A stretch of 64,000 bases of DNA from Nitrospira sp. (GTDB lineage: Bacteria > Nitrospirota > Nitrospiria > Nitrospirales > Nitrospiraceae), in the NCBI GenBank assembly GCA_047150005.1, contig AP038806.1, positions 3,424,001 through 3,488,000 on the forward strand, in the 5' to 3' direction. Made by a program: the position numbers and the translations under genes. Position 1 is the stretch's first letter, and every line of letters starts with the position of its first letter. Positions 1 through 64,000 of this stretch are shown here, one piece after another. The notes below the pieces were generated by a model. The model saw only the letters and a list, made by a program, of their open reading frames with translations, made no database searches and had not been told where the DNA came from.

Positions 1-923
1 GGCAAACCATCCGCCAAATTGCAGCAGCTCTGGATCGCGCGCCATCGACCATTCTGCGGGAACTGAGGCGCAATCGCGGCGCCCAGGTGGGCTATGCGCC
101 TGCCTATGCCCAGGAGCAGACCCGCAGCCGCCGCTGGCGCGGGAGTCGTCTGCTCCGGCAACCGGCGCTGCAGGCCCACGTCCTGCGCTGGTTGGGGCAG
201 GGCTGGTCGCCCGCTCAAGTCGCCGGCCGGCTCAAGCGCGACGGCTGCGCGCTGCGCATCAGCTCCGAGTCGATCTACCGCTTCATCGCCAGCCAGATCC
301 GCCGGACGAAAGACTATCGCTGGCGGCATTATTTGCCGCGGGGCAAAAGCAAACGCGGGTGGCGGGGGCGCAAAGGCGGCAGTGCCGTGGACCACATCCG
401 CAGCCGCGTCCCCATTAGCGAGCGACCGGCGGCGATCCAGCAGCGGCAGGACCCTGGCCATTGGGAGGCCGATCTGATGCTGTTTGTGAAATATGGCCAG
501 GCGGTCCTGGTGACGCAGGAACGCCGCTCGCGCGTGTTGGTGGCCAGCCGGCAACCCACGAAGGGGGCCCAGCCGGTGGCCGCCCGACTCACGGCGCTGT
601 TTGCCGCCCTGCCTCCGGCCCTGCGCCGGACCATCACGTTCGATAACGGCACGGAGTTCGCGTATCACGATCAGCTGCACCCGCTCGGCATGCGCACCTA
701 CTTTTGTGACCCGCATGCCCCGTGGCAAAAAGGGGGTATCGAAAACGGTATCGGCCGGATGCGCCGTGCCCTCCCCCGGAAAACTGACTTGGCCACGCTC
801 TCCACCCGCCGCTTGCTGGCGCTGGTGCGGGCGTATAATCACACCCCGCGCAAGTGTCTCGACTATGAGACACCGGCCGAGGTGTTTACTCGTGATCTGT
901 TGCACTTCAAATGTGACTCCACC
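1..923 (+). mobile_element. IS30-family element, left part outside the window
   Basis: Encodes an IS30 transposase. The right end (...gttgcacttcaaatgtgactccacc) abuts a REP-like hairpin; the exact end is approximate. Confidence 0.8.
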
Positions 924-944
924 TTCCCGCTTCCGCGGGAATGA
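3..944 (+). CDS. IS30-family transposase, 5' end truncated by the window
   Basis: Frame is open from nt 3 (QTIRQIAAALDRAPSTILRELRRN, HTH). IS30 DDE motifs GHWEADL, TITFDNGTEF, PWQKGGIEN, NHTPRKCL. Confidence 0.93.
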   Translation, partial: QTIRQIAAALDRAPSTILRELRRNRGAQVGYAPAYAQEQTRSRRWRGSRLLRQPALQAHVLRWLGQGWSPAQVAGRLKRDGCALRISSESIYRFIASQIRRTKDYRWRHYLPRGKSKRGWRGRKGGSAVDHIRSRVPISERPAAIQQRQDPGHWEADLMLFVKYGQAVLVTQERRSRVLVASRQPTKGAQPVAARLTALFAALPPALRRTITFDNGTEFAYHDQLHPLGMRTYFCDPHAPWQKGGIENGIGRMRRALPRKTDLATLSTRRLLALVRAYNHTPRKCLDYETPAEVFTRDLLHFKCDSTFPLPRE

Positions 945-945
945 C
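924..945 (-). repeat. REP/dRS3-like palindrome half-site (GTCATTCCCGCGGAAGCGGGAA)
   Basis: Hairpin ttcccgc-ttcc-gcgggaa followed by tgac. It supplies the transposase stop codon. Confidence 0.55.
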
Positions 946-1109
946 AGACTCCTGTGCTTCTGATGACAACTGACCCAATACCAACCAGTAGGGACACCTT
1001 GACGGACCGACTATCTCCATTCATGTTCGTCGCGCCATGCCCCTTTCATCGCTCTGGCTACCCTCGATCCTCTCCGTCCGCCGGCAAGAAGAGCATGGCA
1101 TGGACGGAG

Positions 1110-1412
1110 CTATTTCCGGTGGATCATAATGACCGGCCCTGCAGCACCATCATCACCAAGGATTCGTTGTACATAGACCGTCTCGACTGCGTCAGGTAAA
1201 TCGGACAAATCAAAGAGTTGTTGCTCCCTTGTTCCCAGGACACCACTCAGAATGTCCCAATTGCCATCCGAAGTTCCCACGCACAGATGGTTCACGCCAT
1301 CATGGCCATCCCAACGAATTCTGATCGGCTGCTTGAAATTCTTTTCCGATTCATCTTGGTCAGGATAGACAACCGTCTGAATTCCCAGGGCAAGGTCCTC
1401 TGCTGTTGCCAT
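1110..1412 (-). CDS. Small hypothetical protein, possible Ig/FN3-like beta-sandwich
   Basis: GAGGTG RBS before the ATG at 1412; motif RW..H..L.VGTSDGNWDILSG. Confidence 0.6.
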   Translation of the reverse strand: MATAEDLALGIQTVVYPDQDESEKNFKQPIRIRWDGHDGVNHLCVGTSDGNWDILSGVLGTREQQLFDLSDLPDAVETVYVQRILGDDGAAGPVIMIHRK

Positions 1413-1475
1413 ATTCACCTCGCTTCGTTATAGGAAATAGTTGGGTTGTTCTGGTCAATCTCACCGCAGTGCCAT

Positions 1476-1808
1476 TTACTGCATGCATGTAATAGTGGAG
1501 TAGACTCCGCCAGAATTCCAATTGCCAGCATTGTCCTGCCATTCCACGGTGGCATAGATTTTTCGATTGGAAAGATTGACATTAGGCTTTGCGAAATCAT
1601 CGTAAAGCTGCCCAAAAGGAACAGGGTTGCCGTTAGGGTTCCCTGGATACAGGTTATACCCAAACGGGGCCGAGCCAATCTTAAGTCTCCAGTGGGTCCC
1701 ATTGACGACTGGATTCGTGTTACTCCACGCGAAATGGTTTGGGTTTGACCCCATATAGGACATATGGTGGTGAATTCCCCCGTTTGGCGGATCAGTTAGT
1801 ACAGCCAT
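1476..1808 (-). CDS. Small hypothetical protein, possible Ig/FN3-like, similar to its neighbour
   Basis: AGGAGG RBS before the ATG at 1808; motif FAW...HWRLKIGSAPFGYNLYPG. Confidence 0.65.
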   Translation of the reverse strand: MAVLTDPPNGGIHHHMSYMGSNPNHFAWSNTNPVVNGTHWRLKIGSAPFGYNLYPGNPNGNPVPFGQLYDDFAKPNVNLSNRKIYATVEWQDNAGNWNSGGVYSTITCMQ

Positions 1809-1905
1809 TGCAACCTCCTTCATGATAGTGAAATGCGACTAAGGCCTTCGTCTGCCCGTATTTGGTGCGTCTTACCACCGCATAAAATTCTTCACACGAA
1901 GAGTG

Positions 1906-4900
1906 TCATGAAGTGCAATCGGATGACACACCATCGGGAAATCCCTGCTTGAGGAATCCCGGCGGAGCGATCCGCCGTAAGGAAATAATTAAGGTGTTGC
2001 CGTCTAGCAGCGGGGGTGCCTGAGTGACATTTCCAGCAGGAGATTCTAGCGTTATCCCAGCCAAGGGACTGGTGAGCCACCCGCCCGGCTCGGTCGGAAG
2101 TGTGTCCCGTCCCGCAACGACGAAGCTGCTGACTTCGCCACGGGCGATCGCGGCGCAGCGCTGGCTGAGTAACGCAGTCACTTGTAACGGGGCTTTGCCG
2201 AGCGGCTGAATCTTGCCGCCGGCCGGCGCAATCGGCGCCTGGATCGTGACCGTGCCGTTCACGCCGGATTGCGAAGACGCGCTCACGACACTGGTGGCAT
2301 CCGGCAGGAAGGTGCCCCCGTTCGTAATATTGATCAAGATATTACCGCCGGGCCCCTGTTGGGCCTGGGCGAGAATCTGACTGTTTTGGAGAATGACGAA
2401 CTGCGGGTCGAGGCTCACGCTCCCGCCGCCGCCCGTGCCGTCGAGCACCGACGCGCTGATCGTGCTGTTGGACAGGTCCACCGTGCCGCTGGGATTCGTC
2501 GTGATCTTGATGATGCCGCCGCTCGATTGATTCGCCTCGGTCGTGATCGTGCTGTTGGTCATCGCGAACTGATTGCCGGCCGTGATCTGAACACTTCCCG
2601 CGTTGCCCGTTCCCGTGCTGTTGGCGGAGATGCTCGCGCCATTGGTCATGATGAACGACTGCCCGGCCGTGATCCCGATATCGCCGCCGGCTGCGCCGCC
2701 GGTTGTGCTGGTGAGAATACGGCCGCCGTTCTCGATCATCACAGTCGGGGCCGAGAGCGTAATCTGCCCCGCGTGACCGGTTGCGCCGGAGTCGCTGCTG
2801 CTGCTGATCGCCGTGGAGGATCCTGAGATGAGAGCCTGCTGAGTCGCTGCAATGGTGATCGCCCCGGCTGCCCCGGCGCCGAAGGTATCGGCGTTTATAG
2901 TGGCATGATCGGTGAGGGTGAATTGGCCGGCGTGAATGCTGATGTCTCCGGCGGTTCCGTCTGCCGCTGTCAGACTGTGGACCCGGCTGGCTCCCGAGAT
3001 CGTGACGCTCTCGGCCGAACTCCCTGGGCCATCGAGTCCCCGCAACGTGACCGTACCGCCATGACCTGAACCAGATGTGACCGCAAAGAGATCCGCACCC
3101 GCTCCTTGTGAATTAATTCGCTGACCCTCTAGGAGGATGTTCCCAGCATTTCCAGCCCCGGACGTGGACGTGCTCAGGACTGCTCCGTCGACAGTAATCG
3201 TCGGAGCTCTGAGCAGGATATTGCCGCCCAACCCGGATCCGCCTACGGTATCGGTGTTTAAAAAAGAATTCACTGCAGTGATCTGTTGGGTCGCCCGCAG
3301 GGCAATATTGCCGGCATTACCCGCCGTGTTGTCACCTGCGGAACTCAGTGCGTTGATAGTGGACAGTCCAGACAAATTGATTGTGGCGGCGTTCACCTGA
3401 ATGTCGCCTCCGTGGTTTGAGCCCGAGGTCGTGGCCGAGAGCGTGCCGCCGTCGGAGAGCGTGACGGAGTCGGCATTGACAAAGATATTGCCACCTGCGC
3501 CCGCAGCCTGGGTGTCGGTGAAGATGCCGCTGCCGGCGCCGGTGATGAGTACGGACTGGGCCGGACTGGCGAGTCCCTCAATGGTGATACTGCCGGCGTT
3601 GCCGGGGCCGCTGGTGCTGGCTGAAACTTGCGCACCCTCCGAAATGGTGACGGAATTTCCGGCTAGCAGGGTAATGTTGCCGCCGGATCCCCCGGCTGAA
3701 CTGGTCGCGAAAACTCCGCTGGGGTTGCCGTCGGCAGTTGTACCGGCGATTGCGATCTGACCCGCGCGGACCGTGATATCGCCTCCTGTTCCCGCACTAT
3801 TGGTGCTGCTATCGATGCGGCCGCCTTGGCTCAGGTTCAACGTCTCGGTGGTAATCGATGTGAGTCCGGCGTTTCCACAAGGGCCGGTGCAGAATTCGCT
3901 CTGGACGGTACGCGAATAGATGCCGCTGGCGAGGCTGGTCACAATGTCAAAGAGCGGCCCTTCGATGGCGGGAAATGGGCGCGCCCCATCGATCACGATG
4001 GTATCTGCCGCCACTGTGATGTGGCCCCCATTTCCGTTCGATGATGTACTCGCGTCAAACCGCGCCCCCCCCCGTAGTTCCAGGGCGGACGTATTGACTC
4101 TAATTTCTGCGGCATTGCCGGTACCGATGTTGGACGTCGTGAAGAGTCCGCTCGGCCTGTTCGGAGCCGCTTCCCCGGGATCATCCGAAAAGGTAAGACG
4201 CTCCGTAGCGGTAAACGTAATGTTGCCAGCGTTTCCCTCTCCAAATGTACTGCTCTGCACGGTGCTTCCATTGGTGAATCGTCCAATTCTTCCATTGAAG
4301 ATGATGCCGCCTCCACTTTCGGCGACGGTGGTGGTGTCGATCTGTGATTCATCCAGGGAGAGAGTATCCGCAGTGATTCGGACTGTGCCGCTTCTTATTC
4401 TTCCAGAGGATGAGAGGGCGCTGCTCTTCGTGAGCTGAACATCCCGGCCTGAAATGGTGATATCACCGCCTCGGCCGGCGAAGAAGCCGTCTGTCACCAG
4501 AAACGCATCGGTCAGCTGTATGGTCTCGGCATTCACGGTCAGATTGCCGCCTGACCCAGCCGCTTCCTCGAATAAATTGTTTGCGACAAAATCACCCGTA
4601 TTGATACTGGCGTGCTGGATGTCGATATTCTTGGCAGTCAGCGTCACATTGCCTCCGTGACCTCCTGCCGGCCCGATCGTGCCGCTGTCGATGAAGAAGA
4701 TAATCCCGGATTGATCGCTCGATGCCGCGATGGTGTCCGTCGCCGTAATGGTGACGTCCCCGGCTTTGCCGGCACCGGACGTATGTGTGTCAATGACGGG
4801 GACGACGAAGTTGTCGACCGCCGAACCTGCTACGTTCAGATTTTGTGATGTGATGCGGATTTCCCCGGCGTCGCCTGAACCGGTGGTTCTTGCGGTGAGA

Positions 4901-5928
4901 GCCGGAACGTCCACGGTCGAGACAGACACATCCCCCGTCGCATGAATATCGATGGCAATCGGCGCACCATTGCCAGTGCCGGTGTCGACGGCGATCGACG
5001 CATGGTCTATCACTAGCTGGCCACCTCGAATACGAACGGTTCCCGCCGAGTCGGCCGAAACGTCGAGCAACGTCCCTTGGGTAAGACTTACATTCCCTCT
5101 TGTCATGCCCGCGGCGGGCATGAAATCGACGGACGTAACTTCGCCTGCCGCAGCCACGCTTGCGATATTGATCTGCCCGCTCGGCGCAGACAACCTGCCG
5201 GACTGGATGGTGACATTTCCCCCGACCAATGAAATGCCGGTTCCGTCTGATACCGTCAGATGACTGCCCTGGATCGCAATCGCGGCGGGGTTCGAGCCAA
5301 GAAATCCAAACGCAGCGACGTTGGCAGTTGTGAGAACACTATTGCTCGCAGGATTGGCGTAAAACACCCCCGCCACACCATTGCTTTCGGCAAACTTCAG
5401 ATAATCGGCCGTCGTGAAGGTCGCCATCCCGCCGATGTTTAAGGTTGCAGTCGGGCCGAAAATCACGCCAGCGGGATTCATGAGAAAGAGATTGGCTCCG
5501 GGATAGTAGGTGGCGCTGTCGATCGCGCCGAAAATGCTGGACGGACTGCCACCGGTCACCCGACTGAGGATGTTGCTCATGCTCGAATTGACCGAGAGAT
5601 TGTTCGTTTGAAACTGCGCGATATCACCGGAGCCGACGCTGAATTGATTGAAGCTGTGAAAGAGGTTGCTCCCTACCGTCTGGCCCCCCTTGATGCCGTA
5701 GACATTGCCGCTCGAGGTCACTTGGGTCCCGAGGTCACCTGCGCCGGTCGTGCGCGTGATGGAGGATGCCGCCTCGGCAAGCGTGCCTAGACTTTCAGGG
5801 TGCGAGATTGCTATAGAAAAGAAGAGCCCTGCGCTGACCACGCGGACGGCACAAGTCACCACATATGAGGACGCAAGCGACAGCCGGGTTGCCCTTCTCG
5901 CTTCAGGCAGGAAGTTCCTGAGTTTCAT
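1906..5928 (-). CDS. Filamentous hemagglutinin family / TpsA-like protein 1 (1340 aa)
   Basis: Signal peptide; TPS domain (NLFHSF, NILSRVTGG, NPAG); G/S/T-rich beta-helix repeats; C-terminal LLSQRC..SSFVVAGRDTLP.EPGGWL.SPL domain. Confidence 0.92.
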   Translation of the reverse strand: MKLRNFLPEARRATRLSLASSYVVTCAVRVVSAGLFFSIAISHPESLGTLAEAASSITRTTGAGDLGTQVTSSGNVYGIKGGQTVGSNLFHSFNQFSVGSGDIAQFQTNNLSVNSSMSNILSRVTGGSPSSIFGAIDSATYYPGANLFLMNPAGVIFGPTATLNIGGMATFTTADYLKFAESNGVAGVFYANPASNSVLTTANVAAFGFLGSNPAAIAIQGSHLTVSDGTGISLVGGNVTIQSGRLSAPSGQINIASVAAAGEVTSVDFMPAAGMTRGNVSLTQGTLLDVSADSAGTVRIRGGQLVIDHASIAVDTGTGNGAPIAIDIHATGDVSVSTVDVPALTARTTGSGDAGEIRITSQNLNVAGSAVDNFVVPVIDTHTSGAGKAGDVTITATDTIAASSDQSGIIFFIDSGTIGPAGGHGGNVTLTAKNIDIQHASINTGDFVANNLFEEAAGSGGNLTVNAETIQLTDAFLVTDGFFAGRGGDITISGRDVQLTKSSALSSSGRIRSGTVRITADTLSLDESQIDTTTVAESGGGIIFNGRIGRFTNGSTVQSSTFGEGNAGNITFTATERLTFSDDPGEAAPNRPSGLFTTSNIGTGNAAEIRVNTSALELRGGARFDASTSSNGNGGHITVAADTIVIDGARPFPAIEGPLFDIVTSLASGIYSRTVQSEFCTGPCGNAGLTSITTETLNLSQGGRIDSSTNSAGTGGDITVRAGQIAIAGTTADGNPSGVFATSSAGGSGGNITLLAGNSVTISEGAQVSASTSGPGNAGSITIEGLASPAQSVLITGAGSGIFTDTQAAGAGGNIFVNADSVTLSDGGTLSATTSGSNHGGDIQVNAATINLSGLSTINALSSAGDNTAGNAGNIALRATQQITAVNSFLNTDTVGGSGLGGNILLRAPTITVDGAVLSTSTSGAGNAGNILLEGQRINSQGAGADLFAVTSGSGHGGTVTLRGLDGPGSSAESVTISGASRVHSLTAADGTAGDISIHAGQFTLTDHATINADTFGAGAAGAITIAATQQALISGSSTAISSSSDSGATGHAGQITLSAPTVMIENGGRILTSTTGGAAGGDIGITAGQSFIMTNGASISANSTGTGNAGSVQITAGNQFAMTNSTITTEANQSSGGIIKITTNPSGTVDLSNSTISASVLDGTGGGGSVSLDPQFVILQNSQILAQAQQGPGGNILINITNGGTFLPDATSVVSASSQSGVNGTVTIQAPIAPAGGKIQPLGKAPLQVTALLSQRCAAIARGEVSSFVVAGRDTLPTEPGGWLTSPLAGITLESPAGNVTQAPPLLDGNTLIISLRRIAPPGFLKQGFPDGVSSDCTS

Positions 5929-5944
5929 ACTTCACCCTCATGGT

Positions 5945-6349
5945 TCACATACAAGCACAATCACACCGACCGTTATCCTTATTCCAGGTGGTCTTACAAG
6001 TCTTGTTGGGGTAGAAGCTGCAGTTAGCCTGACCGGGGTTGGTGCACTTCTTATTTTGTCCACCGGTCCAGGTGCACTTCTCGGTGCCCGGCAGGCTTTC
6101 CAGCGTATCGCCGGTGGGTTGACCAGAATTGTTGATGACCACGGAGTTGCTTGGAGCGTCGCTATTCACCGCCACGTCGGTCTTTTGGCAGGGAGCCCCA
6201 GGTTCTTCCGACCCACCGGGCTTTGCTTCACCACAGTTCACCATCACTGATTGCGTAATGGGACTATGGCACCCTTGGAGGGCAATGAGGAAAGCTACGG
6301 CTACTGTCCAGCGGACCATGCCAACTATTCGGACGGGGACGCTCTTCAT
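5945..6349 (-). CDS. Cys-rich lipoprotein A (9 Cys after the lipobox, C-terminal GRCDCAC)
   Basis: Hydrophobic signal ending in LQGC; GGAGG RBS; paralogs at 21883 and 32215. Confidence 0.8.
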   Translation of the reverse strand: MKSVPVRIVGMVRWTVAVAFLIALQGCHSPITQSVMVNCGEAKPGGSEEPGAPCQKTDVAVNSDAPSNSVVINNSGQPTGDTLESLPGTEKCTWTGGQNKKCTNPGQANCSFYPNKTCKTTWNKDNGRCDCACM

Positions 6350-6398
6350 TGGCTACCTCCTGATCGTGTTAGGAATGATCCGGGTTCTCTGTGACGCA

Positions 6399-7136
6399 TT
6401 ATCCCGGATTGTGCTCATCATGGGCCCTCGCTTGTTGGGCAAGTAGCGCGAACACCACCGCGGCTTCCACTGGGACCCCTTCCGTCAACCCGTACAATTG
6501 CCTCGTCGCCAACGGTGTCAACTTGAGAGTTTCATCGGGATGATCGCCCAAGAAGTGTAGGTTCAGAACGGGGAACCAGACCACGAAATCCGAGTCTGAC
6601 TTCTTATGACGCATCACCAATGTGATGAGTTGTTGCAGCCCGTAAGCCGTGGTTGTGAAATCCTGCGTTTCCATAACGCGCGACACGACCAGAGACGAGC
6701 GGACTTGACCCGCGACGCTCAAGGGATAGAGACGAGATTCAAGCTGACTGATCAAAGGAGCGACTTTATCCCCAGGCTTGTACTCACGTATTCGGGTGAG
6801 ACCGATGGTATAGATATCAATCGGCTTGCCAATGTGAACGTTTGAGGCATCCTCCACTTTATCGAAACCGAGAAGCTTTGAGTTGGCGGAGTTAATCAGC
6901 GACTTGAATTTGGAACATCCTTCCAATGCTTTCATATTCCACTTTTTCAAATCTTCCGTAGGTGGCGATTGACCCGTCGTAGCCGTAAGCGGCGACGGTG
7001 GTGTGACGGCCGTGGAGCCGGGGGAAGGGACTTGTCCTGGACCAGGCAGGCACGGCACAGGCTGTGCCGACGCGTATGAACCAATCTGGCCCATCAGGAT
7101 TCCCAGAACAAAGATCATCATTCGCACGGTACGCAT
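6399..7136 (-). CDS. Secreted protease-partner protein
   Basis: Signal peptide; homologous to 22357..23076 (LGF; YP/FP..G.VR.S..V; F.V..P.L...FLG; A..VF..L). Confidence 0.8.
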   Translation of the reverse strand: MRTVRMMIFVLGILMGQIGSYASAQPVPCLPGPGQVPSPGSTAVTPPSPLTATTGQSPPTEDLKKWNMKALEGCSKFKSLINSANSKLLGFDKVEDASNVHIGKPIDIYTIGLTRIREYKPGDKVAPLISQLESRLYPLSVAGQVRSSLVVSRVMETQDFTTTAYGLQQLITLVMRHKKSDSDFVVWFPVLNLHFLGDHPDETLKLTPLATRQLYGLTEGVPVEAAVVFALLAQQARAHDEHNPG

Positions 7137-7157
7137 GCCGGCATCCCTCCTCAAGTC

Positions 7158-7790
7158 TCACCTTGCAATGTCGTAGTAGGTTCTCCAATGTTCATAGGAC
7201 CCATCCGCCGCTACACCGAATAAATGTTTGAATTTCAGAATGGCAGGGCCACGGAATCCATCGGGGTCAATCACCAACACGAACTGTTCGCCATCTTCGT
7301 CAAGTTGGTAACCGATCACCGTCCCCATATGGCCCCCACCCGAAACGAATTTAATGGCAACGGCAAGGGGGAGACCACTGTCGATCTGCGCTACAACCTG
7401 ATCCCAGCTCAAAGGTCGGCTTGTCTGCTTGGACTGAAATCCATAGCGCTCAAAATGAGGCCAGCCCGAACGATTGCAAAGCGGACTCTCAGGGTCATCG
7501 CAACAGGTCGAAGGGTCGCTTTTCCCCGGAAAGCTGTCATCGGCCTGGATGCATTGAAGCCACTGAGGTTGCCCATGGAATGTCATGATCATGTCCGCAG
7601 TGGCTGCCCAACACCAACGGTCGCTCTTTTGCTTTTTGAAAAACCTCGCCCCGGCATCCGGATCGTCTCCGAAGACAAATTTGTAATACAACGGACGCTC
7701 ATTTTCGGGGGTTGCCGGCTGTCCGAGGGCATGGGAACCCCCTAAGAGCACGGCGACTGTCACGAGGCCTGCGCAAGTCTTTCGCATCAT
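7158..7790 (-). CDS. Secreted papain-like cysteine protease (C39-like / C70 AvrRpt2-like)
   Basis: Signal peptide; QKSDRWCWAA (Gln, Cys), GGGHMGTVIGY (His), VIDP (Asp). Confidence 0.85.
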   Translation of the reverse strand: MMRKTCAGLVTVAVLLGGSHALGQPATPENERPLYYKFVFGDDPDAGARFFKKQKSDRWCWAATADMIMTFHGQPQWLQCIQADDSFPGKSDPSTCCDDPESPLCNRSGWPHFERYGFQSKQTSRPLSWDQVVAQIDSGLPLAVAIKFVSGGGHMGTVIGYQLDEDGEQFVLVIDPDGFRGPAILKFKHLFGVAADGSYEHWRTYYDIAR

Positions 7791-7808
7791 GTGAGGCTCC
7801 TGTTCTTT

Positions 7809-7898
7809 TCAAAAGCACGAGAGATCGTCAAAACGCCTTTCCGAGAAGTGCTGAGCAGGGGGGAGGGGATCACTCTTTCGGTGAAGGTAAGACGTCAT
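7809..7898 (-). other. 29-aa upstream ORF MTSYLHRKSDPLPPAQHF..., homologous to the N-terminal leaders starting at 24153 and 35140
   Basis: Manual translation; matches MTLHLHRNSRPSPPAQQ in the other modules. Confidence 0.4.
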
Positions 7899-7938
7899 GA
7901 AGTGGTATCCCGTTTCGCCTAGGTGCTAATCAGCCGCC

Positions 7939-7982
7939 TACCTATGCTTATAATGAAAATCCCGCAATAACCCTTTCGGCTA
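7939..7982 (-). promoter_or_regulatory. Module promoter: imperfect palindrome plus TTG..-N17-TAGGTA
   Basis: TAACCCTTTCGGCTA next to TTGCGG-17-TAGGTA; same spacing in 4 copies. Confidence 0.55.
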
Positions 7983-8178
7983 GGGGCGATGGCCTCTGCT
8001 CCTCCATCTCTAGCTGTAGCAGTAAGATCTCCGTGTCACCCCACAGCTTGTAAAAGCCGTATTATCTGGTTCGTCTCGTTTGTGCGGTCTGTCTTACTTC
8101 ATCCTCATTCAGCATCGACTCCGTTCATAGCTCAGGACGCTGCACTCAGCACGCAGCACTCAGAGCTCATGACTGCTT
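7965..8178. repeat. About 210-bp direct repeat, near-identical to 41566..41779
   Basis: Direct sequence comparison; the six-frame ORFs at 7989 and 41590 share their N-terminal translation. Confidence 0.9.
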
Positions 8179-8180
8179 CC

Positions 8181-8267
8181 CTAGGCCTGCCAGATGATCT
8201 CGATGACGATGTAGACCAGCGCCGCCATGAGAGTGTTGGCGAGAAACAAGCTCATTCCGATGTCCAT
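8181..8267 (-). CDS. 28-aa single-TM peptide, copy 1 (MDIGMSLFLANTLMAALVYIVIEIIWQA)
   Basis: GAGG RBS; five copies of identical length in the window. Confidence 0.7.
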   Translation of the reverse strand: MDIGMSLFLANTLMAALVYIVIEIIWQA

Positions 8268-8608
8268 GATTGCCTCGGTGACGATTCGGTTCACTGCTGC
8301 CCTCGCGAGAGTGCAATGGGTAGACCAATGAGAGATTTGACGCGAGTCAACGGCAGGTGAAGCGTGAGATCGCAGTGTGGACAATGAGATCTGCCGGTGC
8401 GGGGATTCACAGCATGGCGACAGAAGGATCTAGCGCGATCAGGCCGAAAGGACCTAAAAGCATTCGCGATGGATCGAAAGTGATTCAGTAGACAAGGTCG
8501 CGATAGTGGGATGAGAAAAGCCTCAATACGGGAGACTGGAGATCGAGGGGTTAAGAAACCCCGTGTATGCCTGACAGCCAGCCACGTGGCAATTCGAATT
8601 TCTGGATG

Positions 8609-8711
8609 TCAGGACGTGCAGTCCGTGACCCAATCCTCTGCGAGGAGCTATGCCACTTTGCTCGGGGAGGGGAGCCGGCGCAACGAAACGAGCAGCGACC
8701 CTTCGGAGTGA
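8609..8711 (-). pseudogene. Orphan TpsA 3'-tail remnant
   Basis: Translates SEGSLLVSLRRLPSPSKVA*LLAEDWVTDCTS*, matching the tails of the 14422 and 28104 genes. Confidence 0.85.
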
Positions 8712-8743
8712 CCCTGCTGAGCCTCGGCGAGAAACTGACCAGA

Positions 8744-8772
8744 TTGACATACAGCCATAACAGCAGTATGGT
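8744..8772 (+). promoter_or_regulatory. Sigma70 promoter of the vapBC pair, probably leaderless
   Basis: TTGACA-17-TATGGT, 7 nt before the ATG at 8780; overlapping ccata/tatgg inverted repeat. Confidence 0.7.
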
Positions 8773-8779
8773 TTTCCAT

Positions 8780-9007
8780 ATGAAGACCACGTTGAATATT
8801 GATGCATCCGTCATGGCCAGGCTGAAGCGGGAAGCGGTGCGGCAGGGCCGGACCATGTCGGAGCTGGTCGAGACCGCGTTGCGGGCCCTTCTTCGCGCAC
8901 AGAAAACACGGCACGCTCTTCCACCTTTGCCGTCCTTCAAGAGCGGTGGCCAGCTCGTGGACGTAGCTGACAGAGACGCGTTGTATCAAGCGATGGAAGG
9001 GCGGTAG
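8780..9007 (+). CDS. vapB: VapB-like ribbon-helix-helix antitoxin
   Basis: MKTTLNID...GRTMSELVETALR; overlaps the start of a PIN gene. Confidence 0.85.
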   Translation: MKTTLNIDASVMARLKREAVRQGRTMSELVETALRALLRAQKTRHALPPLPSFKSGGQLVDVADRDALYQAMEGR

Positions 9008-9450
9008 TGTTTGTCGTCGATACGAACGTCCTGATCTATGCGGCCGATGAGGACTCCTCCCCCCATCTGCAGTGCCGAAGGTTGCTGGATGAGTGGCGCC
9101 AACAGGCGTCGGTTTGGTGCGTGACCTGGGGCATCCTGTACGAATTTCTCAGAGTCGCGACACACCCACGGGTCTTACGAACTCCATGGATTGCCAGCCA
9201 GGCCTGGCGATTTGTCGATGTGCTATTGGCCTCTCCAGGGCTCGAGGTGCTCGTTGAGAGCGAACGTCATGTGGCGATTGCCGATCAGGTGTTGCGCCAG
9301 GTACCTCAGCTAGCAGGTAACCTTCTGCACGATGCGCACACTGCGATCTTGATGCGAGAACATGGGATTCGTCGGATCTACACCAGGGACACCGACTTTC
9401 ACCGCTTCCCGTTTCTTGAAGTGATCGATCCCCTTCAAGCGTCCGCCTAG
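9007..9450 (+). CDS. vapC: VapC PIN-domain toxin
   Basis: VVDTNVL, EFLRV, DAHTA, TRDTDF. Confidence 0.9.
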   Translation: MFVVDTNVLIYAADEDSSPHLQCRRLLDEWRQQASVWCVTWGILYEFLRVATHPRVLRTPWIASQAWRFVDVLLASPGLEVLVESERHVAIADQVLRQVPQLAGNLLHDAHTAILMREHGIRRIYTRDTDFHRFPFLEVIDPLQASA

Positions 9451-9614
9451 AATCGAGGGGGAGAGGCGCGCCATCTCAGAAGCGGCGTTGTCAACTTCCC
9501 GCCATCGCAGATTCTCAGAAGACGAGTCTTCGGGTGCGTCGCAAGGGCACGATCGCTTGACTTCGAGCGTATGACGATTATGTGATCGATCATAATATCG
9601 TAAGGAGACCGGTC

Positions 9615-9824
9615 ATGGCATCGACAACGATTTCACCGAAGTTTCAGATTGTGATTCCGAAAGCCGTCAGAGAAAAACTCGGCCTCACCCCGAGTCGGCG
9701 CTTACAGGTCGTGGAGAAGGGAGGTGTCATTACACTCGTGCCCGAAGCGTCTCTGAAATCCCTCAAGGGTGTGCTCAAAGGCATGACCAGGACGGAGATT
9801 CGGGAAAAGAAGGATCGTCTGTGA
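9615..9824 (+). CDS. AbrB/MazE/SpoVT antitoxin
   Basis: TTISPKFQIVIPKAVREKLGL; AAGGAG RBS. Confidence 0.9.
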   Translation: MASTTISPKFQIVIPKAVREKLGLTPSRRLQVVEKGGVITLVPEASLKSLKGVLKGMTRTEIREKKDRL

Positions 9825-10192
9825 AGGTCGTGCTGGATTCCAGCGGCTGGATTGAATTCTTTACCGGAGGACCGCTGGCCGAGCGGTACGCGGCCTATCT
9901 CAGCTCTCGCTATCAGCTCATCACACCGACCGTCGTTCTGTATGAAGTGTACAAGAAGATCAAGAGAGAACGGGGAGAAGAAACCGCCTTATTGCTGGCC
10001 GGACGGCTCAATACGACTGAGGTGATCCCCTTGACCGACTCCATTGCTTTCCTGGCCGCTGACTTGAGCCTGCGCCATGGTTTGGCCATGACCGATGCCA
10101 TCGTCTATGCCACGGCCAAAGACCAGCAGGCCGAGGTGATCACCAGCGATGCCGATCTCAAGGATCTTCCCGGGGTGTCCTACTTCCGTTAG
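9821..10192 (+). CDS. vapC: VapC PIN-domain toxin
   Basis: VLDSSGWIE, YEV, DAIVYATA, TSDAD; GTGA overlap with the antitoxin. Confidence 0.9.
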   Translation: MKVVLDSSGWIEFFTGGPLAERYAAYLSSRYQLITPTVVLYEVYKKIKRERGEETALLLAGRLNTTEVIPLTDSIAFLAADLSLRHGLAMTDAIVYATAKDQQAEVITSDADLKDLPGVSYFR

Positions 10193-10386
10193 CAGGCTGT
10201 TGACAAAGCCCGCCAGCGGCGTTCTCGCATCGCTCAGAGGCTTAACGTACGGCAAAGAGTACGCGCTTCGCCTCTTCACTCGCTGCGGCCTTTCTGAACA
10301 GCCTGCACCGTATGCTGGTGGCGTCCGTGGCCTCAGGCACGACCCCAGTTCCGAAGTCATCCCGTAGTTTGTCAACACGCTGTTAG
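10190..10386. repeat. MITE-like element with terminal inverted repeats, flanked by TAG
   Basis: TAG-caggctgttgacaaa ... tttgtcaacacgctgt-TAG; no credible coding content. Confidence 0.6.
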
Positions 10387-10405
10387 CTGTTCCGGTCTTC
10401 CGCTA

Positions 10406-10505
10406 TTACGACCCGCAGCCACCCAGCCGGTCGAGGGGACTGGGTGCACAAACCCCTAATCCAGCTCCGAAGAAGGGGAGATCGTCGGCGCATCGACGCA
10501 CAAGT
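10406..10505 (-). pseudogene. Degenerate TpsA 3'-tail remnant
   Basis: ASMRRRSP, then after a frameshift SPLDRLGGCGS*; compare ISLRRLPS...SPLDWLADCES* of the 18582 gene. Confidence 0.65.
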
Positions 10506-10567
10506 GCGTGGTCTGTGTACGCTCTCAAAATTCGTGTATGTTTCCTGATGACGGGGAGCTTTGGATC

Positions 10568-10954
10568 TTACCAGAGGGTTCTGATGGGATATTGCGTGAG
10601 GAGGGGATCCGGTGTCAGGAGCACGCAGTCGTGCTCGATCGCCTGGCAAACCAACATCCGGTCGAACGGGTCTCGATGCAAGGTGGGAAGTTTGTGGAGG
10701 TGGAGGGCCGCCCCCTCATGAAGCGGCAAAGGCGTGATTTGATGATGCTCACGTTGCTCGGCGACAAATCGATTAATCATGCCAGGAACAGGTAGCCTCC
10801 CCAGCGAATGTTTTATCGAAAGTTCCCACACCGACACCGCGCTGAGGAAGATCTCATTCACCGGATTGGCGAAGGTCTCCCGGACTGCTCCGGAAAGTTC
10901 CTTGGCATCCGCGATGATCCACAAGAACGTGCAGGTATCGAGGAGGCACTTCAC
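10568..10954 (-). CDS. vapC: VapC PIN-domain toxin
   Basis: LLDTCTFLW, SVWELSIK, HRDPFDRMLVCQA. Confidence 0.92.
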   Translation of the reverse strand: MKCLLDTCTFLWIIADAKELSGAVRETFANPVNEIFLSAVSVWELSIKHSLGRLPVPGMINRFVAEQREHHQITPLPLHEGAALHLHKLPTLHRDPFDRMLVCQAIEHDCVLLTPDPLLTQYPIRTLW

Positions 10955-11196
10955 GCTGACGGACCGTCAAATGCGCTGAGGAGATCGTCCGGGAGGGGAT
11001 CAAAGAATGTTGGTGGGACGGCAAATCGTCCCTTGCACAATCCAATAGGGCGCGGACGGACCGGCGACTGAGGCAACGGGGTGATTTCCGCCACAGGCTG
11101 ATTGCGTCGGCAGATCAGAATGCGCTCTCCTGCCTTCAGCTTAGCCAAGTACTTGGAAAGATGCGTTTTTGCCTCGTGGATATTCAGCTTTATCAT
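10951..11196 (-). CDS. Phd/YefM antitoxin
   Basis: MIKLNIHEAKTHLSKYL...GE.I.I.RR.QPVA. Confidence 0.92.
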   Translation of the reverse strand: MIKLNIHEAKTHLSKYLAKLKAGERILICRRNQPVAEITPLPQSPVRPRPIGLCKGRFAVPPTFFDPLPDDLLSAFDGPSA

Positions 11197-11202
11197 GGAC
11201 AC

Positions 11203-11231
11203 AAAGTAAACTAGATAGTTGACTAAGTCAA
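11203..11231 (-). promoter_or_regulatory. Sigma70 promoter/operator of phd-vapC, probably leaderless
   Basis: TTGACT-17-TACTTT, 6 nt before the ATG; palindrome TTGACT-T-AGTCAA. Confidence 0.65.
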
Positions 11232-11279
11232 GAGGCTGAATTGTCTCCCTTCCGACCGGTGACTGTCCCCGCTGGAGGG

Positions 11280-14255
11280 CTAAGAGCCACACTCAGTGAG
11301 CCAATCCTCTCCGGCCAATTGCATTGCCACTCGCCACTGAGAGGGGAGCCGGCGCAGCGAAATGAACGCCGTATCGTTGGAATCAGCTGAGAGTCCCGGT
11401 GCAAGAGCCTGGATCGATGGTCCACCTCCAGCGGGCGTGGACGCGAGCGGGCTGGTCAGCCAGCCGCCTGGGTCGGTCGGCAGGGTGTCGCGTCCGGCCA
11501 CGATAAAGCTGCTGACTTCGCCACGGGCGATCGCGGTGCACCGTTGGCTGAGCAAGGCTGTCACTTGAAGAGGAGCCTTGCCGAGCGGCTGGATTTTGCC
11601 GCCGGCTGTGGCGATCGGCGCTTGGATCGTAACCGCTCCGTTCTGACCGAACTGGGACGAGGCGCTCACGACGCTGCTGGCATCCGGGAGAAATAACCCG
11701 CCGTTCGTGATCGCAATGTTGATGTTGCCGCCCGGCCCCTGCACCGCCTGTGCGAGGATCTGACTGTTTTGCAAAACCACGAATTGCGGATCGATATTGA
11801 CGCTCCCGCCCCCGCCAGCGCCATCCAGGACCGACGCGCTGATCGTGCTGTTGGAAAGCTCCACCATTCCGTTCGGGCTGGTTGTGATTTTGATAGTGCC
11901 GCCACTCGATTGGTTGGCCTGTGTCGTCACCGAGCTGTTCGTCATCGCGAACTGGTTGCCAGAGTTGATCGAGATGTTGCCTGCGTTGCCCGAGCCGGTA
12001 CTGCTCGCGGAGATGGACGATCCACTGTTTAGAGTGACTGACTGCCCAGTGGTAATGGAGATGTTGCCCCCGGGACCACTGGCAGAACCGGTGCTGCTGA
12101 TTCCTGACGCGTCATCCGCCAAGAAGGTGTTGGCGGCAAGTAAGATGTTTCCGGCTGGCGCGCCTCCCTGCGTATCAGTCTTAATTTTGCTATGAGTCAG
12201 GTGAATGGTGTCTGCCGTCACCGTGAGTATGGCAGGAGTGGTCTGTGAGGTACCGCTGAATACCCCCATATTAAGCTCGATATTCTGAAGTGCAACCAGC
12301 TTGGCTGCATCGGTCGTTTGGGGACCAACGCCAGATATTGTGACGTTACCTGCCTGCCCCGACACAAGGCTCACGCTACCAATCAAGGCCCCGCTCCCGC
12401 CAGTGATGAGCGCCCCGTGCGTGGCATTGCCACGGAGTGTATTCACGTTGAGTGTAATATTACCTGCCGGCGCGCCCCCGTCACCGAATGAAGCCGTAAA
12501 GATTTGTGTGCCAGTATCGAGGCTCAGCGTATCCGTCGTGATGGTGATATTCCCCGGTGCTGTTCGGGGGTTGCCACCATCCACCCCTGTAGTGATGAAT
12601 GTGTTGTTGACGGCCACGAGCTGTGCGGCATCAGTAGACTCGGGGCGAATCCCGGAAATCGTGATGGTTCCAGTCGGCCCCGCCGTGATGCCGGGATCAT
12701 TATTTGAAATGACAAAGACTGTTTTGGCCCCTGCAATCGGCGTTTCGTCGGAAGTCACATTGCTGCGCAGCGTGTTCACGTTGAATGCCACATGCCCTCC
12801 GGGTGCAGAGCCGAGGGTATTCGCTACTATGGTTGCGGCACGTCCACCAGCCGGCAATCCCTCATTGACCAGCACCAGAGAATCGGCGGTAATGGTGATC
12901 GATGAGGGAGTCGTTTGCGGCGTCCCACCGAATACCCGGCTGCTGATCGTGGAATCTTTCAAGAGGACGCTTGTCGCCGCGGTTCCAGGTCCCCCGACGC
13001 CTTGGATGGTGATCGCCCCTGCAGGCCCGGCTCCCGCATCCGTGCTCCTACTGTCGCTGGCAATAAAGTTGCCGGCGAAATTAAAGTTGTTGGTTGGATT
13101 TAGTGGAAGGCGATTGAGGCCGGCTTGGGTGGTCAGCACGTCGACATTCAGCACGATGTCGCCACCCGCCGCTGTCCCGTAGCTGTCCGCTGTGATGAGT
13201 GCGCCGTTGCTGAATGCGGCGGTCTCTGCTGTGATGGATATCTTCGGAGAGCTGTTTGGTGAGGCAATCTCGCCACCCGGTCCGTTCATGCTAATCGCCT
13301 TGATGGAGGCGTCATTCATGATGAACTGGCCACCACGAATTACGATGCGTCCGGCTGTGTCAGCGCTCGTCTCAAGACTTGTTCCTTGTAAGAGACTGAT
13401 GTGTCCCAGCGCAGTAAAAGTTTGCCCATTGATGTTCTGAGCCGATTCCAAATTGGGAAAGAGGACTTCACCTGGCGAAGCCACACTGGCAAGACTAATC
13501 TGCCCTGCTGGCGCCGTGAGATTGGCAGCCTGGACGGTCCCCTGGACAGTCCCATTGTCCAACGTTCCATTCTGAATATTGATGTTCCCACCGATGAGTG
13601 AAATACCCATTCCTTCCGTGACCGATAGGTGGCTCCCTTGAACGGCGATGGCTCCCGGATTCGAGCCCAAGAACCCGAACGCCGCAACCGGCGCCGTGCT
13701 GAGCAACGCATCCGCGCTTACATGCGGGATTGCGTTGAATCGTGCACCATCAGCAAGCCGCAGATAATCAGCCGTTGTAAACGTCGCCATCCCGCCCACA
13801 TTCAAAGTAGCAGTCGGACCGAAGATCACGCCGGCGGGGTTCATCAGAAATAGGTTCGCATTGCCGAAGCCCCCGACGCCGTTCGTCTGAATCACTCCGA
13901 AAATGCTGGAGGGATTTCCCCCGGTGACGCGGGCCAGAATGTTGCTTGTCGGAAGACCAGAACCAAGCAGATTGCCGGCAAGGTCAACGGAGCCTGAGTT
14001 CACAAAGTTCGCGATGTTGTTTGCTGGCACATTGAAGTTGCTGAAACTGTGGAAGAGATTCATTCCACCATCCGGCCTTGATCCGCCGGTGATGTTGTAT
14101 TGCGTCGAGGTTCCAATTTGGACGGGATTGCTGACGATGGTGTGGAGATTGCCCGCGCCGGTGGTAGGCGTGATGGGTGCAGGCGTTTGGGCATGGACCA
14201 GTGGCGATTGCACCGCCCACCCGATCAACAGCCCGACGATCAAGATCCAGTTCAC
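11280..14255 (-). CDS. Filamentous hemagglutinin / TpsA-like protein 2 (991 aa)
   Basis: Signal peptide (VHA-Q), TPS domain, conserved C-terminal domain. Confidence 0.92.
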   Translation of the reverse strand: MNWILIVGLLIGWAVQSPLVHAQTPAPITPTTGAGNLHTIVSNPVQIGTSTQYNITGGSRPDGGMNLFHSFSNFNVPANNIANFVNSGSVDLAGNLLGSGLPTSNILARVTGGNPSSIFGVIQTNGVGGFGNANLFLMNPAGVIFGPTATLNVGGMATFTTADYLRLADGARFNAIPHVSADALLSTAPVAAFGFLGSNPGAIAVQGSHLSVTEGMGISLIGGNINIQNGTLDNGTVQGTVQAANLTAPAGQISLASVASPGEVLFPNLESAQNINGQTFTALGHISLLQGTSLETSADTAGRIVIRGGQFIMNDASIKAISMNGPGGEIASPNSSPKISITAETAAFSNGALITADSYGTAAGGDIVLNVDVLTTQAGLNRLPLNPTNNFNFAGNFIASDSRSTDAGAGPAGAITIQGVGGPGTAATSVLLKDSTISSRVFGGTPQTTPSSITITADSLVLVNEGLPAGGRAATIVANTLGSAPGGHVAFNVNTLRSNVTSDETPIAGAKTVFVISNNDPGITAGPTGTITISGIRPESTDAAQLVAVNNTFITTGVDGGNPRTAPGNITITTDTLSLDTGTQIFTASFGDGGAPAGNITLNVNTLRGNATHGALITGGSGALIGSVSLVSGQAGNVTISGVGPQTTDAAKLVALQNIELNMGVFSGTSQTTPAILTVTADTIHLTHSKIKTDTQGGAPAGNILLAANTFLADDASGISSTGSASGPGGNISITTGQSVTLNSGSSISASSTGSGNAGNISINSGNQFAMTNSSVTTQANQSSGGTIKITTSPNGMVELSNSTISASVLDGAGGGGSVNIDPQFVVLQNSQILAQAVQGPGGNINIAITNGGLFLPDASSVVSASSQFGQNGAVTIQAPIATAGGKIQPLGKAPLQVTALLSQRCTAIARGEVSSFIVAGRDTLPTDPGGWLTSPLASTPAGGGPSIQALAPGLSADSNDTAFISLRRLPSQWRVAMQLAGEDWLTECGS

Positions 14256-14421
14256 CGTTCATCCCTTCTCGGGGTGGTGAACAAATCCTCTGATTAGTCG
14301 TCGTTCAATAAGAAGGCCTCTGCCGTCGATATGGTATCACGAACCCGGTGAGGGCGGGAATGGTTCCTGACACTATCTTGTTCTGTTCTGACACCCTCGC
14401 TCTCTTACCTCACTCGCACCT

Positions 14422-17400
14422 CTACGAAGTTTCGCAGCCCGAAATCCAATCTGCTTCTGAAAGCAGCTGCGCCACCTTACTTGGGGAGGGGAGCCGGCGC
14501 AGGGACACGAACAGCGATCCGTCGGAGTGAGTCGCGATTGCGGGCACACCGGCTTTCACCGAGATTCCTCCTTCGGCGGGGATGGAAGCCAAGGGACTCG
14601 TGAGCCACCCGCCTGGTTCGATGGGCAAGGTATCCCGGCCCGCCACGACGAAGCTGCTGACTTCGCCTCGCGCGATGGCCGCGCAGCGTTGGCTGAGCAG
14701 GGCAGTGACTTGAAGGGGCGCCTTCCCGAGTGGCTGGATCTTACCGCCGGCCGGCGCATTGGGGGACTGAATGATGACGTTGCCGCTTTGGCCGAACTCA
14801 GAGGAGGCGCTCACACGACTGGTGGAATCCGGCAGAAACAACCCGCCGTTGGTGATGGTGATGCCAATGTTTCCTCCGGGCCCCTGTTTGGCCTCAGCGA
14901 GAATCTGACTGTTCTGCAGGATGACGAACTGCGGATCGATGTTCACGCTCCCGCCGCCGCCCGTCCCATCCAGCACTGACGCGCTAATCTTGCTGTTGGT
15001 AAGCTCGACCCTACCGCTGGGGTTCGTCGTGATCTTAATAATCCCGCCACCTGACTGATTCGCTTCCGTCGTCACCGAGCTATTGGACATGGCAAACTGG
15101 TCACCGGCGCTGATATTGACGTTGCCGGCTGTGCCGGTCCCAGTGCTGCTGCTCGAGATTTGACTGTTGTCTTGGAGCGTAACAGTCTGCGCGGACACAT
15201 CGATGTTGCCGGCAGACCCGGTGGGAACCAGTCCTTCTGCTCCGGCGACACTTCCGGTTGTAAGACGGCCCCCACTGCTAATCGACAGGGCGTCCACATT
15301 TAGGACAATCGCCCCTCCTGCCCCGTTTGTTTCTGTAGTGGCGGTGATCGTACCTCCCTCAGTGATCGCAAGGCTTGGGGTAGAAACGGAGATTGATCCA
15401 GCGTTGCCGTATTGAAAAGCCGGATCCACCCCGGCGGTGCTTCGGCTGCTTACCTCGCTGTTCGAAGCAATAACCACTTGGCTTGGAGTATCAATGCTGA
15501 TGTTGCCGGCATGTCCACGGCTGAATCGAGTCTCAGCGCTAATCTTGCTGTTGGTGAGTGACAACTGGTCGGCGGCAAGATCGATATTACCGGCAGCTCC
15601 TTCCCCTGGCAGCAAAGGATCGACATTTGTTGTTTCTGTCAGGATCTGGCTGTCGCTGGCCAGAGTGATCGTCTGAGCCTTGGTTCGTGGACCCTGAAGG
15701 CCGAGGACGCTAACAGTCCCTCCTTGGCCTTGACCAGCCACGGAAGAAGTGATTTCACTGAAGTTCATTGTCAGGCTGTTGGTCTGAAGAGTAATGGCGC
15801 CGGCATTGCCATGGCCGATAGCGGACGTGGCAATCGCGCTTGAAGACCTCAGATCAATAACCGGGGAACTGATGAACACTTGTCCGCTATTGCCGGCCGC
15901 TGGAGATTCGGAGAATGAGCCGCTCAGAATTGCGGAATTGCTCAAGCTTACGTGGTCGGTCGCGGTAATGTGCACGCTTCCCGCATTTCCTGAGCCCGCG
16001 AAGGCGCTGCTTCCTATGGACCCAAACCCAGTGAGCGCCACAGAACCCGCTTGAACCTCGATCCCACCGGCATTCCCTTCTCCGAAGGTGTCGGCAGATA
16101 TCATGGAGCCGTCAATGGCCAACGAGCCGCTCACAATGCTGATTTTTCCGGCATCTCCATCTCCCAGGGTCTGGGCAGTGATTGTCGCCCCGCTGCTAAG
16201 AGTGAGGCTCTGCGCCGGGCTCGCGAGCCCCTGGATCGTGACGTTGCCGGCGTTACCGGGACCGGTGGTGCTGGCTGAAACCTGAGCGCCATCAGAGATG
16301 GTGACGGACTGCCCGGCGTTGAGGGTAATGTTGCCGCCGGAACCAGAGTCGGGATCCGTCCCGATCGACCGGCTGAAGATGCCGACTGGGGTACCGTCGC
16401 TCAGAGTTCCGGACAAGGCGATCGTCTCAGTTGCTGAAACCGAAATATTCCCTCCCTGTCCACTGCTGCTCGTGCCGCTGTCGATCTGAGATCCGTTTGC
16501 CATCGCCAGGGATCCGGTATTAATCGAAATGTTTCCTGCGTTGCCACAGGAGCCTGAGCAGAACTCGCTCCCAACTGTCTGTGTAAGAATTCCACTAGGG
16601 TGGATATTCCCGATGAATCCCGGTCCCCCAACATCTGGGTTGGGAAATTCGCCTGAAATTTCAATCACGCCGGCATTTACTGTGACATTGCCACCACCGC
16701 CACTGGTGCTTGTACTCGTGCTAATCCGACCTTCATGCATTACCAATCGTGGCGTCGTAACAAACACGTTTCCTGACGCTCCTTCCGTACCGACGAATCC
16801 CAGTGAGTTGGTGAAGAGTCCAGCAGGGCCACCTTGAATATTCGAGCCGCTATTCCCGATGAGACTGAAATGGTCCGTCGCAGTCACATGAATGTCGCCA
16901 GCATTGGCTCCCGCGCCTCCGGAGGTATTAGTCAGAAAGGAGCTACCATTGGTCAACTCGATAACGCGCCCGTCGAAGCTAATCCCTCCTCCGGGACCGA
17001 AAGCCGTGAAGGTACTGAACACAGTGTTGGTCGCGAGCAACGAATCTCCGCTAATCGTGATCCCGCCTCTGCCGCCAAACGAGTCCGTCGCCACTTGAGT
17101 ATCGAGCATGGTGATATCACGCACGTTCAATCGTATGTTACCCCCATAATGAGAGGCGCTTGGAGTAACTGATGCACTGCTAATGAGGATTGCACCATCA
17201 GTATGCAGGCTATCCCCTGTGAGAGTCAGGTTACCGGACGGACCGCTGGGCTCGAAACCGAGGAGTTCAGCAAGCTGGGTTCCCGTGCTAAGTGTTGTGC
17301 CCGATAGGTCAATCCCATGAGCGACAATCTCCGTATCACCGCCCGGGCCACCCGCTTGCTGGCCACTATCGGAGAAATGCCATGTCGGAAAGGGGCCAAC

Positions 17401-18555
17401 CGTATTCTGGACTGTGAGATTACCAGTGGTGATGTTGATGTTTCCTGCCCTACCATCACCGGACGAATGTGTATCGATCATCGCGAACGGCGCAAAATCC
17501 GGATCACTCGATGTTGCAGTAAGATTGGCAGAAACTATGCGTACTTCGCCGGCATTGCCGGTCCCGTTACTTATGGCAGTGATCGCAGGGAGGGCCCGTG
17601 AGTCGGAGATTGTTACGTCGCCCGCGACATTGATATCAACAGCGGTGGAAGCTCCATTGGCATTGACCGTGTCGGCCGATAGTGTCGCGTCTGCAATCAC
17701 AAGCTGCCCGGCACGGATCCTGATGGTTCCACCGGAATTGGCAGAAACGTCCAACAAAGAGTCCTCGGAGAGATTGATGTTCCCTAACGTCATGCCGGCA
17801 ATCGAAGAAAAAGTCACCGCGGATACTTCACCAGGTCCAGCAGCACTAACCAGATTAATTTGGCCGCCTGGCGCCGAAAGGCGAGCCGATTGAACCGACC
17901 CGTCTTCGAGCTTGCCGGATTGAATTGTGATGTTTACGCCCACCAGGGAAATGCCCGTCCCGTCGGCCACCGTCAATTGGGTTCCTTGAACCGTTATGGC
18001 CCCAGGGTTTGAGCCGAGAAAGCCGAAGGCGGCGACAGGTGCTGCCGTCAACAAGTCCGGCACGACCGGCTTCAGTGACGCATTGAACCTCCCGCCGTCA
18101 GCCAAGCGGAGATAATCCGCTGACGCAAACGTCACCATCCCGCCGACGTTGACCGTGGCGCCAGGTCCAAACAGAAATCCGGCTGGATTGATGAGGAAGA
18201 GATTGGCATTCCCATAACCGGAGGTCTGGATCATGCCAAAGATATTCGAAATGTTCCCTCCGGTCACGCGGCCGAGAATGTTGGAAGTAGCTAGGTTGGG
18301 AGTGAGGTTGAGAAAGTTTGCGATGTTGTTAGTCGGAATTCCGAACTCTCCGAAACTATGGAAGAGATTCGGTCCGCCGCCCGGTCTCGTGCCGCCGGTA
18401 ATATTGTAGGTGTTCCCGTTCGGTGTGACGATGGTATTCAGGCCTGAGGAGGTGATGGGACTCGAAGGTGTCTGTGCTGCTGCCGGAGGGACGGACGAGA
18501 CTTGCAGCCACGTCAGGAGACACGCAATAAAAAGACGGGTGATCAACGCGCTCAT
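14422..18555 (-). CDS. Filamentous hemagglutinin / TpsA-like protein 3
   Basis: Likely start MSALITR with signal peptide; TPS domain; conserved C-terminal domain. Confidence 0.9.
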   Translation of the reverse strand: MSALITRLFIACLLTWLQVSSVPPAAAQTPSSPITSSGLNTIVTPNGNTYNITGGTRPGGGPNLFHSFGEFGIPTNNIANFLNLTPNLATSNILGRVTGGNISNIFGMIQTSGYGNANLFLINPAGFLFGPGATVNVGGMVTFASADYLRLADGGRFNASLKPVVPDLLTAAPVAAFGFLGSNPGAITVQGTQLTVADGTGISLVGVNITIQSGKLEDGSVQSARLSAPGGQINLVSAAGPGEVSAVTFSSIAGMTLGNINLSEDSLLDVSANSGGTIRIRAGQLVIADATLSADTVNANGASTAVDINVAGDVTISDSRALPAITAISNGTGNAGEVRIVSANLTATSSDPDFAPFAMIDTHSSGDGRAGNINITTGNLTVQNTVGPFPTWHFSDSGQQAGGPGGDTEIVAHGIDLSGTTLSTGTQLAELLGFEPSGPSGNLTLTGDSLHTDGAILISSASVTPSASHYGGNIRLNVRDITMLDTQVATDSFGGRGGITISGDSLLATNTVFSTFTAFGPGGGISFDGRVIELTNGSSFLTNTSGGAGANAGDIHVTATDHFSLIGNSGSNIQGGPAGLFTNSLGFVGTEGASGNVFVTTPRLVMHEGRISTSTSTSGGGGNVTVNAGVIEISGEFPNPDVGGPGFIGNIHPSGILTQTVGSEFCSGSCGNAGNISINTGSLAMANGSQIDSGTSSSGQGGNISVSATETIALSGTLSDGTPVGIFSRSIGTDPDSGSGGNITLNAGQSVTISDGAQVSASTTGPGNAGNVTIQGLASPAQSLTLSSGATITAQTLGDGDAGKISIVSGSLAIDGSMISADTFGEGNAGGIEVQAGSVALTGFGSIGSSAFAGSGNAGSVHITATDHVSLSNSAILSGSFSESPAAGNSGQVFISSPVIDLRSSSAIATSAIGHGNAGAITLQTNSLTMNFSEITSSVAGQGQGGTVSVLGLQGPRTKAQTITLASDSQILTETTNVDPLLPGEGAAGNIDLAADQLSLTNSKISAETRFSRGHAGNISIDTPSQVVIASNSEVSSRSTAGVDPAFQYGNAGSISVSTPSLAITEGGTITATTETNGAGGAIVLNVDALSISSGGRLTTGSVAGAEGLVPTGSAGNIDVSAQTVTLQDNSQISSSSTGTGTAGNVNISAGDQFAMSNSSVTTEANQSGGGIIKITTNPSGRVELTNSKISASVLDGTGGGGSVNIDPQFVILQNSQILAEAKQGPGGNIGITITNGGLFLPDSTSRVSASSEFGQSGNVIIQSPNAPAGGKIQPLGKAPLQVTALLSQRCAAIARGEVSSFVVAGRDTLPIEPGGWLTSPLASIPAEGGISVKAGVPAIATHSDGSLFVSLRRLPSPSKVAQLLSEADWISGCETS

Positions 18556-18581
18556 TTGAACACTCGCCCGGCGTCTTCGGT

Positions 18582-21500
18582 CTATGACTCGCAGTCTGCC
18601 AGCCAGTCGAGGGGACTGGCACCATTCTCCGCGGTGCCTGTCCCCCTCAGATGCGCGATGACCCACTGAGAGGGGAGTCGGCGCAGCGAAATGAACGCCG
18701 TATCGTTGGAATCAGCGGAGAGTCCCGGTGCGAGAGCCTGCACCGATAGTCCGCCATCGGTGGTCGTATTGGCGAGCGGGCTCGTGAGCCACCCGCCTGG
18801 TTCGATGGGCAAGGTATCCCGGCCCGCCACGACGAAGCTGCTCACTTCCCCGCGCGCCATCGCCGCGCAGCGCTGGCTGAGTAACGCGGTGACTTGCAAC
18901 GGCGCCGCACCCAAGGGCTGAATCTTGCCGCCGGCCGGCGCAATCGGTGCCTGAATCGTGACCGTGCCCTGTTGGCCGAACTCAGAGGAGGCGCTCACAC
19001 GACTGGTGGAGTCCGGCAGAAACAACCCGCCGTTGGTGATCGTGACGTTGATGTTACCGCCTGGGCCCTGCACCGCCTCAGCGAGAATTTGACTGTTCTG
19101 CAGGATGACGAACTGCGGATCGATGTTCACACTCCCGCCGCCGCCGGTGCCGTCGAGAACCGACGCGCTGATCGTGCTGTTGGTCAGTTGAACGGTCCCA
19201 CTGGGATCCGTCGTGATCTTGATGATGCCGCCGCTGGATTGATTCGCTTCGGTCGTGACGGAACTGTTGGCCATCGTGAACTGATTGCCTGCGGTGATGT
19301 TGATATTGCCGGCAGGGCCTGAGCCGGTGCTGCTTGCCGAGACTGATGCACCGTCCGAAATGTTTACTGATTGGCCGGCTATAAGAGAGATGTTGCCGCC
19401 GGAGCCTGATCCTGGGTCTATGCCGACTGTGCGGCTAAAGACTCCACTTGGCGTTCCATCGGTCATCGTACCGGAAATTGTGATTGTGTTCGCAGCGTGA
19501 ACAGTAACGTTTCCTCCGATTCCACTATTAGTCGTATCACTATTGATCGTTCCTCCATTCCCGAGATTCAACGAGTTGCCAGAGATGGTTACGCTACCAG
19601 CGTTGCCGCAAGGTCCCGTGCACAACTCACTGCCGACGGTGCTCGTGTAGATCCCACTTGCACGGCGCTCAGGGAGCCCACCGAGAGGTCGTTCACCTAT
19701 AATTGACACCCCCTCTTTCGCCGTGATTGTGATTGCCCCGCCGTTGCCATTGGTCTGGGTGGTACTGTCGATTCGAGCACCGCCTGTGATGGTGAGAGAT
19801 CCGGCAGAAACATTAATGGCACCGGCATTGCCGTGAGTTCCCAGGCTCACATCACCTATAGAGTTGGTGAATAGGCCGCTGCGAGCGGGAATGATGGTGG
19901 GGTCGTCGAACGTATCAGCAAACGTAGCATTACCAGTGACGGAAAGTTTAATGAATCCTGCGTCCGCATCCCCGGAGGTTTGACTGAAAACGCGAGAGCC
20001 ATTCCTGAACTCAGCGTTCTCTGCCGTAATTGTTATGCCTCCGCCAGTACCCGACGCAGTTTGATTGAAAATAATAGATCCATCCTTCAGTGCGAAGTTT
20101 CTCGCATTGATCGTCACAGTGCTTTCCCCAAGCAGACTCAAGGGGCCAATTTGACTTCCATTCACTATGGAAATGTTGCGTCCGTCTATGAGGACATTTC
20201 CTCCTCGGGCGTTGAGCGAATCAGTTGCGATCGACACAAGCTCAAACGTCATGTCCCCACCCGTGAAGGTGACATGACCGCCAGATCCAAGGCCGCCGAG
20301 AATGGCATCGCCTGTGTCGATGCGAGCTTCTTTCAAATGCATGCTATCGGCGTGGATAGTGACGTGCCCCCCGTTTCCTTCCCCGGCAGTTCCGCTCATG
20401 ACGAAGAAGTCGAACCCCCCAGGATTTCCGGTAAACGTGAGCTTTCCTGTGTTCAGGGTTATGTCGCCGCCGTTGCCTGATCCTTCAGTGTGAGTATCAA
20501 TAAGCGCAACGACCTCCGGAAGGGTCGACACTGCACTTATCCCAGGGGAACTCACCGTGATACTTCCGGCATTCCCGCTTCCGAACGATCGCGCCGTGAG
20601 AGCAGGCACTGTATCGCTTGAGATCGAGAGAGTCCCGCTCAGCTCAATATCAATAGCCGGTTGAGCAGCATCAAGGCTTCCCGTATCTGCATTGAGCGAC
20701 GAATTGATAAGTTCAAACTGTCCGCCTCGAATCCGAATGGAACCGGCCGATTCGGCCGAAACGTCTAACGACGATCCTTCGGACATGCTAATGAGCCCCA
20801 ATGCCATCGACGATGCCGGCTGGTAATTTGCGGTCGCGACCTCACCTGGTCCGGCAACGCTGACGAGGTTGATTTGTCCCCCCGGAGCAGCCAGCTTAGC
20901 CGGCTGAACGGTTTGATCCGCAAGCGTGCCTGATTTGATCGTTATGTCGCCCCCAACCAATGAGATACCTGTGCCTTCTGCTACTGTAAGGTGACTGCCT
21001 TCAATCAGGATCGCCGCGGGCTTCGAACCGAGGAATCCGAACGAGGCAACAGGCGCGGCGCTTAATAGCGCGTCAGCCGCAGCATTGGGAGAGGCGTTGA
21101 AAATTGTCCCATCGCTAAGTTTCAGATAATCCGCGGTCGTAAACGTCGCCATGCCGCCGATGTTCAGAGTGGCGGCTGGGCCGAAGATGACTCCCGCAGG
21201 GTTCATGAGGAAGAGGTTGGCGTTGGGATAGTAGGTCGCGCTGTTGATGGTTCCGAAGATGCTCGAAACACTTCCACCGGTGACCCGGCTGAGCACGTTG
21301 CCAACTGTCTGGTCAGCTATCAAATTTACGGTTTGAAACTGGGCCGTTTCCAGCGCACTAATACTAAACGTATCGAAGCTGTGAAAAAGGTTTGGTCCGG
21401 CTTTCGTGCCCTGAGTTATTTGATAGACGTTCCCCACCTTGCTGACCTGCGTATTGAGGCTGCCGGCGCCAGGCGTCGGAGCGACCTGCGCCATGGCTGG

Positions 21501-21608
21501 CAGAACGATTGCCAATGTCAGAAACAGGGGTCCGGTTACTTGCATCGTCGTGGCGTGATAAAGGTGCAAATCAACTCTGGCATGGGGCAGCGAGAAGTGG
21601 ATGGTCAT
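18582..21608 (-). CDS. Filamentous hemagglutinin / TpsA-like protein 4
   Basis: Signal peptide (AMA-Q), TPS domain, conserved C-terminal domain; start codon uncertain. Confidence 0.88.
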   Translation of the reverse strand: MTIHFSLPHARVDLHLYHATTMQVTGPLFLTLAIVLPAMAQVAPTPGAGSLNTQVSKVGNVYQITQGTKAGPNLFHSFDTFSISALETAQFQTVNLIADQTVGNVLSRVTGGSVSSIFGTINSATYYPNANLFLMNPAGVIFGPAATLNIGGMATFTTADYLKLSDGTIFNASPNAAADALLSAAPVASFGFLGSKPAAILIEGSHLTVAEGTGISLVGGDITIKSGTLADQTVQPAKLAAPGGQINLVSVAGPGEVATANYQPASSMALGLISMSEGSSLDVSAESAGSIRIRGGQFELINSSLNADTGSLDAAQPAIDIELSGTLSISSDTVPALTARSFGSGNAGSITVSSPGISAVSTLPEVVALIDTHTEGSGNGGDITLNTGKLTFTGNPGGFDFFVMSGTAGEGNGGHVTIHADSMHLKEARIDTGDAILGGLGSGGHVTFTGGDMTFELVSIATDSLNARGGNVLIDGRNISIVNGSQIGPLSLLGESTVTINARNFALKDGSIIFNQTASGTGGGITITAENAEFRNGSRVFSQTSGDADAGFIKLSVTGNATFADTFDDPTIIPARSGLFTNSIGDVSLGTHGNAGAINVSAGSLTITGGARIDSTTQTNGNGGAITITAKEGVSIIGERPLGGLPERRASGIYTSTVGSELCTGPCGNAGSVTISGNSLNLGNGGTINSDTTNSGIGGNVTVHAANTITISGTMTDGTPSGVFSRTVGIDPGSGSGGNISLIAGQSVNISDGASVSASSTGSGPAGNINITAGNQFTMANSSVTTEANQSSGGIIKITTDPSGTVQLTNSTISASVLDGTGGGGSVNIDPQFVILQNSQILAEAVQGPGGNINVTITNGGLFLPDSTSRVSASSEFGQQGTVTIQAPIAPAGGKIQPLGAAPLQVTALLSQRCAAMARGEVSSFVVAGRDTLPIEPGGWLTSPLANTTTDGGLSVQALAPGLSADSNDTAFISLRRLPSQWVIAHLRGTGTAENGASPLDWLADCES

Positions 21609-21882
21609 CGGTTCCCCGGTTACACAAGCCACACGTTCGCAATAATACGCCTGATAACTGTGAGATCCCCAATCGTCATCGGTGCTGCCTTGAATGACCG
21701 AAGACACATCGCCACGTTCTGCACCTGTTCGGCGCATCAGCCGGGCAAGAATCTGTGGCACGCATGAGGTGAAGCAACCGTCTCAAACGATAAATTGAAT
21801 CGATTATGGGAAAGTCATTCCGCATCAGGGAGCACATGTCGAAACCGTTGGGCAATGCTTCATTCCCCCTCGATGAGGTTTG

Positions 21883-22320
21883 TTACGGATAAGCATTTGC
21901 ACAATCGCATCTGCAATTACCGTCTCTGCTACCCGGACTGACCGGAGATATCCACCAGGTCTTGCATGGAGGCCCTCCAAGCGTACAAGTTCCAGAAGGA
22001 GATTTGCATCTTGTATTGCCTGTTCCGGCCACGCACCGGTAGGGTGGACTCTGACCAGTTGGAACTTGCGTGCCATTGGTGAAATAGGTGTTCGCATCCG
22101 TGTTCCAAGGACTCACAATCGTTTGCTTTAGACAAGCTGTAGGTTCATCCTCTTGTCCTCCGCCCTCTCCACCTCCGCCAGACTTTGGTGGGCAGGTCAT
22201 CTGCACATTGACCGATACCTCGACGAATCCCCTATGACAACCTTGCAAGAAGGCCACAAGAACCAGGCCACTGAGCAATGCGCCTTTCTGCCAGCAACAA
22301 TTGGCTTCAAATGCTCGCAT
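21883..22320 (-). CDS. Cys-rich lipoprotein B
   Basis: GGAGG RBS, LQGC lipobox, 9 further Cys, GNCRCDC near the C-terminus. Confidence 0.8.
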   Translation of the reverse strand: MRAFEANCCWQKGALLSGLVLVAFLQGCHRGFVEVSVNVQMTCPPKSGGGGEGGGQEDEPTACLKQTIVSPWNTDANTYFTNGTQVPTGQSPPYRCVAGTGNTRCKSPSGTCTLGGPPCKTWWISPVSPGSRDGNCRCDCANAYP

Positions 22321-22356
22321 CAAATCCTCCCTGGGTAGAGCACCCTGATCGCCGTG

Positions 22357-23076
22357 TTATCGAGGCATTTGCTCCGCAAAGATCTGCGCCGCATCCGGCT
22401 GAAGACGTTTAAAGACCAGTAGAGCAGGTTCCTCAGTTCCCGCTACTATCACGATATTGTGCACTCGATCATCAACCACATGCTTAAGTTTGAACTCGCT
22501 TCCTGCAATGGTTCCCAAAAAATACTTGTCGAGAGCGGGCACCTCGACGATGAAATAGGTTGGTGGGAGTCCGAATTGCGCGAGTGGCTGAGATTTTTCA
22601 GGAGAACCAAGCTGTAACATTCGCCACCGATGGTCGGTCATCTTCATTCCCACCAGCACGGACGCTCTGACTACGGTTCCTGAGCGAATAGGGAAAAGAA
22701 ATTGCGCGGGAACCGGTATGGACCATCTGAGAAAGTTTGTCTTCTCCAGGAGAAGTGAGATCGCATGGTGTTGCTGCCAATTGAAATCCTTTAGGCGCTC
22801 AAGGCTTATCTGAAAAACTGGATAAGGGGCAGCCACATTGATGTTTGGTATTTGAGGTATGGAGAAATCGCTTGCCCCGTTAAACCCAAGCTTCTTCGCG
22901 AAGCCATCGTGGTTTCCGACCAACCGGGGTAGGAGTTGTGTCGCAGCACCTGAAGCCACGGCGGCGGCTGTGGGCGGAGCACTAAATTCCCAGCTTGCAA
23001 AGTCTCCGATCTCGAATGCTTCTAGTCTGCTGCTACAGAAAGCGAATGCGGCGACTAGACAGATTACAATTCGCAC
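22357..23076 (-). CDS. Secreted protease-partner protein, paralog of 6399..7136
   Basis: GAGGTG RBS, GTG start, signal peptide, shared motifs. Confidence 0.78.
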   Translation of the reverse strand: MRIVICLVAAFAFCSSRLEAFEIGDFASWEFSAPPTAAAVASGAATQLLPRLVGNHDGFAKKLGFNGASDFSIPQIPNINVAAPYPVFQISLERLKDFNWQQHHAISLLLEKTNFLRWSIPVPAQFLFPIRSGTVVRASVLVGMKMTDHRWRMLQLGSPEKSQPLAQFGLPPTYFIVEVPALDKYFLGTIAGSEFKLKHVVDDRVHNIVIVAGTEEPALLVFKRLQPDAAQIFAEQMPR

Positions 23077-23086
23077 AGTGGGCACC

Positions 23087-23857
23087 TCACGGTCGCATAA
23101 TGAAGTAGTCGAATTCATGAGCAAACTTGCTTGGAATCCCGTTGTAGAAGTCGGTGAAGGGCATGATGTAGAAATCTTGCTGGCCAGGATCATAGACGTG
23201 CACAAACTCGCCTGAATTTGGTGAATTGCTATAACCTCCTATCGTGACGGCATGGCGACCGCCTCCGACCCACCTCACAACGACGATATACGGAAGTTCT
23301 TGGTCGATCTGCCAAGTCAAATCGTTCCATCCTTGAAGTTCATCAAAAGGGGGGTCATAGGAAACCTTGAGGAATTTGATGTCGGCTTTACTCAAGACGT
23401 CATCCGGCCATAGGCCGCGGTCACAATAATCCCTGGCTTCGGGTGCACCGAGTTCATTCATCGGTACGGTTCGGCGAGCTAGGCAGCAGTCAATTTGTTC
23501 CCCCGAACTCGCGCTTCCGCCCTGCGGATCGTCTTTGAAAACCTGACTCACGAGGTTGCATTGATCCTTTGGATCATGGAGAAGTTTGCGGATGAATTCG
23601 TTTACGGTTTGTGCGCTTCCGGCCCAACACCATGAGCCGGTCTCCTGTCGATGATTGGTCATGACGAGATCCCGACGCATTCCACTGCCTTCTTCGTTGA
23701 ATGCCTGGCCAGGGCTATCGGGATCTTGATCGACAATGAGTTCCTCTCCGCCGCGTGGACCTATGCCGTCTTCAACTGGTAAATTGTGATCGCTCAGATC
23801 TAAACTTATGTGCACGCATGACGACATACACAGTCCGATAAGAGCCACAAAAGGCAC
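23087..23857 (-). CDS. Papain-like cysteine protease (C39/C70-like), separated from its original start at 24153 by a MITE
   Basis: QETGSWCWAG, GGGRHAVTIGGY, VYDP. Confidence 0.8.
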   Translation of the reverse strand: MPFVALIGLCMSSCVHISLDLSDHNLPVEDGIGPRGGEELIVDQDPDSPGQAFNEEGSGMRRDLVMTNHRQETGSWCWAGSAQTVNEFIRKLLHDPKDQCNLVSQVFKDDPQGGSASSGEQIDCCLARRTVPMNELGAPEARDYCDRGLWPDDVLSKADIKFLKVSYDPPFDELQGWNDLTWQIDQELPYIVVVRWVGGGRHAVTIGGYSNSPNSGEFVHVYDPGQQDFYIMPFTDFYNGIPSKFAHEFDYFIMRP

Positions 23858-23880
23858 TTGTCCGAAGCGCGATGATGAGA

Positions 23881-24048
23881 CTAGAACCTATCTCAAAATT
23901 GAAAAACCGGCATCCTGAGAAATGCCGCACGTGCACGTCCAGGATGTGAACCGTGGTATTTCCAAGAAATTCCGCACATTGCTCATGCCGCACACCGGTA
24001 GTGAGTAGCGGTTCCCTCCTCGATAAACGATTTCGAGATAGGTTCTAG
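23881..24048. mobile_element. Non-autonomous IS5-derived MITE in a CTAG target
   Basis: Ends ctagaacctatctc...gagataggttctag match the IS5 at 38174..39013; no transposase. Confidence 0.88.
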
Positions 24049-24153
24049 TGAAAACGATGTCAGGAACCGTTTCCAATGCACCAAAACGGGCGACGGGACT
24101 GATTGCTGAGCAGGGGGTGAGGGGCGACTATTCCGGTGAAGGTGAAGCGTCAT
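24049..24153 (-). pseudogene. Detached 5' part of the protease gene (MTLHLHRNSRPSPPAQQSVPSPVLVHWKRFLTSFS)
   Basis: Removing the MITE joins it in frame to 23857. Confidence 0.7.
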
Positions 24154-24192
24154 GAAGTGGTGTCCCGTTTCGCGTTAGTGCTAATCAGCGCC

Positions 24193-24236
24193 TAGCTATG
24201 CCTTTCGTGAGAAATGCTCAATAACCCTTTCGGCTA
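24193..24236 (-). promoter_or_regulatory. Module promoter, copy 2
   Basis: TAACCCTTTCGGCTA plus TTGAGC-17-TAGCTA. Confidence 0.55.
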
Positions 24237-24432
24237 GGGTCGATGGCGTCTGCTACTTGAACTCAAGATGTAGCTGCGATCTTCGATCGGACCCCCATAT
24301 CTGGCAAAGGCCGTATTGTCTGGTTCGTCGTGTGAAATTGGATTCAAACGAACAACGTCCGCTCCATCATCATACGGACTGGCTCCACAAACCCGGCGGC
24401 ATCTGCTATCGTAGGAGCACTGGAGGTGCTGG

Positions 24433-24651
24433 ATGAAAACGTTCACCGCATATGTGGAGTGGGACCCCGACACGAAGCTATATGTCGGCTTCGTGCCTGG
24501 TATCGCTGGTGCGCATACGCAGGGAAGCAGCTTGGATGAACTGCAAAAGAATCTGAAGGAAGTCTTGCAATTATGCATTGAAGAGTCTGAGAAGGCCGGC
24601 GAGGACCTCCCTCGATTTGTCGGACTGCAGCAGATTGAGGTAGCCGGGTGA
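24433..24651 (+). CDS. hicB: HicB-family antitoxin
   Basis: YVGFVPGIAGAHTQGSSLDELQKNLKEVL; GGAGG RBS. Confidence 0.9.
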   Translation: MKTFTAYVEWDPDTKLYVGFVPGIAGAHTQGSSLDELQKNLKEVLQLCIEESEKAGEDLPRFVGLQQIEVAG

Positions 24652-24668
24652 GCCGGCTCCCGATCGTC
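24648..24668 (+). pseudogene. hicA: hicA stub (MSRLPIV)
   Basis: GTGA overlap with hicB and a HicA-like start, cut off by a repeat-end sequence (tttcaacatcctgctag). Confidence 0.5.
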
Positions 24669-24681
24669 TTTCAACATCCTG

Positions 24682-24768
24682 CTAGTCCTGCCAGATGATC
24701 TCGACGACGATGTAGACCAGCGCTGCCATCAGAGCGTTGACGAGGAACAAGCTCATTCCGATGTCCAT
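24682..24768 (-). CDS. 28-aa TM peptide, copy 2 (MDIGMSLFLVNALMAALVYIVVEIIWQD)
   Basis: RBS; paralog family. Confidence 0.7.
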   Translation of the reverse strand: MDIGMSLFLVNALMAALVYIVVEIIWQD

Positions 24769-25029
24769 GGTCGCCTCGCTGACGATTCGGTTCACTGCTG
24801 CCATCGCGAGGTTGCAATGGGTAGGCCAATGCGAGTGTTGGCGCGAGTCAGCGGCAGGTGAAGCGTGAGATCGCAGTGTGGACAAGGAGATCTGCCCATG
24901 CGGGGATTCAGAGCATGGCGACAGAAGGATCTAGCGTGATCAGGCCGAAAGGACCTAAAAGCATTCGCGATGGATCGAAAGTGATTCAGGTCGCGTTTCC
25001 TCCGATTCAGGCGCTGCAGCAAGGTTGGC

Positions 25030-25115
25030 TCGAAGCTGCGCGACTGTGGTCTGAGAGGGGAGCTCGCGCAGCGGACGGCGCCAGCGTCGATGCTGTCCCC
25101 GTTAGGCAGTCAACA
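25030..25115 (-). pseudogene. Degenerate TpsA tail remnant split by IS3; continues at about 26325..26350
   Basis: LRELPSQTTVAQLR resembles LRRLPSQWVIAHLR. Beyond the IS, caggc..ctcgcaccaggg resembles the QALAPG codons of TpsA2/4. Confidence 0.55.
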
Positions 25116-25192
25116 TGTAAGCTCCCCCAAATGTGAGACAGGTCAAAGGGAGAATCTTCTGGCACAATAGCCACCCTAGCCAGGAGGTTCTT

Positions 25193-25459
25193 ATGCGCCA
25201 GTCGAAGTTCACTGAAACGCAGATCGTCGCCATCCTCAAAGAGGCCGATGCCGGTCGCCCGGTCAATGAGATCTGGCGGCACTACGGCATTAGCTCGGCG
25301 ACGTACTACAAGTGGAAAGCCAAGTACGGCGGCCTGGAGGCCTCTGACGTGAAGCGGCTGAAGGAATTGGAACACGAAAACAGTCGGCTCAAACGCATGT
25401 ATGCGGATCTCTCGCTGGAGAACGCGGCGTTGAAGGATGTCATCGCAAAAAAACTCTAA
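25193..25459 (+). CDS. IS3 OrfA
   Basis: MRQSKFTETQIVAILKE...YGGLEASDVKRLKELE; ends in an A7 slippery run. Confidence 0.92.
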   Translation: MRQSKFTETQIVAILKEADAGRPVNEIWRHYGISSATYYKWKAKYGGLEASDVKRLKELEHENSRLKRMYADLSLENAALKDVIAKKL

Positions 25460-25482
25460 GGCCTGCTGAACGCCGGGAACTT

Positions 25483-26310
25483 GTGACGCACCTGGTCACG
25501 GTCACCGGACTCCCGGTTCAGCGGGCCTGTCGGGCCGTCGGGATGGGACGAGCCACCTACTATCGGCCCCGGATTGATTGGGCGCGGCGCGATGCGCCGG
25601 TCATTGCGGCGCTCACGACCCTGGTGGCCGCGAAGAGCCGGTGGGGGTTCTGGAAGTATTATGACCGGCTGCGGCTCGATGGCCATCCCTGGAATCAGAA
25701 GCGGCTGTGGCGAGTCTACTGCCAGTTGCGGCTGAATCTCCCGCGGCGGACCAAGAAGCGGTTGCCTCTTCGGCTGCGCCAGCCGCTCGTGGTGGTGCCG
25801 CAGCCGAATGCCGTGTGGGCCGTGGACTTCATGAGCGACACGTTGTACGGCGGCCGACGGTTTCGGACCTTCAATATTCTGGATGAAGGGGTGCGAGAAG
25901 GCCTGGCCATCGAGATCGACACGTCGCTCCCGGCCGAGCGGATGATTCGGGTGCTGGAGCAGGTCGTGGCCTGGCGCGGACGCCCGCAGGCCCTTCGGCT
26001 CGACAACGGGCCTGAACTGCTCGCCGACCGCTTCATCACCTGGTGTGCAGAGCGCGGGATCGAGCTGCGCTACATCCAACCGGGGAAACCGGATCAGAAT
26101 GCGTTCATCGAGCGGTTCAATCGGACCTATCGGACGGAGGTCCTGAATGCCTATGTGTTCGCATCGCTCGACCAGGTGCGGGAGATCAGTGCGCAATGGT
26201 TACAGAGTTACAACGAGGAGCGGCCCCATGATGCGTTAGCCGGGCTCCCGCCCGCCACGTATCGGGCTCAACTGACAGCCGGAAATTCTCCCTTGCCAGT
26301 GTCTCGTTGA
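25483..26310 (+). CDS. IS3 OrfB, DDE transposase (joined by -1 frameshift)
   Basis: WAVDF, DNGPE, PGKPDQNAFIERFN. Confidence 0.92.
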   Translation: MTHLVTVTGLPVQRACRAVGMGRATYYRPRIDWARRDAPVIAALTTLVAAKSRWGFWKYYDRLRLDGHPWNQKRLWRVYCQLRLNLPRRTKKRLPLRLRQPLVVVPQPNAVWAVDFMSDTLYGGRRFRTFNILDEGVREGLAIEIDTSLPAERMIRVLEQVVAWRGRPQALRLDNGPELLADRFITWCAERGIELRYIQPGKPDQNAFIERFNRTYRTEVLNAYVFASLDQVREISAQWLQSYNEERPHDALAGLPPATYRAQLTAGNSPLPVSR

Positions 26311-26407
26311 CGGGGGAGCTTACAAACACCCTGGTGCGAGTCGCCTGCGCGTTTGCTACATTGGACGCATCACAGTGATGCGAAAAGCGACGCACGGGGG
26401 AGTCATC

Positions 26408-26665
26408 ATGAAAGCCATCACGCTACGAAATATCCCGCCTGATCTGGATAAAGCCATCCGCAAGCGCGCACGAGACAAGCGGGTGAGCGTGAATAAGGCC
26501 GTCCTGGGTCTGCTTGAAGAACATCTGAGTTCTGGAAAAAACACGCGACGTGAGCTTCACCATGATCTGGACTCCCTGTGTGGGTCATGGCCTGAGGAGA
26601 TGGCCGAGACGTTCGATAAGGCGCTCGCGGAGCAGCGCTCGATCGATCCGGACATCTGGAAGTAA
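26408..26665 (+). CDS. FitA/RHH-like antitoxin
   Basis: MKAITLRNIPPDLDKAIRKRA...SVNKAVL; directly upstream of a PIN gene. Confidence 0.8.
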   Translation: MKAITLRNIPPDLDKAIRKRARDKRVSVNKAVLGLLEEHLSSGKNTRRELHHDLDSLCGSWPEEMAETFDKALAEQRSIDPDIWK

Positions 26666-27010
26666 TGCGGCTCCTGCTGGATACCTCCGCCTACTCCTGG
26701 TTCATGCGCGGCCACCAGGAAGTGAGCAAAGTCCTTCAATCCGCCGATTCGGTTGCCGTCAATCCAAAACAAAACAACCCTCGCGGAATTTCTTGCTTCG
26801 CCCCGTGTTCACGTCGTCCCCATCGATGAGGACACCGCGGAATGGTACGCGGTAATACTCCACGGACTGAAGAAGATCGGTACGCCAATCCCGACCAACG
26901 CTCTTTGGATCGCGGCGAGTGCCATGCAGCACGGCTTGACGATCCTGACAACCGATGCTCATTTCAAGCATGTGATTCAAGTGCTCGTTCACCACGTCAC
27001 GATTCCGTAA
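26665..27010 (+). pseudogene. vapC: vapC PIN toxin with internal deletion and frameshift
   Basis: MRLLLDTSAYS...AVNP in one frame and IPTNALWIAASA..TTDAHF in another; the conserved Glu helix is missing. Confidence 0.8.
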
Positions 27011-27103
27011 AAGCACAGTTCGGCGGACTGCATCCCTGTGGGGTTTGTCGTCAGGGCCTTCCAAATCTACCAGCGCCTGTCTCCGTTCATCTCGCTCAGA
27101 TCC

Positions 27104-27309
27104 CTACGAGGTTTCGCAGCCCGAGATCCAATCTTCTTCTGAAAGCATCTGCGCCACCTTGCTCGGGGAGGGGAGCCGGCGCAGGGAGAGGATCGTTGGC
27201 TCAGAAGATTCCGAGGAGGACGTTCGATCTCCGGCGTGCACTGCGGCCCCTGCTTCGGGTGGTCCCAAAGCCAACGGGCTAGGTAGCCATCCACCCGGCT
27301 CGGTGGGTA
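27104..27309 (-). pseudogene. Orphan TpsA 3' tail, chimera of the TpsA5 and TpsA3 tails
   Basis: PTEPGGWLPSPL...PTILSLRRLPSPSKVAQ equals the 28104 gene; DWISGCETS* equals the 14422 gene. Confidence 0.9.
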
Positions 27310-27462
27310 TTGGTGACTTTGGAAATACGTGCATTCTTGGAAGGACAAGGGATCCCCATATTGCTTACTCCCTGATTGAGCATGCTCATCCCGTTTGTTC
27401 GTGGAGACGCATTTGATCTTTGGCTGGGACACAGGTACGATGAGACCGGTGCGGAGTCGTAC

Positions 27463-27669
27463 ATGACCAAGGCATTTGAGCAAACGATCTTGGAAAAGCT
27501 CCGGAGCCTGCCTCCGGAACGACTTGCCGAGGTCGAAGATTTTGTCGACTTTCTGGCTCACCGTCAGGCAGACGAGCATGGCCTCACTCATGCCGCAGGC
27601 CGCCTTGCCGTAGCTGCATTCACTCAAGTCTGGGACAACCCCGCTGACGCCGATTATGACCGGCTATGA
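27463..27669 (+). CDS. DUF2281-like antitoxin
   Basis: LEKLRSLPPERLAEVEDFVDFL...VWDNPADADYD; overlaps mazF. Confidence 0.8.
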   Translation: MTKAFEQTILEKLRSLPPERLAEVEDFVDFLAHRQADEHGLTHAAGRLAVAAFTQVWDNPADADYDRL

Positions 27670-27994
27670 GTTCGGGGATCTTGTCCTCGTTCCCTTTCCT
27701 TTCACGGACCAGTCAACCGTTAAGCGCCGCCCTGCTGTCGTCATCAGTAGCGCAGCCTATCATCGAGGCCGTCCGGATATCCTAATCATGGCCGTCACCA
27801 GTCAACAGCTATCGACTCTCTCCGTGGGCGAAGTTCAGGTCCAGGAATGGCAGCGCGCGGGCCTGCTGAAACCATCCGTGTTGAAACCAGTCCTCACCAC
27901 TGTCGATCCCGCGCTGGTTCTCAAGAAACTGGGTCGCCTTACGGCGACCGATCAAGCTACCCTACGACAGGCTCTCGCTACTATCATCGGATAG
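27656..27994 (+). CDS. mazF: PemK/MazF-family toxin
   Basis: GDLVLVPFPFTD..KRRPAVVIS...AVTS...GLLKPS. Confidence 0.92.
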   Translation: MTGYEFGDLVLVPFPFTDQSTVKRRPAVVISSAAYHRGRPDILIMAVTSQQLSTLSVGEVQVQEWQRAGLLKPSVLKPVLTTVDPALVLKKLGRLTATDQATLRQALATIIG

Positions 27995-28103
27995 CTCTCT
28001 TGCGTCTCAAAGGCGGAACACCCGAGCGCGCGTCGGCGTGCGCTGAAGGATTGAGAGCGATATAAGCGTACCGACACCAACTCCGAGTGGAACGCGGCCT
28101 CAG

Positions 28104-31100
28104 CTATGACCCGCAGTCTGTCACCCAATCATCAGTCAGCAGCTGCGCCACCTTACTTGGGGAGGGGAGCCGGCGCAGGGAGAGGATCGTTGGCTCAGAA
28201 GATTCCGATGAGGACGTTCGATCTCCGGCGTGCACTGCGGCCCCTGCTTCGGGTGGTCCCAAAGCCAACGGGCTAGGTAGCCAGCCACCTGGCTCGGTGG
28301 GTAAGGTGTCACGACCCGCGACCACGAAACTGCTGATCTCACCACGTGCAATTGCGGCGCACCGCTGGCTCAGCAGGGCGGTGACTTGAAGCGGAGCCTT
28401 GCCGAGCGGCTGGATCTTCCCGCCGGCCGGCGCGATCGGCGCCTGGATCGTGACCGTGCCCTGTTGGCCGAACTGGGAGGACGCGCTTACGACACTGGTG
28501 GCATCCGGAAGAAAGGTCCCGCCGTTGGTGATCGTGATGTTGATATTCCCGCCGGGCCCCTGTTGGGCCTGGGCGAGAATCTGACTGTTTTGCAGAATGA
28601 CGAACTGCGGGTCGAGACTCACGCTGCCGCCGCCACCGCTCCCATCAAGCACCGAGGCGCTGATCGTGCTGTTGGACAGGTCCACCGTGCCGCTGGGATT
28701 CGTCGTGATCTTGATGATGCCGCCGCTCGATTGATTCGCCTCGGTCGTGATCGTGCTGTTGGTCATCGCGAACTGATTGCCGGCCGTGATCTGAACACTT
28801 CCCGCGTTGCCCGTTCCCGTGCTGTTGGCGGAGATGCTCGCGCCATTGGTCATGATGAACGACTGCCCGGCCGTGATCCCGATATCGCCGCCGGCTGCGC
28901 CGCCGGTTGTGCTGGTGAGAATACGGCCGCCGTTCTCGATCATCACAGTCGGGGCCGAGAGCGTAATCTGCCCCGCGTGACCGGTTGCGCCGGAGTCGCT
29001 GCTGCTGCTGATCGCCGTGGAGGATCCTGAGATGAGAGCCTGCTGAGTCGCTGCAATGGTGATCGCCCCGGCTGCCCCGGCGCCGAAGGTATCGGCGTTT
29101 ATAGTGGCATGATCGGTGAGGGTGAATTGGCCGGCGTGAATGCTGATGTCTCCGGCGGTTCCGTCTGCCGCTGTCAGACTGTGGACCCGGCTGGCTCCCG
29201 AGATCGTGACGCTCTCGGCCGAACTCCCTGGGCCATCGAGTCCCCGCAACGTGACCGTACCGCCATGACCTGAACCAGATGTGACCGCAAAGAGATCCGC
29301 ACCCGCTCCTTGTGAATTAATTCGCTGACCCTCTAGGAGGATGTTCCCAGCATTTCCAGCCCCGGACGTGGACGTGCTCAGGACTGCTCCGTCGACAGTA
29401 ATCGTCGGAGCTCTGAGCAGGATATTGCCGCCCAACCCGGATCCGCCTACGGTATCGGTGTTTAAAAAAGAATTCACTGCAGTGATCTGTTGGGTCGCCC
29501 GCAGGGCAATATTGCCGGCATTACCCGCCGTGTTGTCACCGGCGGAACTCAGTGCGCTGATAGTGGACAGTCCGGACAGATCAATAGTCGTAGCGCTAAT
29601 CTGAATGTCGCCTCCGTGGTTCGGGCCTGAGGTTGTGGCCGAGAGCGCGCCCCCGTCGGAGAGCGTGACGGAGTTGGCGTTGACGACGATGTTCCCGCCG
29701 GCGCCGGAGCCCTGCGTGTCGGTGAAGATGCCACTGCCAGCGCCGGTGATGAGGACCGACTGCGCCGGACTGGCGAGCCCCTGGATGGTGATGTTGCCCG
29801 CGTTGCCGGGGCCGAGGGTGCTGGCTGAAACCTGAGCGCCATCAGAGATGGTGACGGAATTTCCGGCTAAGAGCGTGATGTTGCCGCCGGAACCAGAGCC
29901 AGGGTCTGTGCCGATCGCGCGACTGAAGATTCCGCCAGGCTCGCCCGTACTGATGGTTCCTGCCATCGCTATGGAATCGGCTGCATCAATGGTGATATTC
30001 CCGCCTCGCCCGCTACCGCTCGTGCCACTGTTGATCTGGGATCCGGCACCCATGGAAAGTGAATGTGTGGTGATAGAGATGTTTCCTGCATCGCCGCAGG
30101 CACCGGCACAATTCCCTCCGGTAGAAAGCGTAAAGATGCCACTTTGTTGAGTCACGCCTAGCGCAAATAGCGGTGGAGGCGGAACCTCGCCTGCTTCCCC
30201 AGACATTGAGATTGTGTCAGCATGAATTATTACATTCCCACCGTGTCCATTGGTGGCGGTACTAGTATTGATTCGGGAGCCACCGGTCATGGTAAGAATT
30301 GGGGTGGTAATCGTAATATCTCCTGCGTTGCCCAATCCTGAAACGCTTCCAAATGAATTGCTGAAGATGCCGCTCACTTGATCAGTCGGGTTGACTCGCG
30401 AAAGCAAGAGGTGATCTGTCGCCGTGATATTGATGGGGCCGGCACTTCCATCTCCGCCCGTGCTTGACACAAAACTACTTCCACCTGTCAATTCGATAGT
30501 AGAACCGTTGACGGTAATTCCTCCACCTGGGGACTGAAAAGTCTGGGCGGTAAGTTGGGTGTTATTCGCCGTCAAGTGGTCCGTGTTTATTACGAGGGAG
30601 CCCCCACGCTCACCACCGACGGTTGTGACAACGCTCTGGTCAAGAGCGATGTTAGGCACGTTAAGGAGAATGTTCCCCGATTGTCCGATGTTGTCGCTAA
30701 AGAGTGAGAAGGCATCGGCCACGACAATCACATTACTAAACTGAAGGCTATCCGCAGAGATGGATATGTTTCCAGCTGAGCCCGTTGATTCCTCGCCCAG
30801 TTGAAGAGCTAAGCTGTTACCGGAATTGATGACCGTGTCGTTAGCAGTGAAGTTGTGAGCACGAATACTGATGTCTCCTCCATGACCACCATTTGGACCA
30901 ATAGTTCCGCTGTCAACAAAAATTGGGACTCCAGCAAATTGAATCGCTGTAAAGTTTAAGTCACCAGTATCGATTGCGACGTTGCCAGCTCTTCCAGATC
31001 CCGACGTATGCGTATCAATGACTGAAAAGAGAAAGCTATTAATGGCCGTCCCAGTTATGTCGGTACTGCCGGACGTGATCTTAACCTCGCCGGCATTGCC

Positions 31101-32144
31101 CGTACCGGTCGTCATCGCAGTGAGCGCCGGCACATCAGTCGTCGAAATCGACACATTTCCCGTCGTATGAATATCAATCGCAACAGGCGCTCCGTCGGCA
31201 TCAACAGAGTTAGCGGAGATAGCAGCCTGATCCATCACGAACGTCCCGCCTCGGATGCGAACCGTGCCACCTGCATTTCCGCTCACGTCCAATACGGAGC
31301 CTTGCGAAATGCTAATGGAGCCAAGGGACATTGGTGAAGCGGGCTCATACGTTGAGGCCAAGATTTCACCTGGTCTTGCAACGCTTGCGATATTAATCTG
31401 TCCTCCAGGTGCTGAGAGATGAGTCGGCTGGATCGGTGTTCCATCAGCCTGCAAGCCGGTTGCCTGAATGGTAATGTTCCCACCGACGAGGGAAATGCCT
31501 GTTCCTTCTGACATTGTGAACTGACTTCCTTGAACTGTAATGGGCCCAGGGTTCGCTCCTAAAAATCCAAACGCTGCCACAGGAGCTGTGGTTAACAAGT
31601 CTGCGGGTAGTGCGCTCGGATTGGCATTGAACCGACCTCCATCGGCCAGTTTCAAGTAGTCAGACGTCGTAAACGTCGCCATCCCGCCCACGTTCAAGGT
31701 CGCGGTGGGACCAAAAATTACACCAGCTGGGTTCATCAAGAACAGGTTTGCACTCGGATAGAAAGTCGCGCTGTCAATGGTACCGAAGATGCTCGATGGA
31801 TTCCCTCCAGTGACACGACTGAGGATATTGTGCATCCCCGCGTTGGGGATGAGGTTGTTCGTTTGAAACTGCGCGGTATCACCGGTTGCCACACTGAACT
31901 GACCGAAACTATGAAACAAACTTGTGCCGACCGTGCTGCCGCCTCTGATCCCATATGTATTGCCACTGGCTGTGACCGTCGTGCCGAGGTTGCCAGTGCC
32001 GGTGGTAGGCGTGATGGAGGTTGTGACTTGGGCATGTGAAACTTTGGTAAGCCCAGGCGTGAGAGCTATAGAGGCAAGCACGAGGTAGAGAAATGCGATG
32101 GAAGAACATGAAGCGATGGACCGTCGATCTAGAAGGTGTGTCAT
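28104..32144 (-). CDS. Filamentous hemagglutinin / TpsA-like protein 5 (1346 aa)
   Basis: Signal peptide (SHA-Q), TPS domain, conserved C-terminal domain. Confidence 0.92.
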   Translation of the reverse strand: MTHLLDRRSIASCSSIAFLYLVLASIALTPGLTKVSHAQVTTSITPTTGTGNLGTTVTASGNTYGIRGGSTVGTSLFHSFGQFSVATGDTAQFQTNNLIPNAGMHNILSRVTGGNPSSIFGTIDSATFYPSANLFLMNPAGVIFGPTATLNVGGMATFTTSDYLKLADGGRFNANPSALPADLLTTAPVAAFGFLGANPGPITVQGSQFTMSEGTGISLVGGNITIQATGLQADGTPIQPTHLSAPGGQINIASVARPGEILASTYEPASPMSLGSISISQGSVLDVSGNAGGTVRIRGGTFVMDQAAISANSVDADGAPVAIDIHTTGNVSISTTDVPALTAMTTGTGNAGEVKITSGSTDITGTAINSFLFSVIDTHTSGSGRAGNVAIDTGDLNFTAIQFAGVPIFVDSGTIGPNGGHGGDISIRAHNFTANDTVINSGNSLALQLGEESTGSAGNISISADSLQFSNVIVVADAFSLFSDNIGQSGNILLNVPNIALDQSVVTTVGGERGGSLVINTDHLTANNTQLTAQTFQSPGGGITVNGSTIELTGGSSFVSSTGGDGSAGPINITATDHLLLSRVNPTDQVSGIFSNSFGSVSGLGNAGDITITTPILTMTGGSRINTSTATNGHGGNVIIHADTISMSGEAGEVPPPPLFALGVTQQSGIFTLSTGGNCAGACGDAGNISITTHSLSMGAGSQINSGTSGSGRGGNITIDAADSIAMAGTISTGEPGGIFSRAIGTDPGSGSGGNITLLAGNSVTISDGAQVSASTLGPGNAGNITIQGLASPAQSVLITGAGSGIFTDTQGSGAGGNIVVNANSVTLSDGGALSATTSGPNHGGDIQISATTIDLSGLSTISALSSAGDNTAGNAGNIALRATQQITAVNSFLNTDTVGGSGLGGNILLRAPTITVDGAVLSTSTSGAGNAGNILLEGQRINSQGAGADLFAVTSGSGHGGTVTLRGLDGPGSSAESVTISGASRVHSLTAADGTAGDISIHAGQFTLTDHATINADTFGAGAAGAITIAATQQALISGSSTAISSSSDSGATGHAGQITLSAPTVMIENGGRILTSTTGGAAGGDIGITAGQSFIMTNGASISANSTGTGNAGSVQITAGNQFAMTNSTITTEANQSSGGIIKITTNPSGTVDLSNSTISASVLDGSGGGGSVSLDPQFVILQNSQILAQAQQGPGGNINITITNGGTFLPDATSVVSASSQFGQQGTVTIQAPIAPAGGKIQPLGKAPLQVTALLSQRCAAIARGEISSFVVAGRDTLPTEPGGWLPSPLALGPPEAGAAVHAGDRTSSSESSEPTILSLRRLPSPSKVAQLLTDDWVTDCGS

Positions 32145-32214
32145 GGCACCGTCCCCTGTTCCGCCGAGATGCTAAAAAAGCGACGAGTTCAAGGACCTGC
32201 GCGCTGGGATCTTC

Positions 32215-32556
32215 CTACATGCACTTGCAATCACAGCGTCCAGGGCCAGGGCTCGGGTTGGGATTTAACTTACACTTGCCACTCGGGGTTGCGACATCGC
32301 TGCATGCAGCATTGAGGCTGTTGCAAACCCACGAATCATTGGAAGGTGACCATGTCGTGCAATTCGGATAGTTTGCTGCATCGCTAGGCCATTGTCCCAT
32401 TTTATGTTTATAGCAATTGCCCTCACCGAGAATCCCACTGACATTCTCACAGCTGCCGTCTACTACCTGCACCTTGAGGGGGCACCCTTGGAGCATTAAG
32501 GCTACGAACACAAAAGCCGTTAGGCTCATCAGCTTGTAAAGTGGCCGCGAACTCAT
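32215..32556 (-). CDS. Cys-rich lipoprotein C
   Basis: AGGAGG RBS, LQGC lipobox, 9 further Cys, ends GRCDCKCM. Confidence 0.82.
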   Translation of the reverse strand: MSSRPLYKLMSLTAFVFVALMLQGCPLKVQVVDGSCENVSGILGEGNCYKHKMGQWPSDAANYPNCTTWSPSNDSWVCNSLNAACSDVATPSGKCKLNPNPSPGPGRCDCKCM

Positions 32557-32640
32557 GTTCGATACCCTCCTTTTGTTAGTTCAATAGTACGTCGCCCACC
32601 TAACGTTGCAGAATCCCGGAGAATCGAGATTTGCGAATTA

Positions 32641-34134
32641 TCAGATTGCTGCCATCGCCTTCGCGCAGTTCAAGCTGCGCCCGCCGATAATTTGCCCCAT
32701 GAAGGGGGTATCAGCGTTATTCAATAAGAAATCCTTGAGTTGATCGACGGTTAGGAGTGTACCGGACACAGACACTTTTCTAGATTGAAGAAGGGCGGCA
32801 CAGCCGGACACGTGCGGCACCGCCATTGATGTCCCTTGACCAGATGTATAGCTCGTTGACGGAATCGACGGATTCCAATGATCTGTAGTTTCGATCTGAT
32901 TTCCAGGCGCAGCAATGTGGACAGTTTGAGACCCATAATGAGAATTGCTCCAAAGATCGTTATTCGTGCAGCTGGGGAAGGAGGGAATCGTGCAATCGGT
33001 TGCAGCAACAGAAATCACATTACTGTAACTGTACGGAGGTGCCGCATAATTTGCTGGATACACTTGGGAACCGCAGGGCGCATTCGTTCCAGTGCAGGCA
33101 TCGTTATTTAAGGGCTCGCCGAAGTGTCCATTTCCCGCTGCGGCGACAAACAGAGCGGGCACGCAATTAGCCACTACACCTGGCGGTATACAGTTTGTTG
33201 TTCTAACAGTATCTGCAAGTATGTTGATTTGTGTATTAAAGTTAGGAATCCCAGGTTGTACTCTCCAGCTATTATTAATGATGTGAGCGTGTAATTCCAT
33301 TGCCCAGTGTATTGCTTCTATCGCGAAGTAGACCCCACCTATAGCGATTCCATCATTGACCGTGCATAAGGCCTTAAGAGCGACTAACTGTACCTTCCAA
33401 GCCGTTCCTACGCCGCCATAGTTGTTATTGCCTCTCGCTCCGATCACTCCCGCGACCCCCGTTCCATGATGGATTGTGTCTCGTGGATCGTCATCGTTGT
33501 CACAAAAATCGTAGCCGCGTCCTCCGGTGGGATCCGTATACATGTTGGGCGCAAGATCGGGGTGTGAATAGTCAATTCCTGAATCGATGACGGCCACAAC
33601 AATATTGCTTGCGTCGGTTTGGTAGCCCCAGGCACTTCTCATGCCGATTTTCTTGAGACCCCAGAAGGATCTTCCTCCGATAAGCCATTGCGGATCATTG
33701 GGGTCATGCGGAGAAGGGATCTGTTCCCCGATTATGCGAAAGTTATACTCGGCATACTCGATATTTGGATTCTTGCGTAATGCCTCAATTACGATGTGAA
33801 GCTGATCTCCTGCATTTATGTGGAACAAATGAACCCCCAAAACTGGAAGTATGCGAATTGGTCTAACACCGTGCTGCGCGGACAGTTCTTTCGCAATGCC
33901 TTCCATTTTAGCTTTACGTTCCACGGAAATGTTCGATCCAAGGACGGACTCTTTGTATTTCACGATGATCGAATCATCGAACAATTGAGGATTCTGACCT
34001 TTGGAATGAAAGGGTGGGGGGACGGGTTCAGCGAGTGTGGTTACGACAATCAGTGTGGCATGGAAGACTGCCGTGGTGATCATGACAGTCTTTAATCCAG
34101 TAAACCTCCACCTGCTTTCTGTTAATGAATCCAT
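32641..34134 (-). CDS. Secreted S8 subtilisin-like serine protease with propeptide
   Basis: VAVIDSG, HGTGVAG, AAGN, GTSMAVPHVSG. Confidence 0.93.
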   Translation of the reverse strand: MDSLTESRWRFTGLKTVMITTAVFHATLIVVTTLAEPVPPPFHSKGQNPQLFDDSIIVKYKESVLGSNISVERKAKMEGIAKELSAQHGVRPIRILPVLGVHLFHINAGDQLHIVIEALRKNPNIEYAEYNFRIIGEQIPSPHDPNDPQWLIGGRSFWGLKKIGMRSAWGYQTDASNIVVAVIDSGIDYSHPDLAPNMYTDPTGGRGYDFCDNDDDPRDTIHHGTGVAGVIGARGNNNYGGVGTAWKVQLVALKALCTVNDGIAIGGVYFAIEAIHWAMELHAHIINNSWRVQPGIPNFNTQINILADTVRTTNCIPPGVVANCVPALFVAAAGNGHFGEPLNNDACTGTNAPCGSQVYPANYAAPPYSYSNVISVAATDCTIPSFPSCTNNDLWSNSHYGSQTVHIAAPGNQIETTDHWNPSIPSTSYTSGQGTSMAVPHVSGCAALLQSRKVSVSGTLLTVDQLKDFLLNNADTPFMGQIIGGRSLNCAKAMAAI

Positions 34135-34207
34135 GGTACCTTTCGTCCGTTGACTTGCTCAGCTACTAATCTGTGCCAACTACGTACGCGATGCTTTGAG
34201 CCTATTC

Positions 34208-35140
34208 CTAACGAATTGTAACCCCATGGGGGGCCGCCGGGGGCGTAGTATCTGCACTCCCACTGCAGCCAATACGTGTCGTACCGATGGCGAATTGATC
34301 GAGATATACAATCCCTGTCCCTGTCTGTTTGAGAATTTGAATTGAGTTGAAGGTAGAAAGCGATGAGTTGCCATTTGGTCCAATCGGCGAACTTCCACGT
34401 ATACGGAAGTTTGTATATGCCAGAGTCAAAACCCCATTCACCCATAATTGCACTATTGCATTGGCACTGCCTGGAGTATTCAGGGTTGTTTGAGTTTCTA
34501 CGCAATACCATTGGTCGTCGGTGATATTTACGGTCGCGAGATTCGGAGTGACAGGCAAGGTTGCATAACAATTCTGGATGGAGCCAGGACAATCTTGCCC
34601 AACGAGGATCTCAAGAGTCATAGCTCGTGACCCAGGGCCCGAGTGGAGGGCAACCACCCCTACATCTCCTAAATAAAAATGATTGGTCGCGTTCTGGCTG
34701 TAGGTGAAACCGTGGGTACGATAATAAAAACGAGTGAAGAGAGTTGGGTCGGTCTGAGGGAACGAGCGGATAATAGCTATATTATGATTATCATTGTACT
34801 CGACGGCATCGTAGACGAGTTTGAGAGAATGTGTGCCGCTATGCGCTATGTCGGTTGAGATATCAAGATACGGACACGGACTACCATTACACGCGTATTG
34901 TAAGTAATTCCATCTTCCTGCGAGTGGGTTTTCAAAGTCATCATCCCAGTAAACCGTGGCATGGGCATCTCTGGCACAGACGATACCGAGAGTGAAAAGA
35001 AAAAGGACAGTCAGAAGTTGTATTACCTTTCGATATGAAAAAGGTGTCAGGAACCGAATCGAGTTCTTTCGAACGGGCGACGGAACTGATTGCTGAGCAG
35101 GAGGTGAGGGACGACTATTCCGGTGAAGGTGAAGCGTCAT
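34208..35140 (-). CDS. Secreted ConA/LamG jelly-roll (polysaccharide-lyase-like) protein
   Basis: YWDDDFE, AHSGTHSLKL, QWYCVE, QLWVNG, YLDQFAIGTTRIGC; function inferred from fold motifs. Confidence 0.7.
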   Translation of the reverse strand: MTLHLHRNSRPSPPAQQSVPSPVRKNSIRFLTPFSYRKVIQLLTVLFLFTLGIVCARDAHATVYWDDDFENPLAGRWNYLQYACNGSPCPYLDISTDIAHSGTHSLKLVYDAVEYNDNHNIAIIRSFPQTDPTLFTRFYYRTHGFTYSQNATNHFYLGDVGVVALHSGPGSRAMTLEILVGQDCPGSIQNCYATLPVTPNLATVNITDDQWYCVETQTTLNTPGSANAIVQLWVNGVLTLAYTNFRIRGSSPIGPNGNSSLSTFNSIQILKQTGTGIVYLDQFAIGTTRIGCSGSADTTPPAAPHGVTIR

Positions 35141-35179
35141 GAAGTGGTGTCCCGTTTCGCGTTAGTGCTAATCAGCGCC

Positions 35180-35223
35180 TAGCTATGCCTTTCGTGAGAA
35201 ATGCTCAATAACCCTTTCGGCTA
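35180..35223 (-). promoter_or_regulatory. Module promoter, copy 3
   Basis: Same sequence as copy 2. Confidence 0.55.
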
Positions 35224-35419
35224 GGGTCGATGGCGTCTGCTACTTGAACTCAAGATGTAGCTGCGATCTTCGATCAGACCCCCATATCTGGCAAAGGCCG
35301 TATTGTCTGGTTCGTCGTGTGAAATTGGATTCAAACGAACAACGTCCGCTCCATCATCATACGGACTGGCTCCACAAACCCGGCGGCATCTGCTATCGTA
35401 GGAGCACTGGAGGTGCTGG

Positions 35420-35638
35420 ATGAAAACGTTCACCGCATATGTGGAGTGGGACCCCGACACGAAGCTATATGTCGGCTTCGTGCCTGGTATCGCTGGTGCG
35501 CATACGCAGGGAAGCAGCTTGGATGAACTGCAAAAGAATCTGAAGGAAGTCTTGCAATTATGCATTGAAGAGTCTGAGAAGGCCGGCGAGGACCTCCCTC
35601 GATTTGTCGGACTGCAGCAGATTGAGGTAGCCGGGTGA
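35420..35638 (+). CDS. hicB: HicB-family antitoxin, identical copy
   Basis: Same protein as 24433..24651. Confidence 0.9.
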   Translation: MKTFTAYVEWDPDTKLYVGFVPGIAGAHTQGSSLDELQKNLKEVLQLCIEESEKAGEDLPRFVGLQQIEVAG

Positions 35639-35668
35639 GCCGGCTCCCGATCGTCTTTCAACATCCTG

Positions 35669-35755
35669 CTAGTCCTGCCAGATGATCTCGACGACGATGT
35701 AGACCAGCGCTGCCATCAGAGCGTTGACGAGGAACAAGCTCATTCCGATGTCCAT
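35669..35755 (-). CDS. 28-aa TM peptide, copy 3
   Basis: Identical to copy 2. Confidence 0.7.
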   Translation of the reverse strand: MDIGMSLFLVNALMAALVYIVVEIIWQD

Positions 35756-36000
35756 GGTCGCCTCGCTGACGATTCGGTTCACTGCTGCCATCGCGAGGTT
35801 GCAATGGGTAGGCCAATGCGAGTGTTGGCGCGAGTCAGCGGCAGGTGAAGCGTGAGATCGCAGTGTGGACAAGGAGATCTGCCCATGCGGGGATTCAGAG
35901 CATGGCGACAGAAGGATCTAGCGTGATCAGGCCGAAAGGACCTAAAAGCATTCGCGATGGATCGAAAGTGATTCAGGTCGCGTTGACCTTCCCCCCTTTA

Positions 36001-36798
36001 TTACACCAAAGCTGAGGAAGTTAGCTCCTGTGTCGGCTGGGCCTGGTTTTGATAGTTGGTAATGAACTCCTGGGGTGTCACATCCCCAATTGCGCTATGC
36101 GTCCGGTCTTCGTTGTATTCCCGTCGCCACGCTTCACTCACGACCTGCGCTTCCTGCAGCGTCACAAACCAATGCTCGTTGAGACATTCATCCCGAAACT
36201 TACCATTGAAGCTCTCGATAAACGCGTTCTGCACCGGCTTCCCTGGCTGAATGAAGTGCAGATGCACGCCGTGCTGCGCCGCCCAGGCATCGAGCGCCGT
36301 CCCCGCGAATTCTGGGCCGTTATCCAGGATCAGCGTCTCGGGCAGCGGGCGAGTGAGAAACACCCGATCGAGAATCCGGCACACTCGTGCCCCACCGATC
36401 GACACCTCGACCTCAATCACCGGGACCTCTTTCGAACACGGATCGGTCATCGTCAAACATTTATACCGTCGTCCGGTCACCAATCGGTCGTGCACAAAAT
36501 CCAGGGCATAACAGCGCCCCGGCTGTGTCGGCCGGGGGAGCGCGACGCGCGGCACCGCGGCGAATTTCTTCCGTCGACGCCGGCGTAACGACAGGCCTTC
36601 GTCCCCATAATAAATCCGTTCCACTTTCTTATGGTTCGCACGCCAGCCCTCGCGCCGTAAGCGCACATAGATCCGGGGACAGCCGTACCGCCGCTTGGTC
36701 TCGGCAATCTCGCGGATCCGGGTCCGCAGCGCCTCATCGTCGTGGCGACGACTCCGATACCGAAGCGTCTGGCGATCGAGGGCCAAGAGCCGGCACAT
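36001..36798 (-). CDS. IS3 OrfB transposase
   Basis: [36 protein letters not shown]. Confidence 0.9.
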
Positions 36799-36863
36799 CC
36801 GTCGTTGACTGAGCCCAAAGCGCTCGGTGCTCCACTGAGCCGCCGCTCGCTTCGCCTTGGGCC

Positions 36864-37130
36864 CTACCAGTTTTTTGCGTTGACCGCTTTCAGCGCCTGG
36901 ATGTCCAGGGCTTGGTCTGCCACCATCTGCTTGAGCCGCCGGTTTTCGTCTTCCAGCTGGCGGAGCTTCTTCACATCACTAACTTCGAGCCCGGCATATT
37001 TCGCCCGCCACTTATAAAACGTGGCGTCCGAGATGCCGTGTTTGCGGCAGAGCTCCTGAATGCCTGTGCCCGCCTGGGCATCCTTGAGTACCGCAATGAT
37101 CTGTTCCTCCGTGTGCCGCTTTCGTGTCAT
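36864..37130 (-). CDS. IS3 OrfA
   Basis: [16 protein letters not shown]...; A AAA AAC slippery site. Confidence 0.9.
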
Positions 37131-37205
37131 GGCCCCCTCCTGTGGGGCCCATCTCAGCACAGGTGCACTTCCTTGCCAATGGTCTAGTTTTCAGGGGGAA
37201 GGTCA

Positions 37206-38173
37206 GGATGGCATTGTCCGTGTACGATGTCGTCATACTGGCAACGGTTGTCAGGACAGGAAGTGGTGCCGCGCTTGCACACTGGCTATCCTGGCCGCGA
37301 TAGATCTTGAAACCAGTGATGTTTGTACTGGATCCGGTCCAGTTCAACATTCCAGGATTCACGGGATTGAATGTCAGAGCCCCAGCACAGCCAATGCGAT
37401 CTGGTCCGACGGCGAATTGGTCAAAATATACAACCCCACTACCTCCCGCTTGCTTATAGAGTTGGACCACATTAAATCCAGAGAACGATGGGTTATCATA
37501 CGTTCCACTCACTGACCTCCCCCGCATGCTGAAGTTCGTGTACTCGAAAGTCCTAACTCCGTTCACCCACATATTTATCCTGGCATCCTCCGTACTATCC
37601 GGACTGTTCATGGTAATTTCCGTTTCAATGCAATACCATTGATCGTCAATAAAATTGACTATTGCCGCATTCGGTTTTGCGGTCCAGTCAGCAAAACATT
37701 CCACTTGCACGAAGAAGCAAGCCTCACCGTTCTGAACACCGATAGCGAACACATTCGAAGAAGTGTCAACAATCGGTTTTACAATTATTGTGGTCGGGGA
37801 ATAATGAGTCAGATCGGCCTGCTTGAAGAGAGTGATTACTGGTTCAGAGGTAGAGGCGTGGGTGCGATAATAAAAGCGGCTGAACAATGTCGAGGTAGCC
37901 GTGGCTGAGCCAGTCTGAGGGATAGCACGGCTGATCGCGACGTCAAATAGATTATCAGGAAAGGCAGTATCGTAGACTAGTTTCAGTGAATGCGTGCCGC
38001 TATGAGCGACATCTGTCGATATTCCCAGATCAGGACAGGGAGTGACCGACGGAGGGTTATTGGCACACAAAGCTTTTTGAGAGTAGACCCATCTACCTGC
38101 TTGAGTGATCGGAATTTCGAAATCATCCTCCCAGTACACTGCGGCAAAACCAGACCTGCTGAAGACAATGACA
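37206..38173 (-). pseudogene. Main fragment of a jelly-roll/lyase-like plus FN3 gene, paralog of 34208; 5' pieces at 39014..39033 and 41432..41471
   Basis: YWEDDFE, AHSGTHSLKLVYD, DDQWYCIE, YFDQFAVG.DRIGC, then FN3-like GFKIYRG...TTSYTD. Confidence 0.85.
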
Positions 38174-39013
38174 CTAGAACCTATCTCAAAATGGTTGTGC
38201 TCATCAGAAAAGTGCCTATAATGCGCCCGCATGTTGCGCCTGCGCGACGACCAATGGGAGCGGATTCGGGAACATTTTCCCGAGGAACACATTCCCGAAG
38301 GCCGGCCCGGCCGCAAACCCGTGCCCGCCCGCGCGGTCTTGGAGGCCGTGCTGTGGATTCTGAACACCGGGGCGCAGTGGCACATGCTGCCGCAGTGCTA
38401 TCCCAACTACAAAACGGTTCATCGCCGATTTCAGCAGTGGTGCGAACGCGAGGTGCTGCGCGAGATTCTCACGCAGTTGGCGAATACGCTGCGCGACGAG
38501 GGCGCCATCGACGAGCGCGAGAGTTTCATCGACGCGACGTTCGCGGCCGCCAAGGGCGGGGGCGACGCGGTGGGGCTCACGAAACGCGGCAAAGGCGTGA
38601 AGATCCTGGCGATTGTGGATCGTCATGGGTTGCCGCTCTCGGTCAGTACGCACGCGGCCAATCATCATGAGGTCACATTGGTCCAACTCAGTTTCGACTT
38701 CTACATGCTGGAGGCCAAGCCCGAGCATCTCATCGGCGATCGGGCCTATGACAGCGATGGGCTCGATGACGACCTCAAGCAAGGCGGCGTGAACCTGATC
38801 GCGCCGCACCGGTCCACCCGCAAACTCAAGACCCAGGACGGGCGCCACTTGCGCCGGTACCAACGCCGCTGGCTCGTCGAACGGTTCTTTGCGTGGCTCC
38901 AATGGAAGCGGCGGTTACTCGTACGTTGGGAATATTACGCCTCAAACTTCCTGGGGTTTGTGCAGCTCGCATCGATTACCATGCTCCTAAAGCAATTTTG
39001 AGATAGGTTCTAG
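38174..39013 (+). mobile_element. IS5-family element in a CTAG target
   Basis: ctagaacctatctcaaaat ... attttgagataggttctag. Confidence 0.93.
38231..39001 (+). CDS. IS5-family transposase
   Basis: LRDDQWERI, TGAQW..LP, IDAT, GDRAYD, RWLVERFFAWL. Confidence 0.93.
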   Translation: MLRLRDDQWERIREHFPEEHIPEGRPGRKPVPARAVLEAVLWILNTGAQWHMLPQCYPNYKTVHRRFQQWCEREVLREILTQLANTLRDEGAIDERESFIDATFAAAKGGGDAVGLTKRGKGVKILAIVDRHGLPLSVSTHAANHHEVTLVQLSFDFYMLEAKPEHLIGDRAYDSDGLDDDLKQGGVNLIAPHRSTRKLKTQDGRHLRRYQRRWLVERFFAWLQWKRRLLVRWEYYASNFLGFVQLASITMLLKQF

Positions 39014-39080
39014 AAAGGAAGAGAACAGTAAGATGTATAACTCACGACTTCATCTGACAGACAGCGAGTCCTCACCGGGT

Positions 39081-39800
39081 TTAGGCCGCTAACATTTTCT
39101 CCTTGGCCAGTGGCACACTATCGAGAAACGTCTGCATCGGTGTCTTGCCATAGCACCAGCGCCCTTGGTGGGGGCGCTGCTCGTTGTACTCCTGGATCCA
39201 CGCATCCAAGTCAGCCTGGAGGTCCTCCAGCGTTCGATAGATCTTCTTGCGGAGCGCCACGCGGTAAAACTCGTTCAACATGGTCTTGTGGAACCGTTCA
39301 CAGATCCCGTTGGTCTGGGGATGCCGCGTCTTGGTGCGCGTATGATCGATGTTCTCCACGGCCAGATAGAGTTCGTACTCATGGCGCTCCGGAGTTCCAC
39401 AGTATTCCGTGCCGCGATCCGTGAGCACACGGTTCAGCGGAATGGCATGCTGCTCGAAGAACGGCAAGACCCGATCATTGAGCAATTCCGCGGCCGTCAC
39501 CGGCGTCTTGCGGTCGTACAGCTTCGCAAATCCCACCTTGCTGTAGGTATCGATGAAGGTTTGCTGGTAGATGCGGCCGACGCCCTTCAAGGTGCCGACG
39601 TAGAACGTATCCTGCGCGCCGCAGTAGCCGGGACATTCGCTCTCAAATTCGCCGTGGGCCTCTTTGTCCGCCGTCGCCTTCTCCAGCGCCACGACTTGGG
39701 CCTCGGTAAGCACCAGTCCCGCTTGGGCTACCTTCGCTTCCAGTGCCTTTAAGCGTTTCCGCATCGTTGCGAGATCATGGCGGAGCCAGATACAGCGCAC
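39081..39800 (-). pseudogene. IS481 transposase, 3' fragment
   Basis: [41 protein letters not shown]. Confidence 0.88.
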
Positions 39801-39869
39801 GTATCCTGCTCCCCTTGAAATTGAGACCACCTCTACGACATGGTCCTACGACGGACCGAGGAGGTGGCG

Positions 39870-40196
39870 ATGGCAGCAGAAGCAGCAGAACCCATTGAAC
39901 GGTGGACGGCCAAGCGACGCGTGGCATTGGTCGTGAGTAATCTGAAGGGTGAGACCTCGGTGGCCGAGGCGGCCCGGCAGCACGGCCTGACCGTGGCGGA
40001 GGTGGAGGCGTGGCGTGAGAAGTTTCTCCTCGGCGCCGAGAACGCGCTCCGGACTCGGCCCAAGGACGAGGAGGCCGTGAAGGACGAGCAGATCAAGAAG
40101 CTGAAACAGAAGATCGGGGATCTGGTCGTGGACAACGACATCTTACGGGAGGCCTTGAAACCCTTCCCTTTGGACCGGAAGACATCCGACGCGTGA
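39870..40196 (+). CDS. IS3 OrfA (DUF1153-like HTH)
   Basis: RWTAKRRVALV...AEAARQHGLT.AEVEAW; GAGGAGG RBS. Confidence 0.85.
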   Translation: MAAEAAEPIERWTAKRRVALVVSNLKGETSVAEAARQHGLTVAEVEAWREKFLLGAENALRTRPKDEEAVKDEQIKKLKQKIGDLVVDNDILREALKPFPLDRKTSDA

Positions 40197-41026
40197 GAGC
40201 CCGCGTGTCGGGTGTCTCCGAGCGACGGAGTTGCCAGGTGCTCCGCGTGAACCGAGCCGGTCTGCATCGGACGAGAGCAACGGAGGGACGACGCCGAGGC
40301 CCCACGGCACCCCCGTGGCTGGAGCGGATGCGGTATTGGATTCAGCAGCATCCCACGTTTGGGTATCGCCGACTCTGGGTGATGTTGCGGTATCAGGATG
40401 GGATCCTGGTGAATCGCAAAGCCGTGTATCGCGTGCTGAAGCAGCAGGGCTGGTTCGTCCACCAACGCGTGGCGACCCCGCGCCCTCGGGTGCGAGGCTG
40501 GCGCAGTCGGGCTGGGCAGAGCAATGAACGGTGGGCGATGGACGTGACGCATATTCCCTGTGGCCAGGACGGCTGGGCCCATCTCGCGGCCGTGATCGAC
40601 TGTCACGATCGGGAAGTCATCGGCTACGAGTTCGCGTTGCGCAGTCGGGCCAAGGAGGCGGAGCGGGCCGTCGAAGCGGCGTGCCTGCAGCGGTTCGGGA
40701 CGTTGCGGCCTACGGGCGCACCGGTCCTCCGCAGTGACAACGGCCTGATCTTCCAGAGTCGCCGGTTTCGACAAGCCTGTCGGGACTATCGGCTCCAACA
40801 GGAATTCATTACGCCCTATACGCCGGAACAGAACGGCATCATCGAGCGGTTCTTCCGGAGTCTGAAGGAGGAGTGCGTCTGGCAACACACGTTCCAGACG
40901 TTTGAGGAGGCGCGACGGATCATTCGGGACTGGCTCCACTGGTACAACGAGGGACGACCGCACAGCGCCTTGGCGTATCGGAGTCCCGTCCAATTCCGCG
41001 CGCAACAGTCAACCCAGGTGGCTTGA
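40193..41026 (+). CDS. IS3 OrfB transposase
   Basis: [32 protein letters not shown]. Confidence 0.9.
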
Positions 41027-41044
41027 TTTCAGGGGAGCACTACA

Positions 41045-41362
41045 CACGCCCGCTGGGGAGATGGACAGCGCCTGCTTGCGCAGTTCATTCGCCACGCGGG
41101 CTTGTCCCCACGCGGGTTGCTCAATAGCGATCTGCACGATGGCCTGTTCCACCTCGGGTGCCACCCGATTCTTGAGGAGCGGCTTCTGCCGCGAAATCTC
41201 TTGAAGCGCGGCCTCGCCGCCGGTCTCGTAGAGTTCCTTGAATCGATAGAAACTATCGCGGCTATACCCCATCAGCTGGCAGGCTTTGGAGACATTGCCG
41301 AGCTGCTTCGCCAGTTCCAGCACGCCGACTTTCGTCTTAATGATCTTTTGTTCCGTCGTCAT
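41045..41362 (-). pseudogene. IS481 transposase, 5' fragment
   Basis: [31 protein letters not shown]. Confidence 0.88.
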
Positions 41363-41539
41363 GGTCCTCGCTCCTTTCGTGAAGAGGGAGGACTCTAGCT
41401 GACTGTCAGATTAAGTTCTAGCTTCCACACATAAGAACTAGAATGTGGACCGCTTTTGGTTCTCCATTCATAGGTAATATCTGTTCATCAAAACCAATTC
41501 TAATTAGCAGGTCAGAAATCACTCAGATCCAGCCCGCTC

Positions 41540-41583
41540 TAGCTATTCCGATTGGTCCATTTCCACAATAACCCTTTCGGCTA
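41540..41583 (-). promoter_or_regulatory. Module promoter, copy 4
   Basis: TAACCCTTTCGGCTA plus TTGTGG-17-TAGCTA. Confidence 0.55.
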
Positions 41584-41779
41584 GGGGCGATGGCCTCTGC
41601 TCCTCCATCTCTAGCTGTAGCAGTAAGATCTCCGTGTCACCCCACAGCTTGTAAAAGCCGTATTATCTGGTTCGTCTCGTTTGTGCGGTCTGTCTTACTT
41701 CATCCTCATTCAGCATCGACTCCGTTCATAGCTCAGGACGCTGCACTCAGCACGCAGCACTCAGAGCTCATCACTGCTT
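41566..41779. repeat. Copy of 7965..8178
   Basis: Direct comparison. Confidence 0.9.
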
Positions 41780-41783
41780 ATCT

Positions 41784-41870
41784 CTACTCCTGCCAGATGA
41801 TCCCGACGACGATATAGATTAGCGCCGCCATCACTGCATTCGCCAAGAATAAGATTACGCCGATGTCCAT
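41784..41870 (-). CDS. 28-aa TM peptide, copy 4 (MDIGVILFLANAVMAALIYIVVGIIWQE)
   Basis: GGAGG RBS; conservative substitutions. Confidence 0.72.
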   Translation of the reverse strand: MDIGVILFLANAVMAALIYIVVGIIWQE

Positions 41871-42155
41871 GAGAGCCTCCGTTGCCGATTGGGGTTGCTG
41901 CTGCACGTAGCGAACTGCAATCAGTAGGCCAGGAGAAATCCCAGAAAGCTCCGCCTGTATTGCACGTGCGTGACTGCAGTGAAGACAAGGCAATCCGTCG
42001 ATGACGATCGAATGAATGAAGATGGAACGACCCTATGTTTCAGGCCGAATGGGCTCTAAAAGAGTTCGGGATGAATCAAAAGAGATTCAGAGAGGGACGC
42101 CGATTTGTAGATTCCCAGAAGCGGGACGGTTTCCAACAAGAAGAGAGGCTGTCCC

Positions 42156-42704
42156 TTACGATTGCCCGGTGGGAAGGCTTTGACAGAAGAGGTCGACCGT
42201 CTTTCGAAAGAGGAACAGCGCGGTATCTTGAGGCGAGGCAGCGAGGGCAGCACCCGCAGCCGCACGAATCTGATCCGCTGTGAGATCAAACCGTTTGACC
42301 ACAAAAGCCGCGTCGTCAAGGTCAAGCTCCGTTCCCCGTCGCAACTTGGCAATGACGCAGTCGAGAGGAGCCATCAGTCTTATGCGGAGATTATCGTGAT
42401 GCACCAAATCGGTTGCGCGATCCCGATATCCTGGTGGCATCGCGACGACCGACCAGCCGGAAAAATTGGTGGTCAAGTCGGCTGGAATCTGATGTTGATT
42501 CAGGAACCCGGCTAAGGGCTCGACAGCCCCAATAAGCTCCGCGTCCACATCCCGTGTCAGTCGGTCTTGGTAGCCATACGCCTGCAGGGTCAAGGCTCCC
42601 ACGAGCAAGACATCGACCGGGTCGCTGGTTTGGCCGGCGTACGATCTCAGCAAGCCGATAACGTAATCAACGGTGAGCGCAGACAAAGGTGAGAGCCTCG
42701 GCAA
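42156..42704 (-). CDS. DUF6036-like nucleotidyltransferase (AbiEii / type IV TA-like)
   Basis: LLVGA.....G...RLTRDVDA, IAKLRRG...DLDDA. Confidence 0.7.
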   Translation of the reverse strand: MPRLSPLSALTVDYVIGLLRSYAGQTSDPVDVLLVGALTLQAYGYQDRLTRDVDAELIGAVEPLAGFLNQHQIPADLTTNFSGWSVVAMPPGYRDRATDLVHHDNLRIRLMAPLDCVIAKLRRGTELDLDDAAFVVKRFDLTADQIRAAAGAALAASPQDTALFLFRKTVDLFCQSLPTGQS

Positions 42705-43008
42705 ATGCCCGATAGTCGCGGGAGTCGATAGGACCCGTATCCAACGGCAGTGGTGATCTGTTCAATAGATACGTGATCAAGCGGCTGTATTGTGTGTACC
42801 AACGGCAGGCGTTCCGATACGCCGCTTCAACAGCCGGATCCGACTTCCAGGGTGAAACATCAAGTTGGTCGTTGACGAGAATCTCGAGCCACAGGGTTTT
42901 GCGGCCTCGCGCGGTCTTCACGGCCTCAGTAATTGAGTCGGTACCCAAGTAAGCCGGTAGCAATCGAAGCGGCTGTTCGGCTGATCCTGACTGAGCCACT
43001 TGTTTCAT
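42667..43008 (-). CDS. Hypothetical protein, probable partner of the nucleotidyltransferase
   Basis: Overlapping two-gene arrangement. Confidence 0.6.
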   Translation of the reverse strand: MKQVAQSGSAEQPLRLLPAYLGTDSITEAVKTARGRKTLWLEILVNDQLDVSPWKSDPAVEAAYRNACRWYTQYSRLITYLLNRSPLPLDTGPIDSRDYRAFAEALTFVCAHR

Positions 43009-43247
43009 GACGCGAGTGTATCACAGCGTTCAATCAGGCAGGAAGAGCGAAGCGCCTACACGAACGAGAAGGGGGACAGCCACCGACTGGAAGGAAGGCC
43101 GCGCTGCCAGTGATGGTGACAGCGCGGCCTTAGTGGCGCAGAGGCGACCGGCGGACTCTGGAAGGGTCAGGACCAGAACCAGCCAGGACGGCGGCCGTCT
43201 CGCGACGGTCGAACACCCGATGGTCGGCTCCGCGCCGGAAGCTTACA

Positions 43248-43365
43248 AGAGTTCTGAGTTTTAAGTGCTGAGTGTCGGTCATGATGTAGAGGATATGTAT
43301 CCTGTTCCAGAAGGGGACCACACTCCGCCCACTCAGGACTCAACACTGAGGACTCAGGACTCCGT
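43248..43365. repeat. Degenerate heptamer repeats (actcagg / tgagtgc) in inverted arrangement
   Basis: gagttctgagttttaagtgctgagt ... actcaggactcaacactgaggactcaggactc. Confidence 0.5.
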
Positions 43366-43368
43366 CCA

Positions 43369-43455
43369 TCAGTCCTGCCAGATCTTGGTAATCACAATGT
43401 AGATGAGGACGGCCATCAGTGTATTGCTGAGGATTAGGATCACTGCGAAGTCCAT
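43369..43455 (-). CDS. 28-aa TM peptide, copy 5 (MDFAVILILSNTLMAVLIYIVITKIWQD)
   Basis: AAGGAG RBS; same length and MD..N..MA..YIV..IWQ pattern. Confidence 0.72.
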   Translation of the reverse strand: MDFAVILILSNTLMAVLIYIVITKIWQD

Positions 43456-43858
43456 GATGCTCTCCTTCTCGTCCTATGGTCCGACGATGGATTGTGCGCG
43501 TGACCCTTGCCCGCGATACAAAGCAATACGCATGCCATCGGATCTCGGATATGTCGGTTCATCCATACACAACGTGATTGGCCGCAATTTTAGAGGCGAT
43601 TCGCATTTCTCTCGTCGAGGGCTGTCACGACGGAGTGAATCAATACGCAACACAACTGAATCTGTTCGTCCTGTAACGGCATCACATTTGATCCAGGAGG
43701 TGTCAATCAAGAATCAAGAATTCCGATTGAGGAATTTCTGCCGAGGCTGCGCGGGAACGTGCTGAATGCTGAGCCGGAACTCAGCACAATGGGAGAGGAC
43801 AGGCTGCATCTTCTTCCGACCAGAGATGATGAGGAGGTCGGCGAGACGTCGGCGTCAT

Positions 43859-46081
43859 TTATCTGATTGTCTCCTGTGTCGAATAGAAGGGAAGGGTGAA
43901 GTAGAATGAAGTGCCTCGACCAACCGTGCTGTCCACCCAGATGCAGCCGCCGTGCAACTCGACCAGACTTTTGGCGATGGCCAAACCCAACCCGGCTCCT
44001 CTGGCTTCCGCTGATGTGGTTGTTCCCCTGAAGAATTTCTCGAAGACTTTCGGCAGCTCGGCAGGCGGGATGCCGCAGCCGGTATCGGACACGCAAATCT
44101 GGAGAAAGTCGGTGTTATCGTGGACCTGTGCCTGCACGGAGATCCGTCCCCCGGGCGGGGTGAACTTGATCGCGTTGCCGATGAGATTCGTCAGAATCTG
44201 CGTAAGCTTGTCCCGATCTGCATGAACAGCCGGCAGAGCCGCAAGGGAGTGCAAGTCGATGGTCACGGATTTACCGGCCGCGAGCGACTGCAATCCTTCA
44301 ATCAGCTCGTTCATCCATTCGACGATCGGAATCGGTTCCTGTCTCAGCTCGACTCGACCGGCTTCAATGCGGGACAGATCGAGCAGATCCACGATCATTC
44401 GCGTCAGACGGTCGATGTTGAATTGGATGCGGCGAAGATACTGCGATTGTTTGTCGTTCACGGCGCCGGTCACACCGTCGAGCATGTTTTCAACATAGGT
44501 CCGGATCGACGTCATGGGCGTGCGCAGCTCGTGCGACACCATGGACACGAACGAGGATTTCAGCTGATTCAACTCTTGTAACTGCTTGTTCGCCGCTTCG
44601 AGTTGGACCGTCCTCTCGCAGACTTTCTGCTCAAGCCCCGTATTCAGTTCTTCGATCTCCCGGTACGCCGCGACATTGTCCAACGCGATGGCCAGTTGAT
44701 TGGCAAAGGTGACCATGAGAGCCAAGTCATCTTGAGTCAGACTATGCGCCTTACTCCGGTCTACAGTTATCGAGCCCAAGATCCAATTCTTGACCTTTAA
44801 TGGGACAGAGAGAAACGACTCGGTGCCTGTTTGTTCCACGAGTTTCCAAGAGAGAGGATGAAGTTGTTCACGAATCTTGGTCACGTCACTGACAAGAATG
44901 GGCTGACCCCGCAAGAGGACCATTCCCTCGATGCTGGATGGGTCGGCCACCGGCACTTCAAGTTGCCGAGCGAACGCGGCGATCTCAGGCACGACTCCGA
45001 GGAGGCGGGCACTGTGGCTGATCTGGCGAAGAGGGTCGTAAAAGCTGATCATGACTCGATCGTAAGACAGTTTGTGGATGAGTGTTTCTTGAGCGCAATG
45101 AAGTAACGTTTCCTTGTCCCTGGTCGAGGTGAAGGCCAATCCCGCATCATAGAGTGTGGTCAAATGATCGACACGCCGCTGAAGATCCGAAGCGAGCTGC
45201 TGTTGCTGAACATAGGCCTTTTGCAGTTCGTCGTGCCAGGCATCGAGCGATCGTGCCTGCTCCTCGATAATGTGTTCGCGTTGTGCGATCTGTTGAACGG
45301 ACCCCGGCCGGTTCAACCATGTGCTCACTCGCCACAAACGCCGCGCCGGTGTGCTTGCTTGCCAGGCCACTTCCCATTCGCAATATTCGTCGCCTTCCGC
45401 GACACAACTACGATCGGTCACCGTTGCGGGCGGCAGTTGGTGGAAGATTTCAGGGACTCCGACGAAATAGCCCTTCACGGCGGTACACCACAGACGAGCG
45501 CACGAACGACGATACAGGCCGAAATGACGATACGTGCGTTCGCTGAACGTCAACCGCATGATGGCCCACCGGTCCGACATCGTGACGGCATCCACAAAAA
45601 AAGAATTTCTTGAGTATCGTTGAGCGATATAGACGGACATCTTGTAGATTTGTTGAACCGAGAACCGCCGCAGCAGTATCTGGATGATAGGTGAAATGGC
45701 CTTCTTTCTGGCCATGTTGAATTGAAGATCCGGATCGCCGGAAATGTCGGAGCAGATCTGAGTAAAGAAGGCGGAGAATTCGGTGGAGTAGCTGTTCCAC
45801 GGATTCTTCAAGATCGCTTCGGTAATGCGAAATGCCGGATCTGGAATCCGTTCATTCAGCAGGCGGACGAGCTCTTGAAGTGCACGCGCTCCGGAAGCGA
45901 CACCCTCTTTCTTGGAGACATACTCCTCCAGCTCTTCGACGCAGGCCTTGACGACGACTCCACTGAGATCGCGGATCCTTGTTCCGTCAGGTTCGGTCCC
46001 GAAGGGCTGAAATTCCATCATGCCCTTCTCGGTAATGGAATGATCTTTCGGGAGCAGCTCGGTCACGGCCTCGGTCTCCAA
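43859..46081 (-). CDS. Cytoplasmic sensor histidine kinase (V4R-like, GAF, HisKA, HATPase_c)
   Basis: SCVAEGDEYCEWEV, SFLSVPL, VSHELRTPM, NLIGNAIKF, DTGCG, GAGLGL; start uncertain. Confidence 0.92.
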   Translation of the reverse strand: METEAVTELLPKDHSITEKGMMEFQPFGTEPDGTRIRDLSGVVVKACVEELEEYVSKKEGVASGARALQELVRLLNERIPDPAFRITEAILKNPWNSYSTEFSAFFTQICSDISGDPDLQFNMARKKAISPIIQILLRRFSVQQIYKMSVYIAQRYSRNSFFVDAVTMSDRWAIMRLTFSERTYRHFGLYRRSCARLWCTAVKGYFVGVPEIFHQLPPATVTDRSCVAEGDEYCEWEVAWQASTPARRLWRVSTWLNRPGSVQQIAQREHIIEEQARSLDAWHDELQKAYVQQQQLASDLQRRVDHLTTLYDAGLAFTSTRDKETLLHCAQETLIHKLSYDRVMISFYDPLRQISHSARLLGVVPEIAAFARQLEVPVADPSSIEGMVLLRGQPILVSDVTKIREQLHPLSWKLVEQTGTESFLSVPLKVKNWILGSITVDRSKAHSLTQDDLALMVTFANQLAIALDNVAAYREIEELNTGLEQKVCERTVQLEAANKQLQELNQLKSSFVSMVSHELRTPMTSIRTYVENMLDGVTGAVNDKQSQYLRRIQFNIDRLTRMIVDLLDLSRIEAGRVELRQEPIPIVEWMNELIEGLQSLAAGKSVTIDLHSLAALPAVHADRDKLTQILTNLIGNAIKFTPPGGRISVQAQVHDNTDFLQICVSDTGCGIPPAELPKVFEKFFRGTTTSAEARGAGLGLAIAKSLVELHGGCIWVDSTVGRGTSFYFTLPFYSTQETIR

Positions 46082-46123
46082 AGGCGCAGGTGAGAAAAAC
46101 CCTTCCGACGCTGTGGCATGTTG

Positions 46124-47683
46124 TTACAGCGTCTTCAAATACTCCATCAGTGCCCGTTTGTCCTGATCGGGCAGGTTGGTGCCGTAGACATGGCCTCCAT
46201 TGCCGTTTCCCGGTAGCCTGGTATCGTACTTGAAAGATCCGCTGCAGTCATCCGCACCGGGGTCCCACTGAAATCCGACATGGTCCCAGTCATACAGGTT
46301 GTTTCCCCGACAAAATTCGACGGGCCGTTTGGATGGATCCTGGAGGAGATGCCACAGGGTTGGAACCGACCCATTATGGAGGTACGGAGCCCGCAACCAG
46401 ATACCGGTCAACAACAGGTTCGCGTAGCCGTTCGTCTTCCAGTAGTTTTCGAGCCTCCAGGCGGCCAGATGATGGACCTCGTTCAGCTTGTCGCTGAGCG
46501 CCTCGCTAAACGCATCCAAACGGGCCTGGTCCGTCCCAATGTCCTTGATGCCCACAATTCCGCTCGTTTGAGCGCCGTCTCTCCCGTGACATTTATGACA
46601 GTGGGTCGTGAAGAGCGCCAGGCCCTTCGCCACGAGCTTTTCGGCAAGAAGGGGATCGGTTTTCGGGCCTGGCACCATACTGTGATAGCTCTCGATGGCA
46701 TAGTCATCCGCCTCAAACCATGTCGCAATGCGGGTGACTGCCCGAAGGTCGAGCGTCGCGGGAGTGGCCCCGGCGCCAAGGGCGGCCGTGATGTTGCGCT
46801 CCTGCGGGCTCCGGTTATTGCCGTCCCAGTGCAATGCTCCCTGTGGCAGTTTTTCCCTCCAGAGTGCCGGAAAATCAGCGATTCCCGATAACGCGCCCGG
46901 ATCCATCTCAAGGGTCGGTGCGCCGAACGCCGGCAATTTCTCAAAGATCTGTAAAGAGTCCTGGAGCTTTTCAACCTTGTAATAGGCCCACGTATCGACC
47001 CGGCCCGGTCCGAACGGAGTCGGTCTGCGGTCGAGGAAGCCGAACTTGTGCTTCATGCTTTTCGCGCCGTCCTGAAAGGCCGGAATCAGCAGATAGCGGT
47101 GGATGAACTTCTCCCAATATCCCAGCCGGCCCTTCTGCTCGATGTGTTTCAGGACATTCTCGGTCGTAAAATCGGGATCATCCGCCGCGGCGAAGAGAAA
47201 ACGGAAAAACGCTTCGGCATCCACCGTGTTTGCCGGCATGCCCAAGATGATGCGGGTGGGACCGTCAGGCGTCGCGCGTACAGTCGATACATGACAGAAC
47301 GCGCAATTGATTCCGATGAACTCACCCGCGCCGAACCGCCAGCGCTTTGAGAAGCCGATCGGACGATCGACGCGGTCTTTCGGGTCCATCGTCAGCCCGA
47401 AGGCTTCGTAGGTGAGGGATTGGCATTGCGGGAGATGCGGGAGGTGCTGGGGAAACATTTCCGGCAGGATCTGCCAGATTCTGTAGGGAATGCCTCGTCT
47501 CAAGTTGTCCGACCCGATGGAACCGTACTTGAAGTGCATGGCGGTGTCGTCGTAGGAGTCCGCACATCCATCCAGCACCAACTTGTTGAACAGGTAGACC
47601 AGAACCGCCAGGAGTCCCAGCACGAGGAGGATTCTGCCGCCGGGTCCTCGTGACCGCTTCTGCTTCACCGCGTCTGTTCCCAT
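46124..47683 (-). CDS. Membrane-anchored di-heme c-type cytochrome (RoxA / peroxidase-like)
   Basis: CAFCH, CHKCH, GIWLRAPYLHNGSVPTL, GNGNGGH; N-terminal TM helix. Confidence 0.85.
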   Translation of the reverse strand: MGTDAVKQKRSRGPGGRILLVLGLLAVLVYLFNKLVLDGCADSYDDTAMHFKYGSIGSDNLRRGIPYRIWQILPEMFPQHLPHLPQCQSLTYEAFGLTMDPKDRVDRPIGFSKRWRFGAGEFIGINCAFCHVSTVRATPDGPTRIILGMPANTVDAEAFFRFLFAAADDPDFTTENVLKHIEQKGRLGYWEKFIHRYLLIPAFQDGAKSMKHKFGFLDRRPTPFGPGRVDTWAYYKVEKLQDSLQIFEKLPAFGAPTLEMDPGALSGIADFPALWREKLPQGALHWDGNNRSPQERNITAALGAGATPATLDLRAVTRIATWFEADDYAIESYHSMVPGPKTDPLLAEKLVAKGLALFTTHCHKCHGRDGAQTSGIVGIKDIGTDQARLDAFSEALSDKLNEVHHLAAWRLENYWKTNGYANLLLTGIWLRAPYLHNGSVPTLWHLLQDPSKRPVEFCRGNNLYDWDHVGFQWDPGADDCSGSFKYDTRLPGNGNGGHVYGTNLPDQDKRALMEYLKTL

Positions 47684-47734
47684 GCTGGCCTCCCTCTCGA
47701 TGTGCCGGTGACACCGGCACATCGGATAACCGCC

Positions 47735-50700
47735 TCATGCGTTGATGTTCGCCTCCAGCATATCGGGGTAGATCCTCCACACTTCCCAAGGATCCTTTTC
47801 CATGGTTTGTTGGAGGTTCTGTAACTCACGGCGAAACTGAGCGAAGGCAGCGGCTCCGCGGTTGTCGAGCGCGAGATACGAAAAGTCATCCATCAACGCG
47901 CGTCTGGTTACATTGAGGTTGAAATTCGCATTGACCAACCGTTGATAGACATCGAGCGGCTCGCGTCGCCCGTTCGTGTAGACTCGAACCGGTTGGCGGT
48001 GGGTCCAGAGCTGATAGTTCCAGAGAGAGGTCCCCACACTTTCATGCTGAACGGTCACCAGATAGATGAAGCGGGCAATAAGGCGGGCCACGGCGGCCAA
48101 CGTGAGAGCATCGTGATCTACCCCTACCGCATGGTGAACCCCCGCAGGGCATGGAACGAGATCATTCAAGGCCTTCACCCAATTGACCATGTCGTGGTCA
48201 TCTCGAATGCTGAGGTGAGGTGGATAATGGGCGTCGAGATAGCGCTGAACGTGCTGATGAATCACGTTAAAGAGCGCTTCGAAATTCTGTTGACTGGTAG
48301 CGATCCTGGCAGTCTTCAGGCCCTCGAGGTATTGCCGTACCCCGCGTCTCTTCGCATCCTCCTCCGGATCATTCACAAGAAAGTCGAAGCGGTTATAACT
48401 CTCCGTAAACAGCCGGCACATGCCCTCCTGCGTAAAACTAAAAATCGTTTCAAAGTCCCCATCCTCAACCATCTGCACCAATGTCACCATATAGTTGCTT
48501 TGCAGCGTTCCATAGACGTGGGGCCACAGTAACCGGCAGACCGGGTGGTCGGAAGGCAGGCAGTTTCTGGTGGCGATGGCGAGCGGTTCAGCGCTCGCAA
48601 GGTGCACCCAGTTGAAATGACGGACGAGCGAGAGATGGGTCGTGGCCGCGCAGAGCGCCAGCTTCTTCGCGAGGTCCCAATTGTCAAACCAGGGTCGCGA
48701 AGAGCGAAGAGTTCTTTCCGTGATGTTTTCGATTTCTGTGGCCTCGAGTCGGCCGGGCTGGCGGCGACTGCTGCGGAAGAACACTCTCACCCCTAGACGG
48801 TACAGCCCTTGGTGATACAGGTTCTCCGGAAGCGCGAGATCGCGAAAGTCCCATTGGTACTCTCGAAGCCCCGGCCTGTGTTCGGCGGCGGGGACTCGCT
48901 CGGTATAGCACGCGTAGGGTCCTTTGATCGCGAGCGACCCGAGGTCGGGGCTGCCTTCATATTCCGGAGGCAGATCAGGAGGATCAAAGGCTCTTCGCTG
49001 CAGAAAGGAATAGGCGGTCCGGAATGCCTCTGCCGGATTCGACGACACCGCAGGTAACGGGTTATCGTCCTGCATGGGTGAAAAAATTGAGTACAGTCGG
49101 ACCTGTATGTCGGAGAAGAAGGCCTTTTTCCGTTCTCGTTCGTCGGCCGGAATGTTGCCCGACACCCTGATGTTCGTAATCGGGATCGTCGGGAATCGTT
49201 CGTTGAACGGCACAACGGAAATATCGTCAAGCCGCCACGCCGCCTTGGATTGCCTCAGGCGGCGGTCGAGTCGGTCTGTGAGACATTTCCAGAAATGTTC
49301 AAGGCGCCTTCCGTGCAGGTGTGCGTTTGTCGCGCGGGCTTCGGCCCAGAATTTGAGCCAGACCACCTGTTTCCACCACCATCGTCGGCGAGGGGGAGGA
49401 AGATTGACCGGGCGGTTACCCGCGAATTTGAACCAGCCCACGAAGCGCCAGAATCGCCCCCGGAGGCTCCACGTTACCTCTGCGGGACGGACCATCCAGA
49501 CCGAGCCGATGAAGAGGGCCGAGAGGAGGGCCCCCCACCATGCGGGAGGGCTCGTCAACGCCAGCCAGACGAAGGAATGAAAGTCCTCTTCACGGGCCTT
49601 ATCCAGCAGAAACTTTCCGACACCTAGGGCGAAGCCCACGAGCGCGCCTCGCAGCCCCCACACAACCATCCATGTCCGGTCGCGGACCAGCACCCACGTG
49701 ACGCTGAAGCCCAGGACTGTCCCGAGTACGGCTCCAGCGCTTGCGGTGGACGAGGCCAAGGCCTCTGGAAGGTGCCATTGATGGTGGAAGATCAGATGGA
49801 GCAGCCCTCCGAGGAGCCAACCGCCGGCCGCGGCGACCGCCACCCATCCCATCATCAACAGGCTCAGTCCTGCGGCAGCGCCGATCGCGGCTCCCGCAGC
49901 GACATGAAAGCTCATGACATCGAGTGTCGCGAGAGCCGCGGTGAGGAATGACGCAGAACCACCGGCCCATTCCAGGATGCCCCATACAAGTCCCACGGTC
50001 GCAAGCGTTCCCAATGCGGCGACAAGACTATCGCGTCTTCTGCTCGGTCCCGTTCGCACGAGGGCGTCGCGCAACGCCGTGACCGCGATCACCACGGCGA
50101 GAGATGCGAAGAGCATTAATGCCGTCGAAAGGACCTGCCACAGGTCTTCGACCAGGCCGACGATCACTCCGATGACCGTGCCGATGATCGCTCCGAACAG
50201 TGTCCCAAACAGCAGCCCGTATAATGTCCGCGAGATGAAGCGGCGTATGCCGCCCTCGGCAAATATCCCCCGCAACGGTTTCCGCCCCGCATAGATGACG
50301 GCAATGGCGGCCCCGCAGAAGGCCCCGATCAGCGCCTCCCGTTCGCCCAGTCCATGAAAGAGGATTGTGAGGTCTTTGAGGCCCGAGAAAGACACCTCCT
50401 CGTCCCAGAGGTACCAGGCCCCACCGAGTATCCAGCCGACCAAGGTGCCGGTTCTGACTCGCCATGGACTCTGTTCTCGAATCAAACCGGCGGCGGCCCC
50501 ACACAAGGCTCCGATCAGTGCGGTCCTGGTCAGCAACGCGTGACCGAGAGTCACTGCGACGTCCCAGAGTCCCGACAAGAACAGTCCGTGATTCCACACA
50601 TGGTAGCGCGCACCCATGACCCACCCGATCGTCGCCCCTATACCGGCGGCAGTCTGCATCTGCTCGCGTAACGTGAGGACACGCGTCGCGAGAAAGCTGG

Positions 50701-53011
50701 TTCCGTAGAGGATCGCCAAGGTCGCCCCTCCGAAGATCGCGCCGATTACGGCCCCGTATGCGGCCGTCTCGGTGCCGAGCGACGGCAAGAATTGACTGAA
50801 CGTGAAGTGTGGCTGAGAGGCGTGGACGCCGGCTCCGATCAGCCACCCGATGAACGCGCCTCCGAACATCGGCATCTGGAACATCGACACGCGCCGCATC
50901 TCGGGCCGCGGATCGGCGGCGGCGGGGTTGGGATCGAACGGCGCGGGAGACGGGCGCTCCGTCCGCTGCCACGGGGTAAACGCGTTCCTGATATCGTCGA
51001 GCGCCGGCGCAAGATCCGGATGGTGACGAAGAAGCACGCTCTTGAAGGTGTTGTGCTCGATCCAATCCAGTCCGATCTGGGTGTAGACATCCGCGTTGAA
51101 ATCCGTGGTAATGAACCGATCGCTCTTGAGCCGACGGGGGGCCATCAACACGAATATCCGAAAGGCTGTGTCGCTGAATCCAAATCCCTTCGGGACTACT
51201 TCCGCATGGAGTCCGACCATCAGGTCGAGATCCTCCTTATCGGGATACGACTTCTTGAGCTGCCTGGCCCAGGCTTTCCGTTCCTTGATCTGGCGATTGG
51301 AGAGTCCGCTGAACCACGTAATGAGCGGGACTCCGACGAGCTGATTGTACGAGACGCAAGGAGCCATCATGAGCATCCGGCGGAAGTTGTTGTATCGGGG
51401 AACGGCGCGTTCGCGGTCGCGCATGATATCAATCGTCCCCAGATCGAGCGGCTCGCCCTGCGGAAAGGTGTGGTCTTCGTCTTTCATCCTCCTAAAGTGC
51501 TGCAATGCACGCGGGAAGTTATTCAGAGTGACCGCGCCGGGATGGGCGACACCGAACGAATACAGGAGATTGTTCACGCCGGCTCGTTCCACGAAATCTC
51601 GCGCATGGTCCCCCTGCAGGTCGTTAAAACTGCATCCCACGGCCAGTTCATCCGTTTGCAGGTCGTAGACGCGATACTCGTCGGGGATCAACGGGTGCAT
51701 CCGATACACGGAGACGAACTCCTCCGTCATATAGAAAGGGGACGCATGATGATCTTGCTCAGACGCCGGAATGCCGCTCACCTCTTCTTGCAGATCGCGT
51801 AAGACACGTAAGCGTCCGATGATTTTCGTGAATCGTTGCGTGAGGATGCCCCACCAGTTGGCCCGCATGCCTTGGTACAGCGTGGGATGGCCCAAAATGG
51901 CCGGCGTCCACTCCACGGTGTGAATCTTGGCGATCAAGGCCGCATTGATCAGGCGCGCCGTCTGAAACAGACGCTCTTCCGGCCAATGAGGGTATCCCTC
52001 TTTGAGACGGTCGCAGATGGCGTTGTGTTCCAGCGCAAAGAGCGTATGGAGCAGGTTCAGCCCGGCCCACCAGTTGTCGTTAAATCCGGTGAGATCGACC
52101 CCGGCGCGCGCGGGATCGGCGGGCAGTCGCCCCGCTACGGTGAAGAGTTTCCCGCTACCGTCGTTCTGCCGCAGTTCGCTCTGCTTTTGCTGACTGCTTC
52201 CATACAGCTGCGACGCGTCCCACCAGTGCGTTTCGGTGTTGCGGTACACGGGAAGATCGGCCAGCCCTTCAAACCGTTTCCCGGGACCGAAGTCAGGGCT
52301 CTGGCGGTCAATCGTGTCATCCGGCAACGTCGCGCGAATCTGCATGGTGCACTCGCCATCATTTCTGCCTGGCCAGTCATCCTGTGGATCCAATTCAACG
52401 GGAGGTAGTTCATTCCCCTGCTCCGGCGGCGGCTGCTGCCCCGGCGGCAGGGGAGGACGCCTGCGGTGATTGAACCAATCGTGAACCTGAAACTGAATCC
52501 AGGCAGCCGCAAGGAGGTTCAGCGAGGATGCGGCCCTGAAACGATCGCGCGTCAACAATGTCCGGCTGATGGTACGGGGATTCGGCGACAGGAGATGGGA
52601 ACGGTTGCCGGTGGCTTGCTCCCGGAACAGCTCGCTCAATCGCTTCAGCGGAAAATTCCTGGCAAAGCGGGTTTCGGCGCTGCCCATGCGCGGATCTTGG
52701 AGATCGTTGAACGTGCCGTCTGCAGTCCGGGCCGTCCGATACAGAGGGTTCCAGCGCTCTGTGCGAGGATCGGAAGGAGGAGGTTGGGTCGGCAGCAAGG
52801 ACGTATCGTAGAGATTGCGCCTGCGCATGATGAAGCGGTACATGGCAAGATTCCAAATGCCGATGTGTCGCCAGAGGTGATGCCAGGAAATGAGCAGGTT
52901 GAGTAGGAGGAAGAATGAAGCCAGAACCCAGAACAGCATGGCGGCTGCAAGGCCGAATCCTCCGAAAAATATCTTGCGCAGCAGGTCCCAGAGGAAAAAT
53001 GGTCTGGTCAT
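47735..53011 (-). CDS. Fusion of alpha-dioxygenase-like heme domain, multi-TM Gly-rich region and lipoxygenase domain
   Basis: WIQFQVHDW, KIHTVEWT, EEFVSVYRMH, DRERAVPRYN.FRR, RRLKSDRF; LOX motifs RHFNWVHLASAEP, HPVCRLLWPH, QHESVG, C-terminal NINA. Confidence 0.88.
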   Translation of the reverse strand: MTRPFFLWDLLRKIFFGGFGLAAAMLFWVLASFFLLLNLLISWHHLWRHIGIWNLAMYRFIMRRRNLYDTSLLPTQPPPSDPRTERWNPLYRTARTADGTFNDLQDPRMGSAETRFARNFPLKRLSELFREQATGNRSHLLSPNPRTISRTLLTRDRFRAASSLNLLAAAWIQFQVHDWFNHRRRPPLPPGQQPPPEQGNELPPVELDPQDDWPGRNDGECTMQIRATLPDDTIDRQSPDFGPGKRFEGLADLPVYRNTETHWWDASQLYGSSQQKQSELRQNDGSGKLFTVAGRLPADPARAGVDLTGFNDNWWAGLNLLHTLFALEHNAICDRLKEGYPHWPEERLFQTARLINAALIAKIHTVEWTPAILGHPTLYQGMRANWWGILTQRFTKIIGRLRVLRDLQEEVSGIPASEQDHHASPFYMTEEFVSVYRMHPLIPDEYRVYDLQTDELAVGCSFNDLQGDHARDFVERAGVNNLLYSFGVAHPGAVTLNNFPRALQHFRRMKDEDHTFPQGEPLDLGTIDIMRDRERAVPRYNNFRRMLMMAPCVSYNQLVGVPLITWFSGLSNRQIKERKAWARQLKKSYPDKEDLDLMVGLHAEVVPKGFGFSDTAFRIFVLMAPRRLKSDRFITTDFNADVYTQIGLDWIEHNTFKSVLLRHHPDLAPALDDIRNAFTPWQRTERPSPAPFDPNPAAADPRPEMRRVSMFQMPMFGGAFIGWLIGAGVHASQPHFTFSQFLPSLGTETAAYGAVIGAIFGGATLAILYGTSFLATRVLTLREQMQTAAGIGATIGWVMGARYHVWNHGLFLSGLWDVAVTLGHALLTRTALIGALCGAAAGLIREQSPWRVRTGTLVGWILGGAWYLWDEEVSFSGLKDLTILFHGLGEREALIGAFCGAAIAVIYAGRKPLRGIFAEGGIRRFISRTLYGLLFGTLFGAIIGTVIGVIVGLVEDLWQVLSTALMLFASLAVVIAVTALRDALVRTGPSRRRDSLVAALGTLATVGLVWGILEWAGGSASFLTAALATLDVMSFHVAAGAAIGAAAGLSLLMMGWVAVAAAGGWLLGGLLHLIFHHQWHLPEALASSTASAGAVLGTVLGFSVTWVLVRDRTWMVVWGLRGALVGFALGVGKFLLDKAREEDFHSFVWLALTSPPAWWGALLSALFIGSVWMVRPAEVTWSLRGRFWRFVGWFKFAGNRPVNLPPPRRRWWWKQVVWLKFWAEARATNAHLHGRRLEHFWKCLTDRLDRRLRQSKAAWRLDDISVVPFNERFPTIPITNIRVSGNIPADERERKKAFFSDIQVRLYSIFSPMQDDNPLPAVSSNPAEAFRTAYSFLQRRAFDPPDLPPEYEGSPDLGSLAIKGPYACYTERVPAAEHRPGLREYQWDFRDLALPENLYHQGLYRLGVRVFFRSSRRQPGRLEATEIENITERTLRSSRPWFDNWDLAKKLALCAATTHLSLVRHFNWVHLASAEPLAIATRNCLPSDHPVCRLLWPHVYGTLQSNYMVTLVQMVEDGDFETIFSFTQEGMCRLFTESYNRFDFLVNDPEEDAKRRGVRQYLEGLKTARIATSQQNFEALFNVIHQHVQRYLDAHYPPHLSIRDDHDMVNWVKALNDLVPCPAGVHHAVGVDHDALTLAAVARLIARFIYLVTVQHESVGTSLWNYQLWTHRQPVRVYTNGRREPLDVYQRLVNANFNLNVTRRALMDDFSYLALDNRGAAAFAQFRRELQNLQQTMEKDPWEVWRIYPDMLEANINA

Positions 53012-53056
53012 GCACGCCTCGGGATGACGGGAGTCGTGCTCCGGCAGCAATCTGTG

Positions 53057-55537
53057 TTAACGAGGCCAACAGGTTTCAACATATTGGAATAATGTCTGCG
53101 CGGCGTTCGGTGAACAGGCCTCAAGCGTGGCTTCCAATTGCTCGTCCATTTCTCGGGCGGACTCCTGGGAGAGTGTCCAGCCGAGTGGAAGGTTGGCCGA
53201 GGCGGCTCGGAGCCTGAACCGGATGAATCTTGCCTTTGGCCCGACCCGCTCATGCTGCGTCTGGCGCTCCACGTGCAGGGCTGTGTGGCGGCCACGCGCC
53301 TGTTGCGATCTATACATCGTGATGAAGGGCGTCACGACCTCGTCCAGATAGGTCCGACCCGGCTGCATCACATCCACCACGGTATCGACACGATCAAGCC
53401 GGAGTGTGTAGTACCGATTGGTCTTGAGCCGGTCCCTCACGGATTTCACGGCGATGAGCGTCGTTTCACTCGGAGACATCGAGGGGGTGGGCGGACAACT
53501 CCTGTGAACATCATGCAGCCGGTGAGGGCCTTCTTCCTGAAGCTCGACGCGAATGCATTCCGGAAAGATGGGAGGCACGCGTGTGTCGAGCGGGCCGATA
53601 TATCGGACGCCCACGGTGACCAGTTCAGGCTCATTGCTGATGTGTAGCACAATGGGCATGATGCCTTTGCCGCCGATAGGATCTGAACTCCAGCGATCGA
53701 TCTTCGGTCTGACCTCGCGATACACCTCTTCCAAGGAGGTCATCCCGGAATTCTCGAAATAGCCGCCGTCAACGAGATGAAGTCGCTTGTTCACCGTCCC
53801 GGCCGGACTGACAAACGAGAAACGGGCGCTGTTGTTGACTGCGGTGCTGAGTCGTACGGTCCGCGGATCGGGTGCGGCACGAAGGCCGACGTTACACTCC
53901 GGCTTGTTCAACGCCCTCGTGAGATCAATGACGTCATCGAATATGCCGGTCGCTCGTCCTGTCGAGGTCTCAAGACAGTCATCGTTACGCGGAGAACTGT
54001 CTACCTGAAGGCTGCTTGTGAGAACTCGAATGCCCTGCTCGACCGAGGTCGTATTCAGGATCAGGCCCGGCACATCGGTTTTCCTTTTGCCGAGCCAGAG
54101 GTCTTCGAACGGCTGTTCAAATCGGTTCGATGCGTGCCTTGTGACTTCGTTCCACTGCTGTTCCCAACCGAGCTCGATGCTTCGCCCACGGTCCCAATAC
54201 GGGACCGGCACGAACAGAAAACGTTGCAGGAGATCCGGATAGAGTAACGTACCGAACGTGGAAGCAAGATAATCCTGCCGCAGCATCGTTCGTGCGCATT
54301 CTAAGAACTTCGCTGGAAGGCCGCAGTCGCTCCGGCTGCCTTCGTCGGCAACAAGTGCGGTAAATATCGCAGCGCCCAAGCTTCCCCCCGATACTCCGCT
54401 GATCACGAACACATGTGATCCAAAATCCGGTCGGTCCTGCTCGATTCGAGAGAGCACGGATGCTGTCCAGTACGCCGCTCGAATTCCGCCTCCCTCCGCG
54501 GCAACAAAGAACACCGGGATAGGCCCCGGAATGGTCTTGTCGTCACTCAGGCGGCGCTGCATCCACGCGTCGAAGTGGTCCGCCACGGCCAGTCTGACCG
54601 GTTGCGCCCCGTCGGAAGGGCGGATAGTGCGTATGACGTGATTATCGTTATAGGGGCTGACCACCAACACGTAGAAAAAGAGGACACTCAGGATTGGGAT
54701 TCGGTGCCAAAGGCTCCAATAGATCAGCATCGTGCCGGGTGGAATCCAAGAGGCTGCAGCCAGCAACACGATGAATGCAGGTCCGAGCGCAGGGGCCAAG
54801 CGCAGATTCATCCAGGTGGTTTGGAAGACGATCAAGGGGATCAGAAACAACAGGACGAATGACCAGAGAAGGGCCCTGAATGTGGGAGCGGGCAGATCAT
54901 CCCGGTTTCTGTAGAAATGACCTGCTCGTGGATCTTTGATTCGGGGAATGTGCTTCGGGAGCAGTCGGTTGGCCGACTGAAATCTTCTTCTGAGGCGAGT
55001 AGCCCACACGTGACGCTTCGACACGACAAGCCCGAAGATTGCTGCGCAGATCAGATAGAACCCTCCATTGCCGATGACGAGACTGTCAGCCGTTCTCCCC
55101 TCAAGGGACCACAGAAACCCGACCGCAACCGTCAGGATGGCGGTCACACCAAGGGCACGGGGCAGCACACGGTGGTACCAAAGAATCCAGTCACGCCTTT
55201 GGGGGGCCGCATCGGCGGGGGGCCAGTGTGGAAACTGGAAAGAAACGATGACGCGGGACCAATACCACGACGCCCAAGCCCACGTGAATACACTTAGCAG
55301 AAACCAAGCATTTTGAGTCGCCCATCCGCTCTGGAGAGTTTGCAACCGAATCAGGAGTTCCTGGCCTTGCGCACTCCAGTTCAAGAGCACACCCGCCAAG
55401 ACAATGGTGAGGACCGAGAACCGGCAGAGTTTGAGCACCTGCCAGAGATCGAGGAGGGGCTCAAGGAACCGTGCGATGACGGCGGCGACGCCGTCCAAGA
55501 AGCTTCTGCAGCTCGTTTGCGTGCTCTCAGGACTCAA
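53057..55537 (-). CDS. Membrane-bound patatin-like phospholipase
   Basis: N-terminal TM helices; GGGIRA, GVSGGS, LVDGGYFEN. Confidence 0.88.
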   Translation of the reverse strand: MSPESTQTSCRSFLDGVAAVIARFLEPLLDLWQVLKLCRFSVLTIVLAGVLLNWSAQGQELLIRLQTLQSGWATQNAWFLLSVFTWAWASWYWSRVIVSFQFPHWPPADAAPQRRDWILWYHRVLPRALGVTAILTVAVGFLWSLEGRTADSLVIGNGGFYLICAAIFGLVVSKRHVWATRLRRRFQSANRLLPKHIPRIKDPRAGHFYRNRDDLPAPTFRALLWSFVLLFLIPLIVFQTTWMNLRLAPALGPAFIVLLAAASWIPPGTMLIYWSLWHRIPILSVLFFYVLVVSPYNDNHVIRTIRPSDGAQPVRLAVADHFDAWMQRRLSDDKTIPGPIPVFFVAAEGGGIRAAYWTASVLSRIEQDRPDFGSHVFVISGVSGGSLGAAIFTALVADEGSRSDCGLPAKFLECARTMLRQDYLASTFGTLLYPDLLQRFLFVPVPYWDRGRSIELGWEQQWNEVTRHASNRFEQPFEDLWLGKRKTDVPGLILNTTSVEQGIRVLTSSLQVDSSPRNDDCLETSTGRATGIFDDVIDLTRALNKPECNVGLRAAPDPRTVRLSTAVNNSARFSFVSPAGTVNKRLHLVDGGYFENSGMTSLEEVYREVRPKIDRWSSDPIGGKGIMPIVLHISNEPELVTVGVRYIGPLDTRVPPIFPECIRVELQEEGPHRLHDVHRSCPPTPSMSPSETTLIAVKSVRDRLKTNRYYTLRLDRVDTVVDVMQPGRTYLDEVVTPFITMYRSQQARGRHTALHVERQTQHERVGPKARFIRFRLRAASANLPLGWTLSQESAREMDEQLEATLEACSPNAAQTLFQYVETCWPR

Positions 55538-55598
55538 CGGTCATGACTCCCAATCCCGCCGCACACTACCGATTCCCGTGAGAGGCAACACGATCGGA

Positions 55599-57020
55599 TT
55601 AGAAATTGAGGCGAAGGTTAATGGAACCGATGTGTAAGAGCGTCTGATAATCTCCATTGACGGTCGGATTGATATTGCCCGTGATCGTCCGGGTTTCGTA
55701 TATTTGCGCCTGATACGCCAGATCCAGTCCGATCGCCCCTCTGCCTTCCCTGCCCATCGAACCGCAGGGAATCACCCCGAGAAACGATGCGTGCTCTTTG
55801 CAAAGAAGCCCGAGACCGACCGTGATTCCGTTGAAATTCGAGTCAGGAACGGTAGGATTAAAGGTCGCGTCGGGGACCGGAGTTTGTGAGCGGATATATC
55901 CCCCACGCGCCGCCACTTCCCAATTCGGCAACCGTTCAACTTGAAGCCACCGGTATTCCGTACCGATCATGACCACTACGCTGTTTTGCCAATTTTGCGG
56001 GAAGGGGAGGGTCGCCCCATTGGACAGGTTGACATTAAAGTTACGGAAGGATTGCCACCCGACATAGTCGAGATCCAATTCGAGTTTCCATTCACGCTCG
56101 CGGTTGCGAACCGGCCAGATCCCGATGCCCGCCGAGAAGATCTGAGGCAACACCGCGGTCGCTGAGGTATTCGCCGCGGTGCCTCCATTGACGAGAAATT
56201 GGCCGTTGATGGGAAGGACGGCTTGACTTCTGTACACGAGCCCAACATTCACCAACGGCTTGCCGTCTTCGTTGCGGAACGGCGTGTACATCATGCTGAC
56301 ATTGAATCCTGCTCCCGTGCCGTTGCCGTTAACCTCTAGGGGAGTGAGAGGAGGAATCCCGGGAATGCCAGGCGGGCTATTGAATTTTTGCTCGAAATGG
56401 CCGTTTCCGAGAAAGCTCGCAAACGTATAGATGTCGGCTCCGAGCCCGAAAGACAGCTGCTCGTTCAGCTTGAAGGCAATGGTCGGTTTGATGTCCATCA
56501 GAGGCAACGCCGCGCTTGTCACGGCAGTCGAGAACGGTCCGTCATTGGGGTATCGAATCTTGAGCCCGAACGGTGAGTTCACTCCGATACCGACTACGGT
56601 GTCGCCGAGCGCCTTCAGTCCCAGGTCTTTGAGGTTGGCCGTGAGGTACAAATTGCTGGGTGGCGGCATCGCGACGCTCCCCCCAAGATCTCCGCGGACG
56701 TTAAGGCCGGTCGGACTCGTGTAGCTGACGGAACCCCCTACGAGATTGGTGCCCAGGTACACTTGAATGCCGTGAAGTTGTGTCATGCCGGCCGGATTGT
56801 AATGAATGGCCGAAGGGTCGTCGGCTTGAGCAATAAACGCGTTGGCCTGACCTTCGGCGGCGGCGCCCTGTGGCATGATGCGAAAGGCTTCGGCTTGCAC
56901 CCAGCCAGGGACAACTGCATTCCCGGCGAGAACGCAGAGCATCGTCGCACAGACCCTAGTCCCGATTCGGTGGGCCGCTCGACTCTCTGCCTTCTCGGTT
57001 CTGCTCACTCCTGGATGCAT
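55599..57020 (-). CDS. fadL: OmpP1/FadL long-chain fatty-acid outer-membrane transporter
   Basis: AQADDPSAIHYNPAGM, PFGL, PD motif, C-terminal Phe; GGAGG RBS before 57020. Confidence 0.9.
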   Translation of the reverse strand: MHPGVSRTEKAESRAAHRIGTRVCATMLCVLAGNAVVPGWVQAEAFRIMPQGAAAEGQANAFIAQADDPSAIHYNPAGMTQLHGIQVYLGTNLVGGSVSYTSPTGLNVRGDLGGSVAMPPPSNLYLTANLKDLGLKALGDTVVGIGVNSPFGLKIRYPNDGPFSTAVTSAALPLMDIKPTIAFKLNEQLSFGLGADIYTFASFLGNGHFEQKFNSPPGIPGIPPLTPLEVNGNGTGAGFNVSMMYTPFRNEDGKPLVNVGLVYRSQAVLPINGQFLVNGGTAANTSATAVLPQIFSAGIGIWPVRNREREWKLELDLDYVGWQSFRNFNVNLSNGATLPFPQNWQNSVVVMIGTEYRWLQVERLPNWEVAARGGYIRSQTPVPDATFNPTVPDSNFNGITVGLGLLCKEHASFLGVIPCGSMGREGRGAIGLDLAYQAQIYETRTITGNINPTVNGDYQTLLHIGSINLRLNF

Positions 57021-57148
57021 AACGGGCCTCCCTAGCGGGACATATTCCTGCACAGTCTGTTTCCGCCTCACGAATACTGCTGGGTTACACATTCGGCATA
57101 GGGAGCAGAATCAGCATTGGAATCATGATGCGAGGAGAGAACTCGTAG

Positions 57149-57164
57149 AGCAATCCACACGCCA
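57149..57164 (-). promoter_or_regulatory. Candidate sigma54 promoter of the fadL operon
   Basis: TGGCGT-GTGGA-TTGCT (GG-N10-GC). Confidence 0.5.
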
Positions 57165-57344
57165 TATGCCAATCAGGCTTGGGCAATTTCCTCAAACCCT
57201 TGTCCTTGATTGAATTCCAGGTGGATTGTTGCACGAGGGAATAGCCTGATCTAGGCTCGACAGAATCCTTTTAGATTCATCAAGGATCGAAATGGATGCT
57301 ATTTCGTGGTTGGGATTTGGGGGCTCTTCCTTTACACTTCCGTC

Positions 57345-57926
57345 ATGCGGTTAATACTTCCATCCTCCTGCGAACCGGCCTTGCTCGAACGGTTTCTCAA
57401 AGCCGAAGCCATGGCGCTCTGGTCCGTGCGCGCGGCGCAGGTGAGGGATGTTCCTCCCGGTGTCTTGGCGTTCCTCCGCCGGCATGAGGAAGAGGAAGCG
57501 GAGCATCTTCGCGAATTCGAGGCCAGGCTCGGGGTGATCTCACACAGGCGGGAGAAGCTCCCGCGCGTTCCCAGCCAATGGTGGGCGTTGGTCATTCACC
57601 TCTACGGCTACGAGACGCTCGGACTGGAGTTTGCGAAGCTCCTGGTGCAGGTACAGCCGGATCTGCAGTCGATCCTCGAGGATGAACTGGTTCACGTCGA
57701 ATTCTTCGAGGAGGAAGTGCGGAAGGTGTTGGCTCAAGGAGGGCGAGGTGCCGTGGAGGCCGGGAAATCCGCGCAGGCTTGGTGGCGGAGATTGCCGCCC
57801 ACCGTCGATCGGTATCTCGAAGGGGAGCAACTGGCTCCCTATCGGGCTGACCTCAAACGGTTGATTCTGGAATCGATCGAAGAGCGGTTTGCGAACGTCG
57901 GGCTATTCAATAGAGTACTGAAATAA
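57345..57926 (+). CDS. Ferritin-like di-iron protein
   Basis: AEAMA, EEAEH, YETLG, DELVH (E...ExxH twice); TACACT 6 nt upstream suggests a leaderless transcript. Confidence 0.75.
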   Translation: MRLILPSSCEPALLERFLKAEAMALWSVRAAQVRDVPPGVLAFLRRHEEEEAEHLREFEARLGVISHRREKLPRVPSQWWALVIHLYGYETLGLEFAKLLVQVQPDLQSILEDELVHVEFFEEEVRKVLAQGGRGAVEAGKSAQAWWRRLPPTVDRYLEGEQLAPYRADLKRLILESIEERFANVGLFNRVLK

Positions 57927-57937
57927 GGAGCGACGGC

Positions 57938-58474
57938 ATGCATTGCATTTTGTTTCGTCACGGCATCGCGATTGATCGGGAGGAATGGGAAGGACCGGAT
58001 GAGGATCGTCCCTTGACGGATCGAGGAGCGAAGCGGGTGGCTCAGGTGGCGGAGGGGTTCAGATGGCTCGAGCTGCAGCCGACGCATGTGATCTCCAGCC
58101 CGCTGCTGCGCGCTATCGAGACGGCGAAGATTCTCCAGGATGCCCATCGAGTCCGGTCCGCCGTGCAGATCGCCGATGAGTTGCTGCCGGATGCTTCTCC
58201 AGATCTTCTGCTGACCAGGCTGTCTGAGCTGCCGCCGGAATCCTGCGTGTTCTGCGTCGGTCATGAACCCCATCTGGGGCTGGCGGCGTCGCTGATGCTG
58301 GCCGGCAAGCCGTTGATGGGATTTCCGTTCAAGAAGGCCGGCGCCTGTCTCATTGAGATCGCGATGCCGCTCAAGTCGGGCCGGGGCATCCTGCGCTGGT
58401 GGATGGAGCCGAGCCACCTGCGCGGGCTCGGCAGAAAGAAGCGCAAAGGCGACAAACTACCGCTGAAGACTTAA
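57938..58474 (+). CDS. sixA: Phosphohistidine phosphatase SixA
   Basis: RHGIA, DRPLT, SSPLLRA.ETA, VGHEP. Confidence 0.92.
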   Translation: MHCILFRHGIAIDREEWEGPDEDRPLTDRGAKRVAQVAEGFRWLELQPTHVISSPLLRAIETAKILQDAHRVRSAVQIADELLPDASPDLLLTRLSELPPESCVFCVGHEPHLGLAASLMLAGKPLMGFPFKKAGACLIEIAMPLKSGRGILRWWMEPSHLRGLGRKKRKGDKLPLKT

Positions 58475-59220
58475 GACTTGGGCAGCGCAGGTTCTTCCAT
58501 GATCGGAGCGGGCGTCGTGGTGCGGGCCAGGCCTCCCTGCGTCAACAGCTGCTGAATCTTGCTTCGTAACTCGTCCTGAATCTCCTCCGGCGACTTTCTG
58601 GCATCCACCACTTCGAACTTGAACTCCTCCGCCATCTTGTCGAATTCTTCGATGAGCAACGATTGGTATTTCTTGAAGCTGTCGTAGAGGTCGGCGCCCA
58701 GTCTGAGATCCATGCCGGATTCCCAGTAGTTCATCGCCTTGGTCTCGATCACACGCAAGACCAATGTCTCCACATCGATGCGGAGATAACAGACGAGGTC
58801 CGGGACGAGCGCGAAGCCGAAGACGTCCCGGATCCACTTGCGGTCGTTGCTGCGGACGAAGTCGCGCGCGAAGGCCGTAAAGATATAGCGGTCCGCCAGG
58901 ACGATGAAGCCGGATCGGAGCGCCGGAATGATCTGGTGCTCCAGCCGATCGGCGAAGTCGGTCGCATAGAGCAGGCTCAGCGACCAGCGATCGATGATGT
59001 TGCCTTCCTTGGCGACCTCGATCGTCTTGGACATGAGGTTCGACCTGGTCCAGCCGGTGGTGATGACCCCATAGCCCTGCACTTCGAGCCATTCCTGCAA
59101 CATCTCGATGTGCGTGGAGCGGCCAACCCCGTCCGTGCCCTCGATGGCGATCAGTTTGCCTTTGAGGTCACTCGGATTTAGGTACGTCAAACCGTCGCCA
59201 AAATAGTGAGCGTCGACCAT
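58471..59220 (-). CDS. Thymidylate-kinase-like protein with degenerate P-loop
   Basis: IEGTDGVGRST, LADRY. Confidence 0.85.
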   Translation of the reverse strand: MVDAHYFGDGLTYLNPSDLKGKLIAIEGTDGVGRSTHIEMLQEWLEVQGYGVITTGWTRSNLMSKTIEVAKEGNIIDRWSLSLLYATDFADRLEHQIIPALRSGFIVLADRYIFTAFARDFVRSNDRKWIRDVFGFALVPDLVCYLRIDVETLVLRVIETKAMNYWESGMDLRLGADLYDSFKKYQSLLIEEFDKMAEEFKFEVVDARKSPEEIQDELRSKIQQLLTQGGLARTTTPAPIMEEPALPKS

Positions 59221-59917
59221 GGGTCCCCCGTCTCGGTTTGTAATCTTTCAACGCTTCGTCCACCAGGGCCCGCATGCCGTCCTGCTGGGCGGCAATGTCT
59301 TTCGTCGCATCCATCGGAATGAGCTGATATTCATCCACGATCTTGTCGTACTGCGCCAGGATCCGTGACTGAAAAATGCGGAAGCTTTCGGTCACGTCCT
59401 GACTCAGGTTCATGTCCATGCCGGCCTCGTAGTACTTGAACTGGCCGCGCGTGCCGCCGAGCAGGCGTGAAATCGCGACCTCGATCGGCACTTTGAAATA
59501 GAAGGCCATGTCCGGCCGGATCGCGAAGCTGTAGAGCTTGCGCACCCATTCGGGGGAGACGCCGCGCACCACGTCGCGCGCGAAGGCGGTGTACATGTAG
59601 CGGTCGGCCAGCACCAGCATGCCGGCTTTGAGCGGCGGCAGGATTTCATGGTAGAGGCGGCTCGCGAAATCGGTCGCATGCAGTAAGCTGAAGGTGGTGG
59701 GCGTGAGGCTCTTGTTCTTCTTGCCGCGCTTGGTCGTGTCCTTGACCAGGTTCGAGGAATTCCATTCGGTGAAGAAGACTTTGTGCCCCCTGGATTCGAG
59801 CCATTTGTGGAGCAACAAGAGCTGCGTGCTCTTGCCGGATCCGTCGATCCCCTCGACGATAATCAGCTTGCCGGGATAGGGATGCGGGGCGTTGGAAGGC
59901 GCGGTCTGATCGGTCAT
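59168..59917 (-). CDS. Thymidylate-kinase-like protein
   Basis: VEGIDGSGKST, LADRY. Confidence 0.88.
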   Translation of the reverse strand: MTDQTAPSNAPHPYPGKLIIVEGIDGSGKSTQLLLLHKWLESRGHKVFFTEWNSSNLVKDTTKRGKKNKSLTPTTFSLLHATDFASRLYHEILPPLKAGMLVLADRYMYTAFARDVVRGVSPEWVRKLYSFAIRPDMAFYFKVPIEVAISRLLGGTRGQFKYYEAGMDMNLSQDVTESFRIFQSRILAQYDKIVDEYQLIPMDATKDIAAQQDGMRALVDEALKDYKPRRGTHGRRSLFWRRFDVPKSE

Positions 59918-61464
59918 GCGTTGTCCTCTTGTGCCGAGAGAATGAAGCGGACCCGTCTACGGAAGACGCGTTCGAACAGGTCGGCGCGGCCTCGCGCCGC
60001 CCAGGCTTCCAATTCCGCGTCGCCCGTGACGTGGGCGGTGATGGCGACGGTATGGCCGAGTCTGACGTCCACGGAGCGCACGACGGAAAACCGCGTGCGG
60101 TCGAGCGCGTCCGCAATCCGGAGCAGCGAGGCCAGAATGCGCACGGTGCGTTGACGTTTCGCCGGCAGGGCCTCGTACCCCTCGTGTTTGGTCTGCGGCA
60201 AGGCGCGCCGGTGATAGCGCGCCACGTTGGCGATGATCTGCAGCTCATCGGCCGAGAGGCCGCCCAAGCCGCTGTGGGTAATCAGATAGTAGGCATGCTT
60301 GTGATGCTGGCGCTCGTTGATGAGGTAGCCCACGTCGTGGAGAATGGCGGCGTACTCCAGCCAGTCCCGCTCGGCCTGGCCGAGCCCGTGCAATCGCTTG
60401 GTCTGGTCGAACAGACGCAACGCCAGGCCGGCGACGTGCAGACTGTGCGCTTCGGGAGCCTGACAGCGGCGGGCAAACGCCATGACGTTTCGCCGGCGCA
60501 GATCGGGAATCTCCGCTTCCGCTTTGAGCCGTTCCTTGTGACGGACGACGAAATCGTAGATGACGCCTTCGCGGATGGCTTTGTCGCAGAGCACCATCTC
60601 GTCGCGTTCCGTGAGTTCCATCACGCGGCGCAGCACGATGGCGGCGGGAAACAGCGTGTCCACCCGCTTGCTGTCCAGGCCTGCAATGGTCAGTCGCTCC
60701 TTGATGGTCGAGCGCCGAAGCTCCTGCTCGATTTCCTTGATGTCCTTGAGGCTGACCGTGGCGAGGTTGAGCTGAGGCAGCGGCCGTCCGGTCTTTTTCA
60801 GATGAATGACTTCGGCGAGATTGCCGGCCATACCGGAGGTGGCGATGAAGGAGTCGAATCGCTTGGTCTTGAACGAATCCAGCGCCCCCTTCAATCGCTC
60901 GGTGACCACATCTTCGAGTGCGCGCAGCATGCCCTCCGAAGGCGGCGTGCGTTTCAAAAATTGGTCGGCGAGTCTGATGGCGCCAAGCTTGAGGCTCTTC
61001 ACATGCAGCAGTTGGTCACGGTTGCCCACCATGAGTTCCACTGAACCGCCGCCCACATCGACCGCCAGCACAGGCTGCTCGCCCATGGGCACACTGTTCT
61101 TTACGGCAAAGAAAATCAGGCGGGCTTCTTCGTTTCCGGATACGACCCTGATCGTGAGCCGAAGCTGCTCCGTGACCAGATCGATGAAATCGCCGCCGTT
61201 CTTGGCTTCGCGCACGGCGCTGGTGGCCACGGCCACGATGCGATCATAGCCCTTGTTCCGAGCGAGGGTGACGAGCTGGCGCAGGACCTCCAGTCCACGG
61301 GCGATGGCCTCATCGGAGAGCCGCTGCGATTCGAACATTCCGTCGCCCAGCCGGGCCATGTTCTTGAAACGGTCAACAATCTTGTAGTTTCCGTCGGGTT
61401 GAACCTCAGCCAGTACCATGTGGATGGAATTGGTTCCGATATCGATAACGGCCAGTTTGGTCAT
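59914..61464 (-). CDS. ppx: Ppx/GppA exopolyphosphatase with HD domain
   Basis: IDIGTNS, ATSAVREA.N, EEARL, DVGGGSVE, LHDVG. Confidence 0.95.
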   Translation of the reverse strand: MTKLAVIDIGTNSIHMVLAEVQPDGNYKIVDRFKNMARLGDGMFESQRLSDEAIARGLEVLRQLVTLARNKGYDRIVAVATSAVREAKNGGDFIDLVTEQLRLTIRVVSGNEEARLIFFAVKNSVPMGEQPVLAVDVGGGSVELMVGNRDQLLHVKSLKLGAIRLADQFLKRTPPSEGMLRALEDVVTERLKGALDSFKTKRFDSFIATSGMAGNLAEVIHLKKTGRPLPQLNLATVSLKDIKEIEQELRRSTIKERLTIAGLDSKRVDTLFPAAIVLRRVMELTERDEMVLCDKAIREGVIYDFVVRHKERLKAEAEIPDLRRRNVMAFARRCQAPEAHSLHVAGLALRLFDQTKRLHGLGQAERDWLEYAAILHDVGYLINERQHHKHAYYLITHSGLGGLSADELQIIANVARYHRRALPQTKHEGYEALPAKRQRTVRILASLLRIADALDRTRFSVVRSVDVRLGHTVAITAHVTGDAELEAWAARGRADLFERVFRRRVRFILSAQEDNA

Positions 61465-61606
61465 GAATCAGGACTGCAAAATCAATAGGTTGGAGTTGAA
61501 AGTGCTCACCAGGCCCTGTATAGAATCGGTAAAGGTTAAAACGGACGATAAAGAATGAGCGGAGGCCTGTCAAGGCCGTGATTGATTAAATTATTGTGAT
61601 ATTTCC

Positions 61607-62506
61607 ATGACTTTGAGGAGAAATCCCAGGGGACTGCAGCCTCCGCCTCGATTCATCGTCGTCACCGGTGCCTCGACCGGGATCGGTGCAGCCTGCGCCT
61701 TGTCCTGCGCCAGCCACGCTATGACCGTCTTCGCCGGCGTGCGGTCCCGGGAAGCCGGCGAGGCATTGCGTCAGCAGGGAGGAGAGCGCCTCATCCCGAT
61801 TCCACTCGATGTCACCGACCCGGAATCGATCCGGCAAGCGGAAACGGTCGTGCGTGAAACCGTGGGCCTGGCAGGCGTGAGCGGCCTGGTGAATAACGCC
61901 GGCATCGCCGTCGGCAGCCCGTTGGAGGTCATTCCGATCGATGCCCTGCGGAGACAGCTCGAGGTGAACGTGATCGGGCAGGTTCTGATCACACAGGCGT
62001 TCCTGCCGTTGATCCGACTCGCGCGCGGCCGGATCGTCAACATGGGCTCCATCGCGGGACGCGGGACGATCCCGGTCATGGGACCCTATTCAGCCTCGAA
62101 ACATGCCCTGGAGGCGTTGACGGATGCGCTGAGGTTGGAGCTCCAGCCCTGGGGACTTCATGTGTCGATCATCGAACCAGGTGCCGTTGCGACGCCGATC
62201 TGGGAGAAGTCGACGAAGGTCGGCGACGAGATCGCTGCATCGGCAGGCCCGGCCGCGCTGGCTCTCTACGGAGAGCTGGTGGCGCGGGTCAAGGACAGGG
62301 TCGCTCAATCGGCGAGGAGGGCGATCTCACCGGACGTCGTGGCACACATGGTGCTTCATGCCCTGACCGCGACGAAACCGAAAACCCGATATCTGGTGGG
62401 GTCCGACGCAAAAATCCGGGCCCTGATGCTCCGGTGGCTTCCCGATCGGGCGCATGACTGGATTTTGACGAAGGTTCTGGCGCTCCCGGGGTGGAATACT
62501 AAATAG
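61607..62506 (+). CDS. SDR-family oxidoreductase
   Basis: TGASTGIG, NNAG, YSASK. Confidence 0.93.
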   Translation: MTLRRNPRGLQPPPRFIVVTGASTGIGAACALSCASHAMTVFAGVRSREAGEALRQQGGERLIPIPLDVTDPESIRQAETVVRETVGLAGVSGLVNNAGIAVGSPLEVIPIDALRRQLEVNVIGQVLITQAFLPLIRLARGRIVNMGSIAGRGTIPVMGPYSASKHALEALTDALRLELQPWGLHVSIIEPGAVATPIWEKSTKVGDEIAASAGPAALALYGELVARVKDRVAQSARRAISPDVVAHMVLHALTATKPKTRYLVGSDAKIRALMLRWLPDRAHDWILTKVLALPGWNTK

Positions 62507-62515
62507 AGGAGGGGA

Positions 62516-62606
62516 AAATACGAATCTCGAAATACGAAACTCGAAACCGGAAATGACACGCCGGACCCGAACCACGAAATTCGAATCTCAAGACCCGAAC
62601 CCCGGT
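62516..62606. repeat. Degenerate heptamer tandem repeats (..cgaaa) between convergent genes
   Basis: atacgaa tctcgaa atacgaa actcgaa accggaa ... Confidence 0.55.
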
Positions 62607-62607
62607 C

Positions 62608-63042
62608 TCAGCCGACGAGATCGGGATTGAGACGATTCAACGAGCGGATGGACAGAGCCTTGATCTCGTTGTAGATGATCGTGCGGCCGGCCTGGCGCAG
62701 CCTCGTGAATATGCCTTCGACGATCACTTGATCGCCTTCACGCACTTCCGCTTGACCGAGACCGATCACCTTGACCGTTCCCGCGTGGTCTTTGAGGAGA
62801 AATCCGTAGGCGGGCTGGCCTTGACGATTCGTCGCGAGTTGGACATTGGTGACTTCACCGCTCACAACGACCTCCTGACGGTCGTATTGTTCGGGATGGG
62901 AGATCAAGTCCGCCAGATCCAGTAGGCCGGCTGCGGAGGCTGTCAGTGGAGCGGCAAGAGTTCCCAACAGGAAAACGGCGTACCGGAACCGAGCGATAAG
63001 AGGCCGGGCAGGACGCGGCGAATGCTGTATGACAAATCGCAT
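62608..63042 (-). CDS. Secreted OB-fold protein
   Basis: Signal peptide; VVVSGEV...LKD..GTVKV...EGDQVIVEG.F; GAGGAGG RBS. Confidence 0.75.
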   Translation of the reverse strand: MRFVIQHSPRPARPLIARFRYAVFLLGTLAAPLTASAAGLLDLADLISHPEQYDRQEVVVSGEVTNVQLATNRQGQPAYGFLLKDHAGTVKVIGLGQAEVREGDQVIVEGIFTRLRQAGRTIIYNEIKALSIRSLNRLNPDLVG

Positions 63043-63197
63043 GGTGCCTCCTCAGAATGGCACTACTATACCGTGGCCTTCCCGGTTTGAAAAGCGTTCA
63101 ATTTCCTGTCGTGTTATCTTCTTGATGTGCGCCGGCGCTTACAGGCCGGCTTGAATCGACGAGGATGGACGCAAGGCGTTCGAGCGCGTCGGAGAGG

Positions 63198-63998
63198 CTA
63201 CCACTTACCCCCGCCGTACAGATCGGGATGTTGTTCCCCGAACATGCTCTTGAGCACGTGCTCTCTCATGTCGTTTGCCGGGTCGGTGGATTTCTTCTCG
63301 AGCAGCTTCGTGTCTTCTTCCTGATCGTGGGGTTTGGGGGTGATGCGGGCCAGCAGCGTCTCGTCGATGGATTCCGGTGAGGTGTCCGTGTCGCCCAGAA
63401 TCGCCGCCAGCCGCTGGAGGCCGAAGAGGTTTCTGGTCACTTCCGACAGAACGGCGTTGGAGCTGGCGCCCTGGACGAGCGACAACCAGAACTTGGTTTC
63501 CACGTCCTCGGTGAGGGTTCCTCCCACCAACAACGTCAGCTTTTCGATGAGGTTCGCTTCCGTGCGCTCCAGGCCGTCATAAGTGGAGACCGATCGCTGC
63601 ACGGGCCGTGTGGCCAGCACAGTGAACGTCTCTTTCCACAAATCGATCGGCGGTGGCGCTTGTCCGGTGCCGGTGACCGTTCCCTGCAGCGCGGCCTGCA
63701 GGGCCTGCAGGTACGCCGTCATGTGTTTGACCTTGCGCGCCGCCAGGCTGCCGGCGGGAATGCCCCAGATATGGGCGATTTCATGATCCTGAAGCGGCTG
63801 ATAATCGGCCGACTGGCGTTCGCGAGCCGCCAACGCCAACCGCTTCCGATACCGTTCGGCGAAACGGAGTTGGATTTGCACCTCGATGCCGAGTCTCTGT
63901 TGCTGATAGTCCTCGAGGGGGATCCCCTGCGCCTCCCACCGCTGCTCCAACATGCGGACGGCCGGTCTGTGAACAGCCGTGCGGGCCTGGGATTGCAG
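63198..63998 (-). CDS. Hypothetical protein, 5' end outside the window
   Basis: Frame is open to the window edge. Confidence 0.7.
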   Translation of the reverse strand: MQSQARTAVHRPAVRMLEQRWEAQGIPLEDYQQQRLGIEVQIQLRFAERYRKRLALAARERQSADYQPLQDHEIAHIWGIPAGSLAARKVKHMTAYLQALQAALQGTVTGTGQAPPPIDLWKETFTVLATRPVQRSVSTYDGLERTEANLIEKLTLLVGGTLTEDVETKFWLSLVQGASSNAVLSEVTRNLFGLQRLAAILGDTDTSPESIDETLLARITPKPHDQEEDTKLLEKKSTDPANDMREHVLKSMFGEQHPDLYGGGKW

Positions 63999-64000
63999 GG

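Follow-up and report, generated by a model that had tools for sequence, protein, structure and literature searches.

Do the five minus-strand genes found in this window (the whole 64-kb stretch of Nitrospira sp. DNA that was analysed) encode a pathway that makes and senses oxidised lipids? A preliminary description had proposed five tightly spaced, co-oriented genes behind a GG-N10-GC motif, and had read them as a circuit of lipase, oxygenase, hydroperoxide-converting haem enzyme, and receptor. All five genes were confirmed at their proposed positions (Table 1), with gaps between listed ORFs of 61, 6, 12, and 42 nt from fadL to the kinase, and no terminator-like site was found on the minus strand in the intergenic gaps of the operon. 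We read the operon as a pathway that oxygenates membrane lipids and is coupled to a lipid-sensing kinase in the cytoplasm, an interpretation that is plausible and still falls short of probable. If true, it suggests that nitrite-oxidising Nitrospira make and sense oxidised lipids.

Table 1. Positions of the operon, its protein domains, and its upstream elements in the window.
Feature	Position	Strand	Basis
FadL/TodX-family outer-membrane channel gene	55599..57092	-	PF03349
Polytopic membrane patatin-like phospholipase gene	53057..55537	-	PF01734
Patatin TM region	~54638-55537	-	hydrophobic segments
Patatin catalytic domain	53060-54505	-	PF01734 and motifs
1771-aa DOX-LOX fusion gene	47735..53050	-	An_peroxidase and Lipoxygenase
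Alpha-dioxygenase-like haem domain (residues ~108-700)	50951..52729	-	An_peroxidase
Glycine-rich hydrophobic linker (residues ~720-1200)	49451..50893	-	~8 predicted membrane segments
Divergent mini-lipoxygenase domain (residues 1277-1771)	47738..49222	-	PF00305
RoxA-like di-haem c-type cytochrome gene	46124..47722	-	NF040606, PF21419, two haem c motifs
Soluble GAF histidine kinase gene	43859..46081	-	Pfam GAF, HisKA, HATPase
H-NOX/V4R-fold sensor of kinase	45341-45967	-	predicted-structure fold match
Kinase GAF domain	44681-45112	-	Pfam
Kinase HisKA domain	44357-44560	-	Pfam
Kinase HATPase domain	43886-44218	-	Pfam
Sigma-54-type -24/-12 promoter candidate TGGCGTGTGGATTGCT	57149..57164	-	GG-N10-GC motif
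Conserved non-coding block between fadL and a divergent 206-aa gene	57250..57305		near-identity with Nitrospira sp. KM1

The motifs of the patatin, the alpha-dioxygenase (DOX), and the lipoxygenase (LOX) support a predicted enzyme set that is coherent for lipid oxygenation. The patatin matches PF01734 (32.8 bits) with intact motifs (GGGIR349, GVSGG381, and DGGY590), has several hydrophobic segments in its N-terminal ~300 aa, and retrieved no relative of solved structure in a sequence search. The next gene had been described as a DOX-LOX fusion; both domains are present, but the first is specifically alpha-dioxygenase-like and a stretch of ~470 hydrophobic residues between the two had been overlooked. 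The An_peroxidase match covers residues 108-680 of the fusion (E 5e-96), the best solved relative of the DOX domain is the plant alpha-dioxygenase 4hhr (E 1.1e-92; cyclooxygenases ~1e-9), and QVHDW188, YRMH449, and RRLKSDRF639 line up with the motifs of alpha-DOX, with the catalytic Tyr and both His conserved. The linker has no Pfam match at E<=5 and belongs to no known family. The LOX domain matches PF00305 (48.2 bits, E 7.7e-13), lacks a PLAT domain, and its family profile matches 11R-LOX 3vf1 (E 1.6e-23). RHFNWVH1477 and QH1669 are conserved and the three iron-ligand His are kept, with Gly1673 in place of the expected Asn and NINA at the C-terminus. In its clade the fourth iron-ligand position is occupied by Gly and the C-terminal residue is Ala, so that canonical lipoxygenase chemistry is not assured. 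No Nitrospira is known to make the polyunsaturated substrates needed by LOX, which counts against the oxygenation reading, and the three FA_desaturase-family genes of the host genome are not decisive for this question. The stand-alone LOX and DOX of relatives lack a signal peptide and show a W/R/K-rich amphipathic N-terminus and basic residues after TM segments, a charge distribution that fits oxygenases placed at the cytoplasmic face, i.e., in the compartment of the kinase, and that is the only basis for this predicted topology.

The cytochrome carries two haem c motifs (CAFCH140 and CHKCH375) and one N-terminal hydrophobic segment, scores 168.5 against NF040606 (cut-off 150), and also matches PF21419. 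Its only solved relative is RoxA 4b2n (4.7e-9 with the protein, 5.1e-14 with the profile), and, judging from these features, it is a membrane-anchored, RoxA-like protein whose haem c attachment implies a periplasmic location. The FadL-family channel, of a type that passes hydrophobic molecules, matches PF03349 at 116.3 bits and the FadL equivalog NF007988 at only 37 (cut-off 585); it has a signal peptide, its true start is probably the ATG near 57019 that follows GGGAGG, and it has two paralogues in the host genome (G000, C1:4066512-4067903 and 2113611-2115083).

The last gene product had been called a V4R-GAF histidine kinase. It is a GAF kinase, and its sensor has the fold of the H-NOX/V4R superfamily, but V4R scores 13-15 bits, below the Pfam cut-off of 31. 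The window kinase has no hydrophobic segments, hence we read it as soluble, and, unlike most of its relatives, it has no receiver domain. In its structure model (pLDDT 90.2) the predicted sensor aligns with H-NOX over 169 of 183 residues (Z 13.9, rmsd 2.7 A); H-NOX domains are also its best Foldseek matches (E ~1e-5), and it also resembles Bet3, which binds palmitate (Z ~9), and MopR, which senses phenol (Z 8.5). Such matches are what one would expect of a true H-NOX that binds haem, senses NO or O2, and sets the expression of the O2-dependent dioxygenases, both gases being physiologically relevant to Nitrospira. We consider this very improbable: Pfam HNOB has zero matches in the host genome at E<=0.01, the sub-threshold signal of the sensor is V4R and not HNOB in 9 of 27 members, and no His is conserved among the 27 sequences in the counterpart of the H-NOX proximal helix, where positions 142-156 hold Y, K, or R, and H in at most three. 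Since it has neither an HNOB match nor a conserved proximal His, the sensor is probably haem-free.

Four cysteines of the sensor (C194, C199, C226, and C234) are kept without exception in all 27 sequences and lie in the helix and hairpin that hold the zinc of V4R/MopR-type domains. A zinc-thiolate or iron-sulphur site built from them could be the target of oxidation by lipid hydroperoxides or other oxidants, in which case the kinase, as a sensor of redox or lipid-peroxide stress, would report oxidative membrane damage and no specific ligand. The neighbouring enzymes would generate hydroperoxides, some H-NOX proteins bind zinc at the equivalent site, and a Vibrio H-NOX reportedly performs thiol-based redox sensing. 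However, the equivalent Cys cluster is structural in ligand-binding phenol sensors, and the modelled cavity, which is H-NOX-like and of full size, would together with the conserved basic residues R182, R185, R191, and R192 fit the binding of an acidic lipid, which makes redox sensing improbable.

The comparative evidence for the linkage of kinase and oxygenases is strong. The five-gene order and both flanks are kept in Nitrospira sp. KM1 (G010; 58-73% protein identity). The preliminary description had named a kinase unlinked in relatives as grounds for abandoning its reading; instead, of the 32 Nitrospiraceae genomes that bear LOX, 27 have it beside this kinase family (22 by coordinates, four from fetched loci, and one convergent), as does G038, from another family of the same order. 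The other five of the 32 are contig-end cuts or fragments that cannot be judged, and in none of the 32 was the kinase shown to be unlinked from LOX. Gene order varies (DOX-LOX-HK, DOX-LOX-cytc-HK, patatin-DOX-LOX-cytc-HK, and LOX-HK-FadL) and membership is kept, with the cytochrome preceding the kinase in the sensor subclade of the window (16 rows, support 100/99). It counts against the proposed pathway that the patatin occurs in only four of the Nitrospirota loci examined (the window, KM1, G047, and the G038 contig). The genes might be neighbours by chance or history, their adjacency functionally meaningless and the kinase controlling unrelated functions, given that no partner regulator or target is known and that kinases of this family are far more widespread than the oxygenases. 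We give this little credence, because the intergenic gaps are short and the adjacency, despite reordering, recurs in many genera and in each of the two deep clades of the sensor tree.

The kinase sensor, with a FadL gene, occurs in 211 of 251 Nitrospiraceae genomes but LOX in only 32, and 14 of 20 genomes without LOX have FadL beside the kinase; the kinase is therefore not dedicated only to oxygenase products. As the kinase-FadL pair is common without LOX, including a second pair without oxygenases in the host genome, the ancestral ligand need not be an oxygenase product. The circuit first proposed is partly supported: the kinase linkage and the coherent enzyme set stand, but the cytochrome is RoxA-like and its conversion of hydroperoxides is unsupported. 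Kinase and FadL could instead be an ancestral detector of exogenous hydrophobics, e.g., free fatty acids, that enter via FadL, to which oxygenases, lipase, and cytochrome were added as effectors that oxidise or shorten incoming lipids for detoxification or catabolism, with no signal being made. This import scenario is rather unlikely, yet has several points in its favour: its kinase-FadL core is near-universal, independent of LOX, and present twice in the host genome; LOX-associated sensors are dispersed through the core clade of the sensor tree, which fits gain and loss of effectors beside a stable sensor; alpha-dioxygenase chemistry takes one carbon off fatty acids; and the combination of FadL/TodX channel, V4R-type sensor, and sigma-54 promoter is like that of the XylN/XylR and TodX hydrocarbon systems. 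On the other hand, a membrane-embedded patatin heads the enzyme genes in the window, KM1, and G047, which points to an endogenous lipid source, and the enzymes are predicted to be anchored at the inner membrane and not secreted. Furthermore, the DOX-LOX pair has neither FadL nor this kinase family beside it in any of the 63 loci of other phyla, an absence that also speaks against our main reading; in these loci DOX adjoins LOX in 59 and the cytochrome follows LOX in 20. Among 38 protein clusters of fused homologues, 23 have a long hydrophobic linker (290-599 aa), 13 are direct fusions, and two have the reversed order; DOX-LOX fusion has thus taken at least three forms.

The motif ahead of the operon is present as TGGCGTGTGGATTGCT. 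The two strands of the 4.07-Mb host genome together hold only 145 copies of its stringent form, TGG[CT]N7TTGC[AT], and ~0.004 occurrences are expected on one strand of the 214-nt gap upstream of fadL. KM1 has the counterpart TGGTCCATAGATTGCT upstream of its fadL, and the stringent motif lies 5' of the first gene of the module in 5 of 38 loci, where ~0.009 would be expected for each 480-nt stretch. The host genome has rpoN and 27 PF00158 matches, none of them within the 64-kb window, and no response regulator or enhancer-binding protein adjoins the operon. Together with the missing receiver domain of the kinase, the lack of a neighbouring response regulator counts against the sensing pathway. 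The conserved non-coding block is nearly the same in KM1, where the remaining intergenic sequence has diverged; in either genome its distance upstream of the sigma-54-like motif is ~86-95 nt. The operon is probably sigma-54-dependent, and the block is a possible enhancer or operator.

What was observed is the gene content, the conservation of catalytic motifs and of synteny, the fold of the sensor, and the recurrence of the fusion; from these we infer the substrates, products, topology, ligand, and regulatory output of a lipid oxygenation and sensing pathway. It would involve 1) a polytopic patatin lipase freeing fatty acids from the cell's own membrane lipid; 2) oxygenation of these by the alpha-dioxygenase-like haem domain and the LOX-like non-haem-iron domain, both kept on the inner membrane's cytoplasmic side by the multi-pass linker, either in two oxygenations or with one domain transforming or priming the hydroperoxide of the other; 3) processing of the lipid on the periplasmic side by the anchored RoxA-like cytochrome; 4) passage across the outer membrane through the FadL-family channel; and 5) binding of a pathway lipid by the soluble kinase, whose haem-less H-NOX/V4R-fold domain would hold it in a hydrophobic cavity, followed by signalling via a response regulator, which may be a sigma-54 activator with feedback on the operon.

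We found no publication on this oxygenase-kinase operon in a literature search. The analogy first drawn, with eukaryotic eicosanoid or jasmonate signalling, has a closer bacterial counterpart in Pseudomonas aeruginosa's oxylipin-dependent quorum sensing (ODS), where ExFadLO is the exporter. ODS comprises the PA2077/PA2078 diol synthase and OdsR (PMC6377657), and shares with the Nitrospira operon a bacterial fatty-acid dioxygenase pathway encoded beside a cytoplasmic lipid receptor, periplasmic di-haem c-type enzymes with a FadL-family channel, and positive feedback on the enzyme operon as the obvious model. The ODS oxygenases are of the di-haem cytochrome c peroxidase family, its receptor is a LysR regulator, and its substrate is exogenous oleate, whereas Nitrospira has alpha-DOX-like haem b and LOX-like domains, a histidine kinase with an H-NOX/V4R-fold sensor, and a membrane lipase; its di-haem protein is RoxA-like and has no CCP_MauG Pfam match. 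Natural oxygenase fusions include coral and cyanobacterial catalase-related AOS/HPL-LOX, fungal DOX-CYP (linoleate diol synthases), and a cyanobacterial catalase-haem dioxygenase (PMC11719350, PMC13049297, PMC5617202). They too join or pair a primary fatty-acid dioxygenase with a second, hydroperoxide-handling enzyme, and the cyanobacterial mini-LOX likewise has no PLAT domain, but Nitrospira pairs two dioxygenase-type domains, often joined in DOX-LOX homologues by a polytopic membrane linker, a pairing of which our literature search found no published description. Plant alpha-dioxygenases (PDB 4hhr and 4kvj) resemble the DOX domain over ~430 residues (E 1e-92), with distal His, catalytic Tyr, proximal His, and Arg pair aligned, whereas the Nitrospira domain is bacterial, membrane-tethered, and fused to LOX. 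The H-NOX/HnoK systems share the fold over the whole H-NOX domain and its signalling to a histidine kinase, but in Nitrospira the sensor is fused to the kinase and is probably haem-free. Finally, the V4R-type sensors XylR, DmpR, MopR, and PoxR go with FadL/TodX-family channels (XylN and TodX) and sigma-54 promoters. The Nitrospira sensor belongs to the same fold superfamily, has its Cys cluster equally placed, and lies beside a FadL/TodX-family gene behind a candidate sigma-54-type promoter, but it is carried by a GAF histidine kinase instead of an AAA+ enhancer-binding protein, its V4R signal is sub-threshold, and the associated enzymes are predicted to act on lipids and not on aromatics.

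The five long ORFs of the putative operon lie on one strand and are as tightly spaced as the preliminary description had read them, with gaps of 61, 6, 12, and 42 nt, and no terminator-like site was found on the minus strand in these intergenic gaps. The GG-N10-GC motif reported ahead of them was recovered as well: it reads TGGC-N7-TTGCT, has the canonical -24 GG/-12 GC spacing, and is a candidate sigma-54 promoter. A stringent form of this motif occurs 145 times on both strands of the whole 4.07-Mb single-contig genome, so that about 0.004 copies would be expected on the right strand of the 214-nt gap. The genome has a single rpoN and matches the sigma-54 activator domain PF00158 27 times, in no case within the 64-kb window at 3424001-3488000. 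Nitrospira sp. KM1, in which all five genes recur in unchanged order between the same flanks, carries a similar sigma-54-type motif upstream of its fadL, and a conserved block of about 50 nt, some 90 nt further upstream of the motif, is nearly identical in the two genomes. Rfam gave no match between positions 42500 and 58500 (E<=0.1), and base composition revealed no apparent genomic island in the window.

Coordinates of the operon and of other features discussed in the text (window positions unless a locus is named)
Feature	Position	Strand	Remark
Putative operon, five ORFs	43859-57092	-	fadL, patatin, DOX-LOX fusion, di-haem cytochrome c, histidine kinase
Sigma-54 candidate	57164-57149	-	TGGCGTGTGGATTGCT
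Conserved block	57250-57305		
206-aa ORF	57306-57926	+	divergent from the operon
Second sigma-54-type motif	43522-43537	-	TGGCATGCGTATTGCT
113-aa ORF	42667-43008		
DUF6036 nucleotidyltransferase gene	42156-42704		
Sigma-54-pattern 16-mers	24813; 35800	-	TGGCCTACCCATTGCA, twice
Sigma-54-pattern 16-mer	41916	-	TGGCCTACTGATTGCA
Direct repeat, 300 nt	24049-24348; 35036-35335		11 kb apart
TPS-domain gene	28104-32144		
Transposase genes	39081-41362	-	rve integrase core and HTH
Thymidylate-kinase-like genes	58471-59220; 59168-59917	-	adjacent, slightly overlapping
Three tandem sensor copies	8275-10809		kinase at locus L017 (genome G075)
Three tandem sensor copies	1674-4208		kinase at locus L018 (genome G088)
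Three tandem sensor copies	1788-4313		kinase at locus L113 (genome G083)

Several features of the surroundings deserve mention in their own right. Downstream of the kinase, KM1 encodes a 1060-aa An_peroxidase, an 859-aa unknown protein, and a GMC oxidoreductase; none of them is found in the window's genome, which has transposase genes in the same place, shortly downstream of the operon, and the small ORFs that follow the kinase are unrelated in the two genomes. A second near-consensus sigma-54-type motif lies in the gene-poor stretch of about 850 nt directly downstream of the kinase, ahead of the 113-aa ORF and the nucleotidyltransferase gene. Near-identical 16-mers of the same pattern recur at three further sites, and together with the direct repeat they indicate duplicated or mobile DNA around the TPS-domain and subtilase genes. 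At the other end, the divergent 206-aa ORF is 74% identical and syntenic in KM1; it was dropped as a pathway member, having no match at the other module loci searched. It contains two E-x-x-H motifs and a weak COQ7-like match (E 0.038), and may encode a ferritin-like di-iron protein. Beyond it, the two thymidylate-kinase-like genes, about 38% identical to each other, adjoin a Ppx/GppA phosphatase gene and are found in KM1 at 91-94% identity.

The proposed fusion of two oxygenases is indeed one protein of 1771 aa, with an alpha-dioxygenase-like haem domain (DOX; PF03098, An_peroxidase, E 5e-96) and a divergent mini-lipoxygenase domain (LOX; PF00305, Lipoxygenase, E 7.7e-13, 48.2 bits for a cut-off of 23.6) devoid of PLAT, and a homologue with 66% identity is annotated in KM1, which assigns the window's genome to the genus Nitrospira. 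The nearest solved relatives of DOX are plant alpha-dioxygenases (4hhr, E 1.1e-92), while cyclooxygenases and true peroxidases match at about 1e-9 or worse. The plant motifs align with HDW190, Y449-R-M-H452, and R639-R640, which we take to provide the distal His, the catalytic Tyr (Y449) and proximal His (H452), and the carboxylate-binding Arg, respectively. Judged by its sequence, the domain would belong to the alpha-dioxygenase branch of the peroxidase-cyclooxygenase superfamily, a branch typified by 2-hydroperoxidation of fatty acids. The profile of the LOX clade matched 53 solved LOX sequences (best 1.6e-23), and H1478, H1483, and H1669 fit the pattern HxxxxH plus a later His, are presumably the iron ligands, and coincide in the alignment with the ligand His of 3vf1 and 5med; all three are kept in 40/40 aligned clade members. 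The fourth side-chain ligand (Asn/His/Ser, four residues after the third His) is absent and replaced by Gly1673 (QHESVG), with Gly in 39 of the 40 members; the C-terminus is NINA instead of the usual Ile (or Val) that coordinates the metal through its carboxylate, with Ala last in 38 of the 40, and a terminal carboxylate is still available. Because this Gly and the C-terminal Ala are kept across the clade, we regard it as a distinct and constrained LOX-like clade and not as a decayed copy; it has 159 representatives among 1.84 billion (E<=1e-30). The two domains are separated by about 470 glycine-rich hydrophobic residues with about eight predicted membrane segments, and Pfam returned nothing at E<=5 for this linker or for the N-terminus of the patatin.

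The family assignments of the other non-kinase genes also stand. The membrane patatin (826 aa; PF01734, 32.8 bits for a cut-off of 27.7) has several hydrophobic segments in its N-terminal ~300 residues and intact motifs for the oxyanion hole (GGGIR349), the nucleophile (GVSGG381), and the catalytic Asp (DGGY590). We dropped a role of this protein in phage defence, as PADLOC showed only generic HATPase matches, on the kinase. FadL is a member of the FadL/TodX/OmpP1 family (PF03349, 116.3 bits for a cut-off of 29.7) that failed at the equivalog level (37 for a cut-off of 585). The di-haem cytochrome c (532 aa, CAFCH140 and CHKCH375) matches NF040606 'CytoC_perox' (168.5 bits for a cut-off of 150) and PF21419 (56 bits). 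Its only solved relative is the rubber oxygenase RoxA (4b2n), the likeness being limited to the first haem motif and the last ~100 residues; its equivalog scores of 50.9-68.8 bits, for cut-offs of 900-1000, led us to reject it as RoxA, RoxB, or RoxC proper.

The pairing of DOX and LOX extends far beyond Nitrospirota. A LOX-clade alignment scan of species-representative genomes gave 169 relatives, the best 80 of which were analysed as loci (63 outside Nitrospirota and 17 within). Among the 63 non-Nitrospirota loci of these best 80, DOX adjoins LOX on the same strand in 59, a cytochrome follows LOX in 20, and the kinase sensor, FadL, and patatin are each found in none. The taxa with adjacent DOX include Mycobacterium, Mycolicibacterium, Pseudonocardia, Geodermatophilus, Pyrinomonadaceae and other Acidobacteriota, Rubrivivax, Rhodoferax and other Burkholderiales, Rokubacteria, Verrucomicrobiae, and Bacteroidota. 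Of the 17 Nitrospirota loci, 15 have the kinase, and the other two end 34 and 102 nt past LOX. Clustering of the neighbours in the 80 loci, contaminated by long antisense ORFs in high-GC genomes, retrieved only lineage-level synteny beyond DOX, LOX, cytochrome, and kinase. Fusions of the two oxygenases form 38 protein clusters, including that of the window: 23 have a hydrophobic linker of 290-599 aa, 13 a linker of 16-60 aa, and two the reversed order LOX-DOX, and all 38 keep the motif of the catalytic Tyr. That fusion arose repeatedly and independently, and that adjacency is almost obligate, argues for joint action of the two oxygenases. Other close relatives of the alpha-DOX-like domain (P0045-P0123) are fused to catalase (PF00199), Old Yellow Enzyme (PF00724), or FAD-linked oxidase (PF01565), mostly in actinobacterial or unnamed metagenomic records; they form a broader group of dioxygenase fusions in bacteria, most of it unstudied.

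The last gene had been described as a V4R-GAF histidine kinase. The GAF-HisKA-HATPase part of this 740-aa protein stands; the V4R assignment does not at family level, as it scores 13.1-15.5 bits against the PF02830 cut-off of 31. No Pfam family exceeds its threshold in residues 1-265, no hydrophobic segment is predicted in the kinase, and 9 of 27 members of the sensor family match V4R at E<=1, all below threshold (best 0.0032). An Atlas look-up gave leads only, all below 0.9, to V4R-family clusters. The AlphaFold model of this sensor, built from the 27 sequences, has a mean pLDDT of 90.2 and matches H-NOX domains over the whole length (Z 13.9, rmsd 2.7 A, 169/183 residues; Foldseek E ~1e-5), followed by the N-terminal domain of VirS (Z 11.7), palmitate-binding Bet3 (Z ~9), and the phenol sensor MopR (Z 8.5; MopR and PoxR at Foldseek E ~1e-3). 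The match to H-NOX raises the prospect of a true haem/NO sensor, which we judge highly improbable: HNOB (PF07700) has no match in the genome at E<=0.01, and no proximal haem-ligand His is conserved in the 27 sequences at positions 142-156, equated with the H-NOX proximal helix by order of secondary structure and not by residue-level superposition. Four cysteines (C194, C199, C226, and C234) are invariant in 27/27 sequences, in a helix and hairpin, and R182, R185, R191, and R192 are mostly conserved. The cluster is presumably the place where V4R-type sensors hold zinc. These cysteines could serve a thiol or zinc redox sensor, a reading we find improbable; the modelled cavity is large and hydrophobic. 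Taking together the fold matches, the missing HNOB and His, and the cysteines and basic residues, the sensor is, on this model, most fittingly placed in the H-NOX/V4R/Bet3 fold superfamily, as a member without haem. Some relatives carry three tandem sensor copies, in kinases that all adjoin cytochrome and/or LOX, and others have a receiver and a class-3 adenylate cyclase domain in addition.

Is the kinase consistently associated with the oxygenases? Of 251 Nitrospiraceae genomes drawn, 32 have the LOX domain, and the linkage that the preliminary description saw in the window holds in relatives: the kinase is linked to LOX in 27 of these 32 and was shown to be unlinked in none. In 22 genomes the sensor is encoded within 2.5 kb of LOX, on its contig and strand; fetched loci added genomes G098, G222, G205, and G077 and, with the kinase in convergent orientation, G112, and the remaining five (G041, G204, G056, G083, and G139) have contig-end cuts or fragments. 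In genome G038, from another family of the order, LOX is followed by the kinase, and the 13.7-kb contig that bears them also encodes a patatin and, as a protein of its own, An_peroxidase. The layouts among Nitrospirota range from LOX-kinase-FadL (G022, G021, and G003), through DOX-LOX-kinase with or without FadL and DOX-LOX-cytochrome-kinase, to patatin-DOX-LOX-cytochrome-kinase (G047), with cytochrome-kinase at a contig end in G020. A meaningless adjacency of kinase and oxygenases might be sought in the kinases that stand apart from oxygenases elsewhere; with linkage this frequent, we give it very little credence.

A number of arguments indicate that the kinase and FadL are the ancestral, general unit, to which the oxygenases became attached. 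First, the sensor domain is far commoner than LOX, occurring in 211 of the 251 genomes (a tally that includes G114 and G045, flagged as unpublished, on neither of which any other claim rests). Second, the window's genome has another, receiver-bearing copy of the kinase, followed by a FadL paralogue and adjoining alr, frr, and pyrH, in the context where G022 carries LOX-kinase-FadL; this copy has no oxygenases. Third, FadL is beside the kinase in 14 of 20 LOX-less genomes, and a distant cytochrome homologue precedes the kinase in three. Fourth, a tree of 48 sensor domains has two clades, with LOX association scattered in the 'core' clade, and a subclade of 16 rows in the other (support 100/99) that gathers the window's kinase and all other cytochrome-associated copies. 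The oxygenase products probably make up only a part of the kinase's ligand class, or lie downstream of it. In three LOX-less loci of one genus (L126-L128; genomes G169, G150, and G153), the distant homologue of the di-haem cytochrome ahead of the kinase-FadL pair is 25-31% identical, and TGGCAT-N5-GTTGCT motifs lie about 145 nt upstream in two of these loci.

How these parts work together can be read in two main ways. We tentatively favour an endogenous pathway of lipid oxygenation that produces and senses its own products, giving it somewhat less than an even chance, because in three lineages the enzyme genes begin with that of a membrane lipase and the enzymes are predicted to be tethered to the inner membrane. 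In relatives where DOX and LOX are separate proteins, neither has a signal peptide and both begin with a basic amphipathic stretch, which would put them in one compartment with the soluble kinase. The chief rival reading, in which exogenous fatty acids are imported, sensed, and oxidised, draws on the universality of the kinase-FadL core; it seems to us rather unlikely when set beside the lipase and the membrane tether. If it were true, the operon would show how nitrifiers perceive free fatty acids, some of which act as biological nitrification inhibitors. A bolder reading is a dedicated lipid-mediator system of Nitrospirota, with an alpha-DOX-like and 'NINA'-type LOX-like synthase, export by FadL, and the haem-less H-NOX/V4R-fold kinase as a new class of receptor. 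This full scheme is a possibility on the unlikely side. Under it, the DOX-LOX pair, ancient and found in seven or more phyla, would be a two-enzyme oxylipin synthase not characterised before; the kinase would be the first receptor of two-component type for an oxidised lipid and would give the H-NOX fold its first lipid-sensing role; and key nitrifiers would use lipids for cell-cell or autocrine signalling.

Signalling by oxidised lipids is a hallmark of animals, plants, and fungi, and to our knowledge the only bacterial system worked out is that of Pseudomonas aeruginosa. The operon provides a second, independently built bacterial candidate, in bacteria that are the main oxidisers of nitrite in soils and wastewater plants. 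It also draws attention to DOX-LOX as a widespread but unstudied enzyme pair, and assigns ligands of a testable class to the sensor, a domain for which Pfam has no family and which most Nitrospiraceae possess; its parts are small enough for expression and assay, so the hypothesis is directly testable. A search of the literature outside subscription journals gave no account of a lipoxygenase from Nitrospira, of DOX and LOX as a pair, fusion, or membrane-linker fusion, or of a link between a lipoxygenase and a histidine kinase. The known oxygenase fusions join a dioxygenase to a catalase-related or P450 partner (PMC11719350, PMC13049297). The nearest worked-out system is the oxylipin quorum sensing of P. 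aeruginosa, with which the Nitrospira operon has no protein family in common except FadL (PMC6377657). In plan, the Nitrospira operon would follow that system: dioxygenases encoded in an operon, di-haem proteins in the periplasm, a FadL-family channel, and feedback through a lipid receptor in the cytoplasm (PMC6377657).

Follow-up and report, generated by a model that had tools for sequence, protein, structure and literature searches.

A predicted membrane-tethered fusion of an alpha-dioxygenase-type haem domain and a lipoxygenase-fold domain in a Nitrospira relative

Why would a nitrite-oxidising-type bacterium, a relative of Nitrospira, encode an alpha-dioxygenase (DOX)-type haem domain, a hydrophobic membrane region and a lipoxygenase (LOX)-like domain in one polypeptide? 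Natural fusions have repeatedly revealed oxylipin enzymes that work together, as with coral AOS-LOX and fungal DOX-P450. We examined the gene and its surroundings in a 64,000-nt stretch of DNA, hereafter the window, to which all positions refer.

One reading frame with two oxygenase-type domains

The fusion gene (47735..53011, minus strand; stop codon 47735-47737) is part of an open frame at 47735..53050 (-) of 1771 codons, counted from a TTG at 53050. Residue numbers are counted from that TTG, which places the ATG at residue 14 and ends the protein on Ala1771. The ATG at 53009-53011 is likely the start, giving 1758 aa, because GAGG lies 5 nt upstream and homologues P0002-P0009 align their residue 1 to query residue 14; the TTG is the alternative. 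The preliminary description had reported one uninterrupted polypeptide of about 1760 aa, and the 5.3 kb indeed contain no stop. The motifs that it named are also all in place, with QVHDW at residues 188-192, VYRMH at 448-452, RRLKSDRF at 639-646, HFNWVH at 1478-1483, VQHESVG at 1667-1673, and a C terminus reading ...NINA. The protein has three parts, namely an N-terminal alpha-dioxygenase-type haem domain, a hydrophobic middle of ~470 aa, and a C-terminal LOX-fold domain of ~580 aa. Pfam assigned An_peroxidase to residues 108-680 (E 5e-96) and Lipoxygenase to 1447-1687 (E 7.7e-13). With two highly significant profile matches and an architecture found in 44 protein clusters, the DOX and LOX combination is far beyond chance.

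The haem domain (residues 108-680; 51011..52729, minus strand) was delimited with Pfam PF03098 and by residue alignment to plant structures 4hhr and 4kvj. A phmmer search of the PDB returned Arabidopsis alpha-DOX (4hhr, 1.5e-92) and the rice enzyme (4kvj, 4.7e-88) as best matches; the next family was lactoperoxidase at only 6.4e-13, with cyclooxygenases at ~2e-9. Distal His190 (52481-52483), His377 (51920-51922), catalytic Tyr449 (51704-51706), proximal His452 (51695-51697), and Arg639-Arg640 (51131-51136), all on the minus strand, match plant alpha-DOX residues in the alignment, and all 34 fusion proteins compared keep these six key residues unchanged. RRLKSDRF pairs with the plant RRLEADRF, which holds the carboxylate-binding Arg pair, and His377 corresponds to 4kvj chain residue 314, or native His311 once a 3-residue tag offset is subtracted. 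The title of Koszelak-Rosenblum 2008 reportedly names the Arg pair and rice His311 as key residues. Best matches and aligned catalytic residues thus bear out the alpha-DOX type proposed earlier, and they assign the domain to the fatty-acid alpha-dioxygenase (PIOX) branch of the peroxidase-cyclooxygenase superfamily.

The plant and cyanobacterial alpha-DOXs (4HHR, 4KVJ, CalDOX, and LepDOX) are of the same family over residues ~60-700, including the Arg-Arg carboxylate clamp. They differ from the fusion protein, whose haem domain is linked to both a membrane region and a LOX-like part and has, following the distal His, an additional stretch of ~60 aa rich in Pro/Gln. According to the portion of the source available to us, the cyanobacterial homologues CalDOX and LepDOX are active alpha-DOXs that yield aldehydes, and the alpha-DOX phylogeny published there dropped sequences of >1000 aa, so that fusions were missed in it (PMC8720084).

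The C-terminal domain (residues 1191-1771; 47738..49480, minus strand) resembles a LOX catalytic domain without PLAT. Pfam Lipoxygenase (PF00305) scored 48.2 bits against a cut-off of 23.6, matching only profile positions 321-560 of 673. With an AF2 model (pLDDT 89.7, pTM 0.90), Foldseek gave 132 matches at E<=0.001, and the top matches listed were all LOXs (E 2e-15). VIA-align superposed the model on h12-LOX with Z 30.8 and rmsd 3.1 over 459 aligned residues, and in 49 of 50 alignments the last residue of the model ended the aligned range, opposite the final numbered residues of the LOX chains. On the strength of this model we are confident that the domain has the lipoxygenase fold anticipated in the preliminary description. 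The mini-lipoxygenases without PLAT (Cyanothece CspLOX2, 5MED) and LOXs in general share its catalytic-domain fold (Z 29-31), WxxAK, HxxxxH, third His, and aligned C terminus, but identity is only 14-19%.

The putative metal site sets the domain apart. His1478 (48617-48619), His1483 (48602-48604), and His1669 (48044-48046, all minus strand) align to the CspLOX2/11R-LOX ligands and occur in 48/48 family members, and Glu or Asp directly follows the third His in 48/48 sequences. The fourth side-chain ligand, Asn/His at His+4, is absent, its position being taken by Gly1673 here (48032-48034, minus strand) and across the clade by Gly (43/48) or Asp (5/48). The chain ends on Ala1771 (47738-47740, minus strand) within ...NINA, where LOXs have Ile/Val; other members end in Tyr or Ser. 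Structurally this Ala, whose carboxylate may be a metal ligand, falls on LOX C termini, and NINA is the ending of 111 of 120 stand-alone homologues. Gly at His+4 goes with C-terminal Ala/Ser (43/43) and Asp with C-terminal Tyr (5/5), a covariation that would be expected if both positions meet at the metal, though it comes from a single clade. The two reversed LOX-DOX proteins (P0034 and P0037) carry the corresponding NMNA motif inside the chain, which rules out a free C-terminal carboxylate as their ligand. The preliminary description had listed Gly for Asn/His and the terminal Ala as departures from the LOX norm; both are present, but as the signature of a whole LOX-like clade and not as defects of one copy. 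Its sequence features (three His, Gly for Asn/His, and the conserved ...NINA end) assign the domain to this clade, for which we detected >800 proteins and our searches for a characterised member found none. In a quick tree, four 'TM-LOX' entries sit very near complete fusions, so they may be incomplete gene predictions.

Between the two domains, residues ~725-1190 (49481..50878, minus strand) form a predicted Gly-zipper-like hydrophobic membrane region. A Kyte-Doolittle scan (19-aa window, threshold 1.5) gave ~8 hydrophobic stretches between residues 762 and 1123, merged from overlapping windows. The 466 aa contain 24 GxxxG motifs and are rich in Leu (14.8%), Ala (14.6%), and Gly (13.7%), all of which fits the earlier suggestion of a Gly-rich membrane region. 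Local alignment against shuffles detected duplicated short Gly-zipper units in ~65-aa internal repeats (797-862 vs 863-925); self-BLAST of the region printed no off-diagonal match. Pfam offered no family for it even at E<=10, the ESM Atlas search gave no usable match, and an NCBIfam match to the T3SS protein EscS was rejected as sub-threshold (E 0.033). Exhaustive phmmer with the region, run over 1.84e9 representatives, found only 4 matches, each of them a member of this fusion family. With a weak AF2 model of the insert (pLDDT 70.1, pTM 0.46), the multi-pass topology named in the preliminary description is only a possible one. A second hydrophobic element, the N-terminal helix (residues 26-57; 52880..52975, minus strand; Kyte-Doolittle peak 2.41), has its hydrophobic peak in 20/20 full-length insert-bearing homologues and in 1/20 insert-less ones.

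The middle region could be more than an anchor, namely a channel or transporter that passes lipid between a periplasmic RoxA-like cytochrome and the cytoplasmic domains. We consider this very improbable. Its length of ~470 aa, the tie between N-terminal helix and insert, and the different compartments of the partner enzymes (below) would suit such a role. Against it stand poor conservation (besides flanking residues, the only invariant positions among 21 proteins are Gly, Ala, and Trp, while the catalytic domains are densely conserved), the scarcity of HMMER matches, the make-up of short duplicated units, and a variable length, the insert being missing from 20/44 fusions and most stand-alone members.

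Our preferred reading, to which we give a probability of about 0.5, is that the gene product is a bifunctional fatty-acid oxygenase, tethered to the membrane and made of an alpha-DOX-type haem dioxygenase and a 'NINA-type' mini-lipoxygenase. The DOX domain would take up a fatty acid, with Arg639/640 holding the carboxylate and the Tyr449 radical abstracting the C-2 hydrogen, and would release a 2-hydroperoxy acid that decays to an aldehyde one carbon shorter. In the LOX-like domain, three His and the C-terminal carboxylate would coordinate the metal, leaving an open position at the Gly that replaces Asn/His. This domain would oxygenate the unsaturated chain of the same lipid, and the product would be an oxylipin or aldehyde that is either doubly oxygenated or chain-shortened. 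The Gly-zipper region and N-terminal helix would hold the two catalytic domains against the inner membrane on its cytoplasmic side, the place at which substrate is produced. The missing canonical fourth protein ligand (Asn/His) counts against this reading, as does the internal NMNA of the reversed proteins.

Recurrence of the DOX and LOX-like pair

The 44 fusion clusters comprise 22 with the insert, 20 without it, and 2 reversed. Could the fusion analysed here nevertheless be an assembly artefact or a degenerate pseudogene? We regard this as practically negligible. Besides the 5.3 kb without a stop, the same domain order occurs in relatives at 91%, 66%, and 62% identity and down to 41%, and in a second complete genome (G010) a frame of 1753 aa runs without interruption. 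In a sequencing run from another study (X3, ~92% identical), one contig covers the TM-LOX junction (47607-50338) and another the DOX-TM junction (50672-51871). The invariant catalytic residues speak against a pseudogene. The related clusters and the bridging contigs from an independent study refute an artefact. The best DNA match was a different run, X1; since the assembly may derive from it, X1 lends no independent support.

The two domains also associate as separate genes. Among 80 metagenomic LOX-like loci, a DOX homologue lies directly upstream on the same strand in 46 (45 as a separate gene, 1 fused); it is downstream in 3, divergent in 3, and not found within at least 2 kb upstream in 4, and in 24 the flank is too short. 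A DOX gene is thus present in 52/56 informative loci. Seen from the DOX side, a LOX-like neighbour occurs in only 3/80 loci. Two Nitrospira records (L016 and L023) encode DOX and LOX as neighbouring but separate genes, and a complex prediction for the split L016 proteins, trimmed to 1000 residues, scored 0.00 and allowed no verdict. The pair therefore has several layouts: adjacent genes, TM-less fusions, insert-bearing fusions, and reversed fusions. Given that a LOX-like gene adjoins a DOX gene in so many informative metagenome loci, the domain assignments mark the fusion as a Rosetta-stone form of this conserved DOX->LOX pair. The preliminary description knew of no DOX-TM-LOX fusion, and our literature search for a DOX-LOX fusion or gene pair found no description of one; the architecture is, though, no lone oddity but one layout of a widespread pair.

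The lopsided pairing bears on what the LOX-like domain does. It may be no second dioxygenase and may instead transform the DOX 2-hydroperoxide, or another hydroperoxide, much as eLOX3 does, with isomerase, lyase, or reductase-like hydroperoxidase activity; the fusion would then trap a short-lived intermediate. We hold this possibility tentatively, as a serious but rather doubtful one. That LOX-like genes nearly always accompany DOX, yet DOX genes seldom have a LOX-like neighbour, agrees with it, as does the clade-wide change in the first coordination sphere. The other fusion partners found for this DOX are all catalase-related (PF00199), old yellow enzyme (PF00724), or GMC oxidoreductase domains, families that typically process products and do not add O2, which favours hydroperoxide processing. 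LOX requires a 1,4-pentadiene, a need that also tells against a bifunctional oxygenase. Polyunsaturated acids have, to our knowledge, not been reported from Nitrospira lipids. The host genome has three desaturase-family ORFs, which alone do not show dienes, and a source of polyunsaturated substrate is not evident in the host. Known fusions, moreover, combine a hydroperoxide maker with a transforming partner, as the parts of the sources available to us describe for DOX-P450 (PMC13049297) and catalase-related AOS-LOX (PMC3925239, PMC5617202).

Other evidence points back to a bifunctional oxygenase. The remaining LOX hallmarks (WxxAK, HxxxxH, third His, and aligned C terminus) are retained, and LOX-like genes occur without an adjacent DOX in two Nitrospira relatives (L012 and L013). 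As far as we know, ligand sets fail to separate dioxygenase LOXs from isomerase LOXs. The N694G mutant of soybean LOX-1, which has been crystallised (1y4k), is said to stay active.

The gene cluster and its putative role

The fusion gene is the third of five minus-strand genes packed in an operon-like manner, with intergenic gaps of 61, 45, 12, and 42 nt. The first encodes a FadL/TodX-family outer-membrane channel (55599..57092, minus strand; Pfam Toluene_X 1.5e-33), and the second a membrane-anchored patatin-like phospholipase (53057..55537, minus strand) with ~6 hydrophobic segments in its first 300 aa, a GVSGG serine motif, and a DGG aspartate motif. A RoxA-like dihaem cytochrome c gene (46124..47722, minus strand; Pfam PF21419 2.8e-15; CAFCH and CHKCH; one N-terminal hydrophobic anchor) begins 12 nt past the fusion gene. 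Last comes a soluble histidine kinase (43859..46081, minus strand), in which a ~300-aa N-terminal domain with four invariant Cys precedes GAF, HisKA, and HATPase. Gene order is the same in G010, with the patatin at the same position. A promoter and terminator scan of 43000-58500 found fewer sites than in shuffled sequence, with no minus-strand site in the intergenic gaps, and RNA sought among the listed sequencing runs carrying this DNA yielded none. IS elements adjoin the cluster.

The RoxA-like cytochrome scored 168.5 bits against NCBIfam NF040606, a dihaem cytochrome c peroxidase subfamily (cut-off 150), and 50.9, 50.6, and 68.8 bits against the RoxA, RoxB, and RoxC equivalogs, far below their cut-offs of 1000, 900, and 900. 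With 50.9 bits against 1000, it was rejected as a RoxA orthologue. It shares with rubber oxygenase RoxA (4B2N) the RoxA-like cytochrome c module and two CxxCH motifs, but similarity is limited to two short C-terminal stretches (E 4.7e-9). The CCP/MauG Pfam family gave no match to it at E<=0.001. For the N-terminal domain of the kinase, V4R was a lead at E 0.1 in only 1/7 orthologues and was rejected, and a PDB profile search returned only a chance ribosomal match (E 0.23); we accordingly call this domain undescribed, not V4R.

Parts of the cluster recur elsewhere. A FadL homologue adjoins the kinase or LOX gene in six loci (L010, L012, L013, L023, L094, and L095), and the patatin lies again near DOX/peroxidase genes in L011 and L015. 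RoxA-like genes adjoin DOX in 10/80 DOX-centred genome loci from other phyla and directly follow the LOX-like gene in 12/80 metagenome loci. The kinase sensor domain is encoded 59-224 bp from the LOX-like gene in 5/5 further LOX-positive genomes, and 11 of the first 20 fusion homologues have a longest contig equal in length to that of a same-family kinase, which suggests that the two genes lie together. Kinase and FadL occur without any LOX or DOX in 4/5 LOX-negative genomes, so the sensor may answer to FadL cargo and not to an enzyme product. As the cytochrome c must be periplasmic and the kinase has no membrane segment, the cluster spans compartments.

Under the bifunctional-oxygenase reading, the patatin lipase would free a fatty acid at the membrane, FadL would admit one, or both; the RoxA-like cytochrome would work on lipid in the periplasm, and the kinase would sense a lipid of the pathway. 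The role could alternatively be defence or detoxification and not the making of a signal: unsaturated fatty acids or other hydrophobics from outside the cell would enter via FadL, be sensed by the kinase, and be destroyed by the DOX, LOX, and RoxA-like enzymes. This is a statement about role and not chemistry, compatible with a bifunctional oxygenase, and we judge it unlikely. Kinase and FadL do form a conserved core, upstream of which the oxygenases vary (none in G001, where only kinase-FadL is found; RoxA-like alone in G099; LOX alone; DOX and LOX; the fusion), and the patchy, accessory-like distribution (8/301 genomes of the phylum sample) and the flanking IS elements would also suit a defence function. 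The consulted part of one source presents linoleic and alpha-linolenic acids as plant nitrification inhibitors that hit AMO and HAO (PMC9011059). These reported targets are, however, enzymes of ammonia oxidisers; an AMO family search gave no match in the host genome and none in 14 control genomes, a set without a positive control. The membrane patatin lipase in the operon, in turn, points to an endogenous or lipid-bound substrate.

Related systems and significance

Three further known systems resemble parts of this arrangement. The catalase-related AOS-LOX fusions of corals and cyanobacteria (3DY5; Acaryochloris, Anabaena) likewise place a haem enzyme N-terminal and a LOX C-terminal for consecutive oxylipin steps, but their haem domain is catalase-like and consumes the LOX product, whereas the domain here is of the O2-adding type from the peroxidase-cyclooxygenase superfamily; they also lack a membrane insert. 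The oxylipin system of Pseudomonas aeruginosa has a LysR regulator as sensor and a FadL-type exporter. Here the sensor is a histidine kinase and the cytochrome is RoxA-like (PF21419, NF040606), and the Pseudomonas system has neither a DOX nor a LOX domain. The two are alike in having dihaem cytochrome c enzymes with a dedicated sensor, as the accessible parts of reports on oleate diol synthase and oxylipin-dependent quorum sensing (PA2077, PA2078) indicate (PMC4496055, PMC6377657). In the fungal DOX-cytochrome P450 fusions (PpoA, linoleate diol synthases, and DOX-AOS), a haem dioxygenase of the same superfamily is N-terminal to a second lipid-transforming domain, going by the part of the source at hand (PMC13049297). 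That partner is a P450 and not a non-haem-metal LOX fold, and hydrogen abstraction there is at C-8/C-10/C-11, not C-2.

The fusion, together with adjacent genes in dozens of metagenomic loci, ties both fatty-acid dioxygenase families to one pathway, and we found no earlier link between them. The LOX-like clade, with its non-canonical metal site, opens two questions to direct test, namely how a LOX works when the Asn/His ligand is missing and which purpose alpha-dioxygenases serve in bacteria. For biocatalysis, split pairs and natural fusions that lack the insert are easy constructs. The operon context (lipase, FadL pore, dihaem cytochrome, and sensor kinase) suggests lipid-derived signalling or fatty-acid defence in relatives of nitrite oxidisers, a group central to the nitrogen cycle and to wastewater treatment. 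We propose, as a tentative and rather speculative extension, a widespread and previously undescribed bacterial two-enzyme oxylipin pathway in which an alpha-DOX would be followed by a NINA-type LOX with a three-His/carboxylate site and an open position. In Nitrospira relatives this pathway would be fused, membrane-anchored, and coupled to a FadL pore and a dedicated cytoplasmic histidine kinase with a new four-Cys lipid-sensing domain, and nitrite oxidisers might thereby make and/or sense fatty-acid signals, possibly including nitrification-inhibiting unsaturated acids of plants or microbes.

An uninterrupted reading frame encoding two oxygenase-type domains

The fusion gene lies in an uninterrupted frame on the minus strand (47735 to 53050; 1,771 codons if counted from TTG). 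Its likely start, judging by the sequence context, is the ATG at 53009 to 53011; a GAGG lies five bases 5' of this codon, and the first residue of the closest homologues (P0002 to P0009) aligns to query residue 14. This start gives a protein of 1,758 residues, bearing out the single open reading frame (ORF) of about 1,760 amino acids in the preliminary description; residues are numbered here by the TTG frame throughout. A search of the domain architecture returned both expected Pfam families in the one protein, An_peroxidase at residues 108 to 680 (E = 5e-96) and Lipoxygenase at residues 1447 to 1687 (E = 7.7e-13; 48.2 bits versus a cutoff of 23.6; profile positions 321 to 560 of 673). The motifs were each found where that description had placed them: QVHDW (188 to 192), VYRMH (448 to 452), and RRLKSDRF (639 to 646) in the alpha-dioxygenase-type (DOX) domain, and HFNWVH (1478 to 1483) and VQHESVG (1667 to 1673) in the lipoxygenase (LOX)-like domain, which ends in NINA.

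An assembly artefact does not explain the fusion. There are 44 related protein clusters (P0002 to P0045), of which 22 bear the hydrophobic insert between the domains, 20 lack it, and two have the reversed order LOX-DOX; identity to the fusion protein ranges from 91% down to 39%, and the closest named homologues belong to Nitrospira sp. KM1 (66% identity) and Nitrospira sp. Nam80 (57%). The host genome is complete in a single contig of 4.07 Mb, and a second complete genome of the genus, G010, carries an uninterrupted fusion frame of 1,753 amino acids. At the level of sequencing runs, a 12.3-kb contig from run X1, possibly the source of the assembly, matched 47600 to 53200 without a difference, and contigs from run X3, of another study and approximately 92% identical, span 47607 to 50338 and 50672 to 51871, thus bridging both domain junctions.

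The DOX domain was closest to Arabidopsis alpha-DOX (4hhr, E = 1.5e-92) and rice alpha-DOX (4kvj, E = 4.7e-88) among all PDB sequences, with lactoperoxidase the next family (E = 6.4e-13) and cyclooxygenases at about 2e-9. His190 aligned with the distal His of the plant enzymes, Tyr449 and His452 with the Tyr and proximal His of plant VYRMH, His377 with 4kvj chain residue 314 (native His311, given a three-residue tag offset), and Arg639-Arg640 with the Arg pair of plant RRLEADRF; none of the six residues varied when 34 fusion proteins were aligned. His311 and Arg559 are key alpha-DOX residues according to a title in the reference list of PMC8720084, and that paper describes the cyanobacterial homologues CalDOX and LepDOX as active alpha-DOXs yielding fatty aldehydes. 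On every testable sequence criterion the domain belongs to the alpha-DOX family, as first proposed.

A divergent LOX-like domain and a hydrophobic middle region

Against PDB sequences, the C-terminal domain matched 11R-LOX (3vf1, E = 1.3e-14) and the Cyanothece mini-LOX (5med, E = 5e-11), with W-D-L-A-K, H-x4-H, and a third His aligned to the LOX motifs and Gly1673 opposite the ligand Asn; mini-LOXs and the LOX-like domain alike lack a PLAT domain. The AF2 model of residues 1191 to 1771 (46 sequences) had a pLDDT of 89.7 and a pTM of 0.90. Foldseek with this model returned 132 matches at E ≤ 0.001, with only lipoxygenases in the top rows (E = 2e-15), and VIA-align superposed it on human 12-LOX with a Z score of 30.8 and an rmsd of 3.1 over 459 residues, so that the predicted structure argues against the possibility that the domain lacks the LOX fold. 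The model's last residue ended the aligned range in 49 of 50 VIA-align rows and was paired with chain residues 663, 673, 685, 839, 569, or 1066, which we take to be the C-terminal ligand residues of those LOXs.

A census of the metal site covered 48 family members, comprising 45 fusion-type proteins and three stand-alone ORFs from Nitrospira relatives. All 48 kept the three His ligands. Next to the third His, on its C-terminal side, stood Glu in 43 and Asp in five, the His+4 position was Gly in 43 and Asp in five, and the final residue was Ala in 42, Ser in one, and Tyr in five. The Gly in place of Asn/His and the terminal Ala, both pointed out beforehand, are therefore traits of the clade and not peculiar to this copy. 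His+4 Asp was paired with terminal Tyr in five of five cases, and these five sequences form one clade, which indicates a single evolutionary event. The NINA terminus recurred in 111 of 120 mostly stand-alone LOX-like homologues; in the reversed fusions P0034 and P0037, an NMNA is internal and followed by a linker, a sequence feature that counts against a simple picture of the terminal carboxylate as ligand. The soybean LOX-1 mutant N694G reportedly stays active. A crystal structure of this mutant is in the PDB (1y4k). The fold of the domain is that of a LOX, but of the five canonical ligands it keeps three and lacks the Asn/His one; we therefore class it as a divergent LOX-like clade and not as a canonical LOX.

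The Gly-rich hydrophobic character described for the middle of the protein was evident in residues ~725 to 1190 (Leu 14.8%, Ala 14.6%, Gly 13.7%; 24 GxxxG motifs). A hydropathy scan (19-residue window, threshold 1.5) found about eight hydrophobic stretches between residues 762 and 1123 after merging of overlapping windows, as well as an N-terminal hydrophobic helix at residues 26 to 57. This helix goes with the insert: all 20 full-length homologues with the insert had it, against one of 20 insert-less ones. The region contains tandem units of ~65 residues (797 to 862 against 863 to 925 scored 120; shuffles 27.3 ± 5.5, 0/300 as high). It had no Pfam family even at E ≤ 10, no match in the ESM Atlas, and four matches among 1.84 billion representatives, all within the same fusion family. 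Both catalytic domains are densely conserved and the middle region weakly so, except at Gly/Ala positions; its AF2 model was all-helical at moderate confidence (pLDDT 70.1, pTM 0.46). We read it as a putative fast-evolving membrane anchor. Both catalytic domains probably face the cytoplasm, because insert-less fusions lack hydrophobic N-terminal segments, four stand-alone LOX-like ORFs from the search of relatives (~470 to 570 amino acids) leave little space for a membrane region, and a strongly basic segment follows the insert. Shorter TM-LOX proteins (P0129, P0164, P0126, and P0199), some of which may be partial gene calls, carry at least one Gly-rich hydrophobic segment, and in some cases several, on the N-terminal side of the LOX domain.

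DOX and LOX-like gene pairs across bacteria

The LOX-like domain had 867 matches at E ≤ 0.001 among 8,000 candidates scored. Among the 120 matches listed, most were ~500 amino acids long, and named sources of stand-alone proteins included Myxococcota, Pyrinomonadaceae, Geodermatophilus, and Nitrospirales. Scanning metagenomes with the LOX profile gave 80 loci, whose neighbours were identified by tblastn with the window's proteins; these counts depend on the E ≤ 1e-8 cutoff and the flank present, and related genomes are non-independent samples. DOX lay directly upstream on the same strand in 46 loci (45 as a separate gene, one fused), downstream on the same strand in three, and divergently upstream in three; four had no DOX although 2 kb or more of DNA was present upstream, and 24 had flanks too short to judge. 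The LOX-like gene was thus paired with DOX in 52 of 56 informative loci, and the named Nitrospira records L016 and L023 also carry the two as separate adjacent genes. The fusion is therefore one arrangement among several of a gene pair that is conserved. Pairing is looser when viewed from DOX: 80 DOX-centred genome loci had a LOX-like neighbour in three cases and a RoxA-like cytochrome in 10. In a quick maximum likelihood tree of 85 LOX domains, all insert-bearing forms and 13 stand-alone proteins fell in one 37-row clade (SH-aLRT 92), the 16 rows that make up the main clade of insert-less fusions were placed apart, and well-supported branches demand two or more changes of this label.

Outside the phylum, DOX genes lie together with those for old yellow enzyme (OYE), RoxA-like cytochromes, and patatin, as in Acaryochloris marina MBIC11017 (NC_009925.1, 10079 to 17833: DOX, an unknown 320-aa ORF, OYE, and two RoxA-like dihaem cytochromes, of which tblastn identified the first and Pfam the second) and a Dehalococcoidia MAG (OYE, RoxA-like, DOX, a 216-aa ORF, and patatin). 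In proteins P0046 to P0121, from other bacteria, the same alpha-DOX-type domain is fused to catalase-related (PF00199), OYE (PF00724), or GMC oxidoreductase (PF00732/PF05199) domains, or, in P0057 and P0058, to N-terminal membrane regions; taken as a whole, they make up a family of two-enzyme fusions. The host genome has a single LOX family match, that of the fusion gene. A second, partial An_peroxidase match lies outside the window (G000:C1:3636533-3637108; E = 3.8e-26; 574-aa frame).

Natural fusions already known are catalase-related AOS-LOX and fungal DOX-P450. No description of a DOX-LOX fusion or gene pair was found in the open-access literature, in agreement with the preliminary description, which knew of no DOX-TM-LOX fusion; in that literature, "peroxidase-lipoxygenase fusion" denotes coral AOS-LOX, and the alpha-DOX phylogeny in PMC8720084 left out all sequences >1,000 amino acids. 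Automatic database labels exist (e.g., P0027, JGI "heme peroxidase/lipoxygenase"), so the architecture is visible yet, as far as we can tell, undescribed.

The DOX-P450 and AOS-LOX precedents, together with the other domains to which this type of DOX is joined, speak for the main rival to successive oxygenation, that the LOX-like domain transforms the unstable DOX hydroperoxide and adds no O2. A polyunsaturated substrate is also not evident in the host, whose genome holds three desaturase-family ORFs; Nitrospira lipids are not known to contain dienes. We consider this alternative somewhat doubtful.

Gene neighbourhood and a proposed pathway

Five genes, all on the minus strand with intergenic gaps of 61, 45, 12, and 42 nt, form the cluster: a FadL/TodX pore (55599 to 57092), a patatin-like lipase with GVSGG and DGG motifs and a hydrophobic N-terminal third (53057 to 55537), the fusion (47735 to 53011), a RoxA-like dihaem cytochrome c (46124 to 47722; PF21419, two CxxCH, one N-terminal anchor; NF040606 at 168.5 bits versus 150, RoxA 4b2n at E = 4.7e-9), and a histidine kinase without hydrophobic segment (43859 to 46081). 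G010 has five genes identical in kind and order. The distribution of the LOX-like gene is patchy, with eight of 301 genomes of the phylum sample positive, all of one family (7/49 without the host genome), and the full fusion occurs in two of 25 same-genus genomes.

Immediately 3' of the kinase lies a mobile-element patch (36001 to 41362) with rve-type integrases (36001 to 36798 and 39081 to 39830), an IS4/5 DDE transposase (38231 to 39001), and, judged from translation alone, an integrase-like ORF (40193 to 41026) and an HTH ORF (41009 to 41362). At this position G010 has a second An_peroxidase (1,060 aa), an unknown 859-aa protein, and a GMC oxidoreductase. A DUF6036 nucleotidyltransferase-like ORF (42156 to 42704) and the end of a 113-aa ORF on the same strand (42667 to 43008) overlap, and the two may be a toxin-antitoxin-like pair. 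Upstream of FadL, three ORFs of ~200 amino acids (57306 to 57926, plus; 57839 to 58417 and 58457 to 59092, minus) had no Pfam or NCBIfam match.

The kinase's conserved N-terminal domain (~300 residues, 45122 to 46081), with four invariant cysteines (C194, C199, C226, and C234), had no match in Pfam or PDB, and the Pfam marks of its homologues (120 listed of 167) were limited to parts of GAF, kinase, receiver, or cyclase type; kinase-receiver-adenylate cyclase fusions are among the relatives. Two hydrophobic segments follow the domain in other Nitrospira relatives and are absent from the window's kinase and that of G010. We regard the domain as an undescribed putative sensor. The kinase comes after the LOX-like gene in L011, L012, L013, L016, and L023, and its sensor domain lies 59 to 224 bp from that gene in five of five further LOX-positive genomes; among the first 20 fusion homologues, 11 have a longest contig equal in length to that of a kinase of the same family and so seem to share a contig with it. 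Four of five LOX-negative genomes also have the kinase, which adjoins FadL alone in G001 and, in G099, lies next to FadL and after a 592-aa RoxA-like cytochrome. Kinase and FadL, kept in genomes without the LOX-like gene, thus constitute a stable core, to which the oxygenase genes look like exchangeable upstream additions. In G099, a two-partner secretion pair (a TPS domain protein and a ShlB-type transporter) follows FadL.

A role in defence or detoxification, compatible with either chemistry of the LOX-like domain, seems improbable. In its favour, PMC9011059 reports that linoleic and linolenic acids inhibit nitrification, but the known targets sit in ammonia oxidisers.

Our main reading, to which we give a probability of about 0.5, is successive oxygenation by DOX and then the LOX-like domain. 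The two domains have intact catalytic residues, an obligatory-looking pairing, and a probable membrane tether, and the operon would supply a lipase, a pore for hydrophobic compounds, a dihaem enzyme of the periplasm, and a sensor in the cytoplasm. The lipase would free a fatty acid, or FadL would let one in; the DOX domain would oxygenate it at C-2 and the LOX-like domain would oxygenate its unsaturated chain, giving oxylipins or chain-shortened aldehydes that the RoxA-like enzyme may process further and that would be reported to the kinase.
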